From: a virus
Lineage: Duplodnaviria; Caudoviricetes
Virus record (IMG/VR): IMGVR_UViG_3300031577_000001
Span: 1 to 59,227 of that record
Length of the DNA: 59,227 nucleotides
Reading direction: 5' to 3' (one strand)
The notes beneath the pieces are model-generated. The model searched no databases. It saw only the letters and a list, made by a program, of their open reading frames with translations, and was not told where the DNA came from. Both the position numbers and the translations under genes were made by a program. Numbering within the stretch: position 1 is the first letter of the stretch; every line of letters starts with the position of its first letter. Of this stretch, positions 1-59,227 are shown piece by piece.

Positions 1-127
1 TTATGGGGATGGCACTTATTTTTATATTTCTGCTGGTATGTATGGCTAAATTCCTATGATGTTGTTGGAGGGCTAAACATGTATAAGGCAGTAAAACAGG
101 TATGCGCCACCTGCGGCAATGTGAATA
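1..127 (+). repeat. 127-bp exact repeat, copy 1
   Basis: Identical to 57665-57791; diverges at base 128. Confidence 0.95.
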
Positions 128-234
128 AGCAAGCGTATCCGGGCAAGATGGTGTGCTACAAGCTAGATACTGTACGGCGAGGGCGTGAGGTTAAGCCTAG
201 TGACAAGTGCAACAGGTGGAAGGGGGCGCAGTGA
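79..234 (+). CDS. Small Cys-rich hypothetical protein (51 aa, MYKAVKQVCATCG...)
   Basis: GGAGGG RBS; CxxC motif; diverged allele starting at 57743; translated by hand. Confidence 0.6.
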   Translation: MYKAVKQVCATCGNVNKQAYPGKMVCYKLDTVRRGREVKPSDKCNRWKGAQ

Positions 235-680
235 CAGTGAAATTCAGGGGTAGACGGGTTGATAATGGTGAGATGGTGTATGGATATTACTTTAATTTTA
301 AATCTACAGTAGGCGATGTTAATAAGAGCTTTATAGCTACTGGCGGAGAGTATTCACCAGATATGGGATTGCGTATATGCGGGTTAAAAGAAGTTGACCT
401 TGCCACGGTCGGAGAGTACACCGAGCTTAAGGATAATACTGGCAAGCAAATTTACGAGGACGATATTGTACGGATTTACAGACCGGGAATTATTGAAACA
501 TTGTTAGCGGTTGTTAAGTTTAATGACGGGTGCTTTGATATTGAGTCTATTAGCAAGGCAACTCTTGGCAGAGATTATTTAAAGGTATACACGGCTAACC
601 ATGCAGTAAAAGTAATCGGCAATATACACGATAACCCGGAACTGCTGGAAGGGGATGGGGTTAGTGCGAGAGCATTATAA
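231..680 (+). CDS. YopX family protein
   Basis: KFRG...GEYTELKD..GKQIYEDDIV...VIGNIHDNPELL YopX signature. Confidence 0.9.
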   Translation: MTVKFRGRRVDNGEMVYGYYFNFKSTVGDVNKSFIATGGEYSPDMGLRICGLKEVDLATVGEYTELKDNTGKQIYEDDIVRIYRPGIIETLLAVVKFNDGCFDIESISKATLGRDYLKVYTANHAVKVIGNIHDNPELLEGDGVSARAL

Positions 681-939
681 CGGCACAATACCGGAAGGTA
701 GCACAATAAAAGTAATGATAAACAACGAAGATGGCATAGTTAATGATTGCATTGTCAATAGGGACATAAAAATTGAAAAAGACAGTTTAATGCTAATAAG
801 CGGTGGACTCGGAAGTCCGGTAAACATTGACTGGGTGGAAAAAGTAACATCAAAAATATTTGTATTACATGCCACGTGGCAAGATTGCTTAGTTATTAAA
901 AATGATACGTTGTACGGTAGCTATTCGGATGCTAGCTGA
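655..939 (+). CDS. Hypothetical phage protein
   Basis: ORF track; overlaps the yopX stop. Confidence 0.55.
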   Translation: MGLVREHYNGTIPEGSTIKVMINNEDGIVNDCIVNRDIKIEKDSLMLISGGLGSPVNIDWVEKVTSKIFVLHATWQDCLVIKNDTLYGSYSDAS

Positions 940-942
940 CAA

Positions 943-1057
943 ACAAAAGAACAAGGCCACTGCGCGAGTGACCTTGTTCTAGAGGAGAAAGGACCATAGA
1001 AACGTTACGGTAATATTATACCCGGCTAGGCTGGGTTTATACGGGGAGGGGTAAGCG
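943..1057. promoter_or_regulatory. Conserved intergenic element (hairpin plus minus-strand TATAAT plus RBS), copy 1
   Basis: agaacaagg...ccttgttct stem; near-identical copy at 58581-58692. Confidence 0.6.
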
Positions 1058-1177
1058 GTGCCAACTGTAAATATGAAATGCTTGTATTGCAATGACTATG
1101 GCGTTAGGTGCAAAGGAAAAGGTAAAGCTTGCGACAAGTTCCCAGGGCAAGTAATTAAACCGCCTGGAGGTGCTGAC

Positions 1178-1352
1178 AATGGCTCGAACGCTTAAAAACT
1201 GCCGAATAATTAGGCGTGGTCTATGGCTTGGTGTTGGCAAACCAAAGGTAGAAAACGGCATGTGCGAAGGTTATTGTACCAATGAAAGTGACGAAACGTC
1301 TGAATTATGTAGGCAGTGTAGGCTTTTAAAGGAGGATGCTGACAATGTATAA
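1178..1352 (+). CDS. Small Cys-rich hypothetical protein
   Basis: GGAGGTG RBS; CxxxC/CxxC motifs. Confidence 0.55.
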
Positions 1353-1503
1353 CGACAAGGCTATTGATAAGCTGATAGAGTGGGCGAAACGTCATGAATG
1401 CCCTAATCAATTGGGATTAAGAATAATATATTGCACCGGAGAAAAATGTGACGAGTGTTGGAAACAGGCACTAAGTACAGAACCGGAGGGTGACAATGGT
1501 TGA
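1345..1503 (+). CDS. Small Cys-rich protein (52 aa, MYNDKAIDKLIE...STEPEGD)
   Basis: RBS; allelic homolog at 58882-59043. Confidence 0.6.
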   Translation: MYNDKAIDKLIEWAKRHECPNQLGLRIIYCTGEKCDECWKQALSTEPEGDNG

Positions 1504-1637
1504 GCGACTAAAAGACGATCACTCCATCTACGATAAAGCCAAGGAAATACACAGGTTAATTAAAAAATGTAAAGAACATAGCAGCCCGGTAGTTTGTGTT
1601 GAATGTGATTTAAAGAAAGCGTGCTGGGGGGTAGACA

Positions 1638-1769
1638 ATGGCTAAGATAACGGCTGAGCAAGCTATAGCGTGGTTAAAAGACGATGATGTTTATTGGATA
1701 AATCGAGATATAACACAGTTTATTATTGATAAATTACGCAAGTTACAGCGATTGGAGGGCGGTAAGTGA
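1638..1769 (+). CDS. Small protein MAKITAEQA...LQRLEGGK (43 aa)
   Basis: Shares both termini with 2029-2280; allele begins near 59185. Confidence 0.6.
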   Translation: MAKITAEQAIAWLKDDDVYWINRDITQFIIDKLRKLQRLEGGK

Positions 1770-2026
1770 TGGCTGATAGAGCATTAGGTGGTGAGCATAA
1801 CGATAAGCAGTTACAGGCCGAAAAAGCCAGAGCGGCTAAACTGTTTGAGGCGTTAAAAATAGCCAGACCACTTGAAGAATGGGGAGAGGATTACGGTGAT
1901 GTATTATGGTGGAAATTTCCGATATGTGAGCCGCCATACGTTGGCTCTCCGCTTGATTGTAATTGGTCTGGCTATCACACACATTGGACGCCGATTATAG
2001 AGCCGGAACCGCCTGGGGGGTGCTGA
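1766..2026 (+). CDS. Conserved phage hypothetical protein (EWGEDYGDVLWW...YHTHWTP)
   Basis: ORF track; motif typical of small phage early proteins. Confidence 0.7.
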   Translation: MMADRALGGEHNDKQLQAEKARAAKLFEALKIARPLEEWGEDYGDVLWWKFPICEPPYVGSPLDCNWSGYHTHWTPIIEPEPPGGC

Positions 2027-2028
2027 TA

Positions 2029-2280
2029 ATGGCTAAGATAACGGCTGAACAGGCTAAAACAAAATTGATTCTTCTTGCTAGCATATTAGGCTATAACGAT
2101 GACAACGAATTAGCAGATATAGCAAATATGCTTGATGATATGGATAATGCGGTGCAAGCGGCAAATGAATTAATAAAATACCCCAGCTTCAGAAATTCAG
2201 ACACTAGTATAAATATTAGTCCAATACCATATGCAAAATTGGTTAGTGCATTACAACGGTTAGAAAGGGGCGGTAAGTGA
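2029..2280 (+). CDS. Hypothetical protein MAKITAEQA...LQRLERGGK
   Basis: GGGGGGTG RBS before ATG 2029. Confidence 0.65.
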   Translation: MAKITAEQAKTKLILLASILGYNDDNELADIANMLDDMDNAVQAANELIKYPSFRNSDTSINISPIPYAKLVSALQRLERGGK

Positions 2281-2570
2281 TGGACGGTAAGAAAAGCAAA
2301 TTTGAGTACAATGGCTTTGTTGGTGGATGGGATCATTTTGCAGTAAATGCTGATAAATACACAAAAGAACAGGCTGAAGCTATTTATCGAGAAGAAGAAT
2401 GCTACGATGACGAACCAACACCATACAAAGTAGGGAAAGCGTGGGTTAAATGGAGGGCGGGAGTAAACGAGGATAATGAGCCTTGCGTCGGATGGTGGAT
2501 TGAATATAAGGAGCCACAAAAAGGGGCTGTGCCTGTTTGGGTATTTAGCTATGAAAGGGGCGGTAAGTGA
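2277..2570 (+). CDS. Hypothetical phage protein
   Basis: ORF coupled to the upstream gene by GTGA overlap. Confidence 0.65.
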   Translation: MMDGKKSKFEYNGFVGGWDHFAVNADKYTKEQAEAIYREEECYDDEPTPYKVGKAWVKWRAGVNEDNEPCVGWWIEYKEPQKGAVPVWVFSYERGGK

Positions 2571-3151
2571 TGGCTAAGTGTAAAAACTGCGGTAACCAAA
2601 TTCAGGGCTGGTGCGATTATTGTAATGATGATTGTTATAACGCTTATCAATATAAAAAGGTAGAAAAAGAAAATGCCGACCTACGCAAGGGACTTCAGCA
2701 GGAGCACGATAAGGTAACGAGGCTGGCAGAAAAATTACACCATGTATCAATGAATCACGGTGAATGGATGAAAGCAAACGAAAAGCAAAGGGTTACAATA
2801 GCGGCTTTGCGGTTGGCACTGGATAAATTAGCGCGATTAGGGAATGAACCGAACTATGGCAATAGTATTGGAAACGAAATAGCACAACAGGCATTATCAG
2901 ATACGACCGGAGCGGAACTACTCGATAAGATTGAAACTACAGAAATAGCATTAAAAAACCGCAATAGAATCATTGAGGAATTGCAAAAAGAATCCGTTAG
3001 GTTGGAGCAAGAGAATCAGGCGTTAAGGTGCTGCGGTAATTGCCGTTATCAAAGTCATAAGCCCCCAAAAGAGTGTATTGATTGCGGTGGTATTGATAAT
3101 GAATATGCTGGTTGGCAATTAGCAGAAAGGCTGGTGAGTAAGAGTGAGTGA
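2567..3151 (+). CDS. Coiled-coil protein with N- and C-terminal Cys clusters
   Basis: CxxC motifs; heptad pattern. Confidence 0.65.
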   Translation: MMAKCKNCGNQIQGWCDYCNDDCYNAYQYKKVEKENADLRKGLQQEHDKVTRLAEKLHHVSMNHGEWMKANEKQRVTIAALRLALDKLARLGNEPNYGNSIGNEIAQQALSDTTGAELLDKIETTEIALKNRNRIIEELQKESVRLEQENQALRCCGNCRYQSHKPPKECIDCGGIDNEYAGWQLAERLVSKSE

Positions 3152-3542
3152 GTGGGGCGACGAATGGATGGAACAAGAAATAATTATTAAATGGTGCGAA
3201 AAACATGGGTTAAAGGTAGGCGCCAAAGAGAAAGAATTAATGGAGATTTTTACTAACATTAGGATAAACAATATTTGTCAGTTACAGGCAGCAAAAGCCA
3301 GGGCAGATGGATTAGAAGAAAAACTATCGATTATGCAAAATGAAACTAAGAACCAAATTGTAGCACGTGATAAGGCAGAGGCTAGGGTGGCTGAGTTGGT
3401 TGGGGCGCTAGACAGCTGTATGAATAGGCTTAAATTTTTAGGCTCAGACGAAGCGAAATATTACAGCTGTGATAATAGCTTTTGGATTGAAGAGGCAGAG
3501 AAAGCCCTAGCCAAGGCAAAGGAGAGTGATAACAATGGATAA
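3144..3542 (+). CDS. Hypothetical coiled-coil protein
   Basis: ORF track, translationally coupled. Confidence 0.6.
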   Translation: MSEWGDEWMEQEIIIKWCEKHGLKVGAKEKELMEIFTNIRINNICQLQAAKARADGLEEKLSIMQNETKNQIVARDKAEARVAELVGALDSCMNRLKFLGSDEAKYYSCDNSFWIEEAEKALAKAKESDNNG

Positions 3543-3713
3543 TCTAGCAACTATTTCCCAGCGATACTTCATAAAGTTGCTTTGCGATAATTTAGGTTAT
3601 GATTATGACAATTATTTGAGCGTTGATTTAACAAAACAAGATGCATCGGAAATCATAACCGAATTAAAAAACGAGTGGGCAGGATAATCCCTGCAATAAG
3701 GAGGCGACCGACA

Positions 3714-3926
3714 ATGGTTAAAACACATAAGTTAAGTAAAATTGTAAGGTTTCACAGTCAATCTGAGTATGCGAACGAAATACTATCACCAAGCCGCAAG
3801 AACAATACAATTGTATTGCAAATTGAAAATATTAGTTGTGGAAAATATGATTTTATCGCAGAAGTTATTAATACAAATGATTATGAAAAAGTGGAGGAGG
3901 CGACCGACAATACAAAAACTGACTAA
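3714..3926 (+). CDS. Hypothetical protein
   Basis: AGGAGG RBS before ATG 3714. Confidence 0.5.
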   Translation: MVKTHKLSKIVRFHSQSEYANEILSPSRKNNTIVLQIENISCGKYDFIAEVINTNDYEKVEEATDNTKTD

Positions 3927-4020
3927 CATAATATACAACCTGCTATGCACTCCGCTCGGTTGGTTGGCGCTGATCGGCGCGAGTGTAGCAGTGGCAGTAG
4001 CAATAAAGGGGGCGTGAGGA

Positions 4021-4215
4021 GTGGACAAACAAAGCTATGACTATATAAAAATTGGTGAGCAAGTTATATATAAATACAAGTTTTGCAAGTGGTTACCAGC
4101 AATAAAGATAAAGGGGAAAGTTTGGGCGAAATCAATGGATGGTGATGGAAGTATTAAGTACGGGCTAGTTTTAGATGGTACCCCGACAAATAATAACGTA
4201 GTAAAAATAAGCTAA
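4021..4215 (+). CDS. Hypothetical protein
   Basis: RBS junction duplicated at 4224-4260. Confidence 0.5.
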   Translation: MDKQSYDYIKIGEQVIYKYKFCKWLPAIKIKGKVWAKSMDGDGSIKYGLVLDGTPTNNNVVKIS

Positions 4216-4250
4216 TAACAGGGGCAGTAGCGATAAAGGGGGCGTGAGGA

Positions 4251-4643
4251 ATGGATAAAAATGAGATGTTGGCAATGGAGCCAGGGCGGGAACTTGATAC
4301 TTTAGTGGCTGAAAAAATATTTGGGCTTGAATATATGGAATGTATCGGTTGCTATATTGACAGTAATGGCAATGAACAAAAAATACAACGACACAGTACA
4401 GAAATTGCGGCGGCGTGGGAGATCATTGAGAAAATGTATGAACTTGGTTTTCGATATTGTGTAAATATTCTCGATGATTGGAGATTTGAAAAGCCTACAC
4501 ATCATTGCTGTTTTGCAAAGCTAAAGTCAGACTGTACAGACGGTTTATATATAAAGGACTACGACCATTTCCATGCTTATGGTGATACGGTGCCAGGAGT
4601 AGTATGCAAAGCCGCGCTATTGGTAATGGAGGTTGGCGAATGA
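4251..4643 (+). CDS. Phage ABA-sandwich (BC1872-like) protein
   Basis: GRELD.LVAE.IFG...ST.IAAAWEIIEK...ICKAAL pattern. Confidence 0.75.
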   Translation: MDKNEMLAMEPGRELDTLVAEKIFGLEYMECIGCYIDSNGNEQKIQRHSTEIAAAWEIIEKMYELGFRYCVNILDDWRFEKPTHHCCFAKLKSDCTDGLYIKDYDHFHAYGDTVPGVVCKAALLVMEVGE

Positions 4644-4897
4644 AAATATATGTACAGCCTAATACCAATGCTGGAGTGCATGGTGGAGGAGACAAATCCT
4701 TAATATTTAGAGATTACTTTATAACTATTGGAAAGTCGCCTATTGTCGAGGTAATAAAAACTGAAACGGGGCGTAGCGGTGGATTTTATGGCAGAGAGTG
4801 TAGTGAAGAATTTGGAGAAAAAATAATCAAACTGATCGAAGACGAATTTGCGAGGTTAGATAAGTATTACATCAGATTAGATGAGGCCAAAACATGA
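4640..4897 (+). CDS. Hypothetical protein, tandem paralog A
   Basis: Aligns with 4894-5166 (DYF..GK.P.VEVI.TE.G...RECS.EFGEKI). Confidence 0.7.
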   Translation: MKIYVQPNTNAGVHGGGDKSLIFRDYFITIGKSPIVEVIKTETGRSGGFYGRECSEEFGEKIIKLIEDEFARLDKYYIRLDEAKT

Positions 4898-5166
4898 AAA
4901 TACAAAAAGAACCTGGAACCCAAATTTGTTTAGATGGTAATGGTGATACATGTTTGATGTTTGGCGACTATTTTGTATCTTACGGTAAAACGCCTGTGGT
5001 TGAAGTCATAACCACCGAAGTAGGGCACGGTGTTGGGTTCCGTTTCAGAGAGTGCAGCAAAGAATTTGGAGAAAAGATAATGAAAATGATCGAAGATGAA
5101 GTCAAAAAAATTGATGATGGATACATAGAGAGGATGGTGGAGGTCAGCAATGATAAAGACAAATAG
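4894..5166 (+). CDS. Hypothetical protein, tandem paralog B
   Basis: Paralog of 4640-4897. Confidence 0.7.
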   Translation: MKIQKEPGTQICLDGNGDTCLMFGDYFVSYGKTPVVEVITTEVGHGVGFRFRECSKEFGEKIMKMIEDEVKKIDDGYIERMVEVSNDKDK

Positions 5167-5452
5167 ATGTAAACAAGTACAAAAGGTCGTTCAACATTAT
5201 ATCAGGCGACAAATACCTTTTACTCTTAAAGGAATTAAATTAAAAGTAAGCCGTTCGATAGATTTACGGCAAGAGGATGACGTAATTATTAAAGGTTGCA
5301 GTTTTGAGCCAGCCAACAGTAAAAAAAATAAGAAAACGATTGGAGTTAAGATAACTGATAAGCGAATTAAAAGAAACGAATTTCCACTCTTTATTTTTTC
5401 ACCGAGCCAGTACAAAGAGATGGATTTAGCAAGAAACCAATTTTATAAATAA
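5150..5452 (+). CDS. Basic hypothetical protein
   Basis: GGAGG RBS; ORF track. Confidence 0.5.
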   Translation: MIKTNRCKQVQKVVQHYIRRQIPFTLKGIKLKVSRSIDLRQEDDVIIKGCSFEPANSKKNKKTIGVKITDKRIKRNEFPLFIFSPSQYKEMDLARNQFYK

Positions 5453-5692
5453 GCGATTAGGGGCGGCGTAAAGGAGGCGTTAGAATTGCCTAAACAAACT
5501 TTAACCGAGTATTATAAATTACCGCAGATGGAAAGAGATTTTAGACAGTATGCAAGGCACTTAGAAGAATTAATGCACCCAGAATATAAGTCTTATGAGA
5601 ATTTTGCGAAAGCAATTAATGAGTTTATAAAAGCGAATAAACCAAAATAAGGGGCGGATAATACCGCCCTATTCGTGTTGGGAGGGGTTAAC

Positions 5693-6037
5693 ATGCAAAA
5701 GGTGATTGATGGTGTAAGGGTTACATATACGGATGATATTAGCGACCAGGAGGCTGCGGTATACGCTAATCAGGAGATTGCCGAGTGGAAGGGCCAGCAT
5801 AAACAGATTGACTACATGATGATAAAAATTGATGGCAATGAGGTTGTGATTGAGGCGCATGAGCGGTCACCGATCAGGAGAATAAGGCGAATTACCGGAT
5901 ACTTGAGTGAGGTTAGCAATTTTAATGATGGGAAACGTGCGGAACTTATAGACCGCACCAACCAGGACAACCAGGAATACAACTACCCGTCAGATAGAGA
6001 ACGGTATTTAGAGAGACAAGCATTGCTAGGAGACTGA
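5693..6037 (+). CDS. Stand-alone NrdD-like glycyl-radical domain protein
   Basis: RRITGYL...FNDGKRAE..DR matches the class III RNR C-terminus. Confidence 0.75.
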   Translation: MQKVIDGVRVTYTDDISDQEAAVYANQEIAEWKGQHKQIDYMMIKIDGNEVVIEAHERSPIRRIRRITGYLSEVSNFNDGKRAELIDRTNQDNQEYNYPSDRERYLERQALLGD

Positions 6038-6061
6038 TTGATTTTGTGGGGAGGGGTTAGC

Positions 6062-6544
6062 GTGGTTTTACAGAGAGAAACAGCGTACAAAGAGGAAAAT
6101 AGGCAAGCCGCAAAATGGCTATTGGAATACCCCGAGAGAAGACAAGCTTATATAAATAGAATGAACTCAATCCAGTATTTAGGGGCTACACAATACGATG
6201 GTATGCCTCATGGCACCGATGTTGGAAGGCCGTGTGAGGCTAAAGGGATTAGACTGGCTGACTTGGATATTGACAAGAAATGGATAATGGCAATTGAGGA
6301 TGCAGAGAGAACGCTAGGGCCGAAGAAGTTAGCATTCCTTGATATTAGGAGGCAGGCGGAAAAACAGAAAGCATCAACAGGCGGCAGGCCAGGATGGATG
6401 AATTACACCATGGAAAAGTATGCTGATTGGCAACATAGGCGTTATGGTGGGGATTATGTACCAAGCTACAATACTTTACGTGCATGGTGGGACGAAATAC
6501 TAAATGTTGCTGTAAGGATAGCTATTCGGCGCGGATGCTTATAA
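6062..6544 (+). CDS. RinA/ArpU-like late transcriptional activator
   Basis: YDGMPHGT.VG.P.E motif; last early gene before the late region. Confidence 0.7.
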   Translation: MVLQRETAYKEENRQAAKWLLEYPERRQAYINRMNSIQYLGATQYDGMPHGTDVGRPCEAKGIRLADLDIDKKWIMAIEDAERTLGPKKLAFLDIRRQAEKQKASTGGRPGWMNYTMEKYADWQHRRYGGDYVPSYNTLRAWWDEILNVAVRIAIRRGCL

Positions 6545-6554
6545 AAAATACTTT

Positions 6555-6604
6555 TTGTTTGGCACAAAGGTACGAAAAACCCTGTCATACTAAAGATAGT
6601 AAAA
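6555..6604 (+). promoter_or_regulatory. Putative activator-dependent late promoter
   Basis: Immediately after the RinA-like gene; tgtcatact -10-like element. Confidence 0.4.
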
Positions 6605-6903
6605 CTATGTCTCCGCAATGAGGATAAACTACTGCCGGAATGGTTTTAGCCAGGACAGCACATATTGCACAATAATGTGCCATAAGGCGGCGTTAGTGCT
6701 AGTTAGGCTTTAACCCTGAGGTATCAATGGGTGCCGCCGAGATTATCAGCAGCGACAATTGCGCTGACTAGATATATTGTTGTGGCGACGCCTGAAAGTC
6801 CAACAAACAGGTAGATCGCTGGTAGAATGTACAGCAGCGGCGGAATAATGGCGTAACTACCGCCGCAACGATAATAACCATGTCGCTCGCACCGGAGATA
6901 TGG
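6605..6903 (+). ncRNA. Putative ~300-nt multi-branched structured RNA of unknown family
   Basis: Closing stem 6605-6615/6893-6903 with six internal hairpins and G-U pairs; no plus-strand ORF. Confidence 0.6.
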
Positions 6904-6959
6904 TGTCATAGATTGTTCATTACTTTTTACCTCCAGGGCCTTCGGGCCTGTACATGACA

Positions 6960-6989
6960 GCCTCCTGATTCCAGGGGGCTTTTATATTT
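6960..6989 (+). terminator. Rho-independent terminator
   Basis: gcctcctg-attc-cagggggc followed by tttt. Confidence 0.7.
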
Positions 6990-7128
6990 GAGGTGATAAT
7001 TGGCCTGTTGTTTGAGACTCAGGTTTTTATTGATCCTTTTTCTTTGCCTTTTTAGGGGAGGTGGTTGCTAAAATCAACTCATGATTTGCCACATTTAATA
7101 TTGTCTAAGCTGAGAGGGGAAATGTAGA

Positions 7129-8517
7129 ATGAGTGTTTTATATGAAACATTTATGGAAGGTGCATTAATACTAGCGACTCCAACGAAAATTACTAGTGCA
7201 TCCGGGGTATTAACTTTGACATCTGCCAGCAATACTTTTATTGCATCTGGTACGGAGGATATTACTAGTATTACGGGTAATGGGCAAGGCATCTATGTGA
7301 TTATCTGGAATACTGCACGGAAATTGACTTATAATTCTTCTAAACTGTTGCTGATTGGAAAAGCAGATCGAACCACGGCAGTTGGGGATGTAGGGGTGTA
7401 TCAAGATTGCATGGGAGTTTTTACTGAACTCTTGTATCAGCCGATATCTGGCAAGGTGTCAGAAGCAGATTCCGCGACAACGGCTGATGCTTGCTCTGGC
7501 AATGCGGCGACGGCTACTAAATGGGCAACAGCCAGGACCTTGAGCTACACCGGGGATGCTACAGGCTCGATGTCGGTCGATGGTTCGGCAGAGACCAGCG
7601 CCGCTTTGACTCTTGCTTCTTCTGGCGTAACGGCCGGTACATACACCTCGGTTACGGTGGATGCGAAAGGACGGGTCACTGCCGGGACGAACCCGACAAG
7701 CGAGGCTATTAGTATAACTGGGAATGCGGCTACGGCTACGTTGGCTACTACGGCGACAACTTGTTCGGGTAATGCGGCAACCGCGACAAAGTTGGCGACG
7801 GCAAGAACTATAACTTTGGCTGGTGATGTTACAGGAAGTGGTACTTTCGATGGGTCCACGAATCTTTCTATAACAACAACCGGTGTAGAAGCGGCAAAAT
7901 TGACCACTGCTAGAACAATCTCTATAACCGGAGATGCTAGCGGCAGTGCAAGTTTTGACGGTTCGGAAAATAAAAGTTTGGAACTAACTCTCGGCAGTTC
8001 TGGTGTAACTGCAGGAACTTATAATAGTGTTACTGTAGATTCTAAGGGAAGGGTAACATCTGGAACGAATACTTCAGTTGCGAGTGTACCGACAGGTGCA
8101 GTACAAGCTTTTGCAATGTCTACTATACCGTCTGGTTGGCTGGCATGTGATGGCTCGAAAGTATCGAGAACCGATTATGCTGATCTGTATGCGCTGATAG
8201 GTACGACCTTTGGGGAAGGCGATGGCAGTACAACGTTTGCATTGCCTGCGATACAGGATAATTTTATTCTTGGATTGGGCACTACCTACGCAACGTTGGG
8301 GGCAACTGGTGGGGAAAGCACGCATACGCTGACCACTGATGAAATGCCTGCACATACTCACACTTATACGACTAAAGCGAGTGCTCAGCCTCAATCGGGG
8401 TCTGACACTGATTGTTGGTATGGTACCGCTACAGGAGCTACTGGCAGTGCTGGTAGTGGTGATGCTCACAACAACATGCCGCCTTATATCGTGCTTAAAT
8501 ATTGCATCAAATATTAA
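7129..8517 (+). CDS. Tail-fibre-like protein with GNAATATKLATARTI repeats and C-terminal tail-collar domain
   Basis: Fibre repeats; P.GWL.CDG..VSR..YA.L...IGT and HNNMPPY collar motifs. Confidence 0.85.
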   Translation: MSVLYETFMEGALILATPTKITSASGVLTLTSASNTFIASGTEDITSITGNGQGIYVIIWNTARKLTYNSSKLLLIGKADRTTAVGDVGVYQDCMGVFTELLYQPISGKVSEADSATTADACSGNAATATKWATARTLSYTGDATGSMSVDGSAETSAALTLASSGVTAGTYTSVTVDAKGRVTAGTNPTSEAISITGNAATATLATTATTCSGNAATATKLATARTITLAGDVTGSGTFDGSTNLSITTTGVEAAKLTTARTISITGDASGSASFDGSENKSLELTLGSSGVTAGTYNSVTVDSKGRVTSGTNTSVASVPTGAVQAFAMSTIPSGWLACDGSKVSRTDYADLYALIGTTFGEGDGSTTFALPAIQDNFILGLGTTYATLGATGGESTHTLTTDEMPAHTHTYTTKASAQPQSGSDTDCWYGTATGATGSAGSGDAHNNMPPYIVLKYCIKY

Positions 8518-8528
8518 GATCAATAAAC

Positions 8529-8577
8529 TAGCCAAAGCAAAGAGAGCCGGATTATTCGGCTCTCTTTGCTTTGGCTA
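8529..8577. terminator. 21-bp perfect inverted repeat (probable terminator)
   Basis: tagccaaagcaaagagagccg / cggctctctttgctttggcta. Confidence 0.7.
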
Positions 8578-8641
8578 TTAACTTTGAATATAACAGCATG
8601 ACTGTTTAAATATATTTATATATACCAAGGAGGCGAGAGCC

Positions 8642-8830
8642 ATGCCAATAGTTAACTGTAGTAAAACCGATTGCCTAAACCACGGCAAAGATGTCTGCAC
8701 GGCTAATAGAATAAAACTGTTTAAAGGTAAATGCGACGGCTATATTACCAGCGCTGGTGGCATGAAACTTGTTGCCCCTCCGATGGAACGAAGGCATGGC
8801 AGCTTGCAGAATATGAGAACTAAACCATAA
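8642..8830 (+). CDS. Small Cys protein (DUF1540-like)
   Basis: VNC...DC..H....C.A..I......C pattern; AGGAGG RBS. Confidence 0.6.
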   Translation: MPIVNCSKTDCLNHGKDVCTANRIKLFKGKCDGYITSAGGMKLVAPPMERRHGSLQNMRTKP

Positions 8831-8885
8831 TGCAAGTCGCACTTAGGAGCCTGCTCAAAAATGAGCAAACTCAACGGGGAAATAG

Positions 8886-9236
8886 GTGATTGCTATGCTA
8901 GTTAAACCGCATCGAATTGTAGATAAAACAGGTATGAAAAAAGTAAAAGCCATTGACCATTGCGAACGATGTGGACGCGAGGCCAACGGCTTTTTTAATT
9001 TAGAAGTCGCCCATGTTATAGGCAAGGGTGCGGGTGGGCCTGACATTAAGGAGAATTGCTTGAAACTGTGTGGCCCGGCTTGTATGAGTGCAGGGTGTCA
9101 TGGTGCAGATCACCGGGGCAAGATTGGTAATGATGAACTATTCGGTTTGATCGCAGAGCGTGAGGGAAAGACACTGGATGAGATAAAGGACATAGTACAC
9201 AGGGCTTGGAGGTTTGGCGAGTATGAAGCAACTTGA
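8886..9236 (+). CDS. HNH-like endonuclease
   Basis: CERCG, AHVIG.GAGG.D..EN...LC...CH...H; upstream of terminase. Confidence 0.75.
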   Translation: MIAMLVKPHRIVDKTGMKKVKAIDHCERCGREANGFFNLEVAHVIGKGAGGPDIKENCLKLCGPACMSAGCHGADHRGKIGNDELFGLIAEREGKTLDEIKDIVHRAWRFGEYEAT

Positions 9237-9357
9237 CGATTTACTAAACTCCGCTTTCGATAAGCACCCCAAGGCAATGGATTTAGTATGTTTTTATATT
9301 GCAATGGCTTTAAGTTGCTTCATACTTGTGCTTTGGCAATATGTTAAAGGAGCGTAA

Positions 9358-9723
9358 ATGATGGAGATAGAGACATTACCACCTATTCAACTACAAAAGT
9401 TATGTATGAAACTATCGGAGCGTATAGAACAACTGTGCAATGTGGTGGGCGGCTATGAAGTAGATGTAAGCGCCAAGGCTAAGTTATACAAGCGAGCGCA
9501 AGCACAGGCAGCGGTAATGGTTGACAGGAAGATACCGCCAAGCTTAGCTAAGATGGTTATAGAAGCTGAACCAAATGTAATGGCGGCGGCTGATGAATTA
9601 GAACAGGCAGAGGCTACGCTTATATTAGGGAAAGCTGAGCTAGCAGGGGTTGAGGCCAAATATCAGGCTGTGAAAAAGATTATTGATTTAAAAGTATGCG
9701 AGATAAGAAATTTTAGAGGTTAG
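9358..9723 (+). CDS. Helical hypothetical protein
   Basis: AAGGAG RBS; ORF track. Confidence 0.6.
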   Translation: MMEIETLPPIQLQKLCMKLSERIEQLCNVVGGYEVDVSAKAKLYKRAQAQAAVMVDRKIPPSLAKMVIEAEPNVMAAADELEQAEATLILGKAELAGVEAKYQAVKKIIDLKVCEIRNFRG

Positions 9724-9781
9724 GCGATAATGAAAGTTTGCTAGATGCGGATACTTTGCAGTAGATAGTAGGTGGTGGTGA

Positions 9782-10339
9782 TTGGCACGGCATGATTGGG
9801 TAAAACTAAAAAGCAAATACCTTGCAGGATTATATAAGGACCTAAAAGAGTTTGCCACTAAAGAAAAAATTAATTATCAAGTGGTGCGAAATAACTCTAA
9901 AGGTTGGAACGAAGAAAAGTTACAGTACAATGACATGAAAGTTACAAAAATTACACAGCGAACTATTGATAAAGTAGTTGAAAAAGAAGCAGACCGAAAC
10001 GCCAAGCATTTAGCGATTCAAGATTTAGCGCTTGATGCTATAGAGGAATATCTAAAAAATAGGCATTTTAAAAAGCATGTAATAAAGTATAAGTATTATG
10101 ATAGCGAGGGGAAAGCGGATCACGAAGAACTAAAAAACGTCGAGTTAGAAGTAATGGATTCACGCGCGTTTTCAAATGTCGTTGCTTCATTGGAGAAGTT
10201 ACAAAAAGGTCAGCGGCTTGCTTTGAATATGGATAAAGACAATAATGAAGCAAATGATCTTGTAGACGATGGCTTTATAGATGCACTAAAAAATGAAGCG
10301 CTTGATATATGGGCAGATGAAGGTGAACAGCATGAGTAA
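9782..10339 (+). CDS. terS: Terminase small subunit
   Basis: N-terminal DW..LK..Y HTH; C-terminal DDGFIDALK; position before terL. Confidence 0.75.
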   Translation: MARHDWVKLKSKYLAGLYKDLKEFATKEKINYQVVRNNSKGWNEEKLQYNDMKVTKITQRTIDKVVEKEADRNAKHLAIQDLALDAIEEYLKNRHFKKHVIKYKYYDSEGKADHEELKNVELEVMDSRAFSNVVASLEKLQKGQRLALNMDKDNNEANDLVDDGFIDALKNEALDIWADEGEQHE

Positions 10340-10407
10340 ATGGATGTGCTTCGTTTCAGGACTATATACTGGAGTCGCAATACTAATAATATTGTTAATG
10401 ATTTATA

Positions 10408-11742
10408 ATGGCTGAGATCGTTAAAAAGGTTACCAAAGCAGTGCTTTTCTTTGTTGCCTTTTCACTCAAGCAAAAAAAGATACTTACATGGTGGACCGAG
10501 GCAAGCCCATATAAAGATTGCAATGGGATAATATGCGATGGTGCAATCAGAGCCGGGAAAACAGTTCCCATGGCTCTTTCTTTTGTATTTTGGGCAATGG
10601 ATACCTTTGATGGCCATAACTTCGGCATGTGCGGCAAGTCGATAGGCTCTTTCCAACGTAATGTGTGGACATGGCTTAAACCTGCGCTAATTATTCGCGG
10701 TTATAGGATAAAAGAAAAGCGTACCGGTGAGGACAAGCACACCGAAATAGCATTTAGAGGAAAAATAAATAAGTTTTATATATTCGGCGGCAAGGATGAA
10801 CGAAGCCAGGATTTAATACAAGGTATTACACTAGCAGGAATACTTTTCGATGAAGTGGCACTCATGCCAGAATCATTCGTCAATCAAGGGACTGGACGTT
10901 GCTCTGTAAAAGGTGCAAAATATTGGTTTAACTGTAATCCTGACGGGCCAATGCATTGGTTTAAAGTCAATTGGCTAGACAAAATTATAGATAAAAAATT
11001 ATTCCACTTACATTTTGAGATGGACGATAATCCTAGCCTAGAAGAAGAAATTAAGCACAAGTATAAAACTATGTACGCCGGAGTATTCTTCCAGCGCTTT
11101 ATTCTCGGATTATGGGTTATGGCTCAAGGAGCTATATATAAAGATTCTTGGTCTGACGAAAATCTTTTTGATGATAGTGATATGGAACCTGGAATATTAA
11201 ATAATCCGTCATATAGACGCTATATTGTAATTGACTACGGTACGGCAAATGCAACGGTATTTTTGGATTGCATAGATGACGGGACGATTATATGGGTGTT
11301 TGATGAATATTATCACAGCGGCCATAAAACGGGCGTAACTAAATCAGATAAAGAATATACGGATGACTTGCTAACTTTTATTGATAGCAAGGGTGAAAGT
11401 TCGCTTAAGCCAATAATTATTATCGATCCATCAGCAGCCAGCTTTAAGGCCGAAATAAGAAGCCGCCATTTTAGATTGCGTGACACAATAGAAACAGTTA
11501 ATGCTGATCACGAAGTATTGGATGGTATTCGCATGGTGTCGAGCATGTTATTACGGAATTTATTGCGCATACATCGTAAAAAGTGCCCTAATACAAAAAA
11601 CGAATTATTATCATATGTGTGGGATGATAAAGCTATCAATAAGGGATTGAAAGAGCGCCCAATTAAGATAAATGACCATAGTTGCGATTGTTGTAGGTAT
11701 CTAGTGAAGACGGTAGTATCTCCTAGAAGATTAACACGCTAA
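10408..11742 (+). CDS. terL: Terminase large subunit (PBSX family)
   Basis: GAIRAGKT Walker A; FDEV Walker B; IDYG, IDPSA, NDH.CD nuclease motifs. Confidence 0.95.
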   Translation: MAEIVKKVTKAVLFFVAFSLKQKKILTWWTEASPYKDCNGIICDGAIRAGKTVPMALSFVFWAMDTFDGHNFGMCGKSIGSFQRNVWTWLKPALIIRGYRIKEKRTGEDKHTEIAFRGKINKFYIFGGKDERSQDLIQGITLAGILFDEVALMPESFVNQGTGRCSVKGAKYWFNCNPDGPMHWFKVNWLDKIIDKKLFHLHFEMDDNPSLEEEIKHKYKTMYAGVFFQRFILGLWVMAQGAIYKDSWSDENLFDDSDMEPGILNNPSYRRYIVIDYGTANATVFLDCIDDGTIIWVFDEYYHSGHKTGVTKSDKEYTDDLLTFIDSKGESSLKPIIIIDPSAASFKAEIRSRHFRLRDTIETVNADHEVLDGIRMVSSMLLRNLLRIHRKKCPNTKNELLSYVWDDKAINKGLKERPIKINDHSCDCCRYLVKTVVSPRRLTR

Positions 11743-11746
11743 TGCC

Positions 11747-12322
11747 TTATAGATTTAGATTCATATAAACGCCGTCGAGATCATCCTGGGTAATGCCAAT
11801 ATATCGAAGAGTGGTCGAAGGTGTTGAGTGATTAAATAACTTTTGTATAACCTCAATTGAAACCCCGGATTTATAAGCGTGATAGCCGAATGTTTTTCGC
11901 AGGGTATGCGTTCCAATCTTATCTGTTATTCCAATCTCCCTGGCAGCATTATTTATGATTTTATACGCCTGATCCCGTTGAAGGGGAGCCTTACCATTGT
12001 TCTGCTTCTTTGATAAAAAGAATGGTTCATCAAATGAAAATTTTCTTGTTTTTAGGTATTCAATAATGGCTTTTCTGGCAACGTCACTAATCGGAAAATC
12101 TTTCATCTTGTTTGTTTTTATCTCACGAAGAGTAATACGGTCACGAATTTTACCCTTTTCATCAACTACATCGTGAATTTTTAAATTCAGTAAATCGCTA
12201 ATGCGTAAACCAGAGTTTATTCCAAGCGTAAATAGACAATAGTCTCTAACGTTTTTAGCTAGGAGAATTTTCTTAATCGTATTGATTGTTTTTTTATCGC
12301 GAATCGGTTGGACAAATTCCAC
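11747..12322 (-). CDS. Small tyrosine recombinase (resolvase type)
   Basis: GLRISD, HTLRKTF, FNH, TLRYIG catalytic motifs; no arm-binding domain. Confidence 0.92.
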   Translation of the reverse strand: MEFVQPIRDKKTINTIKKILLAKNVRDYCLFTLGINSGLRISDLLNLKIHDVVDEKGKIRDRITLREIKTNKMKDFPISDVARKAIIEYLKTRKFSFDEPFFLSKKQNNGKAPLQRDQAYKIINNAAREIGITDKIGTHTLRKTFGYHAYKSGVSIEVIQKLFNHSTPSTTLRYIGITQDDLDGVYMNLNL

Positions 12323-12339
12323 TTATAACACCCCTCACA

Positions 12340-12491
12340 TAATCATACATAATTTAATTATAACGCCTGTTATGTATGATGTAAAGAAATAGCATAGAAA
12401 TGTTCATTAACAAAAACAACCGCCAACCCTTATATAACAAGGATTCCCGGTTGTATTGCAAATCATACACAACTTTATTATGTATGATTAT
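12340..12491. other. Recombination site A (accessory inverted repeat plus dif/lox-like core)
   Basis: atcatacataa-N17-ttatgtatgat at 12342-12380; aatcatacacaa-cttta-ttatgtatgatt at 12461-12489. Confidence 0.8.
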
Positions 12492-12515
12492 ATCAGCAAA
12501 GGGAGGAGGAATATT

Positions 12516-13919
12516 ATGGCTAAGAAAAACCGTAGCCGACAACAAGACATTGAACAGCGCAGGCAACATGTTCGAGCAACAGATAGTTTTTCTAATCCCA
12601 TGGCACGAATCGGATTTGGCACTCCTTCCATGCTTGAAGGTACGGAATATCCAATCACACGGCTAACTCGCAATTACACCCTTCTTCAATCCTTATACCG
12701 ATCCCATTGGATTGCGCGCCGGATCATCGATACTCCCGCGGAAGACATGTGTAAAAATTGGGTTACATATAAGTCGCAAATTGCACCGGATTTGATTGAT
12801 AGATTGACGAAGCTAGAGCGCAAGACTCGTGTAAAGACTCGGTTCATTGAAGGGCTAAAGTGGGGTAGGCTATTCGGTGGCGCTGCTGGGGTTATTATGA
12901 TTGACGGCCACGAAGGAATACTTGATCAACCGCTTGATTATGACATGATTATGCCGGGTTCATTTTGCGGTTTAATGATCCGCGACCGATGGTCCGGGGT
13001 ATCGCCCGTGGGACAATTAATTACCGATCATCGCGACCCTGATTATGGGTTACCAGAGTATTATACTGTTACCACTGATGCATCAGAGACATTCAAGATT
13101 CATCATTCGCGCATATTGCGTTTTATAGGTAGAGATGTGCCAATGTGGGAGAAACAGGCAGAGGTTTACTGGGGCGTATCCGAGGTTGAACATATTTATG
13201 ATGAATTGAAAAAGCGTGATAATACCTCTTGGAACATTGCTAATTTGGTATTCCGGGCTTATTTGGTTTCTATGAAGATGGCTGACCTGGGGCAGGTACT
13301 CTCGATCGGGGACAGAGAAGCACAAAAAGAAATATATAATGTTGTTCAAGCCCAAAACTGGCTTATGTCTAATTTTGGAATACTACTAATGGACAAAGAT
13401 GATGATTTTGACACAAAGGCTTATTCATTCAGCGGACTGGCTGAGATTCAAGAAAGCTTTATGTACGACATTGCCGGTGCTGCTGAAATTCCTGTAACAA
13501 AATTATACGGAAGATCACCGGCGGGAATGAATGCCACCGGCGAATCAGATATGCAAAACTATTATGATAATCTTTCCATGAAGCAAGAGGCTGACGTAGG
13601 ACCACTACTTGATAAACTCATGCCCATTATGGCAATATCTGAATTTGGGTACTTGCCGGATGATCTTGATTATACTTTTAATCCTGTGGATTCACCGACA
13701 GCCAATAAAAAGGCTGAACTTGGTGAAAAACTATCTGAAACAGTTGGTAAGGCTTTTGACCGTGGCTTGATAAGCCAAAAGGTAGCATTAAAAGAATATC
13801 GGCAGCAATCTGATATTACCGGCCTTTTCACCAATATCACTGATGAGGACATTGAGAAGGCAGATGATTATACTCAATTGCCTGATGCAGAACCACGCGA
13901 TGACGAGGTATTGATATGA
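12516..13919 (+). CDS. Portal protein (DUF1073 family)
   Basis: LYRSHWIARRIID.PAEDM, RLFGGA, IHHSR, IPVTKLYG.SP.G.NATGESD..NYYD. Confidence 0.92.
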   Translation: MAKKNRSRQQDIEQRRQHVRATDSFSNPMARIGFGTPSMLEGTEYPITRLTRNYTLLQSLYRSHWIARRIIDTPAEDMCKNWVTYKSQIAPDLIDRLTKLERKTRVKTRFIEGLKWGRLFGGAAGVIMIDGHEGILDQPLDYDMIMPGSFCGLMIRDRWSGVSPVGQLITDHRDPDYGLPEYYTVTTDASETFKIHHSRILRFIGRDVPMWEKQAEVYWGVSEVEHIYDELKKRDNTSWNIANLVFRAYLVSMKMADLGQVLSIGDREAQKEIYNVVQAQNWLMSNFGILLMDKDDDFDTKAYSFSGLAEIQESFMYDIAGAAEIPVTKLYGRSPAGMNATGESDMQNYYDNLSMKQEADVGPLLDKLMPIMAISEFGYLPDDLDYTFNPVDSPTANKKAELGEKLSETVGKAFDRGLISQKVALKEYRQQSDITGLFTNITDEDIEKADDYTQLPDAEPRDDEVLI

Positions 13920-14095
13920 CAATATGCGATATGTGTAGGCGTGATTGCAACTCTAATTGTATTATTCCTTTTTGCCTTACTCGTAGTTTTGAAATGAATG
14001 ATATATGTGCCAATTGTAATAATTTAATAAAACTTATGAATGGAATGTGCGCAACAAAATGTTTTGAGTTTAGTGCATATGATCCTAAAAGGTGA
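13916..14095 (+). CDS. 59-aa Cys-rich protein (MTICDMCRRDC...)
   Basis: ATGA overlap with portal stop; GAGG RBS; 9 Cys; translated by hand. Confidence 0.5.
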   Translation: MTICDMCRRDCNSNCIIPFCLTRSFEMNDICANCNNLIKLMNGMCATKCFEFSAYDPKR

Positions 14096-14099
14096 TTGT

Positions 14100-14903
14100 A
14101 TGGCAATAAATAAATGGGAAGGCCCTCACAGAATTGAACTTGAATTCCAGAGGGCTTTATTTCGTTTTCTGATGCGAGTGTTTAATATTCCATTCGATGA
14201 AGGTAGCTCTTATATATGGAACTGGAATGATGCACTTAATCAATTAGCCTACACAATGGCAGAAAAGATGGTCACACAAACTCTGCATAGCACCGCTAAA
14301 TCATGGCGAGAAGCCGCCGCAAATAGTTCCAATGGTAGGCGAATATATGAAATGCTTCACAATGAGCTACAATGGCCTACGGGATTTAAGGTGCTAGAGT
14401 TAATTGAACAGAACGCACAACTAATCCGGTCATTGCCTCAAGATATGGCACAAGAAATAAATAAGAAGATTTTCGATGCCACGATGTCTGGTAATCGTCC
14501 TGAAGCTATATTAAAAGAACTACTACCTGATATGGCGCATAATAAAGCCCAGCTAATAGCTAGGACTGAATCAGCAAAAGCACAAACTGCATTAATTCAA
14601 GTAAGAGCAGAAAATTTAGGACTAAATCATTATGTATGGCGAACGGCTACAGACCAGCGCGTACGATCATCGCATAAACACATGCAAGGAATTATTTGCA
14701 GTTTTGATGATCCGCCAGCACCCGAACAATTAATAGGGATAAAATCAACACTGGGCCATTACCCACCGGGAGGTTGCCCAAATTGCAGATGTTTCCCGGA
14801 AATTATTGTTGATATTGACGATATTGGATGGCCTCACGAGTGTTATGTAAACGGAAATGTAAGGACACTGGGTAAACGCCAATTCGAGCGTATAAGCGGA
14901 TAA
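14100..14903 (+). CDS. Head morphogenesis protein (SPP1 gp7 / Mu F-like)
   Basis: LIARTE, W.T..D.RVR.SH, NCRC motifs. Confidence 0.92.
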   Translation: MAINKWEGPHRIELEFQRALFRFLMRVFNIPFDEGSSYIWNWNDALNQLAYTMAEKMVTQTLHSTAKSWREAAANSSNGRRIYEMLHNELQWPTGFKVLELIEQNAQLIRSLPQDMAQEINKKIFDATMSGNRPEAILKELLPDMAHNKAQLIARTESAKAQTALIQVRAENLGLNHYVWRTATDQRVRSSHKHMQGIICSFDDPPAPEQLIGIKSTLGHYPPGGCPNCRCFPEIIVDIDDIGWPHECYVNGNVRTLGKRQFERISG

Positions 14904-14940
14904 AAATATTTTAGGCAGAAACATAAGGACAACATAAATT

Positions 14941-14976
14941 AAACGGCTTGTAGGCTAACTGCGAGGCCGTTTTTTT
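14941..14976 (+). terminator. Rho-independent terminator
   Basis: acggcttgtag...ctgcgaggccgt followed by T-tract. Confidence 0.7.
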
Positions 14977-15008
14977 GTTAGCAGATAATATTTCGCGGAG
15001 GGGATAGA

Positions 15009-15341
15009 ATGAGGCGCGAATTGAGGGCGTATCTTGAAGCTGAACTGAGGAACTATAATCAGAACAAAACTGATTTGGACAGTATGATGCTGATGACTAG
15101 CAAACGGTTGCTTCGAGTCGAACAGATAATTACAGCAATAGAAACTGTAGTTGAGTCATTGCCGCCAGAAAAACATCAACTAGTAGAACTAAAATATTGG
15201 GCGCGACCGCAGATGTTGAATAGTGAGGGTATAGCATCACAGCTACATTGTGATCGCCGGACTGTTTACCGATGGATTGACGGAATACTATCAGATATTG
15301 CTACTGAATTAGGCGAGCATGAAATGAAAGGCGTTGGTTAA
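15009..15341 (+). CDS. Second RinA/ArpU-like regulator (sigma region-4-like HTH)
   Basis: Y.EAELRNY...LVELKYW...IA.QLHCDRRTVYRW. Confidence 0.8.
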   Translation: MRRELRAYLEAELRNYNQNKTDLDSMMLMTSKRLLRVEQIITAIETVVESLPPEKHQLVELKYWARPQMLNSEGIASQLHCDRRTVYRWIDGILSDIATELGEHEMKGVG

Positions 15342-15346
15342 ATAGC

Positions 15347-15625
15347 ATGAGTATATTTAAACAAAATAAAAAACTGCCAGTACAACCAACTAGTAATAAA
15401 ACAAAACTAGAACCATTAAAAAAAATAGATAATACAGATCAAGACAAAATTATGGTTGATCTTTTACAACAATCAGAACCGCCCAACCAAAAGCCGGAGC
15501 ATCTTAAAAAGCGGCTTGAAGATATTATATCAAACCCTTATACTTCAACGGCTGCTTCTTTAATGGCTATAGAAATTTTGCTTAAATATTTATTAAAGCC
15601 CTGCTATCTAAGCGTAACAGCGTAG
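15347..15625 (+). CDS. Hypothetical protein
   Basis: ORF track. Confidence 0.45.
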   Translation: MSIFKQNKKLPVQPTSNKTKLEPLKKIDNTDQDKIMVDLLQQSEPPNQKPEHLKKRLEDIISNPYTSTAASLMAIEILLKYLLKPCYLSVTA

Positions 15626-15675
15626 AATACAGAGTTTTTTATTTAGTATAAAAATAAAAGGAGTGATTTATAAAC

Positions 15676-16245
15676 ATGGTTGATGAAAATGTACAAATTT
15701 TGGTAGGATCATTAGCGGTAAGCGCTACAAATCCATTGCCAACACTAGCAAAAGAACAGACAAAAGGAACATATGCTATTGCCGCGGTAGGAGTAACCCC
15801 GGCAGCAACACCAACTGATGTCGTGACCGTATATGGTTCGGCGACTAAAACAGTTCGCATTAAGCAGGTTATTGTAAACGGTCTAGCTACAACCGCCGGA
15901 ACTATGGACGTATCACTTGTAAAGCGGACAGCAGCAAACACGGCAGGCACTTCTACGGCCCCAACTATTGCACAGTTTGATTCTACTGATGCCGCGGCTA
16001 CGGCTACGGCAGCGCAGTACAGCGTTAATCCTACCTCTGTAGGCGCAGGCGTGGCTCTGGCGACTAAAAAGCTTAACATGGGAGTTGCTGGCTCAACTGG
16101 AACAATTGAATTTAATTTTGCCAATAGAAATGATAAGGCATTGATTTTACGCGGCACAGCGCAGGGGCTGGCGATTAACTTTAACGGTGGTACTGTACCT
16201 ACTGGCGGGGCGCTTAGTTATTCAGTAGAGTGGGAAGAAGAATAG
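15676..16245 (+). CDS. Ala/Thr-rich beta protein, possibly virion-associated
   Basis: AAGGAGTG RBS; composition resembles structural proteins. Confidence 0.65.
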   Translation: MVDENVQILVGSLAVSATNPLPTLAKEQTKGTYAIAAVGVTPAATPTDVVTVYGSATKTVRIKQVIVNGLATTAGTMDVSLVKRTAANTAGTSTAPTIAQFDSTDAAATATAAQYSVNPTSVGAGVALATKKLNMGVAGSTGTIEFNFANRNDKALILRGTAQGLAINFNGGTVPTGGALSYSVEWEEE

Positions 16246-16296
16246 AATAGACGACTATAGGCCGTTATTTTTATGCCCGAAGGGTGGTGATTTATT

Positions 16297-16485
16297 ATGC
16301 ATGGGAAAGAAAGCCCAATGGCTAAGCGAACCCAACGTACTCCAATGAAAGCATATGGGGTGCATGTTGCTGCTACACCAAATAAAGTGACATCTACGGT
16401 AGAGCCGGTTGCTACTCCTACAGTGGAAACGGCGGTTACTCCGGCTATTAGCACACCTGTAGCAGAGGCAACTCCTGTTGGGTAA
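16297..16485 (+). CDS. Small Pro/Thr/Val-rich protein
   Basis: RBS; ORF track. Confidence 0.45.
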   Translation: MHGKESPMAKRTQRTPMKAYGVHVAATPNKVTSTVEPVATPTVETAVTPAISTPVAEATPVG

Positions 16486-16505
16486 GTGAAGCAGAAAAAT
16501 AGTCA

Positions 16506-16642
16506 TATCATACATAAGTAGGTTGTGTATGATTTAGCTATAGCCTGGAACCCTTAATATTACTGAGTTTATTTCAAGATAGTTGTTATAGGTAAAATAT
16601 TAATCATACATAATGATATTTAATTGTTAATATGTATGATTA
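16506..16642. other. Recombination site B (inverted relative to site A)
   Basis: atcatacataa-gtagg-ttgtgtatgatt core at 16507-16534; accessory inverted repeat taatcatacata...tatgtatgatta at 16601-16642. Confidence 0.8.
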
Positions 16643-16662
16643 GTTTTTAAGTAGGTGATGCA

Positions 16663-17979
16663 ATGGCAAGGGCTTACTATGGTTCGAGAATTAGCCCGAA
16701 CCAGACTAAGACACCCGAGGGCTATCTAGTGTGCCACAACGTGCCAATTGGCAAAGCTGGTTGGCTGGAATATATGCCCCATGAACTGGGAGCCTTGAAT
16801 ATACAAGGTAATGATCCGGTTCAAGTAGATCGAAGAGAAGATGAAGTATTCAACCCGGCGGCAATAGCCTCATTTGAAGGAAAACCAGTAACCGACGAAC
16901 ATCCTCCTGATTGGATTTCACCCTCTAACGTTAATGCCTATATGAAGGGCGTTACGACTAACGTTAGGCGGGGAACCGATTCGGAGGATGATTTGTTACT
17001 GGCTGATTTAATTATCTACGATCCTACGCTAATTAGTGAGATCCAAACTGGTAAGCGTGAGGTATCAGGTGGATATGATTACGACTGCGAACCTTTAGAG
17101 GATGGTAAATACGCCCAAAAAAATATTAGAGGCAATCATGTTGCAATTGTAAGGTCGGGCAGAGCTGGCCCTAGAGTCGCAGTCAAAGACTCAAAACCAA
17201 AAAACGAAAGGGGAACCAAAATGAAAAGTAATTCCAGAGAAACAATCTGGGGTAAGATGTTCAAGGCATACGCACAAGATGCAGAACCCGAAGAACTTGC
17301 CGAAGCATCTAAACTTATGCATGAGAAAAAAGAGGGCGAAGACGCAGAACCGCCGTGTGTAAAACCCGTTGCCGGTAAAGATGGAGAGCCACCGCAAGAT
17401 CACTCAGAAGCAGCTGAGGGCGCTATTTTTAAAGAAATTCTTGAGGCTATCAAAGTAATGCAAGCGGATATTGCAGAGCTGAAGTCAGCTAAAGCCGCGC
17501 CGGAACCAGCCAAAGACGCTCTTACCTCGCTAGAAGAAGAACTTGGCGGCGGTGAACAACCTTACGCCGAAGGGGAAATAGAAGGAAATGTTCATGAAGT
17601 AGATCCGCTTACCAATGATGAAAGCGTTACCATTGATCCGGAGTTATTAGCCGCCGATGGAGAGCCGCAAGTAATAAAGTTGCCGAAGACTTCCGCTGTA
17701 GATAATGCCGCGGCTGTAAGAATGGCAATCAAAGCCGCTAAACCTGTGGTCGGCGCGATCAAAGACCCGGCTGACCGCAAAAGGGCACAGGATGCATTGG
17801 CTAAAAGCTTTAGAGAACAACTAAAAGCTGCTCCTTCTGATGCATATAAAAAAATGGCTACTCCTCCTAAACCATCGGCTAAAGCTCAAGATTCCAAGTC
17901 CATTAAGGAAGAAGAAGAACGAGCTATAGGCGAAAACTGGAAGAAAAAATACAATCCTCATTATAAAGAAAATAAATAA
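16663..17979 (+). CDS. DUF2213 prohead protease/scaffold
   Basis: TPEGYL.C, SFEGKPVT.EHP, REVS.GY, GNHVAIV..GRAG. Confidence 0.9.
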   Translation: MARAYYGSRISPNQTKTPEGYLVCHNVPIGKAGWLEYMPHELGALNIQGNDPVQVDRREDEVFNPAAIASFEGKPVTDEHPPDWISPSNVNAYMKGVTTNVRRGTDSEDDLLLADLIIYDPTLISEIQTGKREVSGGYDYDCEPLEDGKYAQKNIRGNHVAIVRSGRAGPRVAVKDSKPKNERGTKMKSNSRETIWGKMFKAYAQDAEPEELAEASKLMHEKKEGEDAEPPCVKPVAGKDGEPPQDHSEAAEGAIFKEILEAIKVMQADIAELKSAKAAPEPAKDALTSLEEELGGGEQPYAEGEIEGNVHEVDPLTNDESVTIDPELLAADGEPQVIKLPKTSAVDNAAAVRMAIKAAKPVVGAIKDPADRKRAQDALAKSFREQLKAAPSDAYKKMATPPKPSAKAQDSKSIKEEEERAIGENWKKKYNPHYKENK

Positions 17980-17993
17980 GGAGACGTGATAAT

Positions 17994-18506
17994 ATGCCAG
18001 GACAAGCAATAGGGACTACTTTCAATATCGGTTATCCCGGTTCGGTTTCTAAATCACCGGATACAATCATACGAAACGCCGCAGTACTTAGTACTGATAC
18101 GACCGGCCCTAGTTTTGGGGATCCGGTCGTTTTAAATTCCGATAACACAGTAAGCAAAGCAAGTGCAACTACCACGGCGGCGACCTTCAAAGGTATCGCA
18201 ATTCGTGAAGTCAAGCAAACTGCTGATTATTATACCAATGCTGGGGCCTATCTGCCGGGACAAGCTTGCGATTTCATTACTCGCGGCGAGGTTTGCGTAA
18301 CTTGCCAGTCAGGTACTCCAACTGCGGGTAGCACGGTCTACCTTCGCACAGTGGCCGGTACTCTTGCTACGGCTGTCGGTGGGTTTGAAGCGGCGTCTGC
18401 TAGTGATGGTGGTACTACCGTAGCGCTAACTAATGCCGTATGGACTACCGGGAAAATTGATTCTAATCTCACGGCTGAAATAACTATTCTAAGCCGTCAG
18501 GCATAA
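17994..18506 (+). CDS. Capsid decoration/cement protein
   Basis: GYPG, FG.PV motifs; between DUF2213 and major capsid. Confidence 0.75.
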   Translation: MPGQAIGTTFNIGYPGSVSKSPDTIIRNAAVLSTDTTGPSFGDPVVLNSDNTVSKASATTTAATFKGIAIREVKQTADYYTNAGAYLPGQACDFITRGEVCVTCQSGTPTAGSTVYLRTVAGTLATAVGGFEAASASDGGTTVALTNAVWTTGKIDSNLTAEITILSRQA

Positions 18507-18522
18507 GGGAGGAAGATGAATA

Positions 18523-19530
18523 ATGAAAAAATCTGATGCAAGCGCCCCAATCGTAACTATGGATGTCCCAGCCTCCCTTAGAGCACAAGACGCTGCTACT
18601 TCGGGCGGTATGGCATTTCTAGTAGGTGAACTAGAAAAACGCGATCCCAAACTTCGTGAACCACTAACAAGTGTTACCTATCCCCGCGATATTGTCGTTA
18701 AAACTGGTGGCGGCTGGGTAGAAAACACGTCAGCATATAACGTTAGCTACGCTACGGCTGGCGGCGCTGATGGTGGTATTATCAATGGTGAAACCAATAA
18801 TATTCCCATCATGCAAGCTGATATTGGCAAGGATATTTTTAAGGTGTTCTCTTGGAGTCATATCTTAAAAGTACCGTTCCTTGACCAAGCTAAATTGCAG
18901 ACAATTGGCCGCTCGCTTGATGATATTCTGGACAAAGGTATTCGTCTAAACCATGACAAGACACTGGATCGAAACGTCTATTTAGGGTTTCCTAATTATG
19001 GGGCTTATGGCATTGTCAATAATCCTAACGTGACTATTGTTTCCGCTGCTACTGGTGCATCTTCTAGCACTCTATGGACGAATAAAACTCCTGATGAAAT
19101 ACTTGCTGATGTGAACACCGCAATGCTTACGACCTGGGAAAATTCACAATATGACCTGTCCGGTATGGCAAACCACATTCTTGTTCCGCCTGCGCAATAC
19201 GCTATGATGGTTCGGCAGAAAGTTAGTACTGCTGGTGACATATCAATCTTGAGTTTCTTATTGGATAACAATATCGGTAAAGATCAGGGCGTTGATCTGT
19301 TTATTGGCCCTTGCCGGTGGTGCATCGGCGCAGGCGCAAGCTCTACAGATAGGATGGTAGCATATGCAAATAATGAGGACAAGGTTCGTATACATGAGAC
19401 TGTTCCTCTTCAAAGAGCGATGACTAACCCCTCGGTAGAGCATCTAGCGTATCTAACAGCTTATTGTGCCCAATTTAGCCAGCCCGAAATTCTTTACTTA
19501 CAACCGTTTTTATATACTGATGGCATTTGA
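18523..19530 (+). CDS. Major capsid protein (DUF2184)
   Basis: FL..ELE..DP.L.EPL, W..KTPDEIL.D.N motifs; synteny. Confidence 0.9.
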   Translation: MKKSDASAPIVTMDVPASLRAQDAATSGGMAFLVGELEKRDPKLREPLTSVTYPRDIVVKTGGGWVENTSAYNVSYATAGGADGGIINGETNNIPIMQADIGKDIFKVFSWSHILKVPFLDQAKLQTIGRSLDDILDKGIRLNHDKTLDRNVYLGFPNYGAYGIVNNPNVTIVSAATGASSSTLWTNKTPDEILADVNTAMLTTWENSQYDLSGMANHILVPPAQYAMMVRQKVSTAGDISILSFLLDNNIGKDQGVDLFIGPCRWCIGAGASSTDRMVAYANNEDKVRIHETVPLQRAMTNPSVEHLAYLTAYCAQFSQPEILYLQPFLYTDGI

Positions 19531-19552
19531 ATAAATAAAGGGAGAATATTAC

Positions 19553-19825
19553 ATGAGAATATTTGCTAAAAAAGCATTTAAATTTATTAATGGGGGAGAT
19601 AGCTTTACAGCTACTCCCCTTGCCTTTTCTAGTGCTCCTGACTGGATTAAAACCGATAATCTGTATAAATGGGCCGTAGCTGATGGAGATATTGAGGTTA
19701 TCAATAGTAAACAGGATGAGATAAAAGCAGAACTTGAAGCCAGCCAATTACCCACGGCTACCGATGAAACCGCCGATATATCGAATGAAGATATTGACTC
19801 CGCGCAAAAATCCGGTAAAAAATAA
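19553..19825 (+). CDS. Post-capsid hypothetical protein
   Basis: PDW........AV.DG.I pattern; synteny. Confidence 0.65.
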   Translation: MRIFAKKAFKFINGGDSFTATPLAFSSAPDWIKTDNLYKWAVADGDIEVINSKQDEIKAELEASQLPTATDETADISNEDIDSAQKSGKK

Positions 19826-20580
19826 TGCCCAATGATGATGTAGTCGATCTCGACAACCTAATAAATATAGGTAATGTCGCAAATGACGTAGTTGATTCGG
19901 TTGGTAGCCTAATTGATCGAGCGTCAAATCTGCGTGTTGGAACAAATCCAACCTATGCATTGTCAACGTTTCTCGACATGTATCCGGCCTTTGCCGGGCC
20001 GGTCAAGAAATCCACTAACATCTCTACTACCGGAACATTAGTGGTTGATAGCAATGCAATAACTGCAATCCCTTCAACAAGTAGCTTAGCGGTTGGAATT
20101 TATGTTTCAGGTACCGGGATTCCTGCATGGGCTACAATTACCGCGATAACCGACTCCACTTCAATCACAATTAGCGATACTGCTACCGTGGCTGGAACAA
20201 CAGTGGCCTTAACTTTTGTCACTCCCGCAATTTCCAAAACGGCTTTAGCTATGTATCTTACAATAGCCTTGAATTGCTTACAAAAAGCACGTTGGAAAGG
20301 TATGTGGGAGATCGGTATATCCTTGTTTATAGCCCATTTCGCCACATTGCAGCTTCAAGCTACTAACGTCCCAATGGGAACAGCTAGCCAACTTGTAGCA
20401 GCAGGAAAGGCGTTAGGGTTAAATACTAGCAAGTCTGTCGGTGATGTGTCCGCGGGATATGACTACTCTATGATGTCCAATAACTTTGGCCGGTGGGGAT
20501 CATGGAATTTGACACTGTATGGACAGCAACTTATTACAATGGCTAACCTACTTGGGAAGGCGGGCATGTATGTCTATTAA
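19825..20580 (+). CDS. Head-tail adaptor (DUF4054) with inserted beta domain
   Basis: F...YP.F, LFIAH, SKSVGDVS..YD, WNLT.YGQQ. Confidence 0.8.
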   Translation: MPNDDVVDLDNLINIGNVANDVVDSVGSLIDRASNLRVGTNPTYALSTFLDMYPAFAGPVKKSTNISTTGTLVVDSNAITAIPSTSSLAVGIYVSGTGIPAWATITAITDSTSITISDTATVAGTTVALTFVTPAISKTALAMYLTIALNCLQKARWKGMWEIGISLFIAHFATLQLQATNVPMGTASQLVAAGKALGLNTSKSVGDVSAGYDYSMMSNNFGRWGSWNLTLYGQQLITMANLLGKAGMYVY

Positions 20581-21061
20581 AGGCACAGCTACATCAACTT
20601 CGTCAGGTATGGGCATGGCTGGGTTAGCAGCTAATATAAAAAAACTAGCTAACAAAGAAGTTTATGTTGGGATTCCTGCCGAGAAAAGTTCTCGCCCGGG
20701 TGAACCTATAAACAACGCTGAGTTGTTATATATTCAAAGTAAAGGCTCTGAGTTGCAACATATCCCGGCGCGGCCAGTATTGGAGCCGTCTATTGATAAG
20801 AACAAAGTCGCCATATCTAAAAATCTTACCAAAGCTCTATCTGAAGGCATGGCAGGTAATTTTGATAGTGCTATGCAGGAGTTAGAAAAGGCGGGGATTG
20901 TAGCATCCCAGGGAGCAAAAATGTATATCACTGATCCTGGATATAAAGGTACGATCCCTGATGCGCCTGCTACTATAGCCAAAAAAGGTAGCGATGTTCC
21001 CCTAATTGACACTGGGGCAATGCGGAACGCCATTACCTATGTGGTGGGTGATAAAAAGTGA
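20570..21061 (+). CDS. Neck protein
   Basis: VGIP, IPARP.L, TI..KG...PLIDTG.MR.AITYVV. Confidence 0.8.
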   Translation: MSIKGTATSTSSGMGMAGLAANIKKLANKEVYVGIPAEKSSRPGEPINNAELLYIQSKGSELQHIPARPVLEPSIDKNKVAISKNLTKALSEGMAGNFDSAMQELEKAGIVASQGAKMYITDPGYKGTIPDAPATIAKKGSDVPLIDTGAMRNAITYVVGDKK

Positions 21062-21426
21062 TAAATGTAGCAGATCTTATCGAAGACCCAGACTTCGCTC
21101 AGGAATACACGGTTTATCGAAATACAGTTACGTCTAGCGGTGGTAGGGATACCGTCGTAGAAACTACTCTTGACTTCTACGGCGTGGTTATTGCCGCAAA
21201 TACTCAGGACATTCAGGCGATACCCGAAGCAGATAGAGTTTCCGGCATGATGATTTTTTACTCAACTGCCGATAATCCTCTATACCTTACGAGAAATACT
21301 TCTGGTAGTGCCGGTACTTCAGACCAAATACTCTGGAACGGTGAACGCTATAAATTGATATCAGTTAACCTATTTTCGGATTGGGGTTATTACAAATCTG
21401 TGGGCGTAAGAACCAAGGGGGCTTAG
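21058..21426 (+). CDS. Head closure / head-tail adaptor
   Basis: INV...I.DPDF, D...W.G..Y pattern; synteny. Confidence 0.7.
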   Translation: MINVADLIEDPDFAQEYTVYRNTVTSSGGRDTVVETTLDFYGVVIAANTQDIQAIPEADRVSGMMIFYSTADNPLYLTRNTSGSAGTSDQILWNGERYKLISVNLFSDWGYYKSVGVRTKGA

Positions 21427-21427
21427 A

Positions 21428-22021
21428 ATGGCAGACGTATATCTTACATTAACTGAACTAGAAAACCTGTTTTGGAACAATACTGCGCTGATGCTTAGCC
21501 TTGACCCTTCATTAGCGACAACCTCAGAAATTGTTAAAATATCGTGGCCTACTGCCGGGACTCCTGCGTGGGAGATAACCGAAGATCGGGTGTTTATCCG
21601 AGTAGGCGAAAAAGACGACGATTACAATATTTTACGTGATATAGCCTATACTGAGCAAGACAGCGCGACCGCCACGGAATCAACGGCCCAGACAAGAGTT
21701 GTTCATGTTCATTGGGTTTGCTATGGACCTAATGCCTACGATAATGCCTTTACAATTAGACGGAACCTATATAATTCGGCTTACCGCGAGAAATTAGCGG
21801 TGAGCTATATTTATGTTATCCCTCAAATAGCGACTCCAATTAGACAGCCCGAATTATTCGCATCTCAATGGTGGGAGAGAACGGATATTGAAGCAGATTT
21901 TAATGAATTAGTTAAATTTGAGCAAGATGTAGCATACCTGCAAACTGCTACTATTTCTGCCAGCTCAGAGACTAAAACGCTTACCGATAATGTAACCAGT
22001 TCATCGCTGGTACATGATTAA
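21428..22021 (+). CDS. Tail terminator / completion protein
   Basis: YGPNA.D.A, WWER.D motifs; precedes sheath. Confidence 0.7.
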   Translation: MADVYLTLTELENLFWNNTALMLSLDPSLATTSEIVKISWPTAGTPAWEITEDRVFIRVGEKDDDYNILRDIAYTEQDSATATESTAQTRVVHVHWVCYGPNAYDNAFTIRRNLYNSAYREKLAVSYIYVIPQIATPIRQPELFASQWWERTDIEADFNELVKFEQDVAYLQTATISASSETKTLTDNVTSSSLVHD

Positions 22022-22041
22022 CAATAGAAAGGGGTGTTTAG

Positions 22042-23172
22042 ATGTCTTCAACTTTACCATTAAGCCCGATAGTAGATGTCACTGTAACAGTAACGCCACT
22101 AGCGGCTACACGGCGGGATTTTAATCAAGGCCTGATAATTGGGCCGAGCACAGTAATTTCCACCACTGATCGAATAGCCGAGTACTACACAACATCCGCA
22201 ATGAAAAGTGATGGTTTTACAACGACTTCGCCGGAGTATTTAGCGGCGGAGATATATTTTTCTCAGGACCCGGCACCGGATCGGGTATGGATTGGGTGTA
22301 AAGGATCAAGCGAAACATGGGTTGCTGCTGTAGAGGCATGCCGAGAAGCTAATACTGATTGGTACACCTGCACCTGTGTAGCGTTGGCGAGTGATACCAC
22401 TAATGTTATTGCAGATACTGACCATGAGGCTATAGCGCTTTACGTAGAGTCTTGTACGCCCACGACAACCTACTTTTTCCGAACCGATGAATCGGCAGTA
22501 TTAACAGCTACCGCCGGTAACATATTCGAGACATTAGCAGGCCTAGATTATGACCGGACGTTGGGAATGTATTCCGCATCGATCTATGCCGCGGTGGCCT
22601 TAATGGGTTACGCAATGGGACAAAATACGGGACTTGCGAATTCGGCCTACACGCTAAAATTTAAGACACTTACAGGTATTACCGTGGATACCCTTACTGC
22701 AACACAGGTCTCAAAAATCGAAGGTAACTATGGCAATGTATATATAAACCGGGGTTATTACTATGACATGTTTGAACAAGGGTACATGGCCTCAGGTAGT
22801 TTTTTTGATGAAATTATCAATATTGATATGCTAGTCAATGATTTGCAGTTAAATTGCATGGACGTATTATATGCCCTGCCTAAAGTTCCGCAGACTGAGG
22901 CTGGTATGACGTTATTGATTAATGCTTGTAACTCGGCATGCGCTTCGGCTGTTACACGGGGATACCTTGCACCGGGGACGTGGAATGGGAGCGCTCTCTT
23001 AGACTTAGCTGTTGGGGATACCTTATCTTTAGGCTACCTGGTCCAATCTGAAGCTATTGCCGATCAAACTGAAGCTAATAGGCAAGCGCGTATTGCTCCG
23101 CCTATCTATGTAGCCGTTAAAGAGGCAGGGGCTGTCCACAGCATGACCATAGGCGTATATGTTAATCAGTAG
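22042..23172 (+). CDS. Tail sheath protein (DUF3383)
   Basis: EY.AA..YF.Q.P.P, KVPQT..G, AGAVH motifs. Confidence 0.9.
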   Translation: MSSTLPLSPIVDVTVTVTPLAATRRDFNQGLIIGPSTVISTTDRIAEYYTTSAMKSDGFTTTSPEYLAAEIYFSQDPAPDRVWIGCKGSSETWVAAVEACREANTDWYTCTCVALASDTTNVIADTDHEAIALYVESCTPTTTYFFRTDESAVLTATAGNIFETLAGLDYDRTLGMYSASIYAAVALMGYAMGQNTGLANSAYTLKFKTLTGITVDTLTATQVSKIEGNYGNVYINRGYYYDMFEQGYMASGSFFDEIINIDMLVNDLQLNCMDVLYALPKVPQTEAGMTLLINACNSACASAVTRGYLAPGTWNGSALLDLAVGDTLSLGYLVQSEAIADQTEANRQARIAPPIYVAVKEAGAVHSMTIGVYVNQ

Positions 23173-23186
23173 AGGAGGTGTAATAA

Positions 23187-23627
23187 TTGGCTAGTCAAAC
23201 AACTTATTCCTTTCTTGATCTGTCCGGAGCTATTTCTCAATCATCTCTAGGCGCTTATACTTTTACCGGCGAGGGCGTTGGCGAAATCACTGTTAGTATG
23301 GCCACTGACAGAACCGTCCATGATACCGCCGCCGATGGCTCGGTAATGGTATCTAAAGTAGCTGGGGATAGCGGACATCTTACGGTATCTTGCCAGCAAA
23401 CGTCAACGGTCCATAAATGGTTACTTGCTTGGTATAACTACTTGGTTGCGGCAGGGACTGACGAATGGGCATCTACTACTATGTTATTGAACAATACCAC
23501 AGACGGTACAAGCCATGTAATCACTGGAGTTAGCCCTCAAAAGGTCCCTGACAAAGCCTATCAGGCTCAAGGTCAGCGGGTTAGTTGGGTACTAATGGCG
23601 GCAAGTATCTCTAGTATCGCAGTATAA
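23187..23627 (+). CDS. Tail tube protein
   Basis: TYSF.D, ADG..M.S...G..G.......QTS motifs; follows sheath. Confidence 0.85.
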   Translation: MASQTTYSFLDLSGAISQSSLGAYTFTGEGVGEITVSMATDRTVHDTAADGSVMVSKVAGDSGHLTVSCQQTSTVHKWLLAWYNYLVAAGTDEWASTTMLLNNTTDGTSHVITGVSPQKVPDKAYQAQGQRVSWVLMAASISSIAV

Positions 23628-23641
23628 AAGGAGATTTAAAA

Positions 23642-24109
23642 ATGGCTAAGCGCGAAGAATTTAAAATAGTTAATCTTGCTGGCCGGAAATGGCGCGTTGA
23701 AAAATTTGACGCGCTTACCGGAAGTTATATAGCATTTCAGATTATGAGTAAGATCATGCCAATGGGCCTAGATCCAAAATTAGGTGTAGATTTACCTGAG
23801 GGCCGAAGCATGATGAGCAAAAGCGAGTTCGCAGCACTGCAAAAGGACTGCTTGAGTGTCGTATATGAATTGGTTGACGCTAACGGAACTGAAATGCCCG
23901 TTAAACTAATGCTGGATAATGGAGTATGGGGCGTAGACGGGTTACAAAAGGACATGATTACTGTTATGTCGCTGACTATTACAGCTCTAGTGTTTAATAT
24001 TGCAAGTTTTTTCGAAGGAGACGCCTTGAAGGAATTAACGCAAACGTTTGCGGATATGTCCCTGCCAGGTGTTCAAACATTGATGAATATGCCTACGCCC
24101 CAGTTATAA
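23642..24109 (+). CDS. Tail assembly chaperone
   Basis: Between tube and tape measure; slippery T TTT TTC at 24007-24013. Confidence 0.8.
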   Translation: MAKREEFKIVNLAGRKWRVEKFDALTGSYIAFQIMSKIMPMGLDPKLGVDLPEGRSMMSKSEFAALQKDCLSVVYELVDANGTEMPVKLMLDNGVWGVDGLQKDMITVMSLTITALVFNIASFFEGDALKELTQTFADMSLPGVQTLMNMPTPQL

Positions 24110-24255
24110 ACGGCGATTGGCAGCAATGCCAGTTATGGAATGGAGATTATACATTCGATGATTTACTCGACTGGCATGAGATAGCTACTGTAAAGGCTGA
24201 AAACCAACGTCGTGCGCATGAATGGGAAGAAGCGCAACGAGAGGTGATAAGATGA
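24007..24255 (+). CDS. -1 frameshift extension of the tail chaperone (...YTFDDLLDWHEI...)
   Basis: -1 frame open from the heptamer to TGA 24253-24255, overlapping the tape-measure ATG. Confidence 0.75.
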   Translation, partial: FFRRRRLEGINANVCGYVPARCSNIDEYAYAPVINGDWQQCQLWNGDYTFDDLLDWHEIATVKAENQRRAHEWEEAQREVIR

Positions 24256-26378
24256 ATGGGCAGCAACTAGAAAGCTATTTAGTCGCCCTTGGGTTCAAGG
24301 TTGATTCATCAGAATTCAGCAAAGCCATAGGAGCTGTAAAGACCCTCGCTACCCAGATTCAGACCACCACATCTTCAATGACGAAAAGCTTTTCTACAGC
24401 AGCAGTCGGGATAACAGGAAGCATTACTGCGATCGCTACGGCTACTGCTGGATTAATTGACAGTACCGGGAAAGCTGATTTAGAGTATCAGAAATTGGCT
24501 TTAAGGCTATTTACTACTAAGCAGACAGCCAAAGACCTCAAGACTGTTATGGACGCTATGGGCGAACATGACATGAATCAGATTGCATGGATCCCTCAAT
24601 TACACGAAAACTTTCAAAACCTATTACAAACGGCTCACCAACTGCAAAGCGGACAAGGCGGCAATACTCAAGCCCTAAAAGATATCAATGCTATGCGCCT
24701 AGAAGTCCAGCGTTTAAAGCTGGAAATGACCTATGCTGGGCAGTCGATAAGTTACTATCTGGTTAAAGATTTAGAGGGCTTGGGGCTATTCAAGGGCGGC
24801 CTAAAAGGTATGAACGCATGGATCGTTCAAAACATGCCAATATGGACTAAAAAAGTCGCTGACCTTCTTGCACAACTTATCAAATTAGGGGTACAGGCGG
24901 GTAAAAGCGTTTCGCATATTGTCACTGTGCTTGAAAAGTTTTGGAAATCATTAACTAATGGCCAAAAAGAATTAGTTGAGCTGTTTGGTATTATCACTAT
25001 TTTTCTAACACGCGGTCCAACAGCAAAAATATTAGCAATTGTTGATGCGGTTTTACTTCTTCTGAACCATCTAAAGAAAACTGGTGAATTAAAACCGTTA
25101 CTTGATTGGTTTAGCACGGTTTGGGATGATGTTAAACAATCCTGGGATTCTTTCGTTGATGCAGTTATTCAATCTGGAATTCTTGAGTACTTTGACCATC
25201 TTGGCGGCAAGTTAGGCGAATTAGTATCTGTCTGGTGGAAAGAGTTCAAAGATGTTTACGGCAATCTAATTTCTGATATAGAATCATCGTTAGAAAAAGA
25301 TGGGGCCTGGACTGCTCTTTATAACTCCCTTGGAAAAGTCGGTGGCGCAATAGATTCGCTCATTGATGGATTTATAAGCGTTCTTAAGCAAATGGACCTA
25401 ATTGCTCAAAATGATTCCTTCCAAGGATTCTGGGCAACGCTTGGTAATGAATTATCCCGTGAGCTTAAAATTGTTGCGGCCTTTGTAAGCGCCTTAGCCG
25501 GAATTGGTAATACTGTCGGTTTATTAATGCAAGGTAAATTCATGGATGCGGCAGCGGCAGGATTTTCGATTGTTCCTCAACTGGCTTATGATTTATATAA
25601 TTCTAATTTTGGCAATGACAATGAAGCCGTCCCCTCTGCTGGTGGTACGGCAGGTAAAAGAGCTGGGAATAATCTTGGCGGTTCAACTCGAAGCTGGGGC
25701 GGATCAAGAAATTCCGCCGGCTCTTCTGAAAACGGACGGAATGGTTTAAGTGGCGGATATAATCCAGGATTCGGCAGCTACGGTAATTTTGGCAGTTATA
25801 TGAAAGGCGGCAGCGGTGGCGATACTGTTGGCCAACTCATGAATGCTATAGGCCAAAAGGAAAGCGGTGGCGATTACTACTCTCCTGCTCATATGGATAA
25901 TGGTTATTATAATCTAGGCGGCAAGTATCAAATCCTAGCTTCTAACTGGTCTAATTGGGCCGAGGAAGCCGGACTGTCAGGAGATGCAGCATATACTCCC
26001 GCCAATCAAGACACTGTTGCCAGATATAAAATACAGCAATATTGGAATCAGTATCATGACGCCTCTTTAGTTGCGGCGGCTTGGAATGGTGGCGGCGGTG
26101 GTGCAGAAAGCCTCCAAAAATATGGTTCAAGTTCATATGAAGCCGGATATGCATCTGATGTCGTTAGTAATATGAATGGTTCATACGCAAGCGGCGGCAG
26201 TAGCGGTGGAACTAATAATTATGGTGGAAATCTAACTGCTAGTTTTAATATTAACGTAACCGGCACCGATACCAACAATGCTCAGCAAATAGCCAACACG
26301 ATATCAAATACAATTAACCAAAAATTGGATATGCTTAATAGTCAATTAGTCAGGAATAATGCCGGAGTTTATGCTTAG
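24252..26378 (+). CDS. Tape measure protein with C-terminal lysozyme/transglycosylase-like domain
   Basis: YLV.LGF.VD N-terminus; AI.QKESGG.Y...GKYQI...W lytic motif. Confidence 0.88.
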   Translation: MNGQQLESYLVALGFKVDSSEFSKAIGAVKTLATQIQTTTSSMTKSFSTAAVGITGSITAIATATAGLIDSTGKADLEYQKLALRLFTTKQTAKDLKTVMDAMGEHDMNQIAWIPQLHENFQNLLQTAHQLQSGQGGNTQALKDINAMRLEVQRLKLEMTYAGQSISYYLVKDLEGLGLFKGGLKGMNAWIVQNMPIWTKKVADLLAQLIKLGVQAGKSVSHIVTVLEKFWKSLTNGQKELVELFGIITIFLTRGPTAKILAIVDAVLLLLNHLKKTGELKPLLDWFSTVWDDVKQSWDSFVDAVIQSGILEYFDHLGGKLGELVSVWWKEFKDVYGNLISDIESSLEKDGAWTALYNSLGKVGGAIDSLIDGFISVLKQMDLIAQNDSFQGFWATLGNELSRELKIVAAFVSALAGIGNTVGLLMQGKFMDAAAAGFSIVPQLAYDLYNSNFGNDNEAVPSAGGTAGKRAGNNLGGSTRSWGGSRNSAGSSENGRNGLSGGYNPGFGSYGNFGSYMKGGSGGDTVGQLMNAIGQKESGGDYYSPAHMDNGYYNLGGKYQILASNWSNWAEEAGLSGDAAYTPANQDTVARYKIQQYWNQYHDASLVAAAWNGGGGGAESLQKYGSSSYEAGYASDVVSNMNGSYASGGSSGGTNNYGGNLTASFNINVTGTDTNNAQQIANTISNTINQKLDMLNSQLVRNNAGVYA

Positions 26379-26389
26379 GGGGTGCTGTC

Positions 26390-26824
26390 ATAACAACATA
26401 TAGTTTCTCAGATTTGGCAGGTTCTATGAACCATCCCGTATTTGGCGCTTACTCGTTTGCCGGGACTGACGGAATAGGTGAAATAGGCGTTTCCATGACT
26501 GCCGATAGGTCTAGCCATGAAGTATCTGTAGACGGAAGCATCTTTCTAATGAAGATACCCGGCAACCACGGAACCGTATCAATAAGTTGCCACCAAACTT
26601 CACCTTTACACAAATGGTTGGTAAAGTGGTTTAATTACCTAACCGCATCAGATACAACAGATTTACAATGGGGTCGAACCACAATGTTATTAAAAAATAC
26701 CGCTGACGCTACTAGTCACACAATATCAGGCATAAGCCCTTTGAAGATTCCTGACAAGTCGTATCAAGCACAAGGCCAATATGTTGCATGGACCTTACTA
26801 GCCGCTAATATTGTCCACGCATAG
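26390..26824 (+). CDS. Second tail-tube paralog (probable ATA start)
   Basis: End-to-end similarity to 23187-23627; homology extends upstream of TTG 26414 to ATA 26390 after a GGGGGTG RBS. Confidence 0.8.
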   Translation: MTTYSFSDLAGSMNHPVFGAYSFAGTDGIGEIGVSMTADRSSHEVSVDGSIFLMKIPGNHGTVSISCHQTSPLHKWLVKWFNYLTASDTTDLQWGRTTMLLKNTADATSHTISGISPLKIPDKSYQAQGQYVAWTLLAANIVHA

Positions 26825-26829
26825 GAGGT

Positions 26830-27510
26830 GTGCCTGTGAGCATTAACCAAATCTCTGCTGTTTGGGCAGCTTATAATATTTTAAAGGCCAAAAAGAAAAC
26901 CTCAAGCGCTACGGCTGAAGCCTATACAAAACCCGCTTGGCGTCCAACGCAATGGGATGGACTGACCTCTGTTAAATCTCAACTAATTCTAATAAAAACT
27001 AATATCGGTGGGTATTTCTTTGATGCTGTTTTCAGAGAAGAACACACAAGTACTCTAAAAATCACTGAGCATCCCATACAGTCAGGCTCTAACATCGTTG
27101 ACCATGCCTATATGGAGCCTCGACGGCTTGTAATGGATATTGGCATGTCAGACGCTATGGATACGCTCTATGACTCGCAATGGTCGGGCGCTTATACTAA
27201 GAGCGTTTCAGCTTATCGTATCTTATTAGCCCTTCAGACAGCCCGTACGACAGTTAGCGTCCATACTAGGCTTTATGACTATACCAATATGCTAATTGAG
27301 AGCATCACGGCTCCTGATGATTACAGCACCCAATTAGGACTGAAATGCACCGTTACTTTACGTGAATTAATGGTCGTTGAAGTTGATACCAATTCTACTA
27401 GCACCGATACCCAGACAACCGATTCAACCAACAGCGGCACGGTTGCGACTACAACTTTATCAGATACTGAAACCTCTACAGTAACAACTACCGCAACGGG
27501 GAGCAGTTAA
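26830..27510 (+). CDS. Baseplate / Dit-like tube initiator protein
   Basis: FDA...E.H.....IT.HP.Q.G..I.DHAY.EP. Confidence 0.8.
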   Translation: MPVSINQISAVWAAYNILKAKKKTSSATAEAYTKPAWRPTQWDGLTSVKSQLILIKTNIGGYFFDAVFREEHTSTLKITEHPIQSGSNIVDHAYMEPRRLVMDIGMSDAMDTLYDSQWSGAYTKSVSAYRILLALQTARTTVSVHTRLYDYTNMLIESITAPDDYSTQLGLKCTVTLRELMVVEVDTNSTSTDTQTTDSTNSGTVATTTLSDTETSTVTTTATGSS

Positions 27511-27512
27511 AA

Positions 27513-27848
27513 ATGAGTTACCAAAAGATACCGCTAACATGCGATGCTAACCAAACTTTTCAGGCTACCTTGACAATAGGCGATACAAGCACAACTTTAA
27601 CATTCACCCTAAAATATAACGGTGTGGCCGGGTACTGGGTAATGAGCATTTCAGATACCAGCGGCACTCTATTAATTGATTCTTTGCCGTTAGTTAGAGG
27701 CGATTATCCGGCTGGCAATCTACTAGGCCAATATGCTTACCTTGGGCTAGGAAGTGCCTATATTATTTCGACCGGTACTAGTGACTTAGATTATCCGGAC
27801 GATTCAACTTTGGGCGACGAATTTATATTGATTTGGTCCAGCAGCTAA
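27513..27848 (+). CDS. Baseplate plug-like protein
   Basis: IPL...NQ.F, W.M.I.D, PLV.G...NLL.QY.YLG. Confidence 0.75.
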   Translation: MSYQKIPLTCDANQTFQATLTIGDTSTTLTFTLKYNGVAGYWVMSISDTSGTLLIDSLPLVRGDYPAGNLLGQYAYLGLGSAYIISTGTSDLDYPDDSTLGDEFILIWSSS

Positions 27849-27861
27849 GGAGTAAATAACT

Positions 27862-28776
27862 ATGGCATGGTTACGCAAATATCAAATACTTATTACTACC
27901 GATTCAGGAACCTACTGGGACGTATCCGATCTACATTGTACCTTTAATATTCAGCGAAGCTTCAATTATCCAAATTACAGTGAAATAAATGTATACAACC
28001 TCACCCAGGCTACAGAAGCCGCCGTTATTAAAGAAGGCCAAACCGTTCAAATCTATGCCGGTTATGAAGATGGAAACTACGGAGCAATATTCTCCGGTAC
28101 TATTTTTCAGTGTATACGAACAAGAGAGAATGTCACTGACTATAAAGTTACTTTGTGGTGCATTGATGGTGGACCATTATTGAATGGTAATTTCGTATCG
28201 ATGTCATTCCCGGCCGGTGCAAGCCACCGGGAAATGTTTGATAATATAGCCACTACAGCCTACGCAAAAAAACAAATAAATTATGTTACTGAAAATCTTA
28301 CTGAGCAGGCATTAGCAAGGGGCAAGGTAATATTTGGTGAGCCAATAAAATACCTTCGCCAAGTAGCACAGTTCAATAATGCTCAGATTTTTTGCGAGCT
28401 AGGTCAAATAAATATAACCAAAATAACGGAAGATGTTGTTAACACCGGAACAATCACATATACACCGACCACAGGCTTAATAGGGACACCTGAACAGGTT
28501 GATTTCGGTGTAAAATTTAAAGTTTTGCTTGACCCTCGGCTTAGAATATCTTATCCCACAATGTTAGTTAAAATCGATCAAACAGTTATTTTAGCAGAGA
28601 AAAAAAAGCAGGGTGACACGCCGACCCAGCTAGATAAAGATGGATTATATCAAATTATTGCTTTAGATTTTATCGGCGATACGCGGGGTAACGATTGGTA
28701 TACCAATATTACTGGCGTTAACCATAACGGCGCTCAGCCCCTTCTATCTGAAACAGCAATGCAAAACCCCAACTGA
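27862..28776 (+). CDS. Baseplate hub protein
   Basis: I.VYNL, AGY, IF.G.I, TGLIG.P, GDTRG.DWY. Confidence 0.85.
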   Translation: MAWLRKYQILITTDSGTYWDVSDLHCTFNIQRSFNYPNYSEINVYNLTQATEAAVIKEGQTVQIYAGYEDGNYGAIFSGTIFQCIRTRENVTDYKVTLWCIDGGPLLNGNFVSMSFPAGASHREMFDNIATTAYAKKQINYVTENLTEQALARGKVIFGEPIKYLRQVAQFNNAQIFCELGQINITKITEDVVNTGTITYTPTTGLIGTPEQVDFGVKFKVLLDPRLRISYPTMLVKIDQTVILAEKKKQGDTPTQLDKDGLYQIIALDFIGDTRGNDWYTNITGVNHNGAQPLLSETAMQNPN

Positions 28777-28785
28777 GGTGATAAC

Positions 28786-29421
28786 TTGATTACATTACCC
28801 GAACGAATAGGCAATCGATTTGAAGCTCAAAAAAAATTGATGGAGCAACACGCCGCTGATTTTAGAGTAGCTTGCCCTGGAATAATTCAGTCTTTCAACA
28901 GCAGCAAACAGACTGTTACTGTCCAACTTGCTTTAAGAGAAAGGATAAACATTGATGGAGTTACATCATGGGAAGAAATTCCTACATTACTTGATGTTCC
29001 TGTGTTTATGCCAAGGGCTGGAGGCTATTCTCTGACAATGCCTATTACCTCCGGCGATGAATGTTTGGTAATATTTGGAGATAATTGTATGGACGCATGG
29101 TATCAGTCTGGAGGCGTTCAGAATCAAATCGATAAACGCAGACATGATCTTAGTGACGGCTATGCCCTTATTGGGGTTTGGAGCCAACCTAATGTAATAT
29201 CAGGATATTCTACTAGTAGCGCCCAACTTCGTAACGACGCAGGAACCGCTTTGGTCGAAGTATCTGGGACTACGATAAATATAACTACCAACGGAACAAC
29301 CAATATTTCTGGTGGGGCCGTTAATATTTCTGGGACGACGACTATTCAAGATAAAGTGTTTTTGTCGCATACCCACAGCGGCGTAGAATCTGGCAGCGGC
29401 ACAACCGGCGGAGTAGCTTAA
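28786..29421 (+). CDS. Baseplate spike (gp138/gpV-like)
   Basis: GDEC.V.F.D, RRHDLSD, C-terminal HTHSGV. Confidence 0.9.
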   Translation: MITLPERIGNRFEAQKKLMEQHAADFRVACPGIIQSFNSSKQTVTVQLALRERINIDGVTSWEEIPTLLDVPVFMPRAGGYSLTMPITSGDECLVIFGDNCMDAWYQSGGVQNQIDKRRHDLSDGYALIGVWSQPNVISGYSTSSAQLRNDAGTALVEVSGTTINITTNGTTNISGGAVNISGTTTIQDKVFLSHTHSGVESGSGTTGGVA

Positions 29422-29437
29422 TAATGCTGGACTTCTG

Positions 29438-29842
29438 TTATCTCCTTAATGGTTGACCAACATTATCCGTAAACATGCCAAGCGAAAGCCGATATAAATC
29501 ATAGATTGTTCCGATTCCGCACAAACCCGCTGTTAATAAATAAAGCAAGCCACTACCTATCTTGCCCACATAAAATCTATGCAATCCGGCAATAGGAAAG
29601 AAAATAAACAATCCCCACAAACATAATGATTTAGCTTTTACTTTACTTTTGTTTGATGTAATCGCCGTATATTGAACCTGATTATCTGACATATGCGATT
29701 GTTGATAGTTCGGTGCGTACCGAACAGAATTGATTGACAAATTATTTTGATGTAGCACTGATTGTTGCGCATATAATGGCGACCCGCACTTAGTACAAAA
29801 ATATCCTTCCGTACTAATTTTTCCGCATTTTGAACACACCAT
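29438..29842 (-). CDS. Zinc-ribbon plus TM2-domain membrane protein (moron)
   Basis: CSKCG..FCTKCG; GLHRFYVGK.GSG.LYL.T.G. Confidence 0.85.
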   Translation of the reverse strand: MVCSKCGKISTEGYFCTKCGSPLYAQQSVLHQNNLSINSVRYAPNYQQSHMSDNQVQYTAITSNKSKVKAKSLCLWGLFIFFPIAGLHRFYVGKIGSGLLYLLTAGLCGIGTIYDLYRLSLGMFTDNVGQPLRR

Positions 29843-29985
29843 ATTCTCTCTCCTTTTACAGTACCGTGCTTCTTTCTGGTAAAATTAGGCACCTCAAAGA
29901 ATATTCCTGCTAGAGTAAACATTATAGCTGAAAATTTACCGTCCTTTGTAGGGCGGTTTTCCATGTCCAAAAGGATGGTGATTTA

Positions 29986-30360
29986 ATGAGCATTAAATAT
30001 AGGAGACTTGATTCTGACGGAGATTACACCTTAGGCCGTGGCCTCCAAGACTACCTAACTGGCATAGATGCTGTCGCCCAGGCTATTTTAACCCGGCTGA
30101 AACTTTTCCTTGCCGAGTGGTGGGAAGACACAACCGAAGGGATCCCGATGTTTACCAAAATGTTAGGGACGAGCGGTTCTGCAACCAATATATCCGCCGT
30201 TGATTTGCTTATTAAAACACGAATAACAGGTACAACGGGAGTCACGGGGATTACTTCTTATACAAGCAGTTTTGACAGCACTACAAGAGCTTACACCTTT
30301 ACTGCTTACGTTGAAACAGAATACGGCTCATTAGAAGTCTCAAGTGAGGAGGCTAGTTAA
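29986..30360 (+). CDS. Baseplate wedge gp25/gpW-like protein
   Basis: AVAQAI.TRL.L...EWW.D...G.P. Confidence 0.8.
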   Translation: MSIKYRRLDSDGDYTLGRGLQDYLTGIDAVAQAILTRLKLFLAEWWEDTTEGIPMFTKMLGTSGSATNISAVDLLIKTRITGTTGVTGITSYTSSFDSTTRAYTFTAYVETEYGSLEVSSEEAS

Positions 30361-31556
30361 TGTCATATACCGCCCCAACAATTTCTAGCACTGGTTTAAC
30401 AATACCATCCTACACCGATATTCGGGATGAACTCATCGCCCAAGCCAAGACAATTTTTGGGAATGATGTATACCTAGAAACCGACAGCGCCGACTACCAA
30501 ATGATTTGCGTTTATGCGCTAAAGGCTCATGACGTAATGAATTTACTTCAACTTACCTATAACAATATGTCTCCCAGCAATGCCGTAGGAACCGGCTTAT
30601 CATCCATAGTTAAACTCAATGGCCTAACTCGGAAGACTTCCTCTTACTCAACCTGCGAAGTAACCCTTACCGGGACAGCCAGCACCGTAATCACTAGCGG
30701 CAAGGTGAAGGACGTAAGTGGGTACATATGGGATTTGCCTACTACTAGCACTATAGGCACGGATGGAACGGTTACAGTAACCGCCACCTGCGAAACTGTA
30801 GGAGCTATATCGGCGATGATAGGCGATTTAGATATTATCTATACTCCTACTTCGGGCTGGACTAGCGTTACAAATGCCGCTGCTGCCTCTGTAGGTACTG
30901 CTGTAGAATTAGATTCGGCTCTAAGAAGTAGGCAGGCAGTAAGCACCGAAACACCATCGCAGACTATTTTAACCGGCACCATCGCTGCAATAGCTAGTTT
31001 ATCGGGCGTGACCCGGTATAAAGTGTATGAGAATTATACTGATAGCGCATCGACAGACCCCAATGGATATAGTCTCCCGGCTCATTCAATCACCTGTGTT
31101 GTGGAGGGCGGAACTGATGACGATGTGGCAGATGTAATCTACTACAATCGGGGATTAGGGTGCTATACCAACGGCACAACTGAGGTCTCAATCTCTGATC
31201 CGACCTATGGAAATATTACTATTATTAGGTTTTATCGCCCCACTGACGTTCCAATCTATGTTGCTATGACTATTAAGTCCTTAACAGACTATACAACGGC
31301 CACTACTACGCTTATCCAAACGGCGTTAGTCACCTATTTAAATTCCTTGCAAATTGGCGAAACACTTACCATATCAGCATTGTATGGGGCGGCTCTATCT
31401 GTTCTTGATGATCTGTCATCCCCGACCTTTTCTATCCGCGCTGTAACTGCCGGAATAGCCAGCGGGAGCCTATCAACAGATGATATTAGCGTAGGGTTCA
31501 ATGAAGTAGTAACCGGGGCTACTGCCAATGTTACGCTCACGGTGACGACATCATGA
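30360..31556 (+). CDS. Baseplate J-like protein
   Basis: A.G..L...V..NG..R, E.D..LR.R, HSI..VVEGG. Confidence 0.9.
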   Translation: MSYTAPTISSTGLTIPSYTDIRDELIAQAKTIFGNDVYLETDSADYQMICVYALKAHDVMNLLQLTYNNMSPSNAVGTGLSSIVKLNGLTRKTSSYSTCEVTLTGTASTVITSGKVKDVSGYIWDLPTTSTIGTDGTVTVTATCETVGAISAMIGDLDIIYTPTSGWTSVTNAAAASVGTAVELDSALRSRQAVSTETPSQTILTGTIAAIASLSGVTRYKVYENYTDSASTDPNGYSLPAHSITCVVEGGTDDDVADVIYYNRGLGCYTNGTTEVSISDPTYGNITIIRFYRPTDVPIYVAMTIKSLTDYTTATTTLIQTALVTYLNSLQIGETLTISALYGAALSVLDDLSSPTFSIRAVTAGIASGSLSTDDISVGFNEVVTGATANVTLTVTTS

Positions 31557-32230
31557 TTACTCGAACTAACGATTATTCTACAGCCTATTATCTTGGATTG
31601 ATGACCTCTGAATATCAGGCGGGAGCCAGCCCCAAATTACTAGCATGGTTAGAAGCATTGCTTGGGCCTCTTATTGATGCTGGAACTTGTGCCGCTTTGA
31701 TTAATAGTAATTTTGACATTGAGGCGGCTTATGGTGATCAACTGGATATCTTAGGCGTTATTTTAGGACAATCAAGGACGGTCGATTTTCAGCCTAGCGA
31801 CGGTAGTAGCCCTACTTTAGATGATGCATATTATCGCATGATTTTAAAGGCTAAAGTGGCTATCAACCAATGGTCAGGGCAATTATCTGACTTAGAGACA
31901 TTGTGGGCGAATTTGTTTCCTGATGGCGCGGTAATAGTTATCGATAATCAGAATATGACCATATCGCTGACAGTGGCAGGAAGTATGTCTTCTTTAACCC
32001 GCGAACTTATTGAAAATGGTTATATTGTTCCAAGACCAGAAGGCGTTGAAATCACCTACTATTATTATGGTTCTGGGATACCTATTTTTGGGTATGGAAT
32101 ATATAACACTTACTTCCAAGGCTACAGCAGCGGTAAATGGAGAAATAGCAACAACGATAGTAATTCACTATTCTCGTACGATGAAGAAACTACCGGATTC
32201 CAGGGATATGACGAAGGATACTGGGACTAG
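31553..32230 (+). CDS. Baseplate wedge protein (DUF2612)
   Basis: A.G.QLDILG...G.SR, L.D..YR..LKAK, DNQNM, P.P.GV. Confidence 0.85.
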   Translation: MITRTNDYSTAYYLGLMTSEYQAGASPKLLAWLEALLGPLIDAGTCAALINSNFDIEAAYGDQLDILGVILGQSRTVDFQPSDGSSPTLDDAYYRMILKAKVAINQWSGQLSDLETLWANLFPDGAVIVIDNQNMTISLTVAGSMSSLTRELIENGYIVPRPEGVEITYYYYGSGIPIFGYGIYNTYFQGYSSGKWRNSNNDSNSLFSYDEETTGFQGYDEGYWD

Positions 32231-32242
32231 GAGGAATATATT

Positions 32243-33037
32243 ATGAGTTCAAACTTTTTACAGTTTAACCCCGATCAAACCAATGCTTTATCAGATACTG
32301 ACTACGCTAATAGTGCTACTCGCACCGGAGGGTTGGTTGCGGGTAAGGCTCTTAGCACATTGCACAACAAAATGTTTTATCAATGGTCCACGGCAATAAC
32401 AGCGCTGACTGATGTCTTCGTAAATCTTGGCTATACGGTATCCGATTCTGATTTATCAACCCTCACTACAGTTTTTAGTAATATTCTTACATCAGGGGTG
32501 GTAGATGGTACTACTCTCCAATATGTTGATGATGTCTTAGCCGTAAAAGACGCGAGTATTACCACTGCTAAATTAGCCGGAGGAGTTGCCGTTCCTATTG
32601 GCGCTACTTTTGAATACGCAGGCAGCACTGCCCCAGCCGGTTATCTTCTATGCGATGGTTCAGCGGTGTCGAGAACTACCTATGCTAATCTGTACGCTGT
32701 GATTGGTACAACTTATGGAACAGGGGATGGCAGTACTACATTTGCTCTTCCCGACATAAGAGGAAAATTCCCGCTAGGTAAAACAGCCTCAGGAACCTAT
32801 ACTACTTTGGGAGGAACAGGGGGCGAGACTACTCATACCCTAACAACATCAGAAATGCCATCACATACTCATACGGTACCATTAACATCTTGGAATGCTC
32901 ATTCGGGGACGGCACTTTCAAATGATACTCCGTACTATAGTTCTAGCGGAACGGCAGCAACAAATTCAACAGGTGGCGGCGGAGCGCATAATAACATGCC
33001 TCCATATATCATCATGAATTACATAATCAAGTATTAA
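32243..33037 (+). CDS. Short tail fibre with collar domain
   Basis: NK.FYQ.S N-terminal anchor; collar motif; HNNMPPY. Confidence 0.85.
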   Translation: MSSNFLQFNPDQTNALSDTDYANSATRTGGLVAGKALSTLHNKMFYQWSTAITALTDVFVNLGYTVSDSDLSTLTTVFSNILTSGVVDGTTLQYVDDVLAVKDASITTAKLAGGVAVPIGATFEYAGSTAPAGYLLCDGSAVSRTTYANLYAVIGTTYGTGDGSTTFALPDIRGKFPLGKTASGTYTTLGGTGGETTHTLTTSEMPSHTHTVPLTSWNAHSGTALSNDTPYYSSSGTAATNSTGGGGAHNNMPPYIIMNYIIKY

Positions 33038-33086
33038 GAAGACGCAGATGCGTCTATTTTTATTGCTCAGAAAAGGAGATAAAAGC

Positions 33087-36000
33087 ATGGCAGGGACAAA
33101 TAGTTTCCTCCAAGTTGACACAAATCAGTCTAACTTCATGACTGATACGGAATTCGCAGAGGCGGCAGAGACAACAGACGGAGTACAAATAGGCGTAGCT
33201 GCTGATCCTAATTGGCACAATAAGCTATTTTATCAGACTACAACAATGACGCACTCGTTAGCCCAGGTATTCGCTAATTTAGGGTATGATATGAATGATT
33301 CTAGCGTATCTACCTTGGTAACGACTCTATCAACCTTGTTGACTACCGATTATGTATGGTCATCATTTACCGGCGATTTTGAAGCTGAAACAACTAAGGG
33401 ATTCTATGTATCATCGGCAATTGGACAAACCAATGCACCGACTCCATCTGAGAAATTCTTCCTTGTAGTTGGAGTTGCTGGAACAAGTATATATCAACTT
33501 GCCCTAGGAGCCACGACAGGCTCTATTTTTTATAATGTGTATAATGGAACATCTTGGATAGGATGGAGTCAATTATCGAATGATGCTGTTAACGTAGAAT
33601 CTACAGGCTACGGAATAATCAGTGGTGGTAAAGTATCGGCACAATCCACCGCCAATATGACGGTTACCGTTGCTTCTGGTGTTGCTCATATGCCAAGCGG
33701 TAAACGCTACCCAATATCAGCCGTAGCTTCTCAGGCGATTGCAGCGGCAGACGCTACAAAGCCGAGAATTGACCTTATTTACGTTAATTCTTCTGGGGTG
33801 AATACTTATCTTGAAGGCGATCTTGGCACGGCAGCGGTGGCCGGAGCTAGAACGTATACTGTTACTACCAATTTTATGGCGGCAATTGCAGGCACCAGGG
33901 ATTATACCCTTACTACTAACTTCGTTAGCGGTGATACCGTAGTATTTGATGGAAAAACATTTACAGCCACAACTGCAACTCAAGACACTGCTGATTTCGT
34001 AGTAGGATCAACAATTACAGCCTCTATGACAAATTTAGCGACTGCATTAAACGCGAATACTACCGTAGCAGCAACCTATATCGCAACCGAATCCTCTGGC
34101 GTAATTACCGTAACCGAGATTACCGCAGGCGGTGGCAATACGCCGGGAACTATGACCGTCACTGGGGCAGGCGTTATTTCTGCTGGTACAGCGACTACTA
34201 GCACTGCGGCAGACACATTAACAGTTGATGGTATTACTTTTACAGCAACAGCCTCAACAACTAGTTCAACTAAATTTGCCGTAAGTTCAACTATTGCGGC
34301 GACTGTAGCCAATATAGCAATAGCGTTAGGAGACAATGCTACTGTTACCGGCACATATACAGTTACTTCTAGTGGCGCTACATTTACGCTCACTGAAACC
34401 ACGGCAGGCGGTGGTAATACTCCTGCAGCAGCAACATGTAGCGGCACTGGCGTAGTAACTAGTGGAACGGCTATTACAAGCACGGCGGCAATATGGGCAG
34501 CAGCCCCTACTTTACCAACTGGAGCATTATCATTAGCCGAAATTGCAGTTTCGGCTAATATAACTACGATCACTAGTAGCAATATTACCGATACCCGAAC
34601 GATTAAAGTAAACTTACAATCGTTAACTGATTACACGGGAACAGCTAAAGTGGCTGATATAATATCAAAAGGACCAAAGGTTGATGTAAGAGCGTTTGGG
34701 GCAACTGGTGACGGTTCTACAGACGATACCGCTGCAATACAACTAGCATTTAATTCAGTTGCTACAGGAGAAATGTTATTATTTCCACCAGGAACATATC
34801 TTCATACCGGATTAACATTATCGAAAAGGATTAATATTGTAGGCAGTGGTAACCTTTCCACTATACTAAAAAACATAGGGACAGGCGACGCTATAACTAT
34901 TTCGTCGGGTATAATGTATGGTAGTTTTAGGGATATAACCATTCGCGGGAATGGCACTACCAACTATGGCGCAGATGCTACAAGCGGAAACGGTATAGTC
35001 TTTAGCAATAATGCCGTTATGTGGGATTTTTGTAATGTTAGCGTATACTATCATGGAGGATTTGGTTTTTATGCGTGCGGCAATGGCAATGTAAATAATA
35101 TATATATCCGTAACTGTCAAATAGAACATTGTCTTAATGGTGGCATACGTTTTATCCAGACCAATTCGTCTAACCAGATAAACGCTATATATATAGATAA
35201 ATGCAACATCGCCGGACACGGTGGCAATGCTGTTGAGTTGTGGGGACAATCAATTGTAGTTCAAAATAATACTATCCAGAGTAATAAAGGATATGGAGTT
35301 ATTGTTGATGCTGAGATAGAACCGAATGGCGATGGAACAACATGTTTTGCCTCAAGTATTTCTATAAAAGATAACTATTTTGAAAAGTGCAATTTAGGTT
35401 TTATATATGCAAGAGCATATTATATAAGTTCAACCTATGTTAGGTATATAAGCGGTCTTACAATTGAGGATAATTATGGTAATTTTAGCAAAATCAGCGG
35501 AGATACTGTTTCGGGTACTGTTTCATGTGTGGAAGTTGCTGCACCGCTTTGGTATAGCTATGACAACTACCAAATAGCAGGGTTCAAATATGCTGGTAAT
35601 TCTTTCTCTTATACTGACACTGCAACATATATTCTCAATTGCAATAACGTGCTTAGCTGGGATAGTGTCGTCGAAGTGAATGCCGTGTCTACGGCGGTTA
35701 CTAGTTCTAGTCTGTATGTCAACTTGGGAAGAGCCAAGACAGGTTTTACAAATCTTAATATTCCAGTCCGGAACACGGTAATAAGCGGCCCTGTTGACTC
35801 TAGCGGATTACCAGCAAATTTATCAGCAGTTAGCGGCTCATTGGCTATTAGTGAATTATCCGGGAGTATGACAACATGGGCTAATGGGTTTGATGCAAAT
35901 GGGCAAGTTGACTATATACAATTATTAACGGCAGACGTATCAAGCGCATGGTCATCATTGACAGCCAGTTCAACCTTGTATTTATATAAAAGACATGGAA

Positions 36001-36557
36001 CAACAAAAAATACAATAACATATGAATTTACAACAATTAAGCCGATCTACCAGGATTATGCTCCAACTACTACTACCAATAATACGTGGTACTTCAATAC
36101 AAAAACCATGATTGGCTATGCTTATAGTTCGTCTTCATCGGCATGGTCAGTAAGCCCGAGGGTTTATATCGGCGAGTGTGTAACAGGAACATCTTTGGTG
36201 ACAAGTGTCACCTGTTACGCCTACCAAGGCAAATATAAAAGCCAAGCGTACACTACCCCTGCAACCGCAACGGCGGTATCGGAAAGCCACAACATAGGTA
36301 TGATGCCTAGGATTGTACAGGCGCGTTTACAATGTATTACTACTGATTTAGGCCATACGGTAGACGATGAAATAGGCTCATATGCTTCATACGATGGAAC
36401 ATATATGTTACCTATTGCACCAACGGTCAACCGGCTTACAATCGGTGTAACTACCGGTAGTTCCGGCTTGTATGGTATCAATAAGTCTACCGGGGTAGGA
36501 GCAAGCCTAACGTTAGCCGATTGGGGCTATGTATTCGAAGCGGAGAGGGGATGGTGA
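33087..36557 (+). CDS. Large tail fibre/tailspike with pectate-lyase-like beta-helix
   Basis: Anchor paralogous to 32243; VDVRAFGATGDG.TDDTAAIQ.A...FPPGTY. Confidence 0.88.
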   Translation: MAGTNSFLQVDTNQSNFMTDTEFAEAAETTDGVQIGVAADPNWHNKLFYQTTTMTHSLAQVFANLGYDMNDSSVSTLVTTLSTLLTTDYVWSSFTGDFEAETTKGFYVSSAIGQTNAPTPSEKFFLVVGVAGTSIYQLALGATTGSIFYNVYNGTSWIGWSQLSNDAVNVESTGYGIISGGKVSAQSTANMTVTVASGVAHMPSGKRYPISAVASQAIAAADATKPRIDLIYVNSSGVNTYLEGDLGTAAVAGARTYTVTTNFMAAIAGTRDYTLTTNFVSGDTVVFDGKTFTATTATQDTADFVVGSTITASMTNLATALNANTTVAATYIATESSGVITVTEITAGGGNTPGTMTVTGAGVISAGTATTSTAADTLTVDGITFTATASTTSSTKFAVSSTIAATVANIAIALGDNATVTGTYTVTSSGATFTLTETTAGGGNTPAAATCSGTGVVTSGTAITSTAAIWAAAPTLPTGALSLAEIAVSANITTITSSNITDTRTIKVNLQSLTDYTGTAKVADIISKGPKVDVRAFGATGDGSTDDTAAIQLAFNSVATGEMLLFPPGTYLHTGLTLSKRINIVGSGNLSTILKNIGTGDAITISSGIMYGSFRDITIRGNGTTNYGADATSGNGIVFSNNAVMWDFCNVSVYYHGGFGFYACGNGNVNNIYIRNCQIEHCLNGGIRFIQTNSSNQINAIYIDKCNIAGHGGNAVELWGQSIVVQNNTIQSNKGYGVIVDAEIEPNGDGTTCFASSISIKDNYFEKCNLGFIYARAYYISSTYVRYISGLTIEDNYGNFSKISGDTVSGTVSCVEVAAPLWYSYDNYQIAGFKYAGNSFSYTDTATYILNCNNVLSWDSVVEVNAVSTAVTSSSLYVNLGRAKTGFTNLNIPVRNTVISGPVDSSGLPANLSAVSGSLAISELSGSMTTWANGFDANGQVDYIQLLTADVSSAWSSLTASSTLYLYKRHGTTKNTITYEFTTIKPIYQDYAPTTTTNNTWYFNTKTMIGYAYSSSSSAWSVSPRVYIGECVTGTSLVTSVTCYAYQGKYKSQAYTTPATATAVSESHNIGMMPRIVQARLQCITTDLGHTVDDEIGSYASYDGTYMLPIAPTVNRLTIGVTTGSSGLYGINKSTGVGASLTLADWGYVFEAERGW

Positions 36558-36558
36558 C

Positions 36559-37029
36559 ATGAGTATATCAATAACTAAATCTTTCACAACAACAACCGAA
36601 ACTACAACTACGGTTACGGCTACAGCGGTAGATATATTAAGCATTTTTGATGATGTTGGCACGTCAACAGTCCAAGTAGTATGCCATTTCACACTATCAG
36701 ATAGTACGACAATGGTTAAAACTTATCTAATTGCTGGTTCTTACTTTACGCTCTTAATGAGTGCAGCCCCAAGTTGGGCCATCGGAAAACCGGCGAACGA
36801 TTACAGAAAAGAAGACATCTGGTGGATAATTACATATATGGATGCCGGGTCCCCTGCACTATGGGTTGCAAGCACAGCATATGCAGTTGACGATGTTGTC
36901 TATTACGGTAAAAATGTTTATACCTGCACTGTCGCCGGGACTTCTGGCACAACAGCACCAACGGCAACGTCCGGCACAACCACAGACGGGACAGTTACCT
37001 GGACATGGAAAGAATCGTTAGGTAGTTAA
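36559..37029 (+). CDS. Fibre-associated protein with CBM-like C-terminal motif
   Basis: W.ASTAYAV.D.V......Y.C..AGTSG...P......DG.V.W. Confidence 0.7.
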   Translation: MSISITKSFTTTTETTTTVTATAVDILSIFDDVGTSTVQVVCHFTLSDSTTMVKTYLIAGSYFTLLMSAAPSWAIGKPANDYRKEDIWWIITYMDAGSPALWVASTAYAVDDVVYYGKNVYTCTVAGTSGTTAPTATSGTTTDGTVTWTWKESLGS

Positions 37030-37062
37030 AAAATACTAGGATATTTTGTATCCTAGTATTTT
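37029..37062. terminator. Bidirectional terminator
   Basis: aaaaatactaggata-ttttg-tatcctagtatttt between convergent genes. Confidence 0.8.
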
Positions 37063-37067
37063 TACTA

Positions 37068-37985
37068 TTATTTATTTATTACCCAATTTATAGTATTAGC
37101 AATACCTAACGCACTCGAAAAGGGGTTTTTATCTAACAGACGTTGATTATTGCTATTTATTGAAAAGTTACTGTCAACACACAATTTTTTTATACTATTC
37201 GCATTTGGCGATTTAAGTCCAATTGAATTACACAAAGAAATAATACTTGCAATTGAATTAATGAATAATAATGGTATTGGGATCAGTTTACAGTCTTGTA
37301 TATCTCTTTTAATCAATAAACAAATATCTTTAAAATTTAAACTTTTATTATCTTTAGCAATAAGTATTTGATTATTAAATTGTTGAAATTTTATTATTTC
37401 GCTGATTATAAAGCTAAGATTGCGGACATATAAAATATCTTTTTTAGTTTTCCCATTGTTAACAAGTGGGAAAAAGCCTTTTCGCATTTGGCTAATCATC
37501 TTATAGAAGTTGCCCTTAATATCGTTTTCTCCATATACAACAACAGGGCGAATTATAGTATAAGGAATATTGTGTTGTGAACAAAAACGAACGATATGAT
37601 TCTCGGCCTCTTTTTTGGAAGATGCGTAATAATCATTTTCGTCATTATTAGTTACTGCAACCGTACTCAAATATATAAAACGTTTTGCATTTAATTTCAG
37701 TGCTGTATTTAAAATGTTATCCGTTGCCTGTACGTTGTTACGATAAAATAATGGCTTTGTTTCATCATTTTGTACAATATGAGCCTGACCTGCCGCATGA
37801 ATAACAACATCAATATTACTACAAGGGATTTTTATTTCATCTAATAAATCATTTTCAACATAATTAACATCGTTAATCTTATTTGAAAAGTGCCTGCTTA
37901 AAGCATAAATCGTATTGCCATTTACTAACTGCCGAACTATATCTTGACCAATAAACCCACTTGCACCTGTTACTAATATATCCAC
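37068..37985 (-). CDS. NAD-dependent epimerase/dehydratase (moron)
   Basis: TGASGFIG, YASSK, RP.VVYG; AT-rich; opposite strand. Confidence 0.9.
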   Translation of the reverse strand: MDILVTGASGFIGQDIVRQLVNGNTIYALSRHFSNKINDVNYVENDLLDEIKIPCSNIDVVIHAAGQAHIVQNDETKPLFYRNNVQATDNILNTALKLNAKRFIYLSTVAVTNNDENDYYASSKKEAENHIVRFCSQHNIPYTIIRPVVVYGENDIKGNFYKMISQMRKGFFPLVNNGKTKKDILYVRNLSFIISEIIKFQQFNNQILIAKDNKSLNFKDICLLIKRDIQDCKLIPIPLLFINSIASIISLCNSIGLKSPNANSIKKLCVDSNFSINSNNQRLLDKNPFSSALGIANTINWVINK

Positions 37986-38136
37986 GGGAACACCCCTTCC
38001 ATGGATATATTTTACAACTAAAAGTAATTTTATTCCATAATAAAAGAATATAAGGAGGCGTTCATAAAACTATTTTTTTGTAAAAACTCTTGGTAGTTAA
38101 GGCCATAGGGCCTATTTTTTATGGGGAGGGGTTATA

Positions 38137-38448
38137 TTGAAGTTTAAAACAAAAGTACATCATGCTAATGACTGGGTGGCAATTCATATTACTAAAGTAT
38201 TTGGTACAATGTGGGCTTTTTATGTGGCGCTAATTTACGGGTTATCGCCTATTTTATTTCCTTCCTGTATAGAAAAAATCTTATATTGGAGCAATTTTAT
38301 CCAGCTAATTGCTTTACCCGTTTTAGCCGTAGGGACCAATATATTAGGTAAATCCTCAGAACGTAGAGCCAAACAAACACACGATGCAGTAATGGAGGAA
38401 TTGAAGATATTAAAAGGGCTGATGTCTGAAAAGCAGAGGGAGCGATAA
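38137..38448 (+). CDS. Membrane protein (DUF1003-like), candidate holin
   Basis: Two hydrophobic segments; FG.MW.FY, QLIALP.L.VG. Confidence 0.65.
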   Translation: MKFKTKVHHANDWVAIHITKVFGTMWAFYVALIYGLSPILFPSCIEKILYWSNFIQLIALPVLAVGTNILGKSSERRAKQTHDAVMEELKILKGLMSEKQRER

Positions 38449-38449
38449 T

Positions 38450-38824
38450 GTGGGAGATCTAATAATTGATAGCGGCACCCTTAAATCCCTAATTTGTGGG
38501 GCGGTATCCGAGGCAATGCAGCCTTATTCGGAAGAACTGGCAAAGCAAAACGATAGAATACTTGTTCTTGAAACCATCAATCAACGTGACAAAGGGCTTT
38601 GCCCACAAAACTGTCCATGCCAAGTAAAATTAAGCGAACACGCTACCCAAATAACTCAAACTACTGCGAGCGTTAAGTCTGCTCACCATCGGATTGATGG
38701 AGTATTTAAAACAGCAGCGCTGGTGGGTGGAACTATTAGCGGAGTAGTCACTCTTTTGTTGCTGACTCTCCAAACCTTCCTGCAATGGCATAATATTGGA
38801 ACTAAGGTGTTAGGAGGTGGCTAA
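38450..38824 (+). CDS. Coiled-coil plus C-terminal TM protein (XhlA/holin-like)
   Basis: SVKSAHHRID followed by a TM segment. Confidence 0.7.
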   Translation: MGDLIIDSGTLKSLICGAVSEAMQPYSEELAKQNDRILVLETINQRDKGLCPQNCPCQVKLSEHATQITQTTASVKSAHHRIDGVFKTAALVGGTISGVVTLLLLTLQTFLQWHNIGTKVLGGG

Positions 38825-39305
38825 TTTGGATATTACCGAACACGTACAAAAGCACACGTTGACCGAAATACTTATTACTCCGTCCCACGGCGAACGCGAT
38901 ACAGCAGCATTCAGGCGCAGCGTTAAGCGGCTTAAAGATGATCGTAATTACAAATGTTTCGTGTCTGGCCGCACAGATAATATCCAAGTACATCATATAG
39001 CAGAGTTTAGCCTTGAGAATATTGTCGATTTTGACAAGCTCAAGGCTTTCTTATTGCTGTTTGATCCGCTTGGCTACAGCGCAAAGATGAAAGATGAACC
39101 GCTAACATCAATTGACGATCCACGCAACCTATTACCGCTTAATGAAGAATACCACGACAATATTAATGATAAGGTGGGCAATGGGATCGGAGTGCATAAT
39201 ATCACCTTCCCTGCGTGGGTGGCTCAAGTTGTTTGTAAAGCGGGTGAAAATCCGGTGCCGCAGGAAAATGAATCAATCGAAGAAACTAAGGAAAGGATTG
39301 GTTAA
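38817..39305 (+). CDS. Hypothetical protein with HNH-like residues
   Basis: CFVSG, QVHH, D..RNL..L...H......GVH. Confidence 0.6.
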   Translation: MANLDITEHVQKHTLTEILITPSHGERDTAAFRRSVKRLKDDRNYKCFVSGRTDNIQVHHIAEFSLENIVDFDKLKAFLLLFDPLGYSAKMKDEPLTSIDDPRNLLPLNEEYHDNINDKVGNGIGVHNITFPAWVAQVVCKAGENPVPQENESIEETKERIG

Positions 39306-39306
39306 C

Positions 39307-39867
39307 ATGAAAAATGTAACACTCGCCGATATACGAACATTGGCACAAGCAGCAGCGGGGAATATATCTCATGTTTATATCCACTGGACCGCCGGGCATT
39401 ATGGTCAGCATTTTCCTGATTATCACATCCTAGTTGATAAGGATGGTACGCTGATCGCCACGGTGGACGATTTAACAACTCACCTAAATCATACTTATAT
39501 GCGTAATACAGGGGCAATTGCTATCGGCGCGTTATGTGCTTACGAGGCCCATTCGACAGATAATCTTGGCCCGGAGCCACCAACTGACGAACAAATCGAA
39601 GCAATAGCCCAGGTAATGGCGGTACTCAGTAAAGAACTAGAATTGCCTATTGATATTCAGCACTTTATGACACATGCTGAAGCTGCCGATAACATGGACG
39701 GCCTAAATCCAGGGTATGAAGCCAACGGGTATCCCGATGGTAAATATGGCCCGGCCAACTCAGTTGAACGCTGGGATATGTGGGTTGTTAAAGCTGGCGA
39801 TAAGCCCGGTTCCGGTGGTGATATCCTGAGAGGCAAGTCCATATGGTATCAGCAAAACGGTTGTTAA
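39307..39867 (+). CDS. N-acetylmuramoyl-L-alanine amidase endolysin (Amidase_2)
   Basis: IHWTAG, YH..V..DG, HT..RN, THAE. Confidence 0.9.
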   Translation: MKNVTLADIRTLAQAAAGNISHVYIHWTAGHYGQHFPDYHILVDKDGTLIATVDDLTTHLNHTYMRNTGAIAIGALCAYEAHSTDNLGPEPPTDEQIEAIAQVMAVLSKELELPIDIQHFMTHAEAADNMDGLNPGYEANGYPDGKYGPANSVERWDMWVVKAGDKPGSGGDILRGKSIWYQQNGC

Positions 39868-39944
39868 AACCCATTTTAATAAGCCTGGTAAATTGCCGCT
39901 TTTATTAAGACAGACGGCTTTTAATTTTATTAAGGAGTGATTTT

Positions 39945-40694
39945 ATGAGTAAACACGTTTATAAACTCAAAAAGGACCCTATTGACCTGCGCGATCATGT
40001 ATTTTGTTCAACCTGTTACAAGAAAGCAGAACAGTTGCCAGCCAGTGTAGATTTGCGGAAAAAGTGCAGTCCAGTCGTCAACCAAGGGGAGCTAGGCTCC
40101 TGCACTGCCAACGCAATTGTAAGCGGCCTCCGAGAGTATCTGCTCATTAACAAGGAAATCAAGTGGCTACAGTTATCCCGACTATTTCTGTATTACCAGG
40201 AACGGTTGCTTGAGGATTCCGTCAGCGAAGACAGCGGCGCGATGATCCGGGATGGAATGAAGGTGCTGAACCAAATAGGCGTGTGCCCAGAAGCTGATTG
40301 GCCATACGATATTTCAACCTTCACCAATCCACCGACTGACAAAATGGTTGCTGATGCTACGCCGTACAATGTACAAGAGTACCATCGTATAACGGATTTA
40401 GCACAACTAAAAGCGGCTTTGGCAGAGGGATTGCCTGTGGTTATCGGTATTGACATATACGAGTCTTTCGAAAGTGACGACGTAGATAATACCGGAATAG
40501 TGCCAATGCCAGACACTTCAAAAGAAGAATGCCTTGGAGGGCATGCGGTTTTGGTTTGTGGTTACGATGATGATAAAAAACAGCTTATAGTAAGGAACAG
40601 CTGGGGCATAACCTGGGGAGATTTGGGTTATTTTTACCTGTCATATGACTACTACGATAAGTATTCTAGTGATTGCTGGACAAGCAGGGGGTAG
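39945..40694 (+). CDS. Papain-like C1 cysteine peptidase
   Basis: QG.LGSCTANA, GGHAV, RNSWG..WG..GYF. Confidence 0.92.
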   Translation: MSKHVYKLKKDPIDLRDHVFCSTCYKKAEQLPASVDLRKKCSPVVNQGELGSCTANAIVSGLREYLLINKEIKWLQLSRLFLYYQERLLEDSVSEDSGAMIRDGMKVLNQIGVCPEADWPYDISTFTNPPTDKMVADATPYNVQEYHRITDLAQLKAALAEGLPVVIGIDIYESFESDDVDNTGIVPMPDTSKEECLGGHAVLVCGYDDDKKQLIVRNSWGITWGDLGYFYLSYDYYDKYSSDCWTSRG

Positions 40695-40696
40695 CC

Positions 40697-41491
40697 ATGG
40701 ATATAGAAGAAATCGAAAAACAGGTATTGCCTTACCTCATAAAACTCGCTGAGTCGCCACCAGTGCAGGCCGAACTACAGGCCGCAAGGGTGGCGATTAT
40801 TAATGTGATCGAAGCGGAGGCGGCTAAGGCCGTCCCGTTTGGTTTACGGACCATCGCCCGTTTATTGCGGTGGGTAATAAAAAATATAAAAGGATGTGTT
40901 TTTAACATGGAAAAGAAATTTAATTTACAGAGGTTTGCCGATACTGAAACTGCTTCAACCGGAGCTGCCACTATCACCGTCCAGAACAGTGCCGAAACAG
41001 TATTATCCGGGGCTACTGTCAGCGTAACAATTAGCGATGTTACCTCTACGGCGACTACTGGAACCGATGGAACTGCAACTTTTAGCGACTTGGCAGCTGG
41101 TTCACAAACCTTTACCGCAACTCTTGATGGCTATACCTCCAATACTGCGAACGTTACCGTAGAGGCTGGTGATACTGTAACCGGAACTATCACTATGGTC
41201 GCAACAACTGCCAGCGCAGTAACTTCCGTTATTACCGCTGTACTGAGCGAATTGTCCGACCTGATTAGCAATGCTTCAACGGAGGCGGTAGCAACTGTTA
41301 TTACCGAGCTAGAAACCGAAATCGACACAACGTCTAGCCTATGGGTAAAGATTCGGGATAACATGGAAAAAGCTGTGCTCACATCAATTAAGAGCATCGT
41401 TATTTCAACTTTGGTTAGTGCATTGACTGATAAAATCGAATCGTACTTAAATAAAGTTTTGACAAACGAAGCAAACGCAGCTAAGAAGTAA
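40697..41491 (+). CDS. Protein with Ig-like/carboxypeptidase-regulatory-like domain; internal in-frame start at 40907
   Basis: LSGATV...TG.DG.ATF..L.AG......GY; second RBS AAAGGA before MEKKFNLQRFA. Confidence 0.75.
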   Translation: MDIEEIEKQVLPYLIKLAESPPVQAELQAARVAIINVIEAEAAKAVPFGLRTIARLLRWVIKNIKGCVFNMEKKFNLQRFADTETASTGAATITVQNSAETVLSGATVSVTISDVTSTATTGTDGTATFSDLAAGSQTFTATLDGYTSNTANVTVEAGDTVTGTITMVATTASAVTSVITAVLSELSDLISNASTEAVATVITELETEIDTTSSLWVKIRDNMEKAVLTSIKSIVISTLVSALTDKIESYLNKVLTNEANAAKK

Positions 41492-41498
41492 TATTAAA

Positions 41499-41533
41499 AG
41501 GCCCGGTCTTAATTGATCGGGCCTAATTTTTTT
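41499..41533 (+). terminator. Rho-independent terminator
   Basis: aggcccggtc...gatcgggcct followed by T-tract. Confidence 0.7.
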
Positions 41534-41550
41534 ATGTGGGAGGGTTGAAC

Positions 41551-42006
41551 ATGGCAAAAGTAAATGTGCTATTTAGTTATCCGTGTACGCCATTTGGTGA
41601 ATTAGTAGAAGCGGTAGAAGGCAAGGGAGAGCCAAGCCACGCCGCTATATTTATGCTGGGTGGAATATTGGAAGCGCTTGATAATGGTTTTGTGAAGTCG
41701 CCGCTAACCGCCTATGACGGATTCAAGACGACGGTATTATCCGTTGATGTGCCGAATATTGAAGCGGCTGAAGCAGAGGCCAAAAAGCTGTTAGGTACGC
41801 CTTACGGTTATCGCGCCTGTGTCGATGGTGGTCTGCATGACTTGTTAGGTGTTACTGTGCCGGGTGATGGAGAGAAAACCGTAGATTGTTCAGAAGCGGT
41901 AACCAGGATTCTACAAGCGGGTGGGCTTGATATATTTCCGGATTTTTCGGCGGATAATGTTACTCCGGCTGATTTGTTGCGAAAGTTGCAGGGGGGTAAA
42001 GTGTAA
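41551..42006 (+). CDS. Permuted papain-like (YiiX/YaeF, NlpC/P60) amidase
   Basis: SHAAI..., G.PY, DCSEAV: His precedes Cys. Confidence 0.75.
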   Translation: MAKVNVLFSYPCTPFGELVEAVEGKGEPSHAAIFMLGGILEALDNGFVKSPLTAYDGFKTTVLSVDVPNIEAAEAEAKKLLGTPYGYRACVDGGLHDLLGVTVPGDGEKTVDCSEAVTRILQAGGLDIFPDFSADNVTPADLLRKLQGGKV

Positions 42007-42007
42007 A

Positions 42008-42032
42008 AACTCACGGCATTTGCCGTGAGTTT
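42008..42032. terminator. Bidirectional terminator
   Basis: aactcacggca-tt-tgccgtgagtt. Confidence 0.7.
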
Positions 42033-42053
42033 GCAACATAGGTCGCTCATTTA

Positions 42054-43160
42054 TTACTCTACTTTATTCGCTAATACAGAATTACGTATTTTAGTAATCA
42101 AAGGCAATCTTAGTTTTTGTACTGACTTCACTATTTCTTTTAAAATAAGTGATACAAGTATAACTAATAAAATATATACAAAAATATTATTTCCGTTGAA
42201 AGTTTTAAAGTAGACACTTAAAACTTTCATATGGACTAAATACATTTCATATGATAGGCTCCCAACTAAACCAATTGCTATGGAATTGAATTGTATTTTT
42301 ATCAACAGACTTATTATAAAGAACACAAAAAATATAGATGCGATAGTGCTACTACCCGTGAAATAGTATTTATGACCAAAACTTGTATTATTAATAAGAT
42401 ATAAAACAAGAAATGGAATCCATATTCCGATAATTGCTAACCAATAATGTTTTACAATCTTATTAATTGATCTTTCAAATGTGCAATAATTACGTCCTAT
42501 ATAAACTCCGATTGGGAAACAAAAAATAGCATTATGCCAATAACTATCAAGGTGTAATCCAGTGCAGGTTGCGCAATATATTAATGTATATCCAAACAGT
42601 ACTACAATTGCATGTTTTCCAGAAAGATATCGGAAAGATAAAAAAAACGCTATATATAATAAAACGGTAGCATTAATATACCACATTGCACTGTCGATCA
42701 TCTTAATCCCAATAGCATATAAAATTATATCTGTATAGCTATAGACTTTGTTAAAGAATAAATATTCTATACCCAAAACGATTAAATTTAAAGTTATGTA
42801 AGGAATTAAAACTCTGCTGATTCTTTTTGAAAAAAAGTCTTTGAAATAGTCACTCTTTCGCAAACTGGAAAAAATTAATCCATAACCTGATAAAAAGAAA
42901 AAAATACTAACCCCTAAATAACCAAAGTTCTGAAACGGTGACAGTAGCCCAGGTAAAGGCATCGCTTTACTTACATGATGAAAAATTATGACTAAAATAC
43001 ATAATCCTTTTAATATATCAGTATTTTTTTTTGATAAAAAAGCATCATTATAGGTATGTATTTTTACTTTATATAACAGTAAAATGGGGATTATTAAATA
43101 AACTAATAAGTAAATAGGATAATTATTATCAAAGATTATTTTTGTTACACCAGCCAGCAT
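42054..43160 (-). CDS. Acyltransferase family 3 (O-acetyltransferase moron)
   Basis: LKG..I..II..H, GV.IFFFLSGYG, R..R, W, SYE.YL.H; polytopic; AT-rich. Confidence 0.9.
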   Translation of the reverse strand: MLAGVTKIIFDNNYPIYLLVYLIIPILLLYKVKIHTYNDAFLSKKNTDILKGLCILVIIFHHVSKAMPLPGLLSPFQNFGYLGVSIFFFLSGYGLIFSSLRKSDYFKDFFSKRISRVLIPYITLNLIVLGIEYLFFNKVYSYTDIILYAIGIKMIDSAMWYINATVLLYIAFFLSFRYLSGKHAIVVLFGYTLIYCATCTGLHLDSYWHNAIFCFPIGVYIGRNYCTFERSINKIVKHYWLAIIGIWIPFLVLYLINNTSFGHKYYFTGSSTIASIFFVFFIISLLIKIQFNSIAIGLVGSLSYEMYLVHMKVLSVYFKTFNGNNIFVYILLVILVSLILKEIVKSVQKLRLPLITKIRNSVLANKVE

Positions 43161-43248
43161 GATTTTCCCTTTCTATCCTTAGATTTGTTTAGTATTAATT
43201 CCCTATAATGTAATAAAATACCTCTTTGAATGAAAAATATACTTTTGA

Positions 43249-43355
43249 GATGCGCCGGGCTGTTTCTTTAAAGGCTGGTGGACTGGGGATACGGTACACT
43301 TGCAAGATAATGGGTAAACAGATTTATTTGTTTGATGATGAGGGCCGCTGGTTTA
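43249..43355 (+). pseudogene. C-terminal fragment of a conserved small Firmicute protein (RA.SLKAGG.G.RY.C...LF.....WF)
   Basis: Motif recognisable, but the usual N-terminal half appears absent. Confidence 0.45.
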
Positions 43356-43375
43356 TCGGTGTCATAACGGAGCCT

Positions 43376-43603
43376 TCATCTATGACTGTAATTTTTGCGG
43401 ATAAAAGTGCTTTTACATTCATTAGCAAAATTAATCTGATTGGTCAAAGCTTCTATAACATCACTTAGTTGTCCAGAGGATAAAGTTGTTAAATTTATAG
43501 CTTTGCCATTACCATTTATGATGTTATTAATTTGATAACTAAAATACCCCAAAGATAGTAACTGCTTTTTTAAATCTTCGATATGAGATATACTTTTATC
43601 CAA
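43376..43603 (-). CDS. Small helical hypothetical protein
   Basis: GGAGTG RBS before TTG; L..LGY..YQI..II pattern. Confidence 0.55.
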   Translation of the reverse strand: MDKSISHIEDLKKQLLSLGYFSYQINNIINGNGKAINLTTLSSGQLSDVIEALTNQINFANECKSTFIRKNYSHR

Positions 43604-43843
43604 AAAAATCACTCCACGTATAAAATACTTAAATGTATATATTTGGATAATTAACATTAAATCCCTTTTTTGATGTTTGTTTTTTTATATACTGGGGCAG
43701 GAGAATTTTTATAGAAGCCGCAGCAATACACGGAGTTAATGAATAGTGTTGTGAGTGCGAGATTTAGCCGCTACGGCATTTTTATTGTCTGGGTAGTACG
43801 AATCTTCATGTGAGTATAAATTATCGGTTTAAGGGCAAAATAT

Positions 43844-44179
43844 TTAGTTCGTTTTTTCGACTAATTTTCTTCTTCCGGCTAAAGGTCTAAGCATGTCCCG
43901 AACAATTTCTATAGTTAGCCCAGCAGCTTCAATTTCAGGGATCATTGCATGAATTATAGTTTCATTATCGATAATTTCATTAGGCTCTTCATGAAAATAC
44001 CATTGAGGCAGCTGGGCTAGTTTTATTAGGGCTATTTCCTTTTGTTTTCCATATTGTCTCGTTCCTGACTCAACTCTTGATACTGACTCTTGAGCCATTC
44101 CTATTTTTTTAGCAAGTTCTTTTTGGGTTATACCTAGTATTTTTCTAGCTTCTTTTGCTTTTTCTGCGTAAGTTTTCAT
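43844..44179 (-). CDS. XRE-family HTH regulator
   Basis: ARKILGITQKELAKKIGMAQESVSRVESG; GGAG RBS before ATG 44179. Confidence 0.85.
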   Translation of the reverse strand: MKTYAEKAKEARKILGITQKELAKKIGMAQESVSRVESGTRQYGKQKEIALIKLAQLPQWYFHEEPNEIIDNETIIHAMIPEIEAAGLTIEIVRDMLRPLAGRRKLVEKTN

Positions 44180-44210
44180 TTGGTTTTTCGCTCCATATAT
44201 TATTTTACTG

Positions 44211-44513
44211 AGTATCGTTTTTGCAATAATAACCTGATTCACAGTCAAAATACGAGTACCGTTTTTGCAATAGTTGGACCGTTTTCGACCTATATTCTGC
44301 TGTAGAGGCTTACCAACCTGGTAATGTCCTGGTTTTATTGGCATAGGTACGTGACCGTTTTAGCATAAAACCAGTATCGTTTTTGCAATAGTTAATAGAG
44401 AATAAAGAAGCTTACAGTATGATTTCCCTATCAACTATAAGCTTCTTTACTCTCTATTTATTTAGTATCGTTTCTGCAATATTAAAATGCCGCTTGAGTA
44501 TCGTTTTTGCAAT
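44211..44513 (+). repeat. Five 17-bp iterons downstream of rep (incA-like copy control)
   Basis: AGTATCGTTTTTGCAAT at 44211, 44255, 44373, 44464, 44497. Confidence 0.9.
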
Positions 44514-44520
44514 AATAACA

Positions 44521-45696
44521 TTAGACTTTTATTCTCTTCTGCAACTCTTGCGATAACCCAAGAACGTTTAAAAATTCTTCGCTCTGTAACTTAATATCGG
44601 ATTCTTCTTGTTCAGCCACTTGCTTGTCCCGTTCTTTACTAATTTTTTCTGCTTTTTCCTTCCGGCCCTTGCGTACCTCGGAGGAAGTTTTCCAACCGTC
44701 TTCTATCGCTGATCGGAGCCAACCGCCCTCATTGTCCAGCGGTGGTCTATTATTTCTAGCGCGGTTTGCAACTTCAGCTTTCATCGCTTGCAAATGCTTT
44801 AAACAATACGCTTCGCCATATTTTTTTATAAACTGATTGGCTGTCTTTTTGTCTAAATAAATTTCCAATTCATTATTGCTTGTAGCGGCTATTTCTTTAA
44901 GTCCCTGGTCTATTTCAGCTTGTTGATCACTGAATAAATCAAGTTCGCCCGCTACCGTTTTAATATTAAAAGTAACACCGATTACTTTCTTACCCTCTTT
45001 GTTGGGTTTAAAACTAACCATAATGTCATTATCTTTTTCGTTAATTTCTGTGATCGCTGGCTTTAAAACTCTTAGATTAAACTGCCCATATTCGTGGTAT
45101 TCATCCTCTTGCATGCCAAGCAACTTTTTCAAGTGGCTCAATGAATAAATAACCTTACCCTGCTTTCGCCATGACCGCAATATTTCATACAGTATTGGAG
45201 TATACTTGCCTTTCAATCTTGCCGCCGTTTTTAAGTAATACCACGTATAATTCCCATTGGTTAAATAGTCTAAAATGTCTTCGGTGAATTTAAAAGTAAT
45301 TTGGCCTTTACGCTTTATATAGCTGATTTTTTGAAACCAATTAACATCATCGTCAACTTCGTATAATTCACCTGTTTTAAGGTCTTTTTCTACCTTCTTA
45401 ACCTGTATACCCTTGCCTCTAACTGTAGATAGTTCCTCTTTTATGTCATTGTATATAGATTTTCTATCAATACCGCATAACTCAATAAACTCTTGAACAG
45501 ATACTGAATAAGCGGTTTGTTTAGTTTCAGCCTTTTCATTCTTTAGAATCAATGAAATAGCCGCCATAATTATTTTTTGCTGAATATTTGTAAGAGGGTC
45601 CCTGCCTAATACCGGATACTCTACTCTAACAATGGTGTTAGACTTTTTTATAATAGCATTGTCGTTTAGCTTTTTTTGTATGTATTCGCTCGGCAT
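44521..45696 (-). CDS. Plasmid replication initiator (Rep_3/RepB family)
   Basis: KSN.IV, L..KY...LYE.L, Y..F..RVLKPA..EIN, GKKV....F; flanked by iterons. Confidence 0.92.
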   Translation of the reverse strand: MPSEYIQKKLNDNAIIKKSNTIVRVEYPVLGRDPLTNIQQKIIMAAISLILKNEKAETKQTAYSVSVQEFIELCGIDRKSIYNDIKEELSTVRGKGIQVKKVEKDLKTGELYEVDDDVNWFQKISYIKRKGQITFKFTEDILDYLTNGNYTWYYLKTAARLKGKYTPILYEILRSWRKQGKVIYSLSHLKKLLGMQEDEYHEYGQFNLRVLKPAITEINEKDNDIMVSFKPNKEGKKVIGVTFNIKTVAGELDLFSDQQAEIDQGLKEIAATSNNELEIYLDKKTANQFIKKYGEAYCLKHLQAMKAEVANRARNNRPPLDNEGGWLRSAIEDGWKTSSEVRKGRKEKAEKISKERDKQVAEQEESDIKLQSEEFLNVLGLSQELQKRIKV

Positions 45697-45738
45697 ATTA
45701 TGCACCTCTAGCAAGATATTACCAAAGCAGATTAATTA

Positions 45739-46003
45739 TTGCAAGTTTGTATTTTTTGCAACATATTTTTCGAGTATCGTTTTTGCAATTTTAACTTTAC
45801 TGAGTATCGTTTTTGCAATAATACAGTATCGTTTTTGCAATTTTATTTTAGCTCTGAGTATCGTTTCTGCAATAGTTGAGTATCGTTTTTGCAATAGTTA
45901 GCATCTCGTAAAGCATTGATATTACTGGCTTCGTGGCATGTCCTAAAAATATGTTTTAAAAATACTGTTTTAAAAATAACAACAAAAAGCAGCTGTTGTT
46001 GTT
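45739..46003 (+). repeat. Plasmid origin: five phased iterons plus AT-rich repeats
   Basis: Iterons at 45773, 45803, 45825, 45857, 45879 (spacing 30/22/32/22); taaaaata/tgtttt repeats 45944-46003. Confidence 0.88.
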
Positions 46004-46525
46004 TTATTTTTTATATTTTTTAATAACCCAATTGATTCCTTCTTCTACTAAGTCAGAAGTCGTACGGTCATAGAAAGCACCTAATACTTTTAGCTGTTTA
46101 ATAGATTCTGGTGGAACATATACAGTTAGTTGCACATTATTTTTGGAATTTGGCGTTTTTCTAGTGTTGCGTTTCTTTTCGGATTTAGGTTTCGGCGGTT
46201 CAGCGGCTAACAGTTCCTGTATACGTGCACCAATGCTTTTAGCCTCTTGCGAGTTTGTGTCTTCAATAATTTGAGTGCTTACAGGCGTATCAATAACAAC
46301 ACTTGTAGTTTTTTGATCTTGTGACTCTATATACTTATCAACAACTGCGTTATTGTCTTTAGTGGCTTGCTCACTTGCGGTCATACTAATTTGTTCGTTC
46401 ATGTTTTTATCGTTTTGTGTGTTTATGTGTTTATGTGTTTGCACATTATTGTCATTGTCGTTAATAAATCCAAGGGCTGGCGACTTTACGCTATCAAATA
46501 CACTAAGCTTTTTTGCCACGTTCAA
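46004..46525 (-). CDS. Type Ib centromere-binding protein (C-terminal RHH)
   Basis: VQLTVYV.......LK........SDLVEEGI; coupled to parA. Confidence 0.75.
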   Translation of the reverse strand: MNVAKKLSVFDSVKSPALGFINDNDNNVQTHKHINTQNDKNMNEQISMTASEQATKDNNAVVDKYIESQDQKTTSVVIDTPVSTQIIEDTNSQEAKSIGARIQELLAAEPPKPKSEKKRNTRKTPNSKNNVQLTVYVPPESIKQLKVLGAFYDRTTSDLVEEGINWVIKKYKK

Positions 46526-55485: not shown

Positions 55486-56313
55486 ATGCAAGGGGGCGGA
55501 GAAATTTTGGGAGATGTAGGTTGGATAAAAATATACCGTTGTTTAACTGAGAAAGCAATCTGGACTTGTTCCACCCCTGAGCATTGCAAGATACTTATTA
55601 CCTTGCTGATGATGGCTAATAGTGACAAAAAACAATGGGTTTGGCAAGGTAAACAATTTGAAGCAAACCCAGGCCAATTTGTAACAAGCGCAGACTCAAT
55701 TATAAAAAAATGCGGAAAAGGTATTACTCGCCAAAATGTGCGAAGTGCGCTTACAAAATTTGAAAAACTCGATTTTTTAACCTACGAAACAACCAAGACC
55801 GGAATGCTTATAACCATAGTAAATTGGGAGGTCTATCAAGATAAATCAGCACCGACCAACCAAGAAAGCAACCAAGAACCAACCAACAGGCAACCAACAG
55901 GCAACCAACAGGCAACCACTAACAAGAATAATAAGAATAATAAGAAGGATAAGAAGGATATAAATAACGCGCGAGAGAGCAAAGTCCAATTTGCTGAGTT
56001 CGTTAGTCTGACCAATGCGGAGTATTCCGCACTCGTGACACAATTCAGCGAACACGGAGCTAAGCGCATGATTGAGATACTTGACGATTACAAGGGTGCT
56101 AGTGGTAAAACATACAAGTCTGATTATCGGGCTATTCGCACATGGGTTATTAAACGGTATACGGAAGAACTTGAACCGGGCAAAAAAAATAAGCCTAAGC
56201 AAAAAGACAACCTTGACCGATTTGATCAATTTTTGAGGGGTGAGACGTTTGACAATCCAGGAAACGACGATGATATTGAAGTTCATTGCGAACATATTTC
56301 CGAAACTGGCTGA
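55486..56313 (+). CDS. Lytic replication initiator protein
   Basis: GWIK.YR, GQF.TS, ITI.NW..YQ; internal iterons. Confidence 0.85.
   Translation: MQGGGEILGDVGWIKIYRCLTEKAIWTCSTPEHCKILITLLMMANSDKKQWVWQGKQFEANPGQFVTSADSIIKKCGKGITRQNVRSALTKFEKLDFLTYETTKTGMLITIVNWEVYQDKSAPTNQESNQEPTNRQPTGNQQATTNKNNKNNKKDKKDINNARESKVQFAEFVSLTNAEYSALVTQFSEHGAKRMIEILDDYKGASGKTYKSDYRAIRTWVIKRYTEELEPGKKNKPKQKDNLDRFDQFLRGETFDNPGNDDDIEVHCEHISETG
55857..55967 (+). repeat. Putative lytic origin inside the initiator gene
   Basis: caaccaacagg x3 and caaccaagaa x2, followed by an A-rich aagaataat tract. Confidence 0.7.
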
Positions 56314-56749
56314 GGGTAACAACGATGCGTTTAATAAACGGATTATGTCCTGGCACTTGTTGCTTTCAGACGTTGACTACAACTTGGCGAGCCAGGCGGT
56401 TATCAAGATGCTTCGAGGCGAAGAATATCCCAGCCCCGGCCGGATAATCAAGGCTGTTAAGTCAATACAAAATGCCAATATACCAAGTGCGGAAAACGCA
56501 TGGGCAGAGGTATTGCTAAAGCTGGACCCTTACCGGAGGCCTGAGTGGTCACACAAGCTGATAGGCGAGGCTGTTCGGTGCATGGGGTACGTTGAATTGT
56601 GCCGGAGTGAAAACCCTAACATTGACCGGGCGCAGTTTTTAAAAATATATAACAACCTGCTAGAACGGCACATGGACCGGGAGGAAAACGAGGTTGTATG
56701 TGAGATAGCACGGCATACGGTGTTGCGGCTGGCAAAGGGGATTGGGTAG
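56240..56749 (+). CDS. Helicase loader/inhibitor-like protein
   Basis: W...L.D.DY.....A, AE.AW.EV, DRAQF.K.Y; follows the initiator. Confidence 0.7.
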   Translation: MRRLTIQETTMILKFIANIFPKLAEGNNDAFNKRIMSWHLLLSDVDYNLASQAVIKMLRGEEYPSPGRIIKAVKSIQNANIPSAENAWAEVLLKLDPYRRPEWSHKLIGEAVRCMGYVELCRSENPNIDRAQFLKIYNNLLERHMDREENEVVCEIARHTVLRLAKGIG

Positions 56750-56750
56750 C

Positions 56751-57068
56751 ATGATAAAAATAATAACGGACCATGGTGACATTAAAGTTATTACGCCACA
56801 AGAAATGGCCGAAAACATTAAGCAAAGCGTCGAAATTCGGATGAAATTGCGGCAAACAGTAGACCAACTTAATAAGGCACATGAAATATTCAGCGAGTTA
56901 TTTAGCCGGGATTTGCCGGGAGATTCGATACTTTTGGTTAACAAAATGTTAGAGATTACGGAGTTAAATCTACTTAGCAACCGGGATTACCTATTACAGA
57001 GATTTTACAAACTTTATCCAGAGAGCGAAGGAAAATCGATACGCGAGATATTTAGCGAGGGCGAATAG
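56751..57068 (+). CDS. Hypothetical protein
   Basis: ORF track. Confidence 0.55.
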   Translation: MIKIITDHGDIKVITPQEMAENIKQSVEIRMKLRQTVDQLNKAHEIFSELFSRDLPGDSILLVNKMLEITELNLLSNRDYLLQRFYKLYPESEGKSIREIFSEGE

Positions 57069-57078
57069 AGGTGGCGTA

Positions 57079-57456
57079 ATGACCCTAGCAAAAATAACTC
57101 TCGCCGGAATGCGCCCTATCACGAAAAAAAATCACACTGAGCGCACTAAATCAGGGGCTACGATACAGTCCAAGGCGTACAGGGACTACGAGAGCAGTTG
57201 CCTATGGCTGTTAAAAAGCCAGTGGCGAAAACCTCCGTTAACAGGCAGGATGAACCTTTGTGCCAGGTACTGGATGCCTAACCATAGGAGCGAACCTGAC
57301 CTGATAAATTTGCTACAGGCTACGGCTGACATACTGGAAAAGGCCGGGGTAGTTGAGAATGACAAGTATTTTAGGCGGTTTGACGGTAGCGAGGTAGTGG
57401 GGATTGATAAGCATAACCCAAGGGTTGAGATAGAAATTGAGTTGTTGGAGGGGTAG
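57079..57456 (+). CDS. rusA: RusA-family Holliday junction resolvase
   Basis: P.TKKN, DL.NL.....D.L....V..ND, NPRVEI.I. Confidence 0.85.
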   Translation: MTLAKITLAGMRPITKKNHTERTKSGATIQSKAYRDYESSCLWLLKSQWRKPPLTGRMNLCARYWMPNHRSEPDLINLLQATADILEKAGVVENDKYFRRFDGSEVVGIDKHNPRVEIEIELLEG

Positions 57457-57664
57457 ACGATGATTTTTGATGGTAATTGTCCTGAGTGTAGTAATGATGA
57501 CTTAGATGTGCTTGAGTGTGAATGGCAGGGAGATTTTGTTGCCGTTAGGCTGGAATGCCCAGTATGCGGCAAGGAAACATATGTGAAGTACAACCCTGGG
57601 ATTGTAGTGGAGGGGTGAACGATGGATAGTTTTGTTAAAGAATGTTTGTGCATTATAGCAGGGA

Positions 57665-57791
57665 TTATGGGGATGGCACTTATTTTTATATTTCTGCTGG
57701 TATGTATGGCTAAATTCCTATGATGTTGTTGGAGGGCTAAACATGTATAAGGCAGTAAAACAGGTATGCGCCACCTGCGGCAATGTGAATA
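57665..57791 (+). repeat. 127-bp exact repeat, copy 2
   Basis: Identical to 1-127. Confidence 0.95.
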
Positions 57792-57903
57792 GAGCGGCGT
57801 ATCCGGGGAAGATGGTCTGTTACAAGCAGAATACGGCAGTTAAGCAGGCGGTACTGGTGAAGGGTAATGGCAAATGCAACAGGTGGAAGGGGATGGCCGG
57901 GCG

Positions 57904-58302
57904 ATGAGAATGGTAACGGAGTTTGTAAAAGAGGGGATAAATCGTTTGCAGTTTGGCTTTTTTGAATACACGAAGAAAAATGGTAGAAAGATAGCCCCTT
58001 GTGGATCGGCGCGAAAATGCAAAAATCATCATCGTAAATGCGATTACATTGTTGACTGTGATCGAGTGAATACATGTCCTGAAAAAGCAGATTTAAGATT
58101 GTGGTATGAGTATCAGCTAAGAGGGTGGAAGAAAAAGCCTAAACGCTTAAAGCAGATTACTCGGCAATGGGAACGTGAGTACAGAAATTTAGAGTCAAGG
58201 ACAAAATGCAAGGACTGTAATCTGGGATATTGTTCCCAAAACGGAGTACAAAATCCTAAGTGCTGGGTAGCTATAGAGGGGAAGGGGTGCAGTGATGGTT
58301 GA
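57904..58302 (+). CDS. Cys-rich basic hypothetical protein
   Basis: ORF track; occupies the slot that yopX fills in the other allele. Confidence 0.55.
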   Translation: MRMVTEFVKEGINRLQFGFFEYTKKNGRKIAPCGSARKCKNHHRKCDYIVDCDRVNTCPEKADLRLWYEYQLRGWKKKPKRLKQITRQWEREYRNLESRTKCKDCNLGYCSQNGVQNPKCWVAIEGKGCSDG

Positions 58303-58579
58303 CAATCGTAAATGCCCGGTATGCGGCAAAACGCTAAAATACTCATGTGAAACATACGCGAGGTCACACAACAAGTATTGTTCACTCGAATGTTATGAGT
58401 ATTCCAGGTCGGCACTACTGCAAGAGGCTAAGAAGCAAAATAAGACACCCAGGGAAGTTTTAGTAAACCTTTTGAACGAATACGGCAGCGCAAAGGCGGC
58501 GGCTGAAATGATCGGGACAACTCACCAAATATTATTAAAATGGCGGCGCAAATACGGAATTAGGCATGTATGGGTATAA
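58292..58579 (+). CDS. Zinc-finger plus HTH protein
   Basis: CPVCGK, YCS.EC, S...AAE.IG.....L..W..KYGI. Confidence 0.7.
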   Translation: MMVDNRKCPVCGKTLKYSCETYARSHNKYCSLECYEYSRSALLQEAKKQNKTPREVLVNLLNEYGSAKAAAEMIGTTHQILLKWRRKYGIRHVWV

Positions 58580-58580
58580 G

Positions 58581-58692
58581 CAAAAGAACAAGGCCACTGC
58601 GCGAGCGACCTTGTTCTAGGGTAAAGGTAATGAAAAGGTTACAGTAATATTATACCCCGGCTAGGCTGGGTTTATACGGGGAGGGGTAAGCG
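58581..58692. promoter_or_regulatory. Conserved intergenic element, copy 2
   Basis: Matches 943-1057. Confidence 0.6.
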
Positions 58693-58693
58693 A

Positions 58694-58879
58694 ATGAAGG
58701 ATTACGTAATCTTTAAAACCGATATGTATTGTGACGACGAATTGCATTTTAAAGCGGGCAAAAAATATGAAATTATTGGCGAAGTTAATGAAAAATATGC
58801 CGTTTCGTATGGGCGTAAAAATAAAATGGAATGTTGCCTAATGCCTAAAGACTATGACGGTATTGTGGTGGGGTGCTGA
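58694..58879 (+). CDS. Hypothetical protein
   Basis: GGAGGGG RBS. Confidence 0.55.
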   Translation: MKDYVIFKTDMYCDDELHFKAGKKYEIIGEVNEKYAVSYGRKNKMECCLMPKDYDGIVVGC

Positions 58880-58881
58880 TA

Positions 58882-59043
58882 ATGTATAACGACAAGGCTG
58901 TTGAAAAGCTGATAGAAAACCTTTGCGAAAACGGTGATTGCCCTTGCCATTATAGATTAAGAAACAATTGTGCTGAATATGATGATGATTGCTTTTCTTG
59001 CTGGAAACAGGTACTAAGTACAGAACCGGAGGGTGACAAATGA
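58882..59043 (+). CDS. Small Cys-rich protein (allele of 1345-1503)
   Basis: MYNDKAVEKLIE...CWKQVLSTEPEGDK. Confidence 0.6.
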   Translation: MYNDKAVEKLIENLCENGDCPCHYRLRNNCAEYDDDCFSCWKQVLSTEPEGDK

Positions 59044-59227
59044 GCGGCTGGATTAAATATCCTTACAAAGAATGTGAGGAATGTGAAAAATTTGATTGGG
59101 ATAGAGCAAATGATGTTGTCCCTCAACCGTATATGGCGTGTAGTTATAGTGAGGATTGCCCTATAACAGAACCGGAGGGTGACAATGGCTAAGATAACGG
59201 CTGAACAAGCTATAGCGTGGTTAAAAG

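What the first reader, a model, noticed from the sequence alone, without database searches (positions are those of the whole stretch)
6605..6903. Large multi-branched non-coding RNA at the start of the late transcript
Seen: an 11-bp closing helix (6605-6615 with 6893-6903, 2 G-U), extendable via gaggata/tgtcgctc. It encloses hairpins at 6658-6680, 6686-6738, 6746-6767, 6777-6806, 6818-6835 and 6837-6866. The G-U pairs favour the plus strand. It follows the RinA-like gene and precedes a terminator at 6960. I could not match it to tRNA, tmRNA, 6S, SRP, RNase P or a group I core. Established: Firmicute prophages carry large structured RNAs of unclear function (ROOL, GOLLD). Inference: a possibly new ~300-nt phage RNA class.
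Basis: partly seen in the sequence, partly recalled or inferred. Interest (0 to 1): 0.75.

Follow-up and report, generated by a model that had tools for sequence, protein, structure and literature searches.

The report
Conserved RNA insert in phage late leader
The flagged stretch is not one large closed RNA but the start of a roughly 390-base leader of the phage's late genes, and this leader carries an extra insert whose 130-base non-coding core recurs in one unrelated prophage and matches no known RNA family.

Summary
The minimum-energy fold reproduces the closing helix, and the plus strand folds better than shuffles (z -2.5 to -2.9, against -0.6 for the minus strand).

The closing helix itself is at chance level: a 12-bp helix appears in 32% of shuffles. 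It is also not conserved.

Comparison with relatives shows that the region is composite:
- An extended -10-like motif lies at 6583-6591.
- An insert of about 270 nt (about 6600-6870) is missing from the closest relative, L001.
- A leader tail (6871-7007), including an intrinsic terminator at 6959-6980, is shared with L001.

Only 6612-6742 has a homologue. It is 74% identical (99 of 134 columns) to a stretch in the late leader of a prophage in genome G036. The neighbouring protein there is only 36% identical.

The indels between the two copies break every reading frame. Rfam 15 gives no match. The antisense 61-aa ORF has no real relatives.

With two copies, covariation cannot be established (2 compensatory pairs of 24).

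Best reading: an accessory non-coding RNA module carried in a terminated late-leader transcript, resembling lambda 6S and StxS in layout only. Its function is unknown. A ROOL/GOLLD-like 300-nt class is not supported. The scan had not seen this core on other DNA.

The parts
6038..6544 (+). 168-aa gene X, a candidate late regulator directly upstream of the leader
   Evidence: ORF. 30 homologues, mostly from Negativicutes-type sources. No Pfam or PHROG family. AF2 model has pLDDT 82. The C-terminal helix-turn-helix resembles sigma region 4 only weakly, Z 5.4-5.7.
6583..6591 (+). Extended -10-like motif, the putative late promoter; predicted start near 6598
   Evidence: A motif of the same form lies 27-49 nt after the stop in 14 of 15 gene-X loci (sequences). 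This is a consensus match only; no transcript data exist.
6598..6990 (+). Predicted late-leader transcript, promoter to terminator, about 390 nt
   Evidence: Fold energy -131.9 kcal/mol, z -2.91, 0 of 100 shuffles as good. The end points are inferred.
6600..6870 (+). Insert relative to the closest relative, L001
   Evidence: nhmmer and blastn align only window 6871-7007 to L001 3556-3692, which begins about 60 nt after L001's gene X. The promoter regions align up to about 6599 (by eye).
6612..6742 (+). Conserved non-coding core, the only part with a homologue
   Evidence: Matches G036:C8:7483-7611 (L014 1501-1629, also L038): blastn E 9e-13, 99 of 134 columns identical, model R1 159 and 156 bits. 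Indels are 1+2 and 2+1+2 nt, so conserved blocks fall in different frames. Alifold against column shuffles gives z -3.2.
6686..6738 (+). Main helix of the core: 7 bp, GC-rich, enclosing a small hairpin
   Evidence: Kept in both copies, with one G-U to A-U change.
6743..6880 (+). 3' half of the insert: hairpin 6744-6774 plus a long irregular stem 6775-6873; no homologue found
   Evidence: z -3.44 on the plus strand and -1.70 on the minus strand. No significant match in 401 class genomes, the phage collection or the plasmid collection. Not a diverged copy of the core: local alignment p about 0.1.
6871..7007 (+). Resident leader tail shared with L001: hairpin, CCUCC tract, UUCG hairpin, terminator and remnant ribosome-binding site
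   Evidence: 71% identity to L001 3556-3685. Sequences.
6959..6980 (+). Intrinsic terminator of the leader
   Evidence: 9-bp stem followed by a T run. A terminator-like hairpin at the equivalent place occurs in 13 of 15 gene-X loci, with differing stem sequences.
6604..6615 (+).
   Evidence: Present but at chance level, and it overlaps the core's own 5' helix.
6724..6909 (-). Antisense 61-aa ORF, rejected as a gene
   Evidence: Among 1.84 billion representative proteins there is only one hit, a repeated short stretch in a 1033-aa protein. No Pfam match. The equivalent frame in L001 stops after 12 codons (read).

Best explanation
The flagged region is the 5' two-thirds of a roughly 390-nt leader of the late operon. 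The leader runs from a promoter-like extended -10 at 6583-6591 to an intrinsic terminator at 6959-6980.

Phages of this group have gene X, then a promoter, a short leader, a terminator and the first late gene. That is the layout of lambda Q, PR' and tR'. In this phage the leader holds an extra insert of about 270 nt.

The functional part of the insert is most likely the 130-nt core at 6612-6742. I read it as an accessory non-coding RNA module, transcribed on the plus strand and released mainly as part of the short terminated leader RNA. It would then act as an RNA in its own right, most likely in trans as a protein-binding or regulatory RNA. This is the way the terminated PR' transcript of Stx phages became the sRNA StxS.

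Shown here: the insert, the conservation of the core, its non-coding nature, and the conserved promoter-plus-terminator layout.

Inferred, not shown: transcription, the transcript ends, action in trans, and any target.
For: - **Absent from relatives.** The core is missing from the leaders of 13 related loci and from 9 related virus records and genome G001 searched whole with model R1. It is therefore accessory.
- **Recurs in a distant prophage.** The copy in G036 is 99 of 134 columns identical, while the gene X proteins are 36% identical. The two phages share only three other short DNA matches.
- **Same placement.** In both phages it lies on the late-gene strand between the promoter-like motif after gene X and an intrinsic terminator. 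In G036 the terminator starts about 10 nt after the core.
- **Non-coding.** Indels between conserved blocks are not multiples of three.
- **Conserved fold.** Pairwise consensus folding beats column shuffles: z -3.2, 0 of 300 shuffles as low.
- **Conserved layout.** The promoter motif occurs in 14 of 15 loci and the terminator in 13 of 15. Leaders range from about 30 to 740 nt, and the two longest are the two that hold the core.
- **Precedent.** The abstract of PMC7547250 states that the terminated PR' transcript becomes the regulatory sRNA StxS.
Against: - Only two copies are known, so covariation is not established: 2 compensatory pairs, 1 one-sided change and 21 invariant pairs of 24.
- The alifold signal is as strong on the minus strand: z -3.1, 2 of 300 shuffles.
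- The core alone is not unusually stable: z -1.19 and -0.83.
- There are no expression data.
- The promoter is a consensus match only. The tool's standard sigma-70 scan found no more sites than in shuffles.
- The core sits about 14 nt from the predicted start here, but about 580 nt from it in G036.
- 74% identity could reflect a moderately old exchange without selection.
- Nothing tested here separates action in trans from action in cis.
Confidence: 0.45

Rival explanations
1. A cis-acting leader element. The core, or the whole insert, changes the fate of the late transcript that carries it. It could help RNA polymerase read through the leader terminator and the cassette hairpin at 8530-8576, as HK022 put RNA or EAR do. 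Alternatively it could stabilise the 5' end of the late mRNA.
For: Both copies lie in the leader, upstream of a terminator and in the sense orientation. Both phages also carry cargo with a further terminator-like hairpin between the leader and the first conserved late gene: window 8530-8576, and L014 about 2974-3078 (alignment).
Against: - 13 related leaders lack the core yet keep the terminator. Several are only about 30-50 nt long, so read-through in this phage group does not need it.
- I saw no alternative pairing between the core and the terminator stems (by eye).
- Here the core lies 220 nt from the terminator.
- No Rfam antitermination RNA matched.
Confidence: 0.2
2. A neutral mosaic remnant. 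The insert is DNA left by recombination between phage leaders and has no function of its own. The predicted folds are incidental.
For: - The region between the late regulator and the first late gene is clearly a hot spot for insertions: the tail-collar cassette here and three small ORFs in G036.
- The 3' half has no homologue anywhere searched.
- Runs of identity in the core are no longer than expected at 79% identity (my estimate).
Against: - The rest of the two genomes has lost DNA similarity: 4 blastn matches in 52 kb, the core being one of them.
- The consensus fold beats shuffles.
- The whole leader has z -2.9.
- Phage genomes are generally thought to shed useless DNA (general knowledge).
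Confidence: 0.2
3. One reading: one closed, multi-branched RNA of about 300 nt (6605-6903) that represents a new large phage RNA class of the ROOL/GOLLD kind.
For: The minimum-energy folds use the closing helix and enclose all the hairpins. There is a plus-strand bias. There is no Rfam match.
Against: - The closing helix is at chance level.
- Its 3' arm belongs to leader sequence shared with L001, which lacks the insert.
- The only homologue keeps just 130 nt and ends in a terminator straight after.
- It is far smaller and far rarer than ROOL or GOLLD (their sizes are recalled, not from a call).
Confidence: 0.1
4. A DNA-level site, such as a packaging, recombination or regulator-binding site, or a small gene on either strand.
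For: The GC-rich inverted repeat 6686-6692/6732-6738 is symmetrical. The alifold signal is equal on both strands.
Against: - No frame is conserved.
- The antisense ORF has no relatives.
- The terminase genes lie 3 kb away here and 6 kb away in G036.
- There are no other copies in the window and no host copy in G036.
Confidence: 0.05

Closest known systems
Lambda 6S RNA and StxS (the short PR'-tR' transcript of lambdoid and Stx phages; PMC7547250, abstract and introduction seen)
   Same: A late regulator gene is followed at once by a promoter, a short leader and an intrinsic terminator placed before the late genes. The short terminated RNA can take on a function of its own. The same region is a hot spot for cargo.
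   Different: There is no sequence or structural relation. The hosts are Negativicutes, not enterobacteria. Gene X has no established likeness to Q: the one Q-complex chain listed scored Z 5.3 at rmsd 8.9, which I do not count as a match. The conserved RNA here is an added module found in 2 of 15 leaders, not the leader itself. Neither transcription nor Hfq binding was tested.
Processive antitermination RNAs (HK022 put, Bacillus EAR; properties recalled, not from a call)
   Same: Structured RNAs of about 70-130 nt in a leader upstream of terminators, acting on the polymerase that makes them.
   Different: No Rfam match. Relatives manage without the core. No function was tested.
ROOL and GOLLD large ornate RNAs (named in the abstract of PMC12286853, search listing)
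   Same: Phage- or prophage-borne non-coding RNAs of unknown function. In G036 the core lies near a tRNA-like element. That GOLLD and ROOL often lie near tRNAs is recalled, not from a call.
   Different: No match to any Rfam 15 model. Only about 130 nt is conserved, against several hundred (recalled). Two copies are known, against many.
Candidate structured RNAs of IMG/VR (PMC10690425; passages seen)
   Same: The same kind of object: conserved intergenic motifs in uncultivated phage contigs, some upstream of packaging genes.
   Different: With two copies in IMG/VR-type data it would probably not have passed a covariation filter (my inference).

Membership tests
Any Rfam 15 family (including tRNA, tmRNA, 6S, SRP, RNase P, group I/II introns, GOLLD, ROOL, HEARO, riboswitches) | Score at or above the family's gathering threshold | tested here: not met
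   0 matches in the whole window. For 6400-7200 at E up to 10 there were only two terminator-driven rows, 17 and 12 bits against cut-offs of 50 and 37. ARAGORN found 0 genes.
Terminated late-leader RNA of the lambda 6S / StxS type | An intrinsic terminator between the late promoter and the first late gene, conserved among relatives | tested here: met
   Terminator-like hairpin in 13 of 15 gene-X loci, with stems that differ in sequence. Window 6959-6980.
Terminated late-leader RNA of the lambda 6S / StxS type | A promoter directly downstream of the late regulator gene | tested here: inconclusive
   An extended -10-like motif 27-49 nt after the stop in 14 of 15 loci. This is a consensus match only; the standard sigma-70 scan was not enriched.
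Terminated late-leader RNA of the lambda 6S / StxS type | A discrete short transcript ending at the terminator, and antitermination by the upstream gene product | not testable with these tools
   No RNA run was listed. Gene X has no family.
Structured non-coding RNA (general) | Compensatory base changes that support the helices | tested here: inconclusive
   Two sequences only: 2 of 24 pairs compensatory, 1 one-sided, 21 invariant. The shuffle control is uninformative, 118 of 500. Alifold against column shuffles gives z -3.2 on the plus strand and -3.1 on the minus strand.
Small protein gene (antisense 61 aa, or the 31-aa plus-strand ORF) | A reading frame and protein sequence conserved in homologues | tested here: not met
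   One repeat-type hit among 1.84 billion representatives. Conserved nucleotide blocks are read in different frames in the two copies.
Miniature mobile element (MITE-like) | Several copies per genome or across genomes | tested here: not met
   No second copy in the window. One true match in 401 class genomes. The 13-bp inverted ends at 6775-6787/6861-6873 are within what chance gives: a 12-bp helix occurs in 32% of shuffles.

The most novel reading that the evidence does not exclude
The core is the founding member of a new family of phage RNAs that ride in the terminated late-leader transcript. The phage group would control its late genes by a Q-like antitermination system built on an uncharacterised protein, gene X. 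The RNA would be made whenever the late promoter fires and would act in trans on a host or phage target. Its company in G036, an RtcB ligase gene and a tRNA-like element, hints at RNA repair or a decoy against RNA-targeting defence.
Probability: 0.25. Interest if true: 0.6.

Novelty: new variant of a known kind. Interest (0 to 1): 0.35.

Why it matters
If the core is a working RNA, late-leader transcripts outside the lambdoid phages would also serve as carriers for accessory non-coding RNAs. That would give a concrete, testable case in Negativicutes phages, which are almost unstudied.

The surrounding layout may matter more. Gene X, a promoter, a short leader and a terminator recur in 13 to 14 of 15 loci. 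This points to a late-gene antitermination switch based on a protein with no known family.

As it stands the RNA rests on two copies and no expression data, so it is a lead and not a discovery.

Tried and rejected
**Searches for more homologues, all negative apart from G036 (also held as L038)**
- blastn against the phage collection (in one search only the tRNA-like part of L014 matched tRNAs) and against plasmids.
- blastn against 401 class genomes: 1 true match. 18 other genomes gave short matches at E 1.8e-4 to 0.01. The 6 I inspected lie in a conserved 535-aa gene; the other 12 were not inspected.
- blastn against the 40 genomes of G001's order: 0 matches.
- Model R1 on G036's family and order, 2 genomes each.
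- Model R1 on 151 class genomes. The one extra hit lies inside an ABC permease ORF.
- Model R1 on 13 related loci, and on 9 virus records plus G001 searched whole.
- Six pattern scans:
  - viral: 8 stretches, 7 by chance;
  - viral: 6 stretches, 5 by chance;
  - viral: only L038;
  - viral: 3 stretches, 2 by chance inside a membrane-protein ORF;
  - viral: 4 stretches, 3 by chance (L061 and L062 at 8-12 bits, L060 below the listing limit);
  - metagenome: 5 stretches, all unrelated GC-rich DNA.

**Other negative or uninformative results**
- A protein-based search with gene X alone in viral contigs found nothing. The alignment-based searches gave L001-L013.
- Sequencing runs: no RNA holder was listed. 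One DNA run held 8% of the words, and its contigs cover only 6992-7141 and 7178-7328. This says nothing about expression.
- Foldseek of the gene X model against the PDB found nothing at E up to 0.001. The profile search against PDB sequences found nothing useful.
- A pseudoknot between 6640-6649 and 6706-6715 was considered. The changes seen in G036 break pairs as often as they make them (by eye), so I dropped it.
- The idea that the 3' half is a diverged second copy of the core was rejected (p about 0.1).
- The direct repeats at the insert borders (73-80% over 15-26 nt) are too weak to call a target-site duplication.
- I recalled a boxA-like word and an RNase-P-like word and judged them chance. 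No Rfam support.
- The supplementary tables of PMC10690425 could not be opened, so I cannot say whether this motif is already catalogued there.
- Literature searches turned up no description of this element. That covers only those three searches.

Full report
**What is at the coordinates.** The window is a virus record of about 59 kb. Relatives of its proteins come from Negativicutes-type sources. 6545-7128 is a gap between a 168-aa ORF (6038-6544, here 'gene X') and a tail-collar ORF (7129-8517). The minimum-energy fold of 6590-6920 uses the closing helix and encloses the inner hairpins, and so does the fold of 6598-6990.

**Is the fold more than chance?** The plus strand folds better than dinucleotide shuffles: z -2.51 (1 of 100 as good) for 6590-6920, and z -2.91 (0 of 100) for 6598-6990. 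The minus strand gives z -0.61. The signal is uneven: the 3' half, 6743-6880, has z -3.44, while 6612-6742 has z -1.19. The closing helix is unremarkable. Among 300 shuffles of 6560-6990, a helix of at least 12 bp appeared in 32% and of at least 11 bp in 58%.

**Known families.** Rfam 15 gave no match at gathering thresholds in the whole window. In permissive mode on 6400-7200 it gave only two weak terminator-driven rows. ARAGORN found nothing. The antisense 61-aa ORF has no Pfam match. Its only hit among 1.84 billion representative proteins is a repeated short stretch in a 1033-aa protein. In L001 the same frame stops after 12 codons (read). I reject that ORF as a gene.

**The region is composite.** Gene X has 30 homologues. 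An alignment of them (A1) brought in 11 viral and 2 genomic loci. Only L001 shares DNA with the gap, and only window 6871-7007, aligned to L001 3556-3692. In L001 that stretch begins about 60 nt after gene X. The promoter-proximal sequences of the two phages align up to about 6599 (by eye). This phage therefore carries an insert of about 270 nt (about 6600-6870) in a leader that is otherwise like L001's.

**The one homologue.** A blastn search of 401 genomes of the class found one significant match, G036:C8:7483-7609, E 9e-13. The same sequence is in IMG/VR as L038. Aligned over 134 columns, 99 are identical, 27 differ and 8 are gaps. The gaps come as 1+2 nt and 2+1+2 nt between conserved blocks, so the same conserved nucleotides are read in different frames in the two copies. 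The element is therefore non-coding on both strands. The gene X proteins next to the two copies are 36% identical. The two phages share only three other short blastn matches across 52 kb. The conserved core is window 6612-6742. The 3' half of the insert has no homologue anywhere I searched and is not a diverged copy of the core.

**Structure of the core.** With two sequences the structure cannot be settled. The consensus fold has the following parts:
- a 5' helix;
- a small hairpin with one compensatory change;
- a 7-bp GC-rich helix (6686-6692/6732-6738) with one G-U to A-U change;
- a small inner hairpin.

Of 24 consensus pairs, 2 change on both sides, 1 changes on one side and 21 never vary. 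The shuffle control is uninformative. The consensus energy beats column-shuffled alignments on the plus strand (z -3.2, 0 of 300) and equally on the minus strand (z -3.1, 2 of 300). The large hairpin that the single-sequence fold draws at 6658-6680 is not kept in G036 (by eye).

**Context.** In 15 gene-X loci (the window and L001-L014; L009 and L010 have identical leaders) the following recur (sequences):
- an extended -10-like motif 27-49 nt after the stop, in 14 of 15;
- an intrinsic-terminator-like hairpin before the first downstream gene, in 13 of 15;
- stems that differ in sequence but hold their place.

In several loci the terminator abuts the ribosome-binding site of the first late gene. 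Late transcripts must therefore pass through it. This is the logic of lambda Q, PR' and tR'. The abstract and introduction of PMC7547250 describe that logic, and also how the terminated PR' RNA became the sRNA StxS.

Leaders run from about 30 to about 740 nt. The two longest, this window (about 390 nt) and G036 (about 740 nt), are the two that hold the core. In G036 the leader also holds a tRNA-like element: Rfam tRNA scores 31.9 bits against a cut-off of 29, and ARAGORN is silent. An RtcB gene lies just upstream. The core there is followed within about 10 nt by a terminator.

Gene X has no Pfam or PHROG family. Its AF2 model (pLDDT 82) has no Foldseek match. It resembles sigma region 4 and other helix-turn-helix domains only weakly, Z 5.4-5.7. 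'RinA-like' is therefore a guess from position.

**Reading.** The core is accessory. It is absent from 13 related leaders and from 9 related virus records and G001 searched whole. It is non-coding and keeps the same strand and the same functional place in two very distant phages. I take it to be a non-coding RNA module carried in the terminated late-leader transcript, favouring action in trans by analogy with StxS (confidence 0.45). The rivals are:
- a cis effect on read-through or stability (0.2), weakened because relatives with leaders of 30-50 nt do without the core;
- a neutral mosaic remnant (0.2);
- a DNA site or small gene (0.05).

**Novelty and limits.**
- No Rfam family fits.
- Three literature searches found no description of the element.
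- The IMG/VR catalogue of candidate RNAs (PMC10690425, passages) could not be checked, because supplements are closed.
More copies may exist there.
- No RNA run was available.

The finding is a real but thinly supported conserved non-coding element. The larger claim of a new large RNA class is not supported.

Noticed in passing
window 6545-6990; L001-L014 downstream of the gene X homologues: A conserved layout of gene X, an extended -10-like motif, a short leader, an intrinsic terminator and the first late gene. The motif occurs in 14 of 15 loci and the terminator in 13 of 15. The layout resembles lambda Q/PR'/tR', with an uncharacterised 168-aa helical protein in the place of Q. This may be a new late-gene antitermination system in Negativicutes phages.
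   Followed up: partly
window 6990-8640: The ribosome-binding site of the L001-type first late gene survives at about 6990-7003, but its start codon is gone. The tail-collar gene 7129-8517 and a 20-bp hairpin at 8530-8576 sit between it and the small Cys-rich gene 8642-8830, which has a new ribosome-binding site. The fibre gene looks like a cassette inserted exactly at the start of the first late gene.
   Followed up: partly
L014 1122-1186 (G036:C8 about 7104-7168) and L055 5174-6337: A tRNA-like element with an odd anticodon loop (Rfam tRNA 31.9 bits; ARAGORN finds no tRNA) lies in the roughly 740-nt non-coding late leader of the G036 prophage. It sits just downstream of a 387-aa RtcB-type RNA ligase gene (named from its sequence motifs, not from a family search) and gene X.
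   Followed up: no
L014 360-500 (G036 prophage gene X start): The G036 gene X homologue seems to lack a normal start. An ATG opens a short frame that stops after 7 codons, and the homologous frame continues out of phase. This may be a frameshift, a sequencing error or an unusual start.
   Followed up: no
window 6904-6958: The resident leader tail shared with L001 holds a CCUCC tract and a C(UUCG)G hairpin just upstream of the terminator. The CCUCC tract could pair with the ribosome-binding site of the first late gene.
   Followed up: no
L004 3495-3545 and L007 423-470: Two other gene-X leaders begin with a shared hairpin-forming stretch that contains the word GGAATGG, also found in the core. 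This is probably chance; I did not test it.
   Followed up: no

Follow-up and report, generated by a model that had tools for sequence, protein, structure and literature searches.

Background

Among the described systems closest to the locus analysed here are the TnpI/IRS modules of Tn4430 and Tn5401 and the Cre/loxP system of phage P1. Cre has two domains, and accessory motifs are absent from loxP. Fim switches carry identical inverted repeats around a short promoter segment. In excerpts of the work on TnpI (PMC2847244, PMC7157771), the protein binds the core and the accessory motifs of the IRS, the latter imposing selectivity for resolution, and it also regulates transcription. Only three TnpI elements were counted in a library of 190 Tn3 members (PMC7157771, in part). 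Some miniature elements are described as carrying res sites and as giving rise to inversion where two copies lie in opposite orientation (PMC13367494, in part), and P1 is listed with headful packaging and Cre (PMC8026635, Table 1).

We analysed a stretch of 59,227 nt, hereafter the window, of the IMG/VR record IMGVR_UViG_3300031577_000001 (Duplodnaviria; Caudoviricetes). The phage is a plasmid-type prophage (phage-plasmid), as had been proposed from the sequence alone: it encodes a Rep_3 initiator, ParA with an RHH protein, and an FtsK-like protein. It has one PF00589 match, and a search for PF00239 found no match in the genome, which holds no recombinase besides one of 191 aa.

A small tyrosine recombinase between terL and portal

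The recombinase gene lies between the terL and portal genes, antisense to the late genes:

10408..11742, plus strand: large terminase gene terL (PF03237, 3.5e-10; phrog_2, 2.9e-42)
11747..12322, minus strand: tyrosine recombinase gene (P0001), 191 aa, catalytic domain only, GTG start
12516..13919, plus strand: portal gene (PF06381, 1.3e-116), ATG at 12516 after the ribosome-binding site GGGAGGAGG
14040..14903, plus strand: gene for a Mu F / SPP1 gp7-like minor head protein (Phage_Mu_F; PF04233, 7.9e-18)
15009..15341, plus strand: gene for a RinA-family / sigma region-4-like regulator inside the head module (TIGR01636, 5.2e-13; phrog_36, 1.8e-16)
15347..16485, plus strand: three small ORFs (15347-15625, 15676-16245, 16297-16485)
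16663..17979, plus strand: DUF2213 head protease/scaffold-like gene, first gene after site B (PF09979, 1.6e-47; phrog_16985, 7e-101, full length)

The profile matches confirm the identities proposed earlier for the genes between two recombination sites, here A and B (portal, gp7-like protein, and an activator, here a RinA-family regulator). The regulator scores 49.3 bits with TIGR01636 (cut-off 31.9), and profile searches found no family match for the three small ORFs. A terminator-like hairpin (14947-14975, terminator scan) lies 3' of the MuF gene. The terL and recombinase genes are convergent, with stop codons 4 bp apart.

The recombinase matches PF00589 over residues 13-175 (9e-29) and phrog_216 (2.7e-63). 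In an alignment with seven homologues and two canonical TnpI proteins, R40, K69, K72, H139, R142, H165 and Y174 are invariant. The catalytic set R-K-H-R-H-Y is intact, which places the protein in the tyrosine recombinase superfamily (PF00589). These matches and the gene coordinates agree with the sequence-only reading, in which an inserted tyrosine recombinase of the resolvase type separates terL from portal. The wider phrog_216 family is also present in integrating phages, where multimer resolution is no obvious need, a point against that role here.

Two other identities were rejected. The Xer models of NCBIfam score far below their equivalog cut-offs (XerA 102 bits for a cut-off of 220, XerD 81 for 329.6, XerS 54.8 for 267). 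A FimB/FimE-type invertase was rejected on the score of PRK09871 (63.5 bits, 1.9e-17, for a cut-off of 222) and on flanking repeats whose spacers are not identical (CTTTA versus CCTAC).

Two compound sites with the same arms and different spacers

The half-site ATCATACAYAA, with at most one mismatch, has 11 matches in the window. Shuffled sequences averaged 3.63 matches (sd 1.83; maximum 9), and 11 was reached in none of 100 shuffles. Eight of the 11 matches (seven exact, one with one mismatch) start at 12342, 12370, 12462 and 12478, and at 16507, 16523, 16603 and 16630. They make four sites, namely one core and one accessory inverted repeat in each of the compound sites A (12342-12488) and B (16507-16640):

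12342..12385, minus strand: accessory inverted repeat A (half-sites 12342-12352 and 12370-12380, 17-bp gap), overlapping the recombinase promoter; presumed autoregulatory operator
12409..12455, minus strand: terminator-like hairpin with a T-run after it, located between the recombinase promoter and core A (-20.7 kcal/mol, z -3.8)
12462..12488, no strand: core A, ATCATACACAA-CTTTA-TTATGTATGAT, 11-bp inverted arms and 5-bp spacer; presumed crossover site
16507..16533, no strand: core B, ATCATACATAA-GTAGG-TTGTGTATGAT, arms as in core A, inverted relative to A (half-site search)
16539..16555, minus strand: motif AAGGGTTCCAGGCTATA, matching one hairpin arm of site A, without a stable hairpin at B
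16603..16640, no strand: accessory inverted repeat B (half-sites 16603-16613 and 16630-16640, the second with one mismatch; 16-bp gap)

The two loci are mirror images with identical arms; read on the reverse complement, the spacer of core B is CCTAC and differs from that of A at three of five positions. The search thus recovers the inverted sites, shared arms and unlike spacers reported earlier, and the accompanying claim that the mismatch blocks recombination also stands, in that A x B exchange should be blocked under the canonical mechanism because the spacers are heterologous. An inversion switch had nevertheless been suggested, in which the 4-kb portal segment would be turned round by a rare A x B event, switching virion production off or on. 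It would draw on the inverted sites and their identical arms, on the presence of FimB/FimE invertases among the small, catalytic-domain-only tyrosine recombinases (the PRK09871 match), and on segments between inverted res-bearing miniature elements that occur in both orientations (PMC13367494, in part). The spacer differences and the low invertase-model score oppose it, and in the best-studied analogue, the TnpI system, accessory motifs suppress recombination between inverted sites (excerpts of PMC2847244). The suggestion gains no support from these findings, and we regard it as extremely improbable.

The recombinase promoter is close to the sigma-70 consensus, matching it at 11 of 12 positions (-35 TTTACA, 12385-12380; -10 TATAAT, 12362-12357), and the same overlap of promoter and accessory half-sites is found in the homologous loci L074, L134 and L139. 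Hairpins equivalent to that of site A occur in L074 (-18, z -4.4) and in the plasmid pSSP59 (-26, z -6.5). The sequence-only reading had described two full sites sharing a central motif. Core, accessory repeat and motif are indeed present in both, but the motif (12439-12455 and 16539-16555) is one arm of the terminator-like hairpin of A, and folding gave no stable hairpin at B (z +0.9 and +1.7), so that B falls short of a full copy.

Each site was also said to end 20-25 bp before an essential head gene. This holds for B, where the accessory repeat ends 22 bp before the DUF2213 ATG (16663); core A falls slightly outside, ending 27 bp before the portal ATG (12516). This placement would suit a regulatory role, as had also been suggested with repression of the head genes. 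In the lysogen, recombinase bound at both loci would silence the head genes as a repressor, as a roadblock or through an A-B synapsis loop; in the lytic phase, copy number and antisense transcription through the gene would titrate away the constitutively made recombinase. The overlap of accessory repeat A with the promoter and the retention of the B half-sites while the rest of that locus diverges point the same way, and TnpI of Tn5401 is reported to modulate the expression of tnpI and tnpA and to have an extra binding site near each transposon end (PMC7157771, in part). However, no convincing sigma-70 promoter was found at B (best plus-strand match 9/12), where the counterparts of A's -35 and -10 match poorly on inspection, and the two-site arrangement occurs in no relative. 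The late genes of temperate phages are, moreover, normally off without such help. We therefore consider the regulatory reading unlikely, if still worth weighing.

A module shared with Tn3-family transposons and a plasmid

The recombinase gene and site A form a discrete module of 742 bp (11747-12488). It is 80.4% identical in DNA, over 744 bp, to the tnpA-site-recombinase module of a Pelosinus Tn3-family transposon (L074), whose recombinase is 89.5% identical to that of the phage and whose core has the arms and spacer of core A. Positions 11748-12489 are 70.4% identical to the Sporomusa plasmid pSSP59. Both homologies run from the recombinase stop codon to the outer edge of core A and no further, and none of the 51 other window proteins tested matched L072-L078. 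In L074, L134 and L078 the core lies between divergent genes for a DDE_Tnp_Tn3+DUF4158 transposase and the recombinase, and in L134 inverted end motifs of the Tn3 type lie at 3625 and 10540. The T4SS plasmid pSSP59 has the module without a transposase. We found no tnpA remnant in the window (best tblastn E 0.084) and no Tn3 end motif near A or B.

Among the 16 homologue loci with at least 52% identity, 12 have the core 129-175 bp upstream of the start codon. The accessory half-sites co-vary with the core arms and the recombinase among relatives, and the spacers are hypervariable (21 different ones in 30 cores from 29 sources), as expected of a crossover region. This phage is the only one of the 29 core-bearing sources with two cores. 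On sequence evidence, the 742-bp module is a cointegrate-resolution unit of Tn3-family transposons, also carried by plasmids and apparently acquired here between terL and portal. Literature searches found no published description of the 191-aa type as a Tn3 or plasmid resolvase.

A mosaic boundary had been expected at the cores. Homology to two unrelated elements does end at core A, but this is the edge of the resolvase module and not of a portal cassette. The distinction bears on cassette exchange, also proposed earlier, in which a co-resident element carrying both spacers would exchange the portal-MuF-RinA segment with the phage through A x A and B x B recombination. The geometry of A and B is the one used for engineered heterospecific lox exchange, the A spacer is exactly present in one foreign element (L074), and the homology break is exactly at core A; site-bracketed XerC/D-like modules, with site-mediated plasmid fusion and resolution, are documented (PMC5790767, in part). 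However, this break is the module's own edge, a partner with the B spacer was present in none of the 28 other sources, and neither core nor recombinase occurs in 54 portal-relative loci (all at most 62% identical in aa, which makes this a weak test). The bracketed portal segment was not found in any other context, and recurrence in different backbones, as for a site-bounded mobile module, was not seen, with a core-like site in 0/54 of these loci. The identity values of portal rise and fall with those of the cement protein, outside the bracket (rho 0.74), but not with those of MuF, inside it (rho -0.23). Identity profiles thus fail to separate the bracketed genes (portal, MuF) from those outside; they lend the proposal no support, and we hold it to be very unlikely.

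Origin of site B

Site B resembles another group of loci more closely than it resembles A. The distance from core start to accessory start is 96 bp in B and in the metagenomic loci L135, L141, L142 and L150 ('class II' loci), and 108 bp in A, L074, L134 and L139. B aligns to L135 with single-base gaps only, and its non-motif positions are identical at 63/90 to L135 versus 56/90 to A, with half-sites 42/44 and 43/44 identical in these comparisons. This sister lineage, whose spacing and flanks match those of B, was found in metagenomes. L150, an element of 308 bp, has both the 38-bp inverted repeats of the Tn3 type and a target duplication (TTGTT); in L135 the left 38-bp repeat is present. Around B, both the 38-bp terminal inverted repeats and a 5-bp target duplication are absent, and we rejected the possibility that B is itself a Tn3-derived miniature element. 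B is probably an orphan site of the sister lineage, with the same half-sites, another spacer, another spacing and no gene; it is most likely the remnant of a second captured module.

None of the relatives found has B, but all of them are distant (best portal match 62% aa). Relative to the locus L111, the ORF 16297-16485 and site B are extra: by tblastn coordinates, the L111 homologue of the 189-aa ORF lies about 40 bp ahead of DUF2213 (in the sequence, 24 nt from stop to ATG), versus an interval of 417 bp in the phage. The half-sites of B match ATCATACAYAA at 43/44 positions while the remainder of the locus is 62-70% identical to any relative, and B occupies the whole 177-bp intergenic gap just before the essential gene DUF2213. 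The kept half-sites in a diverged locus and the filled gap argue for constraint, i.e., for some function of B over a mere relic. B might then be a working second target, with two orthogonal lox-like sites serving as a landing pad for elements with a matching spacer, or with the enzyme acting as a lysogeny-specific clamp on both head-gene blocks; we think this doubtful. Were the landing pad real, co-resident transposons, miniature elements, plasmids or phages could dock or exchange the segment, and spacer hypervariability would be an addressing code for recombination partners.

Proposed resolution of plasmid-prophage multimers

Our preferred explanation, to which we give a probability of roughly 0.6, is that the module resolves plasmid-prophage multimers and represses its own promoter, with B as an orphan remnant of the sister lineage. 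The parts would be a crossover core, a terminator hairpin, an accessory inverted repeat serving as operator, and the 191-aa enzyme. Acting on the A sites of sister copies, the recombinase most likely turns multimers into monomers by A x A recombination, and it most likely represses its own promoter through accessory repeat A. We infer binding, catalysis, multimer resolution, autoregulation and the origin of B; the sequence itself shows the anatomy, the homologies, the edges of the module and the unique two-site arrangement. Rep_3, ParA and the lack of any other recombinase make multimer resolution the most likely role, and the same module is found on the plasmid pSSP59. B should be bound by this enzyme too, and B x B recombination could occur; the unlike overlap regions and the inverted orientation of the compound sites make A x B exchange unexpected. 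This orthogonality probably allows both sites to coexist around essential genes. Against multimer resolution, the module is antisense inside the late operon, and plasmid-maintenance genes are usually located elsewhere. The lack of Tn3 ends at B also counts against the preferred explanation as regards the route by which B entered.

The position of the sites suggests another use of the enzyme. The loxP site of P1 lies near pac; when packaging is by headful and such a site falls within the terminal redundancy, the recombinase can circularise the DNA after injection. Here A and B, both 2-6.5 kb downstream of the terminase genes and 4 kb apart, would be orthogonal sites for successive headfuls, their different spacers preventing inversion. 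Portal and MuF proteins are of the types of SPP1-like phages, the recombinase promoter is near the sigma-70 consensus, and B looks competent for B x B recombination (a well-formed core, and arm polarity relative to the accessory repeat as in other members). We give this reading little credence: a weak HNH match (E 0.001) upstream of the terminase genes hints at cos-type packaging, the record has no terminal repeat, and no relative has two sites.

Comparison with known systems

Multimer resolution, proposed here for the phage module, is a job done both by TnpI/IRS of Tn4430 and by Cre/loxP of P1. As in TnpI/IRS, a tyrosine recombinase lies next to a compound site, with an inverted-repeat core and accessory motifs by the gene promoter; in the phage, core and accessory pair have the same 11-bp half-site. 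The closest homologues of the module adjoin Tn3-family transposases, and TnpI is reported to act in both recombination and regulation (excerpts of PMC2847244, PMC7157771). The differences are nonetheless clear. TnpI proteins have 284 and 306 aa, with about 100-120 more N-terminal residues than the 191-aa phage enzyme, which is 28% and 26% identical to them in the catalytic domain only and does not have their two domains; given the low identity and the missing N-terminal domain, TnpI rules may not transfer. The accessory motifs of the phage are an inverted pair 108 bp from the core, whereas those of the IRS are direct repeats, and in the phage a terminator hairpin separates core and accessory pair. 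The phage also lacks a transposase and transposon ends; Tn3 parts are present in L074, L134 and L078.

Like P1, the phage combines a plasmid lifestyle with a single tyrosine recombinase and a simple core site, presumed to act in multimer resolution (P1 and its Cre are listed in PMC8026635, Table 1), but P1 has one site and the phage two with different spacers. Tn3-derived miniature elements resemble B, which matches the internal site of the 'class II' loci, one of them the 308-bp L150; published examples, by contrast, have serine-resolvase sites, and B has neither terminal repeats nor duplication. In the XerC/D-like (pdif) modules of Acinetobacter plasmids, several sites of alternating orientation bracket modules and some pairs recombine (PMC5790767, in part), but these use host Xer proteins and recur in many plasmids, whereas the phage encodes its own enzyme. 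FimB and FimE are likewise of about 190-200 aa with the catalytic domain only, and their NCBIfam similarity to the phage recombinase is weak, far below the family cut-off (63.5 versus 222 bits).

The comparison replaces an 'odd integrase in the head module' with a concrete module. The 21 spacers in 30 cores suggest that the enzyme accepts any spacer; if it does, its family would comprise natural orthogonal lox-like systems, and a very small enzyme of this kind could serve as a tool. With a two-site arrangement unique among the 29 sources, the phage lends itself to a simple test of what orphan sites are: relics, regulators or docking points. What the phage-plasmid appears to have taken up is a compact recombinase-plus-site unit common to Tn3-family transposons, plasmids and phages.

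Two putative recombination sites in the portal region

The virus record is complete at 59,227 bp (CheckV 100%), with a G+C content of 41.7%. Its terminase and head genes are interspersed with a recombinase gene and two putative recombination sites, A and B.

Genes and sites from terL to the major capsid protein
10408-11742, plus strand: terL
11747-12322, minus strand: 191-aa tyrosine recombinase, P0001 (PF00589 at 9e-29; phrog_216 at 2.7e-63)
12342-12488: site A, beside the recombinase gene
12516 (ATG) to 13919: portal
between the portal and Mu F/gp7-like genes: 59-aa ORF
14040-14903: Mu F/gp7-like protein
15009-15341: RinA-family regulator (TIGR01636 at 5e-13)
between the RinA-family regulator and DUF2213 genes: three small ORFs
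16507-16640: site B, without a recombinase gene
16663-17979: DUF2213 head protein
after the DUF2213 gene: cement protein, then major capsid protein

The motif ATCATACAYAA, with at most one mismatch, occurs 11 times in the window, and eight of these occurrences fall in two clusters, A and B. Shuffled sequences had 3.63 matches on average and nine at most, i.e., none of the 100 shuffles reached 11. Both clusters have a core of 11-bp inverted arms around a 5-bp spacer and an accessory inverted repeat made of the same half-sites, 16-17 bp apart. They mirror each other and have identical arms, but three of the five bases in their spacers (CTTTA vs CCTAC) are different. The motif count and inspection of the sequence thus bear out what had been noticed from the sequence alone, namely two mirror-arranged compound sites with equal arms and unequal spacers. 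This two-site structure is genuine and exceeds what chance would give.

The RinA-family regulator gene lies within the head module, not upstream of the terminase genes, and is preceded by a terminator-like hairpin (14947-14975). The head genes may be transcribed as two blocks.

The recombinase and site A

Scans of public genomes and of metagenomes with the core pattern gave 7 and 21 loci, respectively. The recombinase of a Tn3-family transposon on a Pelosinus contig (L074) is 89.5% identical to P0001, and its core is the same, spacer included. DNA homology with this contig (80.4% over 744 bp) is limited by the recombinase stop codon (11747) and the outer edge of core A (12488); none of the 51 other window proteins tested matched the contig. 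The same limits (window 11748-12489, 70.4%) were found with pSSP59, a T4SS plasmid of Sporomusa where the module stands alone. Across the core in three loci (L074, L134, L078) we found a Tn3-family transposase (DDE_Tnp_Tn3 and DUF4158, E-values of 1e-79 to 1e-112), and in L134 inverted Tn3-type end motifs surround the transposase, the site, the recombinase, and blaI/blaR1-type cargo. The window holds no transposase remnant. On this sequence evidence, we regard the recombinase gene and site A as a discrete, travelling module.

The L134 element is a Tn3-family transposon of ~7 kb, at about 3600-10560 of a 162-kb metagenome contig. Its transposase frame is split into two ORFs, its recombinase is 88% identical to P0001, and beyond the recombinase lie blaI- and blaR1-type genes and one further ORF.

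In the alignment of P0001 with its homologues the catalytic residues R40, K69/K72, H139, R142, H165, and Y174 are invariant. Of the 16 homologue loci sharing at least 52% identity, 12 have a core 129-175 bp ahead of the start codon, most often at 164-166 bp. Lineages differ in the outer portions of the arms, and the accessory half-sites vary along with these, as would be expected of protein-binding sites. The 30 cores, taken from 29 sources, have 21 different spacers among them, which fits a crossover region where all that counts is that the two partners are identical. Between core and gene, on the recombinase strand, a hairpin with a T-run is predicted at A (-20.7 kcal/mol, z -3.8), in L074 (-18, z -4.4), and in pSSP59 (-26, z -6.5). 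Accessory repeat A overlaps a near-consensus promoter (TTTACA-17-TATAAT), a layout also present in L074, L134, and L139, and this overlap points to probable autoregulation.

The locus of a 48%-identical homologue (L030; 6951-6977, 7792-7818) has a layout unlike that of the window's subfamily: the core is just 51 bp before the gene, and ~260 bp past the gene there is another pair of half-sites, arranged in everted order.

Relatives and the portal region

Megablast with 10400-17000 found nothing among phage records. The best recombinase identity in viral contigs was 63%. For the portal, the best identity was 62% in both viral contigs and plasmids, and 59% among 15 genomes of the L074 host's family and 401 of its class. 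The sole viral-contig match to the core pattern (L071, the contig of L151) was taken as chance: it falls within coding sequence on an AT-rich contig of 205 kb, and there is no recombinase close by.

The sequence-only reading had proposed that the sites allow exchange of the portal cassette between phages. We compared 54 portal-relative loci, 45 of which have both terL and portal. These two genes are within about 400 bp of each other in 44 of the 45 loci, the remaining one (L126) having a 1.25-kb gap. Neither this recombinase nor a core-like site was found in any of the 54 loci (628,708 bases), and the B spacer occurs in no other core-bearing source among the 29. The MuF-DUF2213 interval is variable among the portal-relative loci. 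Identity profiles, a stand-in for phylogenies that is weak at the 40-68% aa identity of these relatives, gave rho values of 0.74 for portal-cement, -0.23 for portal-MuF, and 0.82 for terL-DUF2213, and did not distinguish portal and MuF from the genes on either side. Given portal relatives devoid of this recombinase and of cores, and no partner with the B spacer, exchange of the portal cassette is unsupported. Nor did the analysis turn up evidence for the other functions put forward in the sequence-only reading, the inversion switch and the repression of head genes.

Anatomy and origin of site B

The distance from core to accessory repeat is 96 bp in B and in four metagenome loci (L135, L141, L142, L150), vs 108 bp in A, L074, L134, and L139. 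B aligns with L135 with single-base gaps only, whereas longer gaps are needed with A; outside the half-sites, B is identical to L135 at 63 of 90 positions and to A at 56 of 90. Folding gave no stable hairpin at B. The spacing, the alignment gaps, and the absent hairpin rule out a recent duplication of A. Promoter scan and inspection gave only poor matches at the B positions equivalent to the -35 and -10 of A, so we rejected B as a promoter resembling the recombinase's. A decayed miniature element was also rejected, since there are neither terminal repeats nor a duplication around B.

The loci with 96-bp spacing have Tn3-type end sequences near the site. L150 (reverse strand, about 516-823) is a complete 308-bp Tn3-derived miniature element, whose sole content is the recombinase site between 38-bp Tn3-type terminal repeats (GGGG...TAAG), with a 5-bp target duplication (TTGTT). 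In L135 (2960-3230) the left terminal repeat is 30 bp from the core. Altogether, small-recombinase sites with Tn3-type ends nearby were seen in metagenome loci L150, L135, L141, L142, and L147. The published res-bearing miniature elements described in PMC13367494 carry serine-resolvase sites.

The window has DNA here that locus L111 does not. In L111, tblastn coordinates put a homologue of the 189-aa ORF about 40 bp from DUF2213 on its upstream side (24 nt from stop to ATG in the sequence), vs 417 bp at the same place in the window, where a 62-aa ORF and B take up the interval. A blastn search of 16246-16662 against plasmids gave no match. The B half-sites fit ATCATACAYAA at 43 of 44 positions and are identical at 41-43 of 44 to each relative compared; the other positions of B are 62-70% identical to any relative. 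Near-perfect half-sites amid a divergent remainder suggest constraint, which may predate the capture of B. The arrangement with an orphan, orthogonal second site is unusual, found in one of the 29 core-bearing sources.

We consider it somewhat more likely that B is the leftover of a second module, no longer needed, than that it has any single one of the roles that follow. Second comes an operator or roadblock ahead of the capsid genes, akin to the repression of head genes proposed in the sequence-only reading; the position of B before the DUF2213 gene and its near-perfect half-sites speak for this reading. A second circularisation site, using exchange between copies of B, and a docking site are each less likely than a leftover.

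Plasmid lifestyle and proposed mechanism

The window has a Rep_3 initiator gene (44521-45714, minus strand) with iteron-like repeats on either side (n=9). The nine copies of this ~19-bp repeat (core CGTTTTTGCAATA), at 44209-44510 and 45772-45890, are probably iterons of the plasmid's replication origin. Further genes encode ParA, an RHH protein as its partner, and a protein resembling FtsK/SpoIIIE. The phage, a plasmid prophage, has a single recombinase: a six-frame search of the window returned one match to PF00589 and none to serine recombinases.

In the most likely mechanism, the recombinase would be expressed in the lysogen from its own autoregulated promoter, and recombination between the A sites of sister copies would resolve plasmid-prophage multimers. 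Late transcripts coming from terL would be antisense to the recombinase gene and may reduce its expression during the lytic cycle. The same recombinase should bind B, and exchange between B sites could follow. Both the heterologous overlap and the inversion of the compound sites should work against recombination of A with B, on which the inversion switch suggested earlier would depend; this probably explains how the phage tolerates the pair on either side of essential genes.

Elsewhere in the window, at 7129-8517, is the gene for a 462-aa protein that has a tail-collar domain and fibre repeats; it lies upstream of the HNH-like and terminase genes, well away from the tail module at about 21-37 kb. 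Adjoining the lysis region, opposite-strand genes for a nucleotide-sugar epimerase-like protein and an acyltransferase_3 (O-acetyltransferase-like) protein (37068-37985 and 42054-43160, both minus strand) are possibly surface-polysaccharide-modifying cargo (morons). About 18 tandem 15-bp units (GCC[GT]ATCTCAGTGGT-like) at 54912-55190 encode a five-residue protein repeat inside an ORF (54815-55417) whose product matches phrog_7713/phrog_923, of unassigned function.

Comparison with known systems

A lead towards the late-gene activator LlgA was rejected: according to PMC7397523, LlgA is in the Ltr family and is not a recombinase. P0001 scored below all NCBIfam cut-offs for Xer proteins and Fim-type invertases. 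The window's module resembles TnpI/IRS in its layout, and its homologues do so in their Tn3 context. In TnpI/IRS, as described in PMC2847244 and PMC7157771, exchange takes place at the core IR1-IR2, the accessory motifs make the reaction selective for resolution and impede that of inverted sites, and TnpI has a role in transcriptional regulation as well. P0001, however, differs from a canonical TnpI: it is only 28% and 26% identical to the 284-aa and 306-aa TnpI of pBMB126 and does not have their N-terminal domain. Together with site A, it falls into a family of small resolvase modules that is widespread and has received little description in print; with tblastn, the wider recombinase family was found in 3,174 records of plasmids and 301 of phages.
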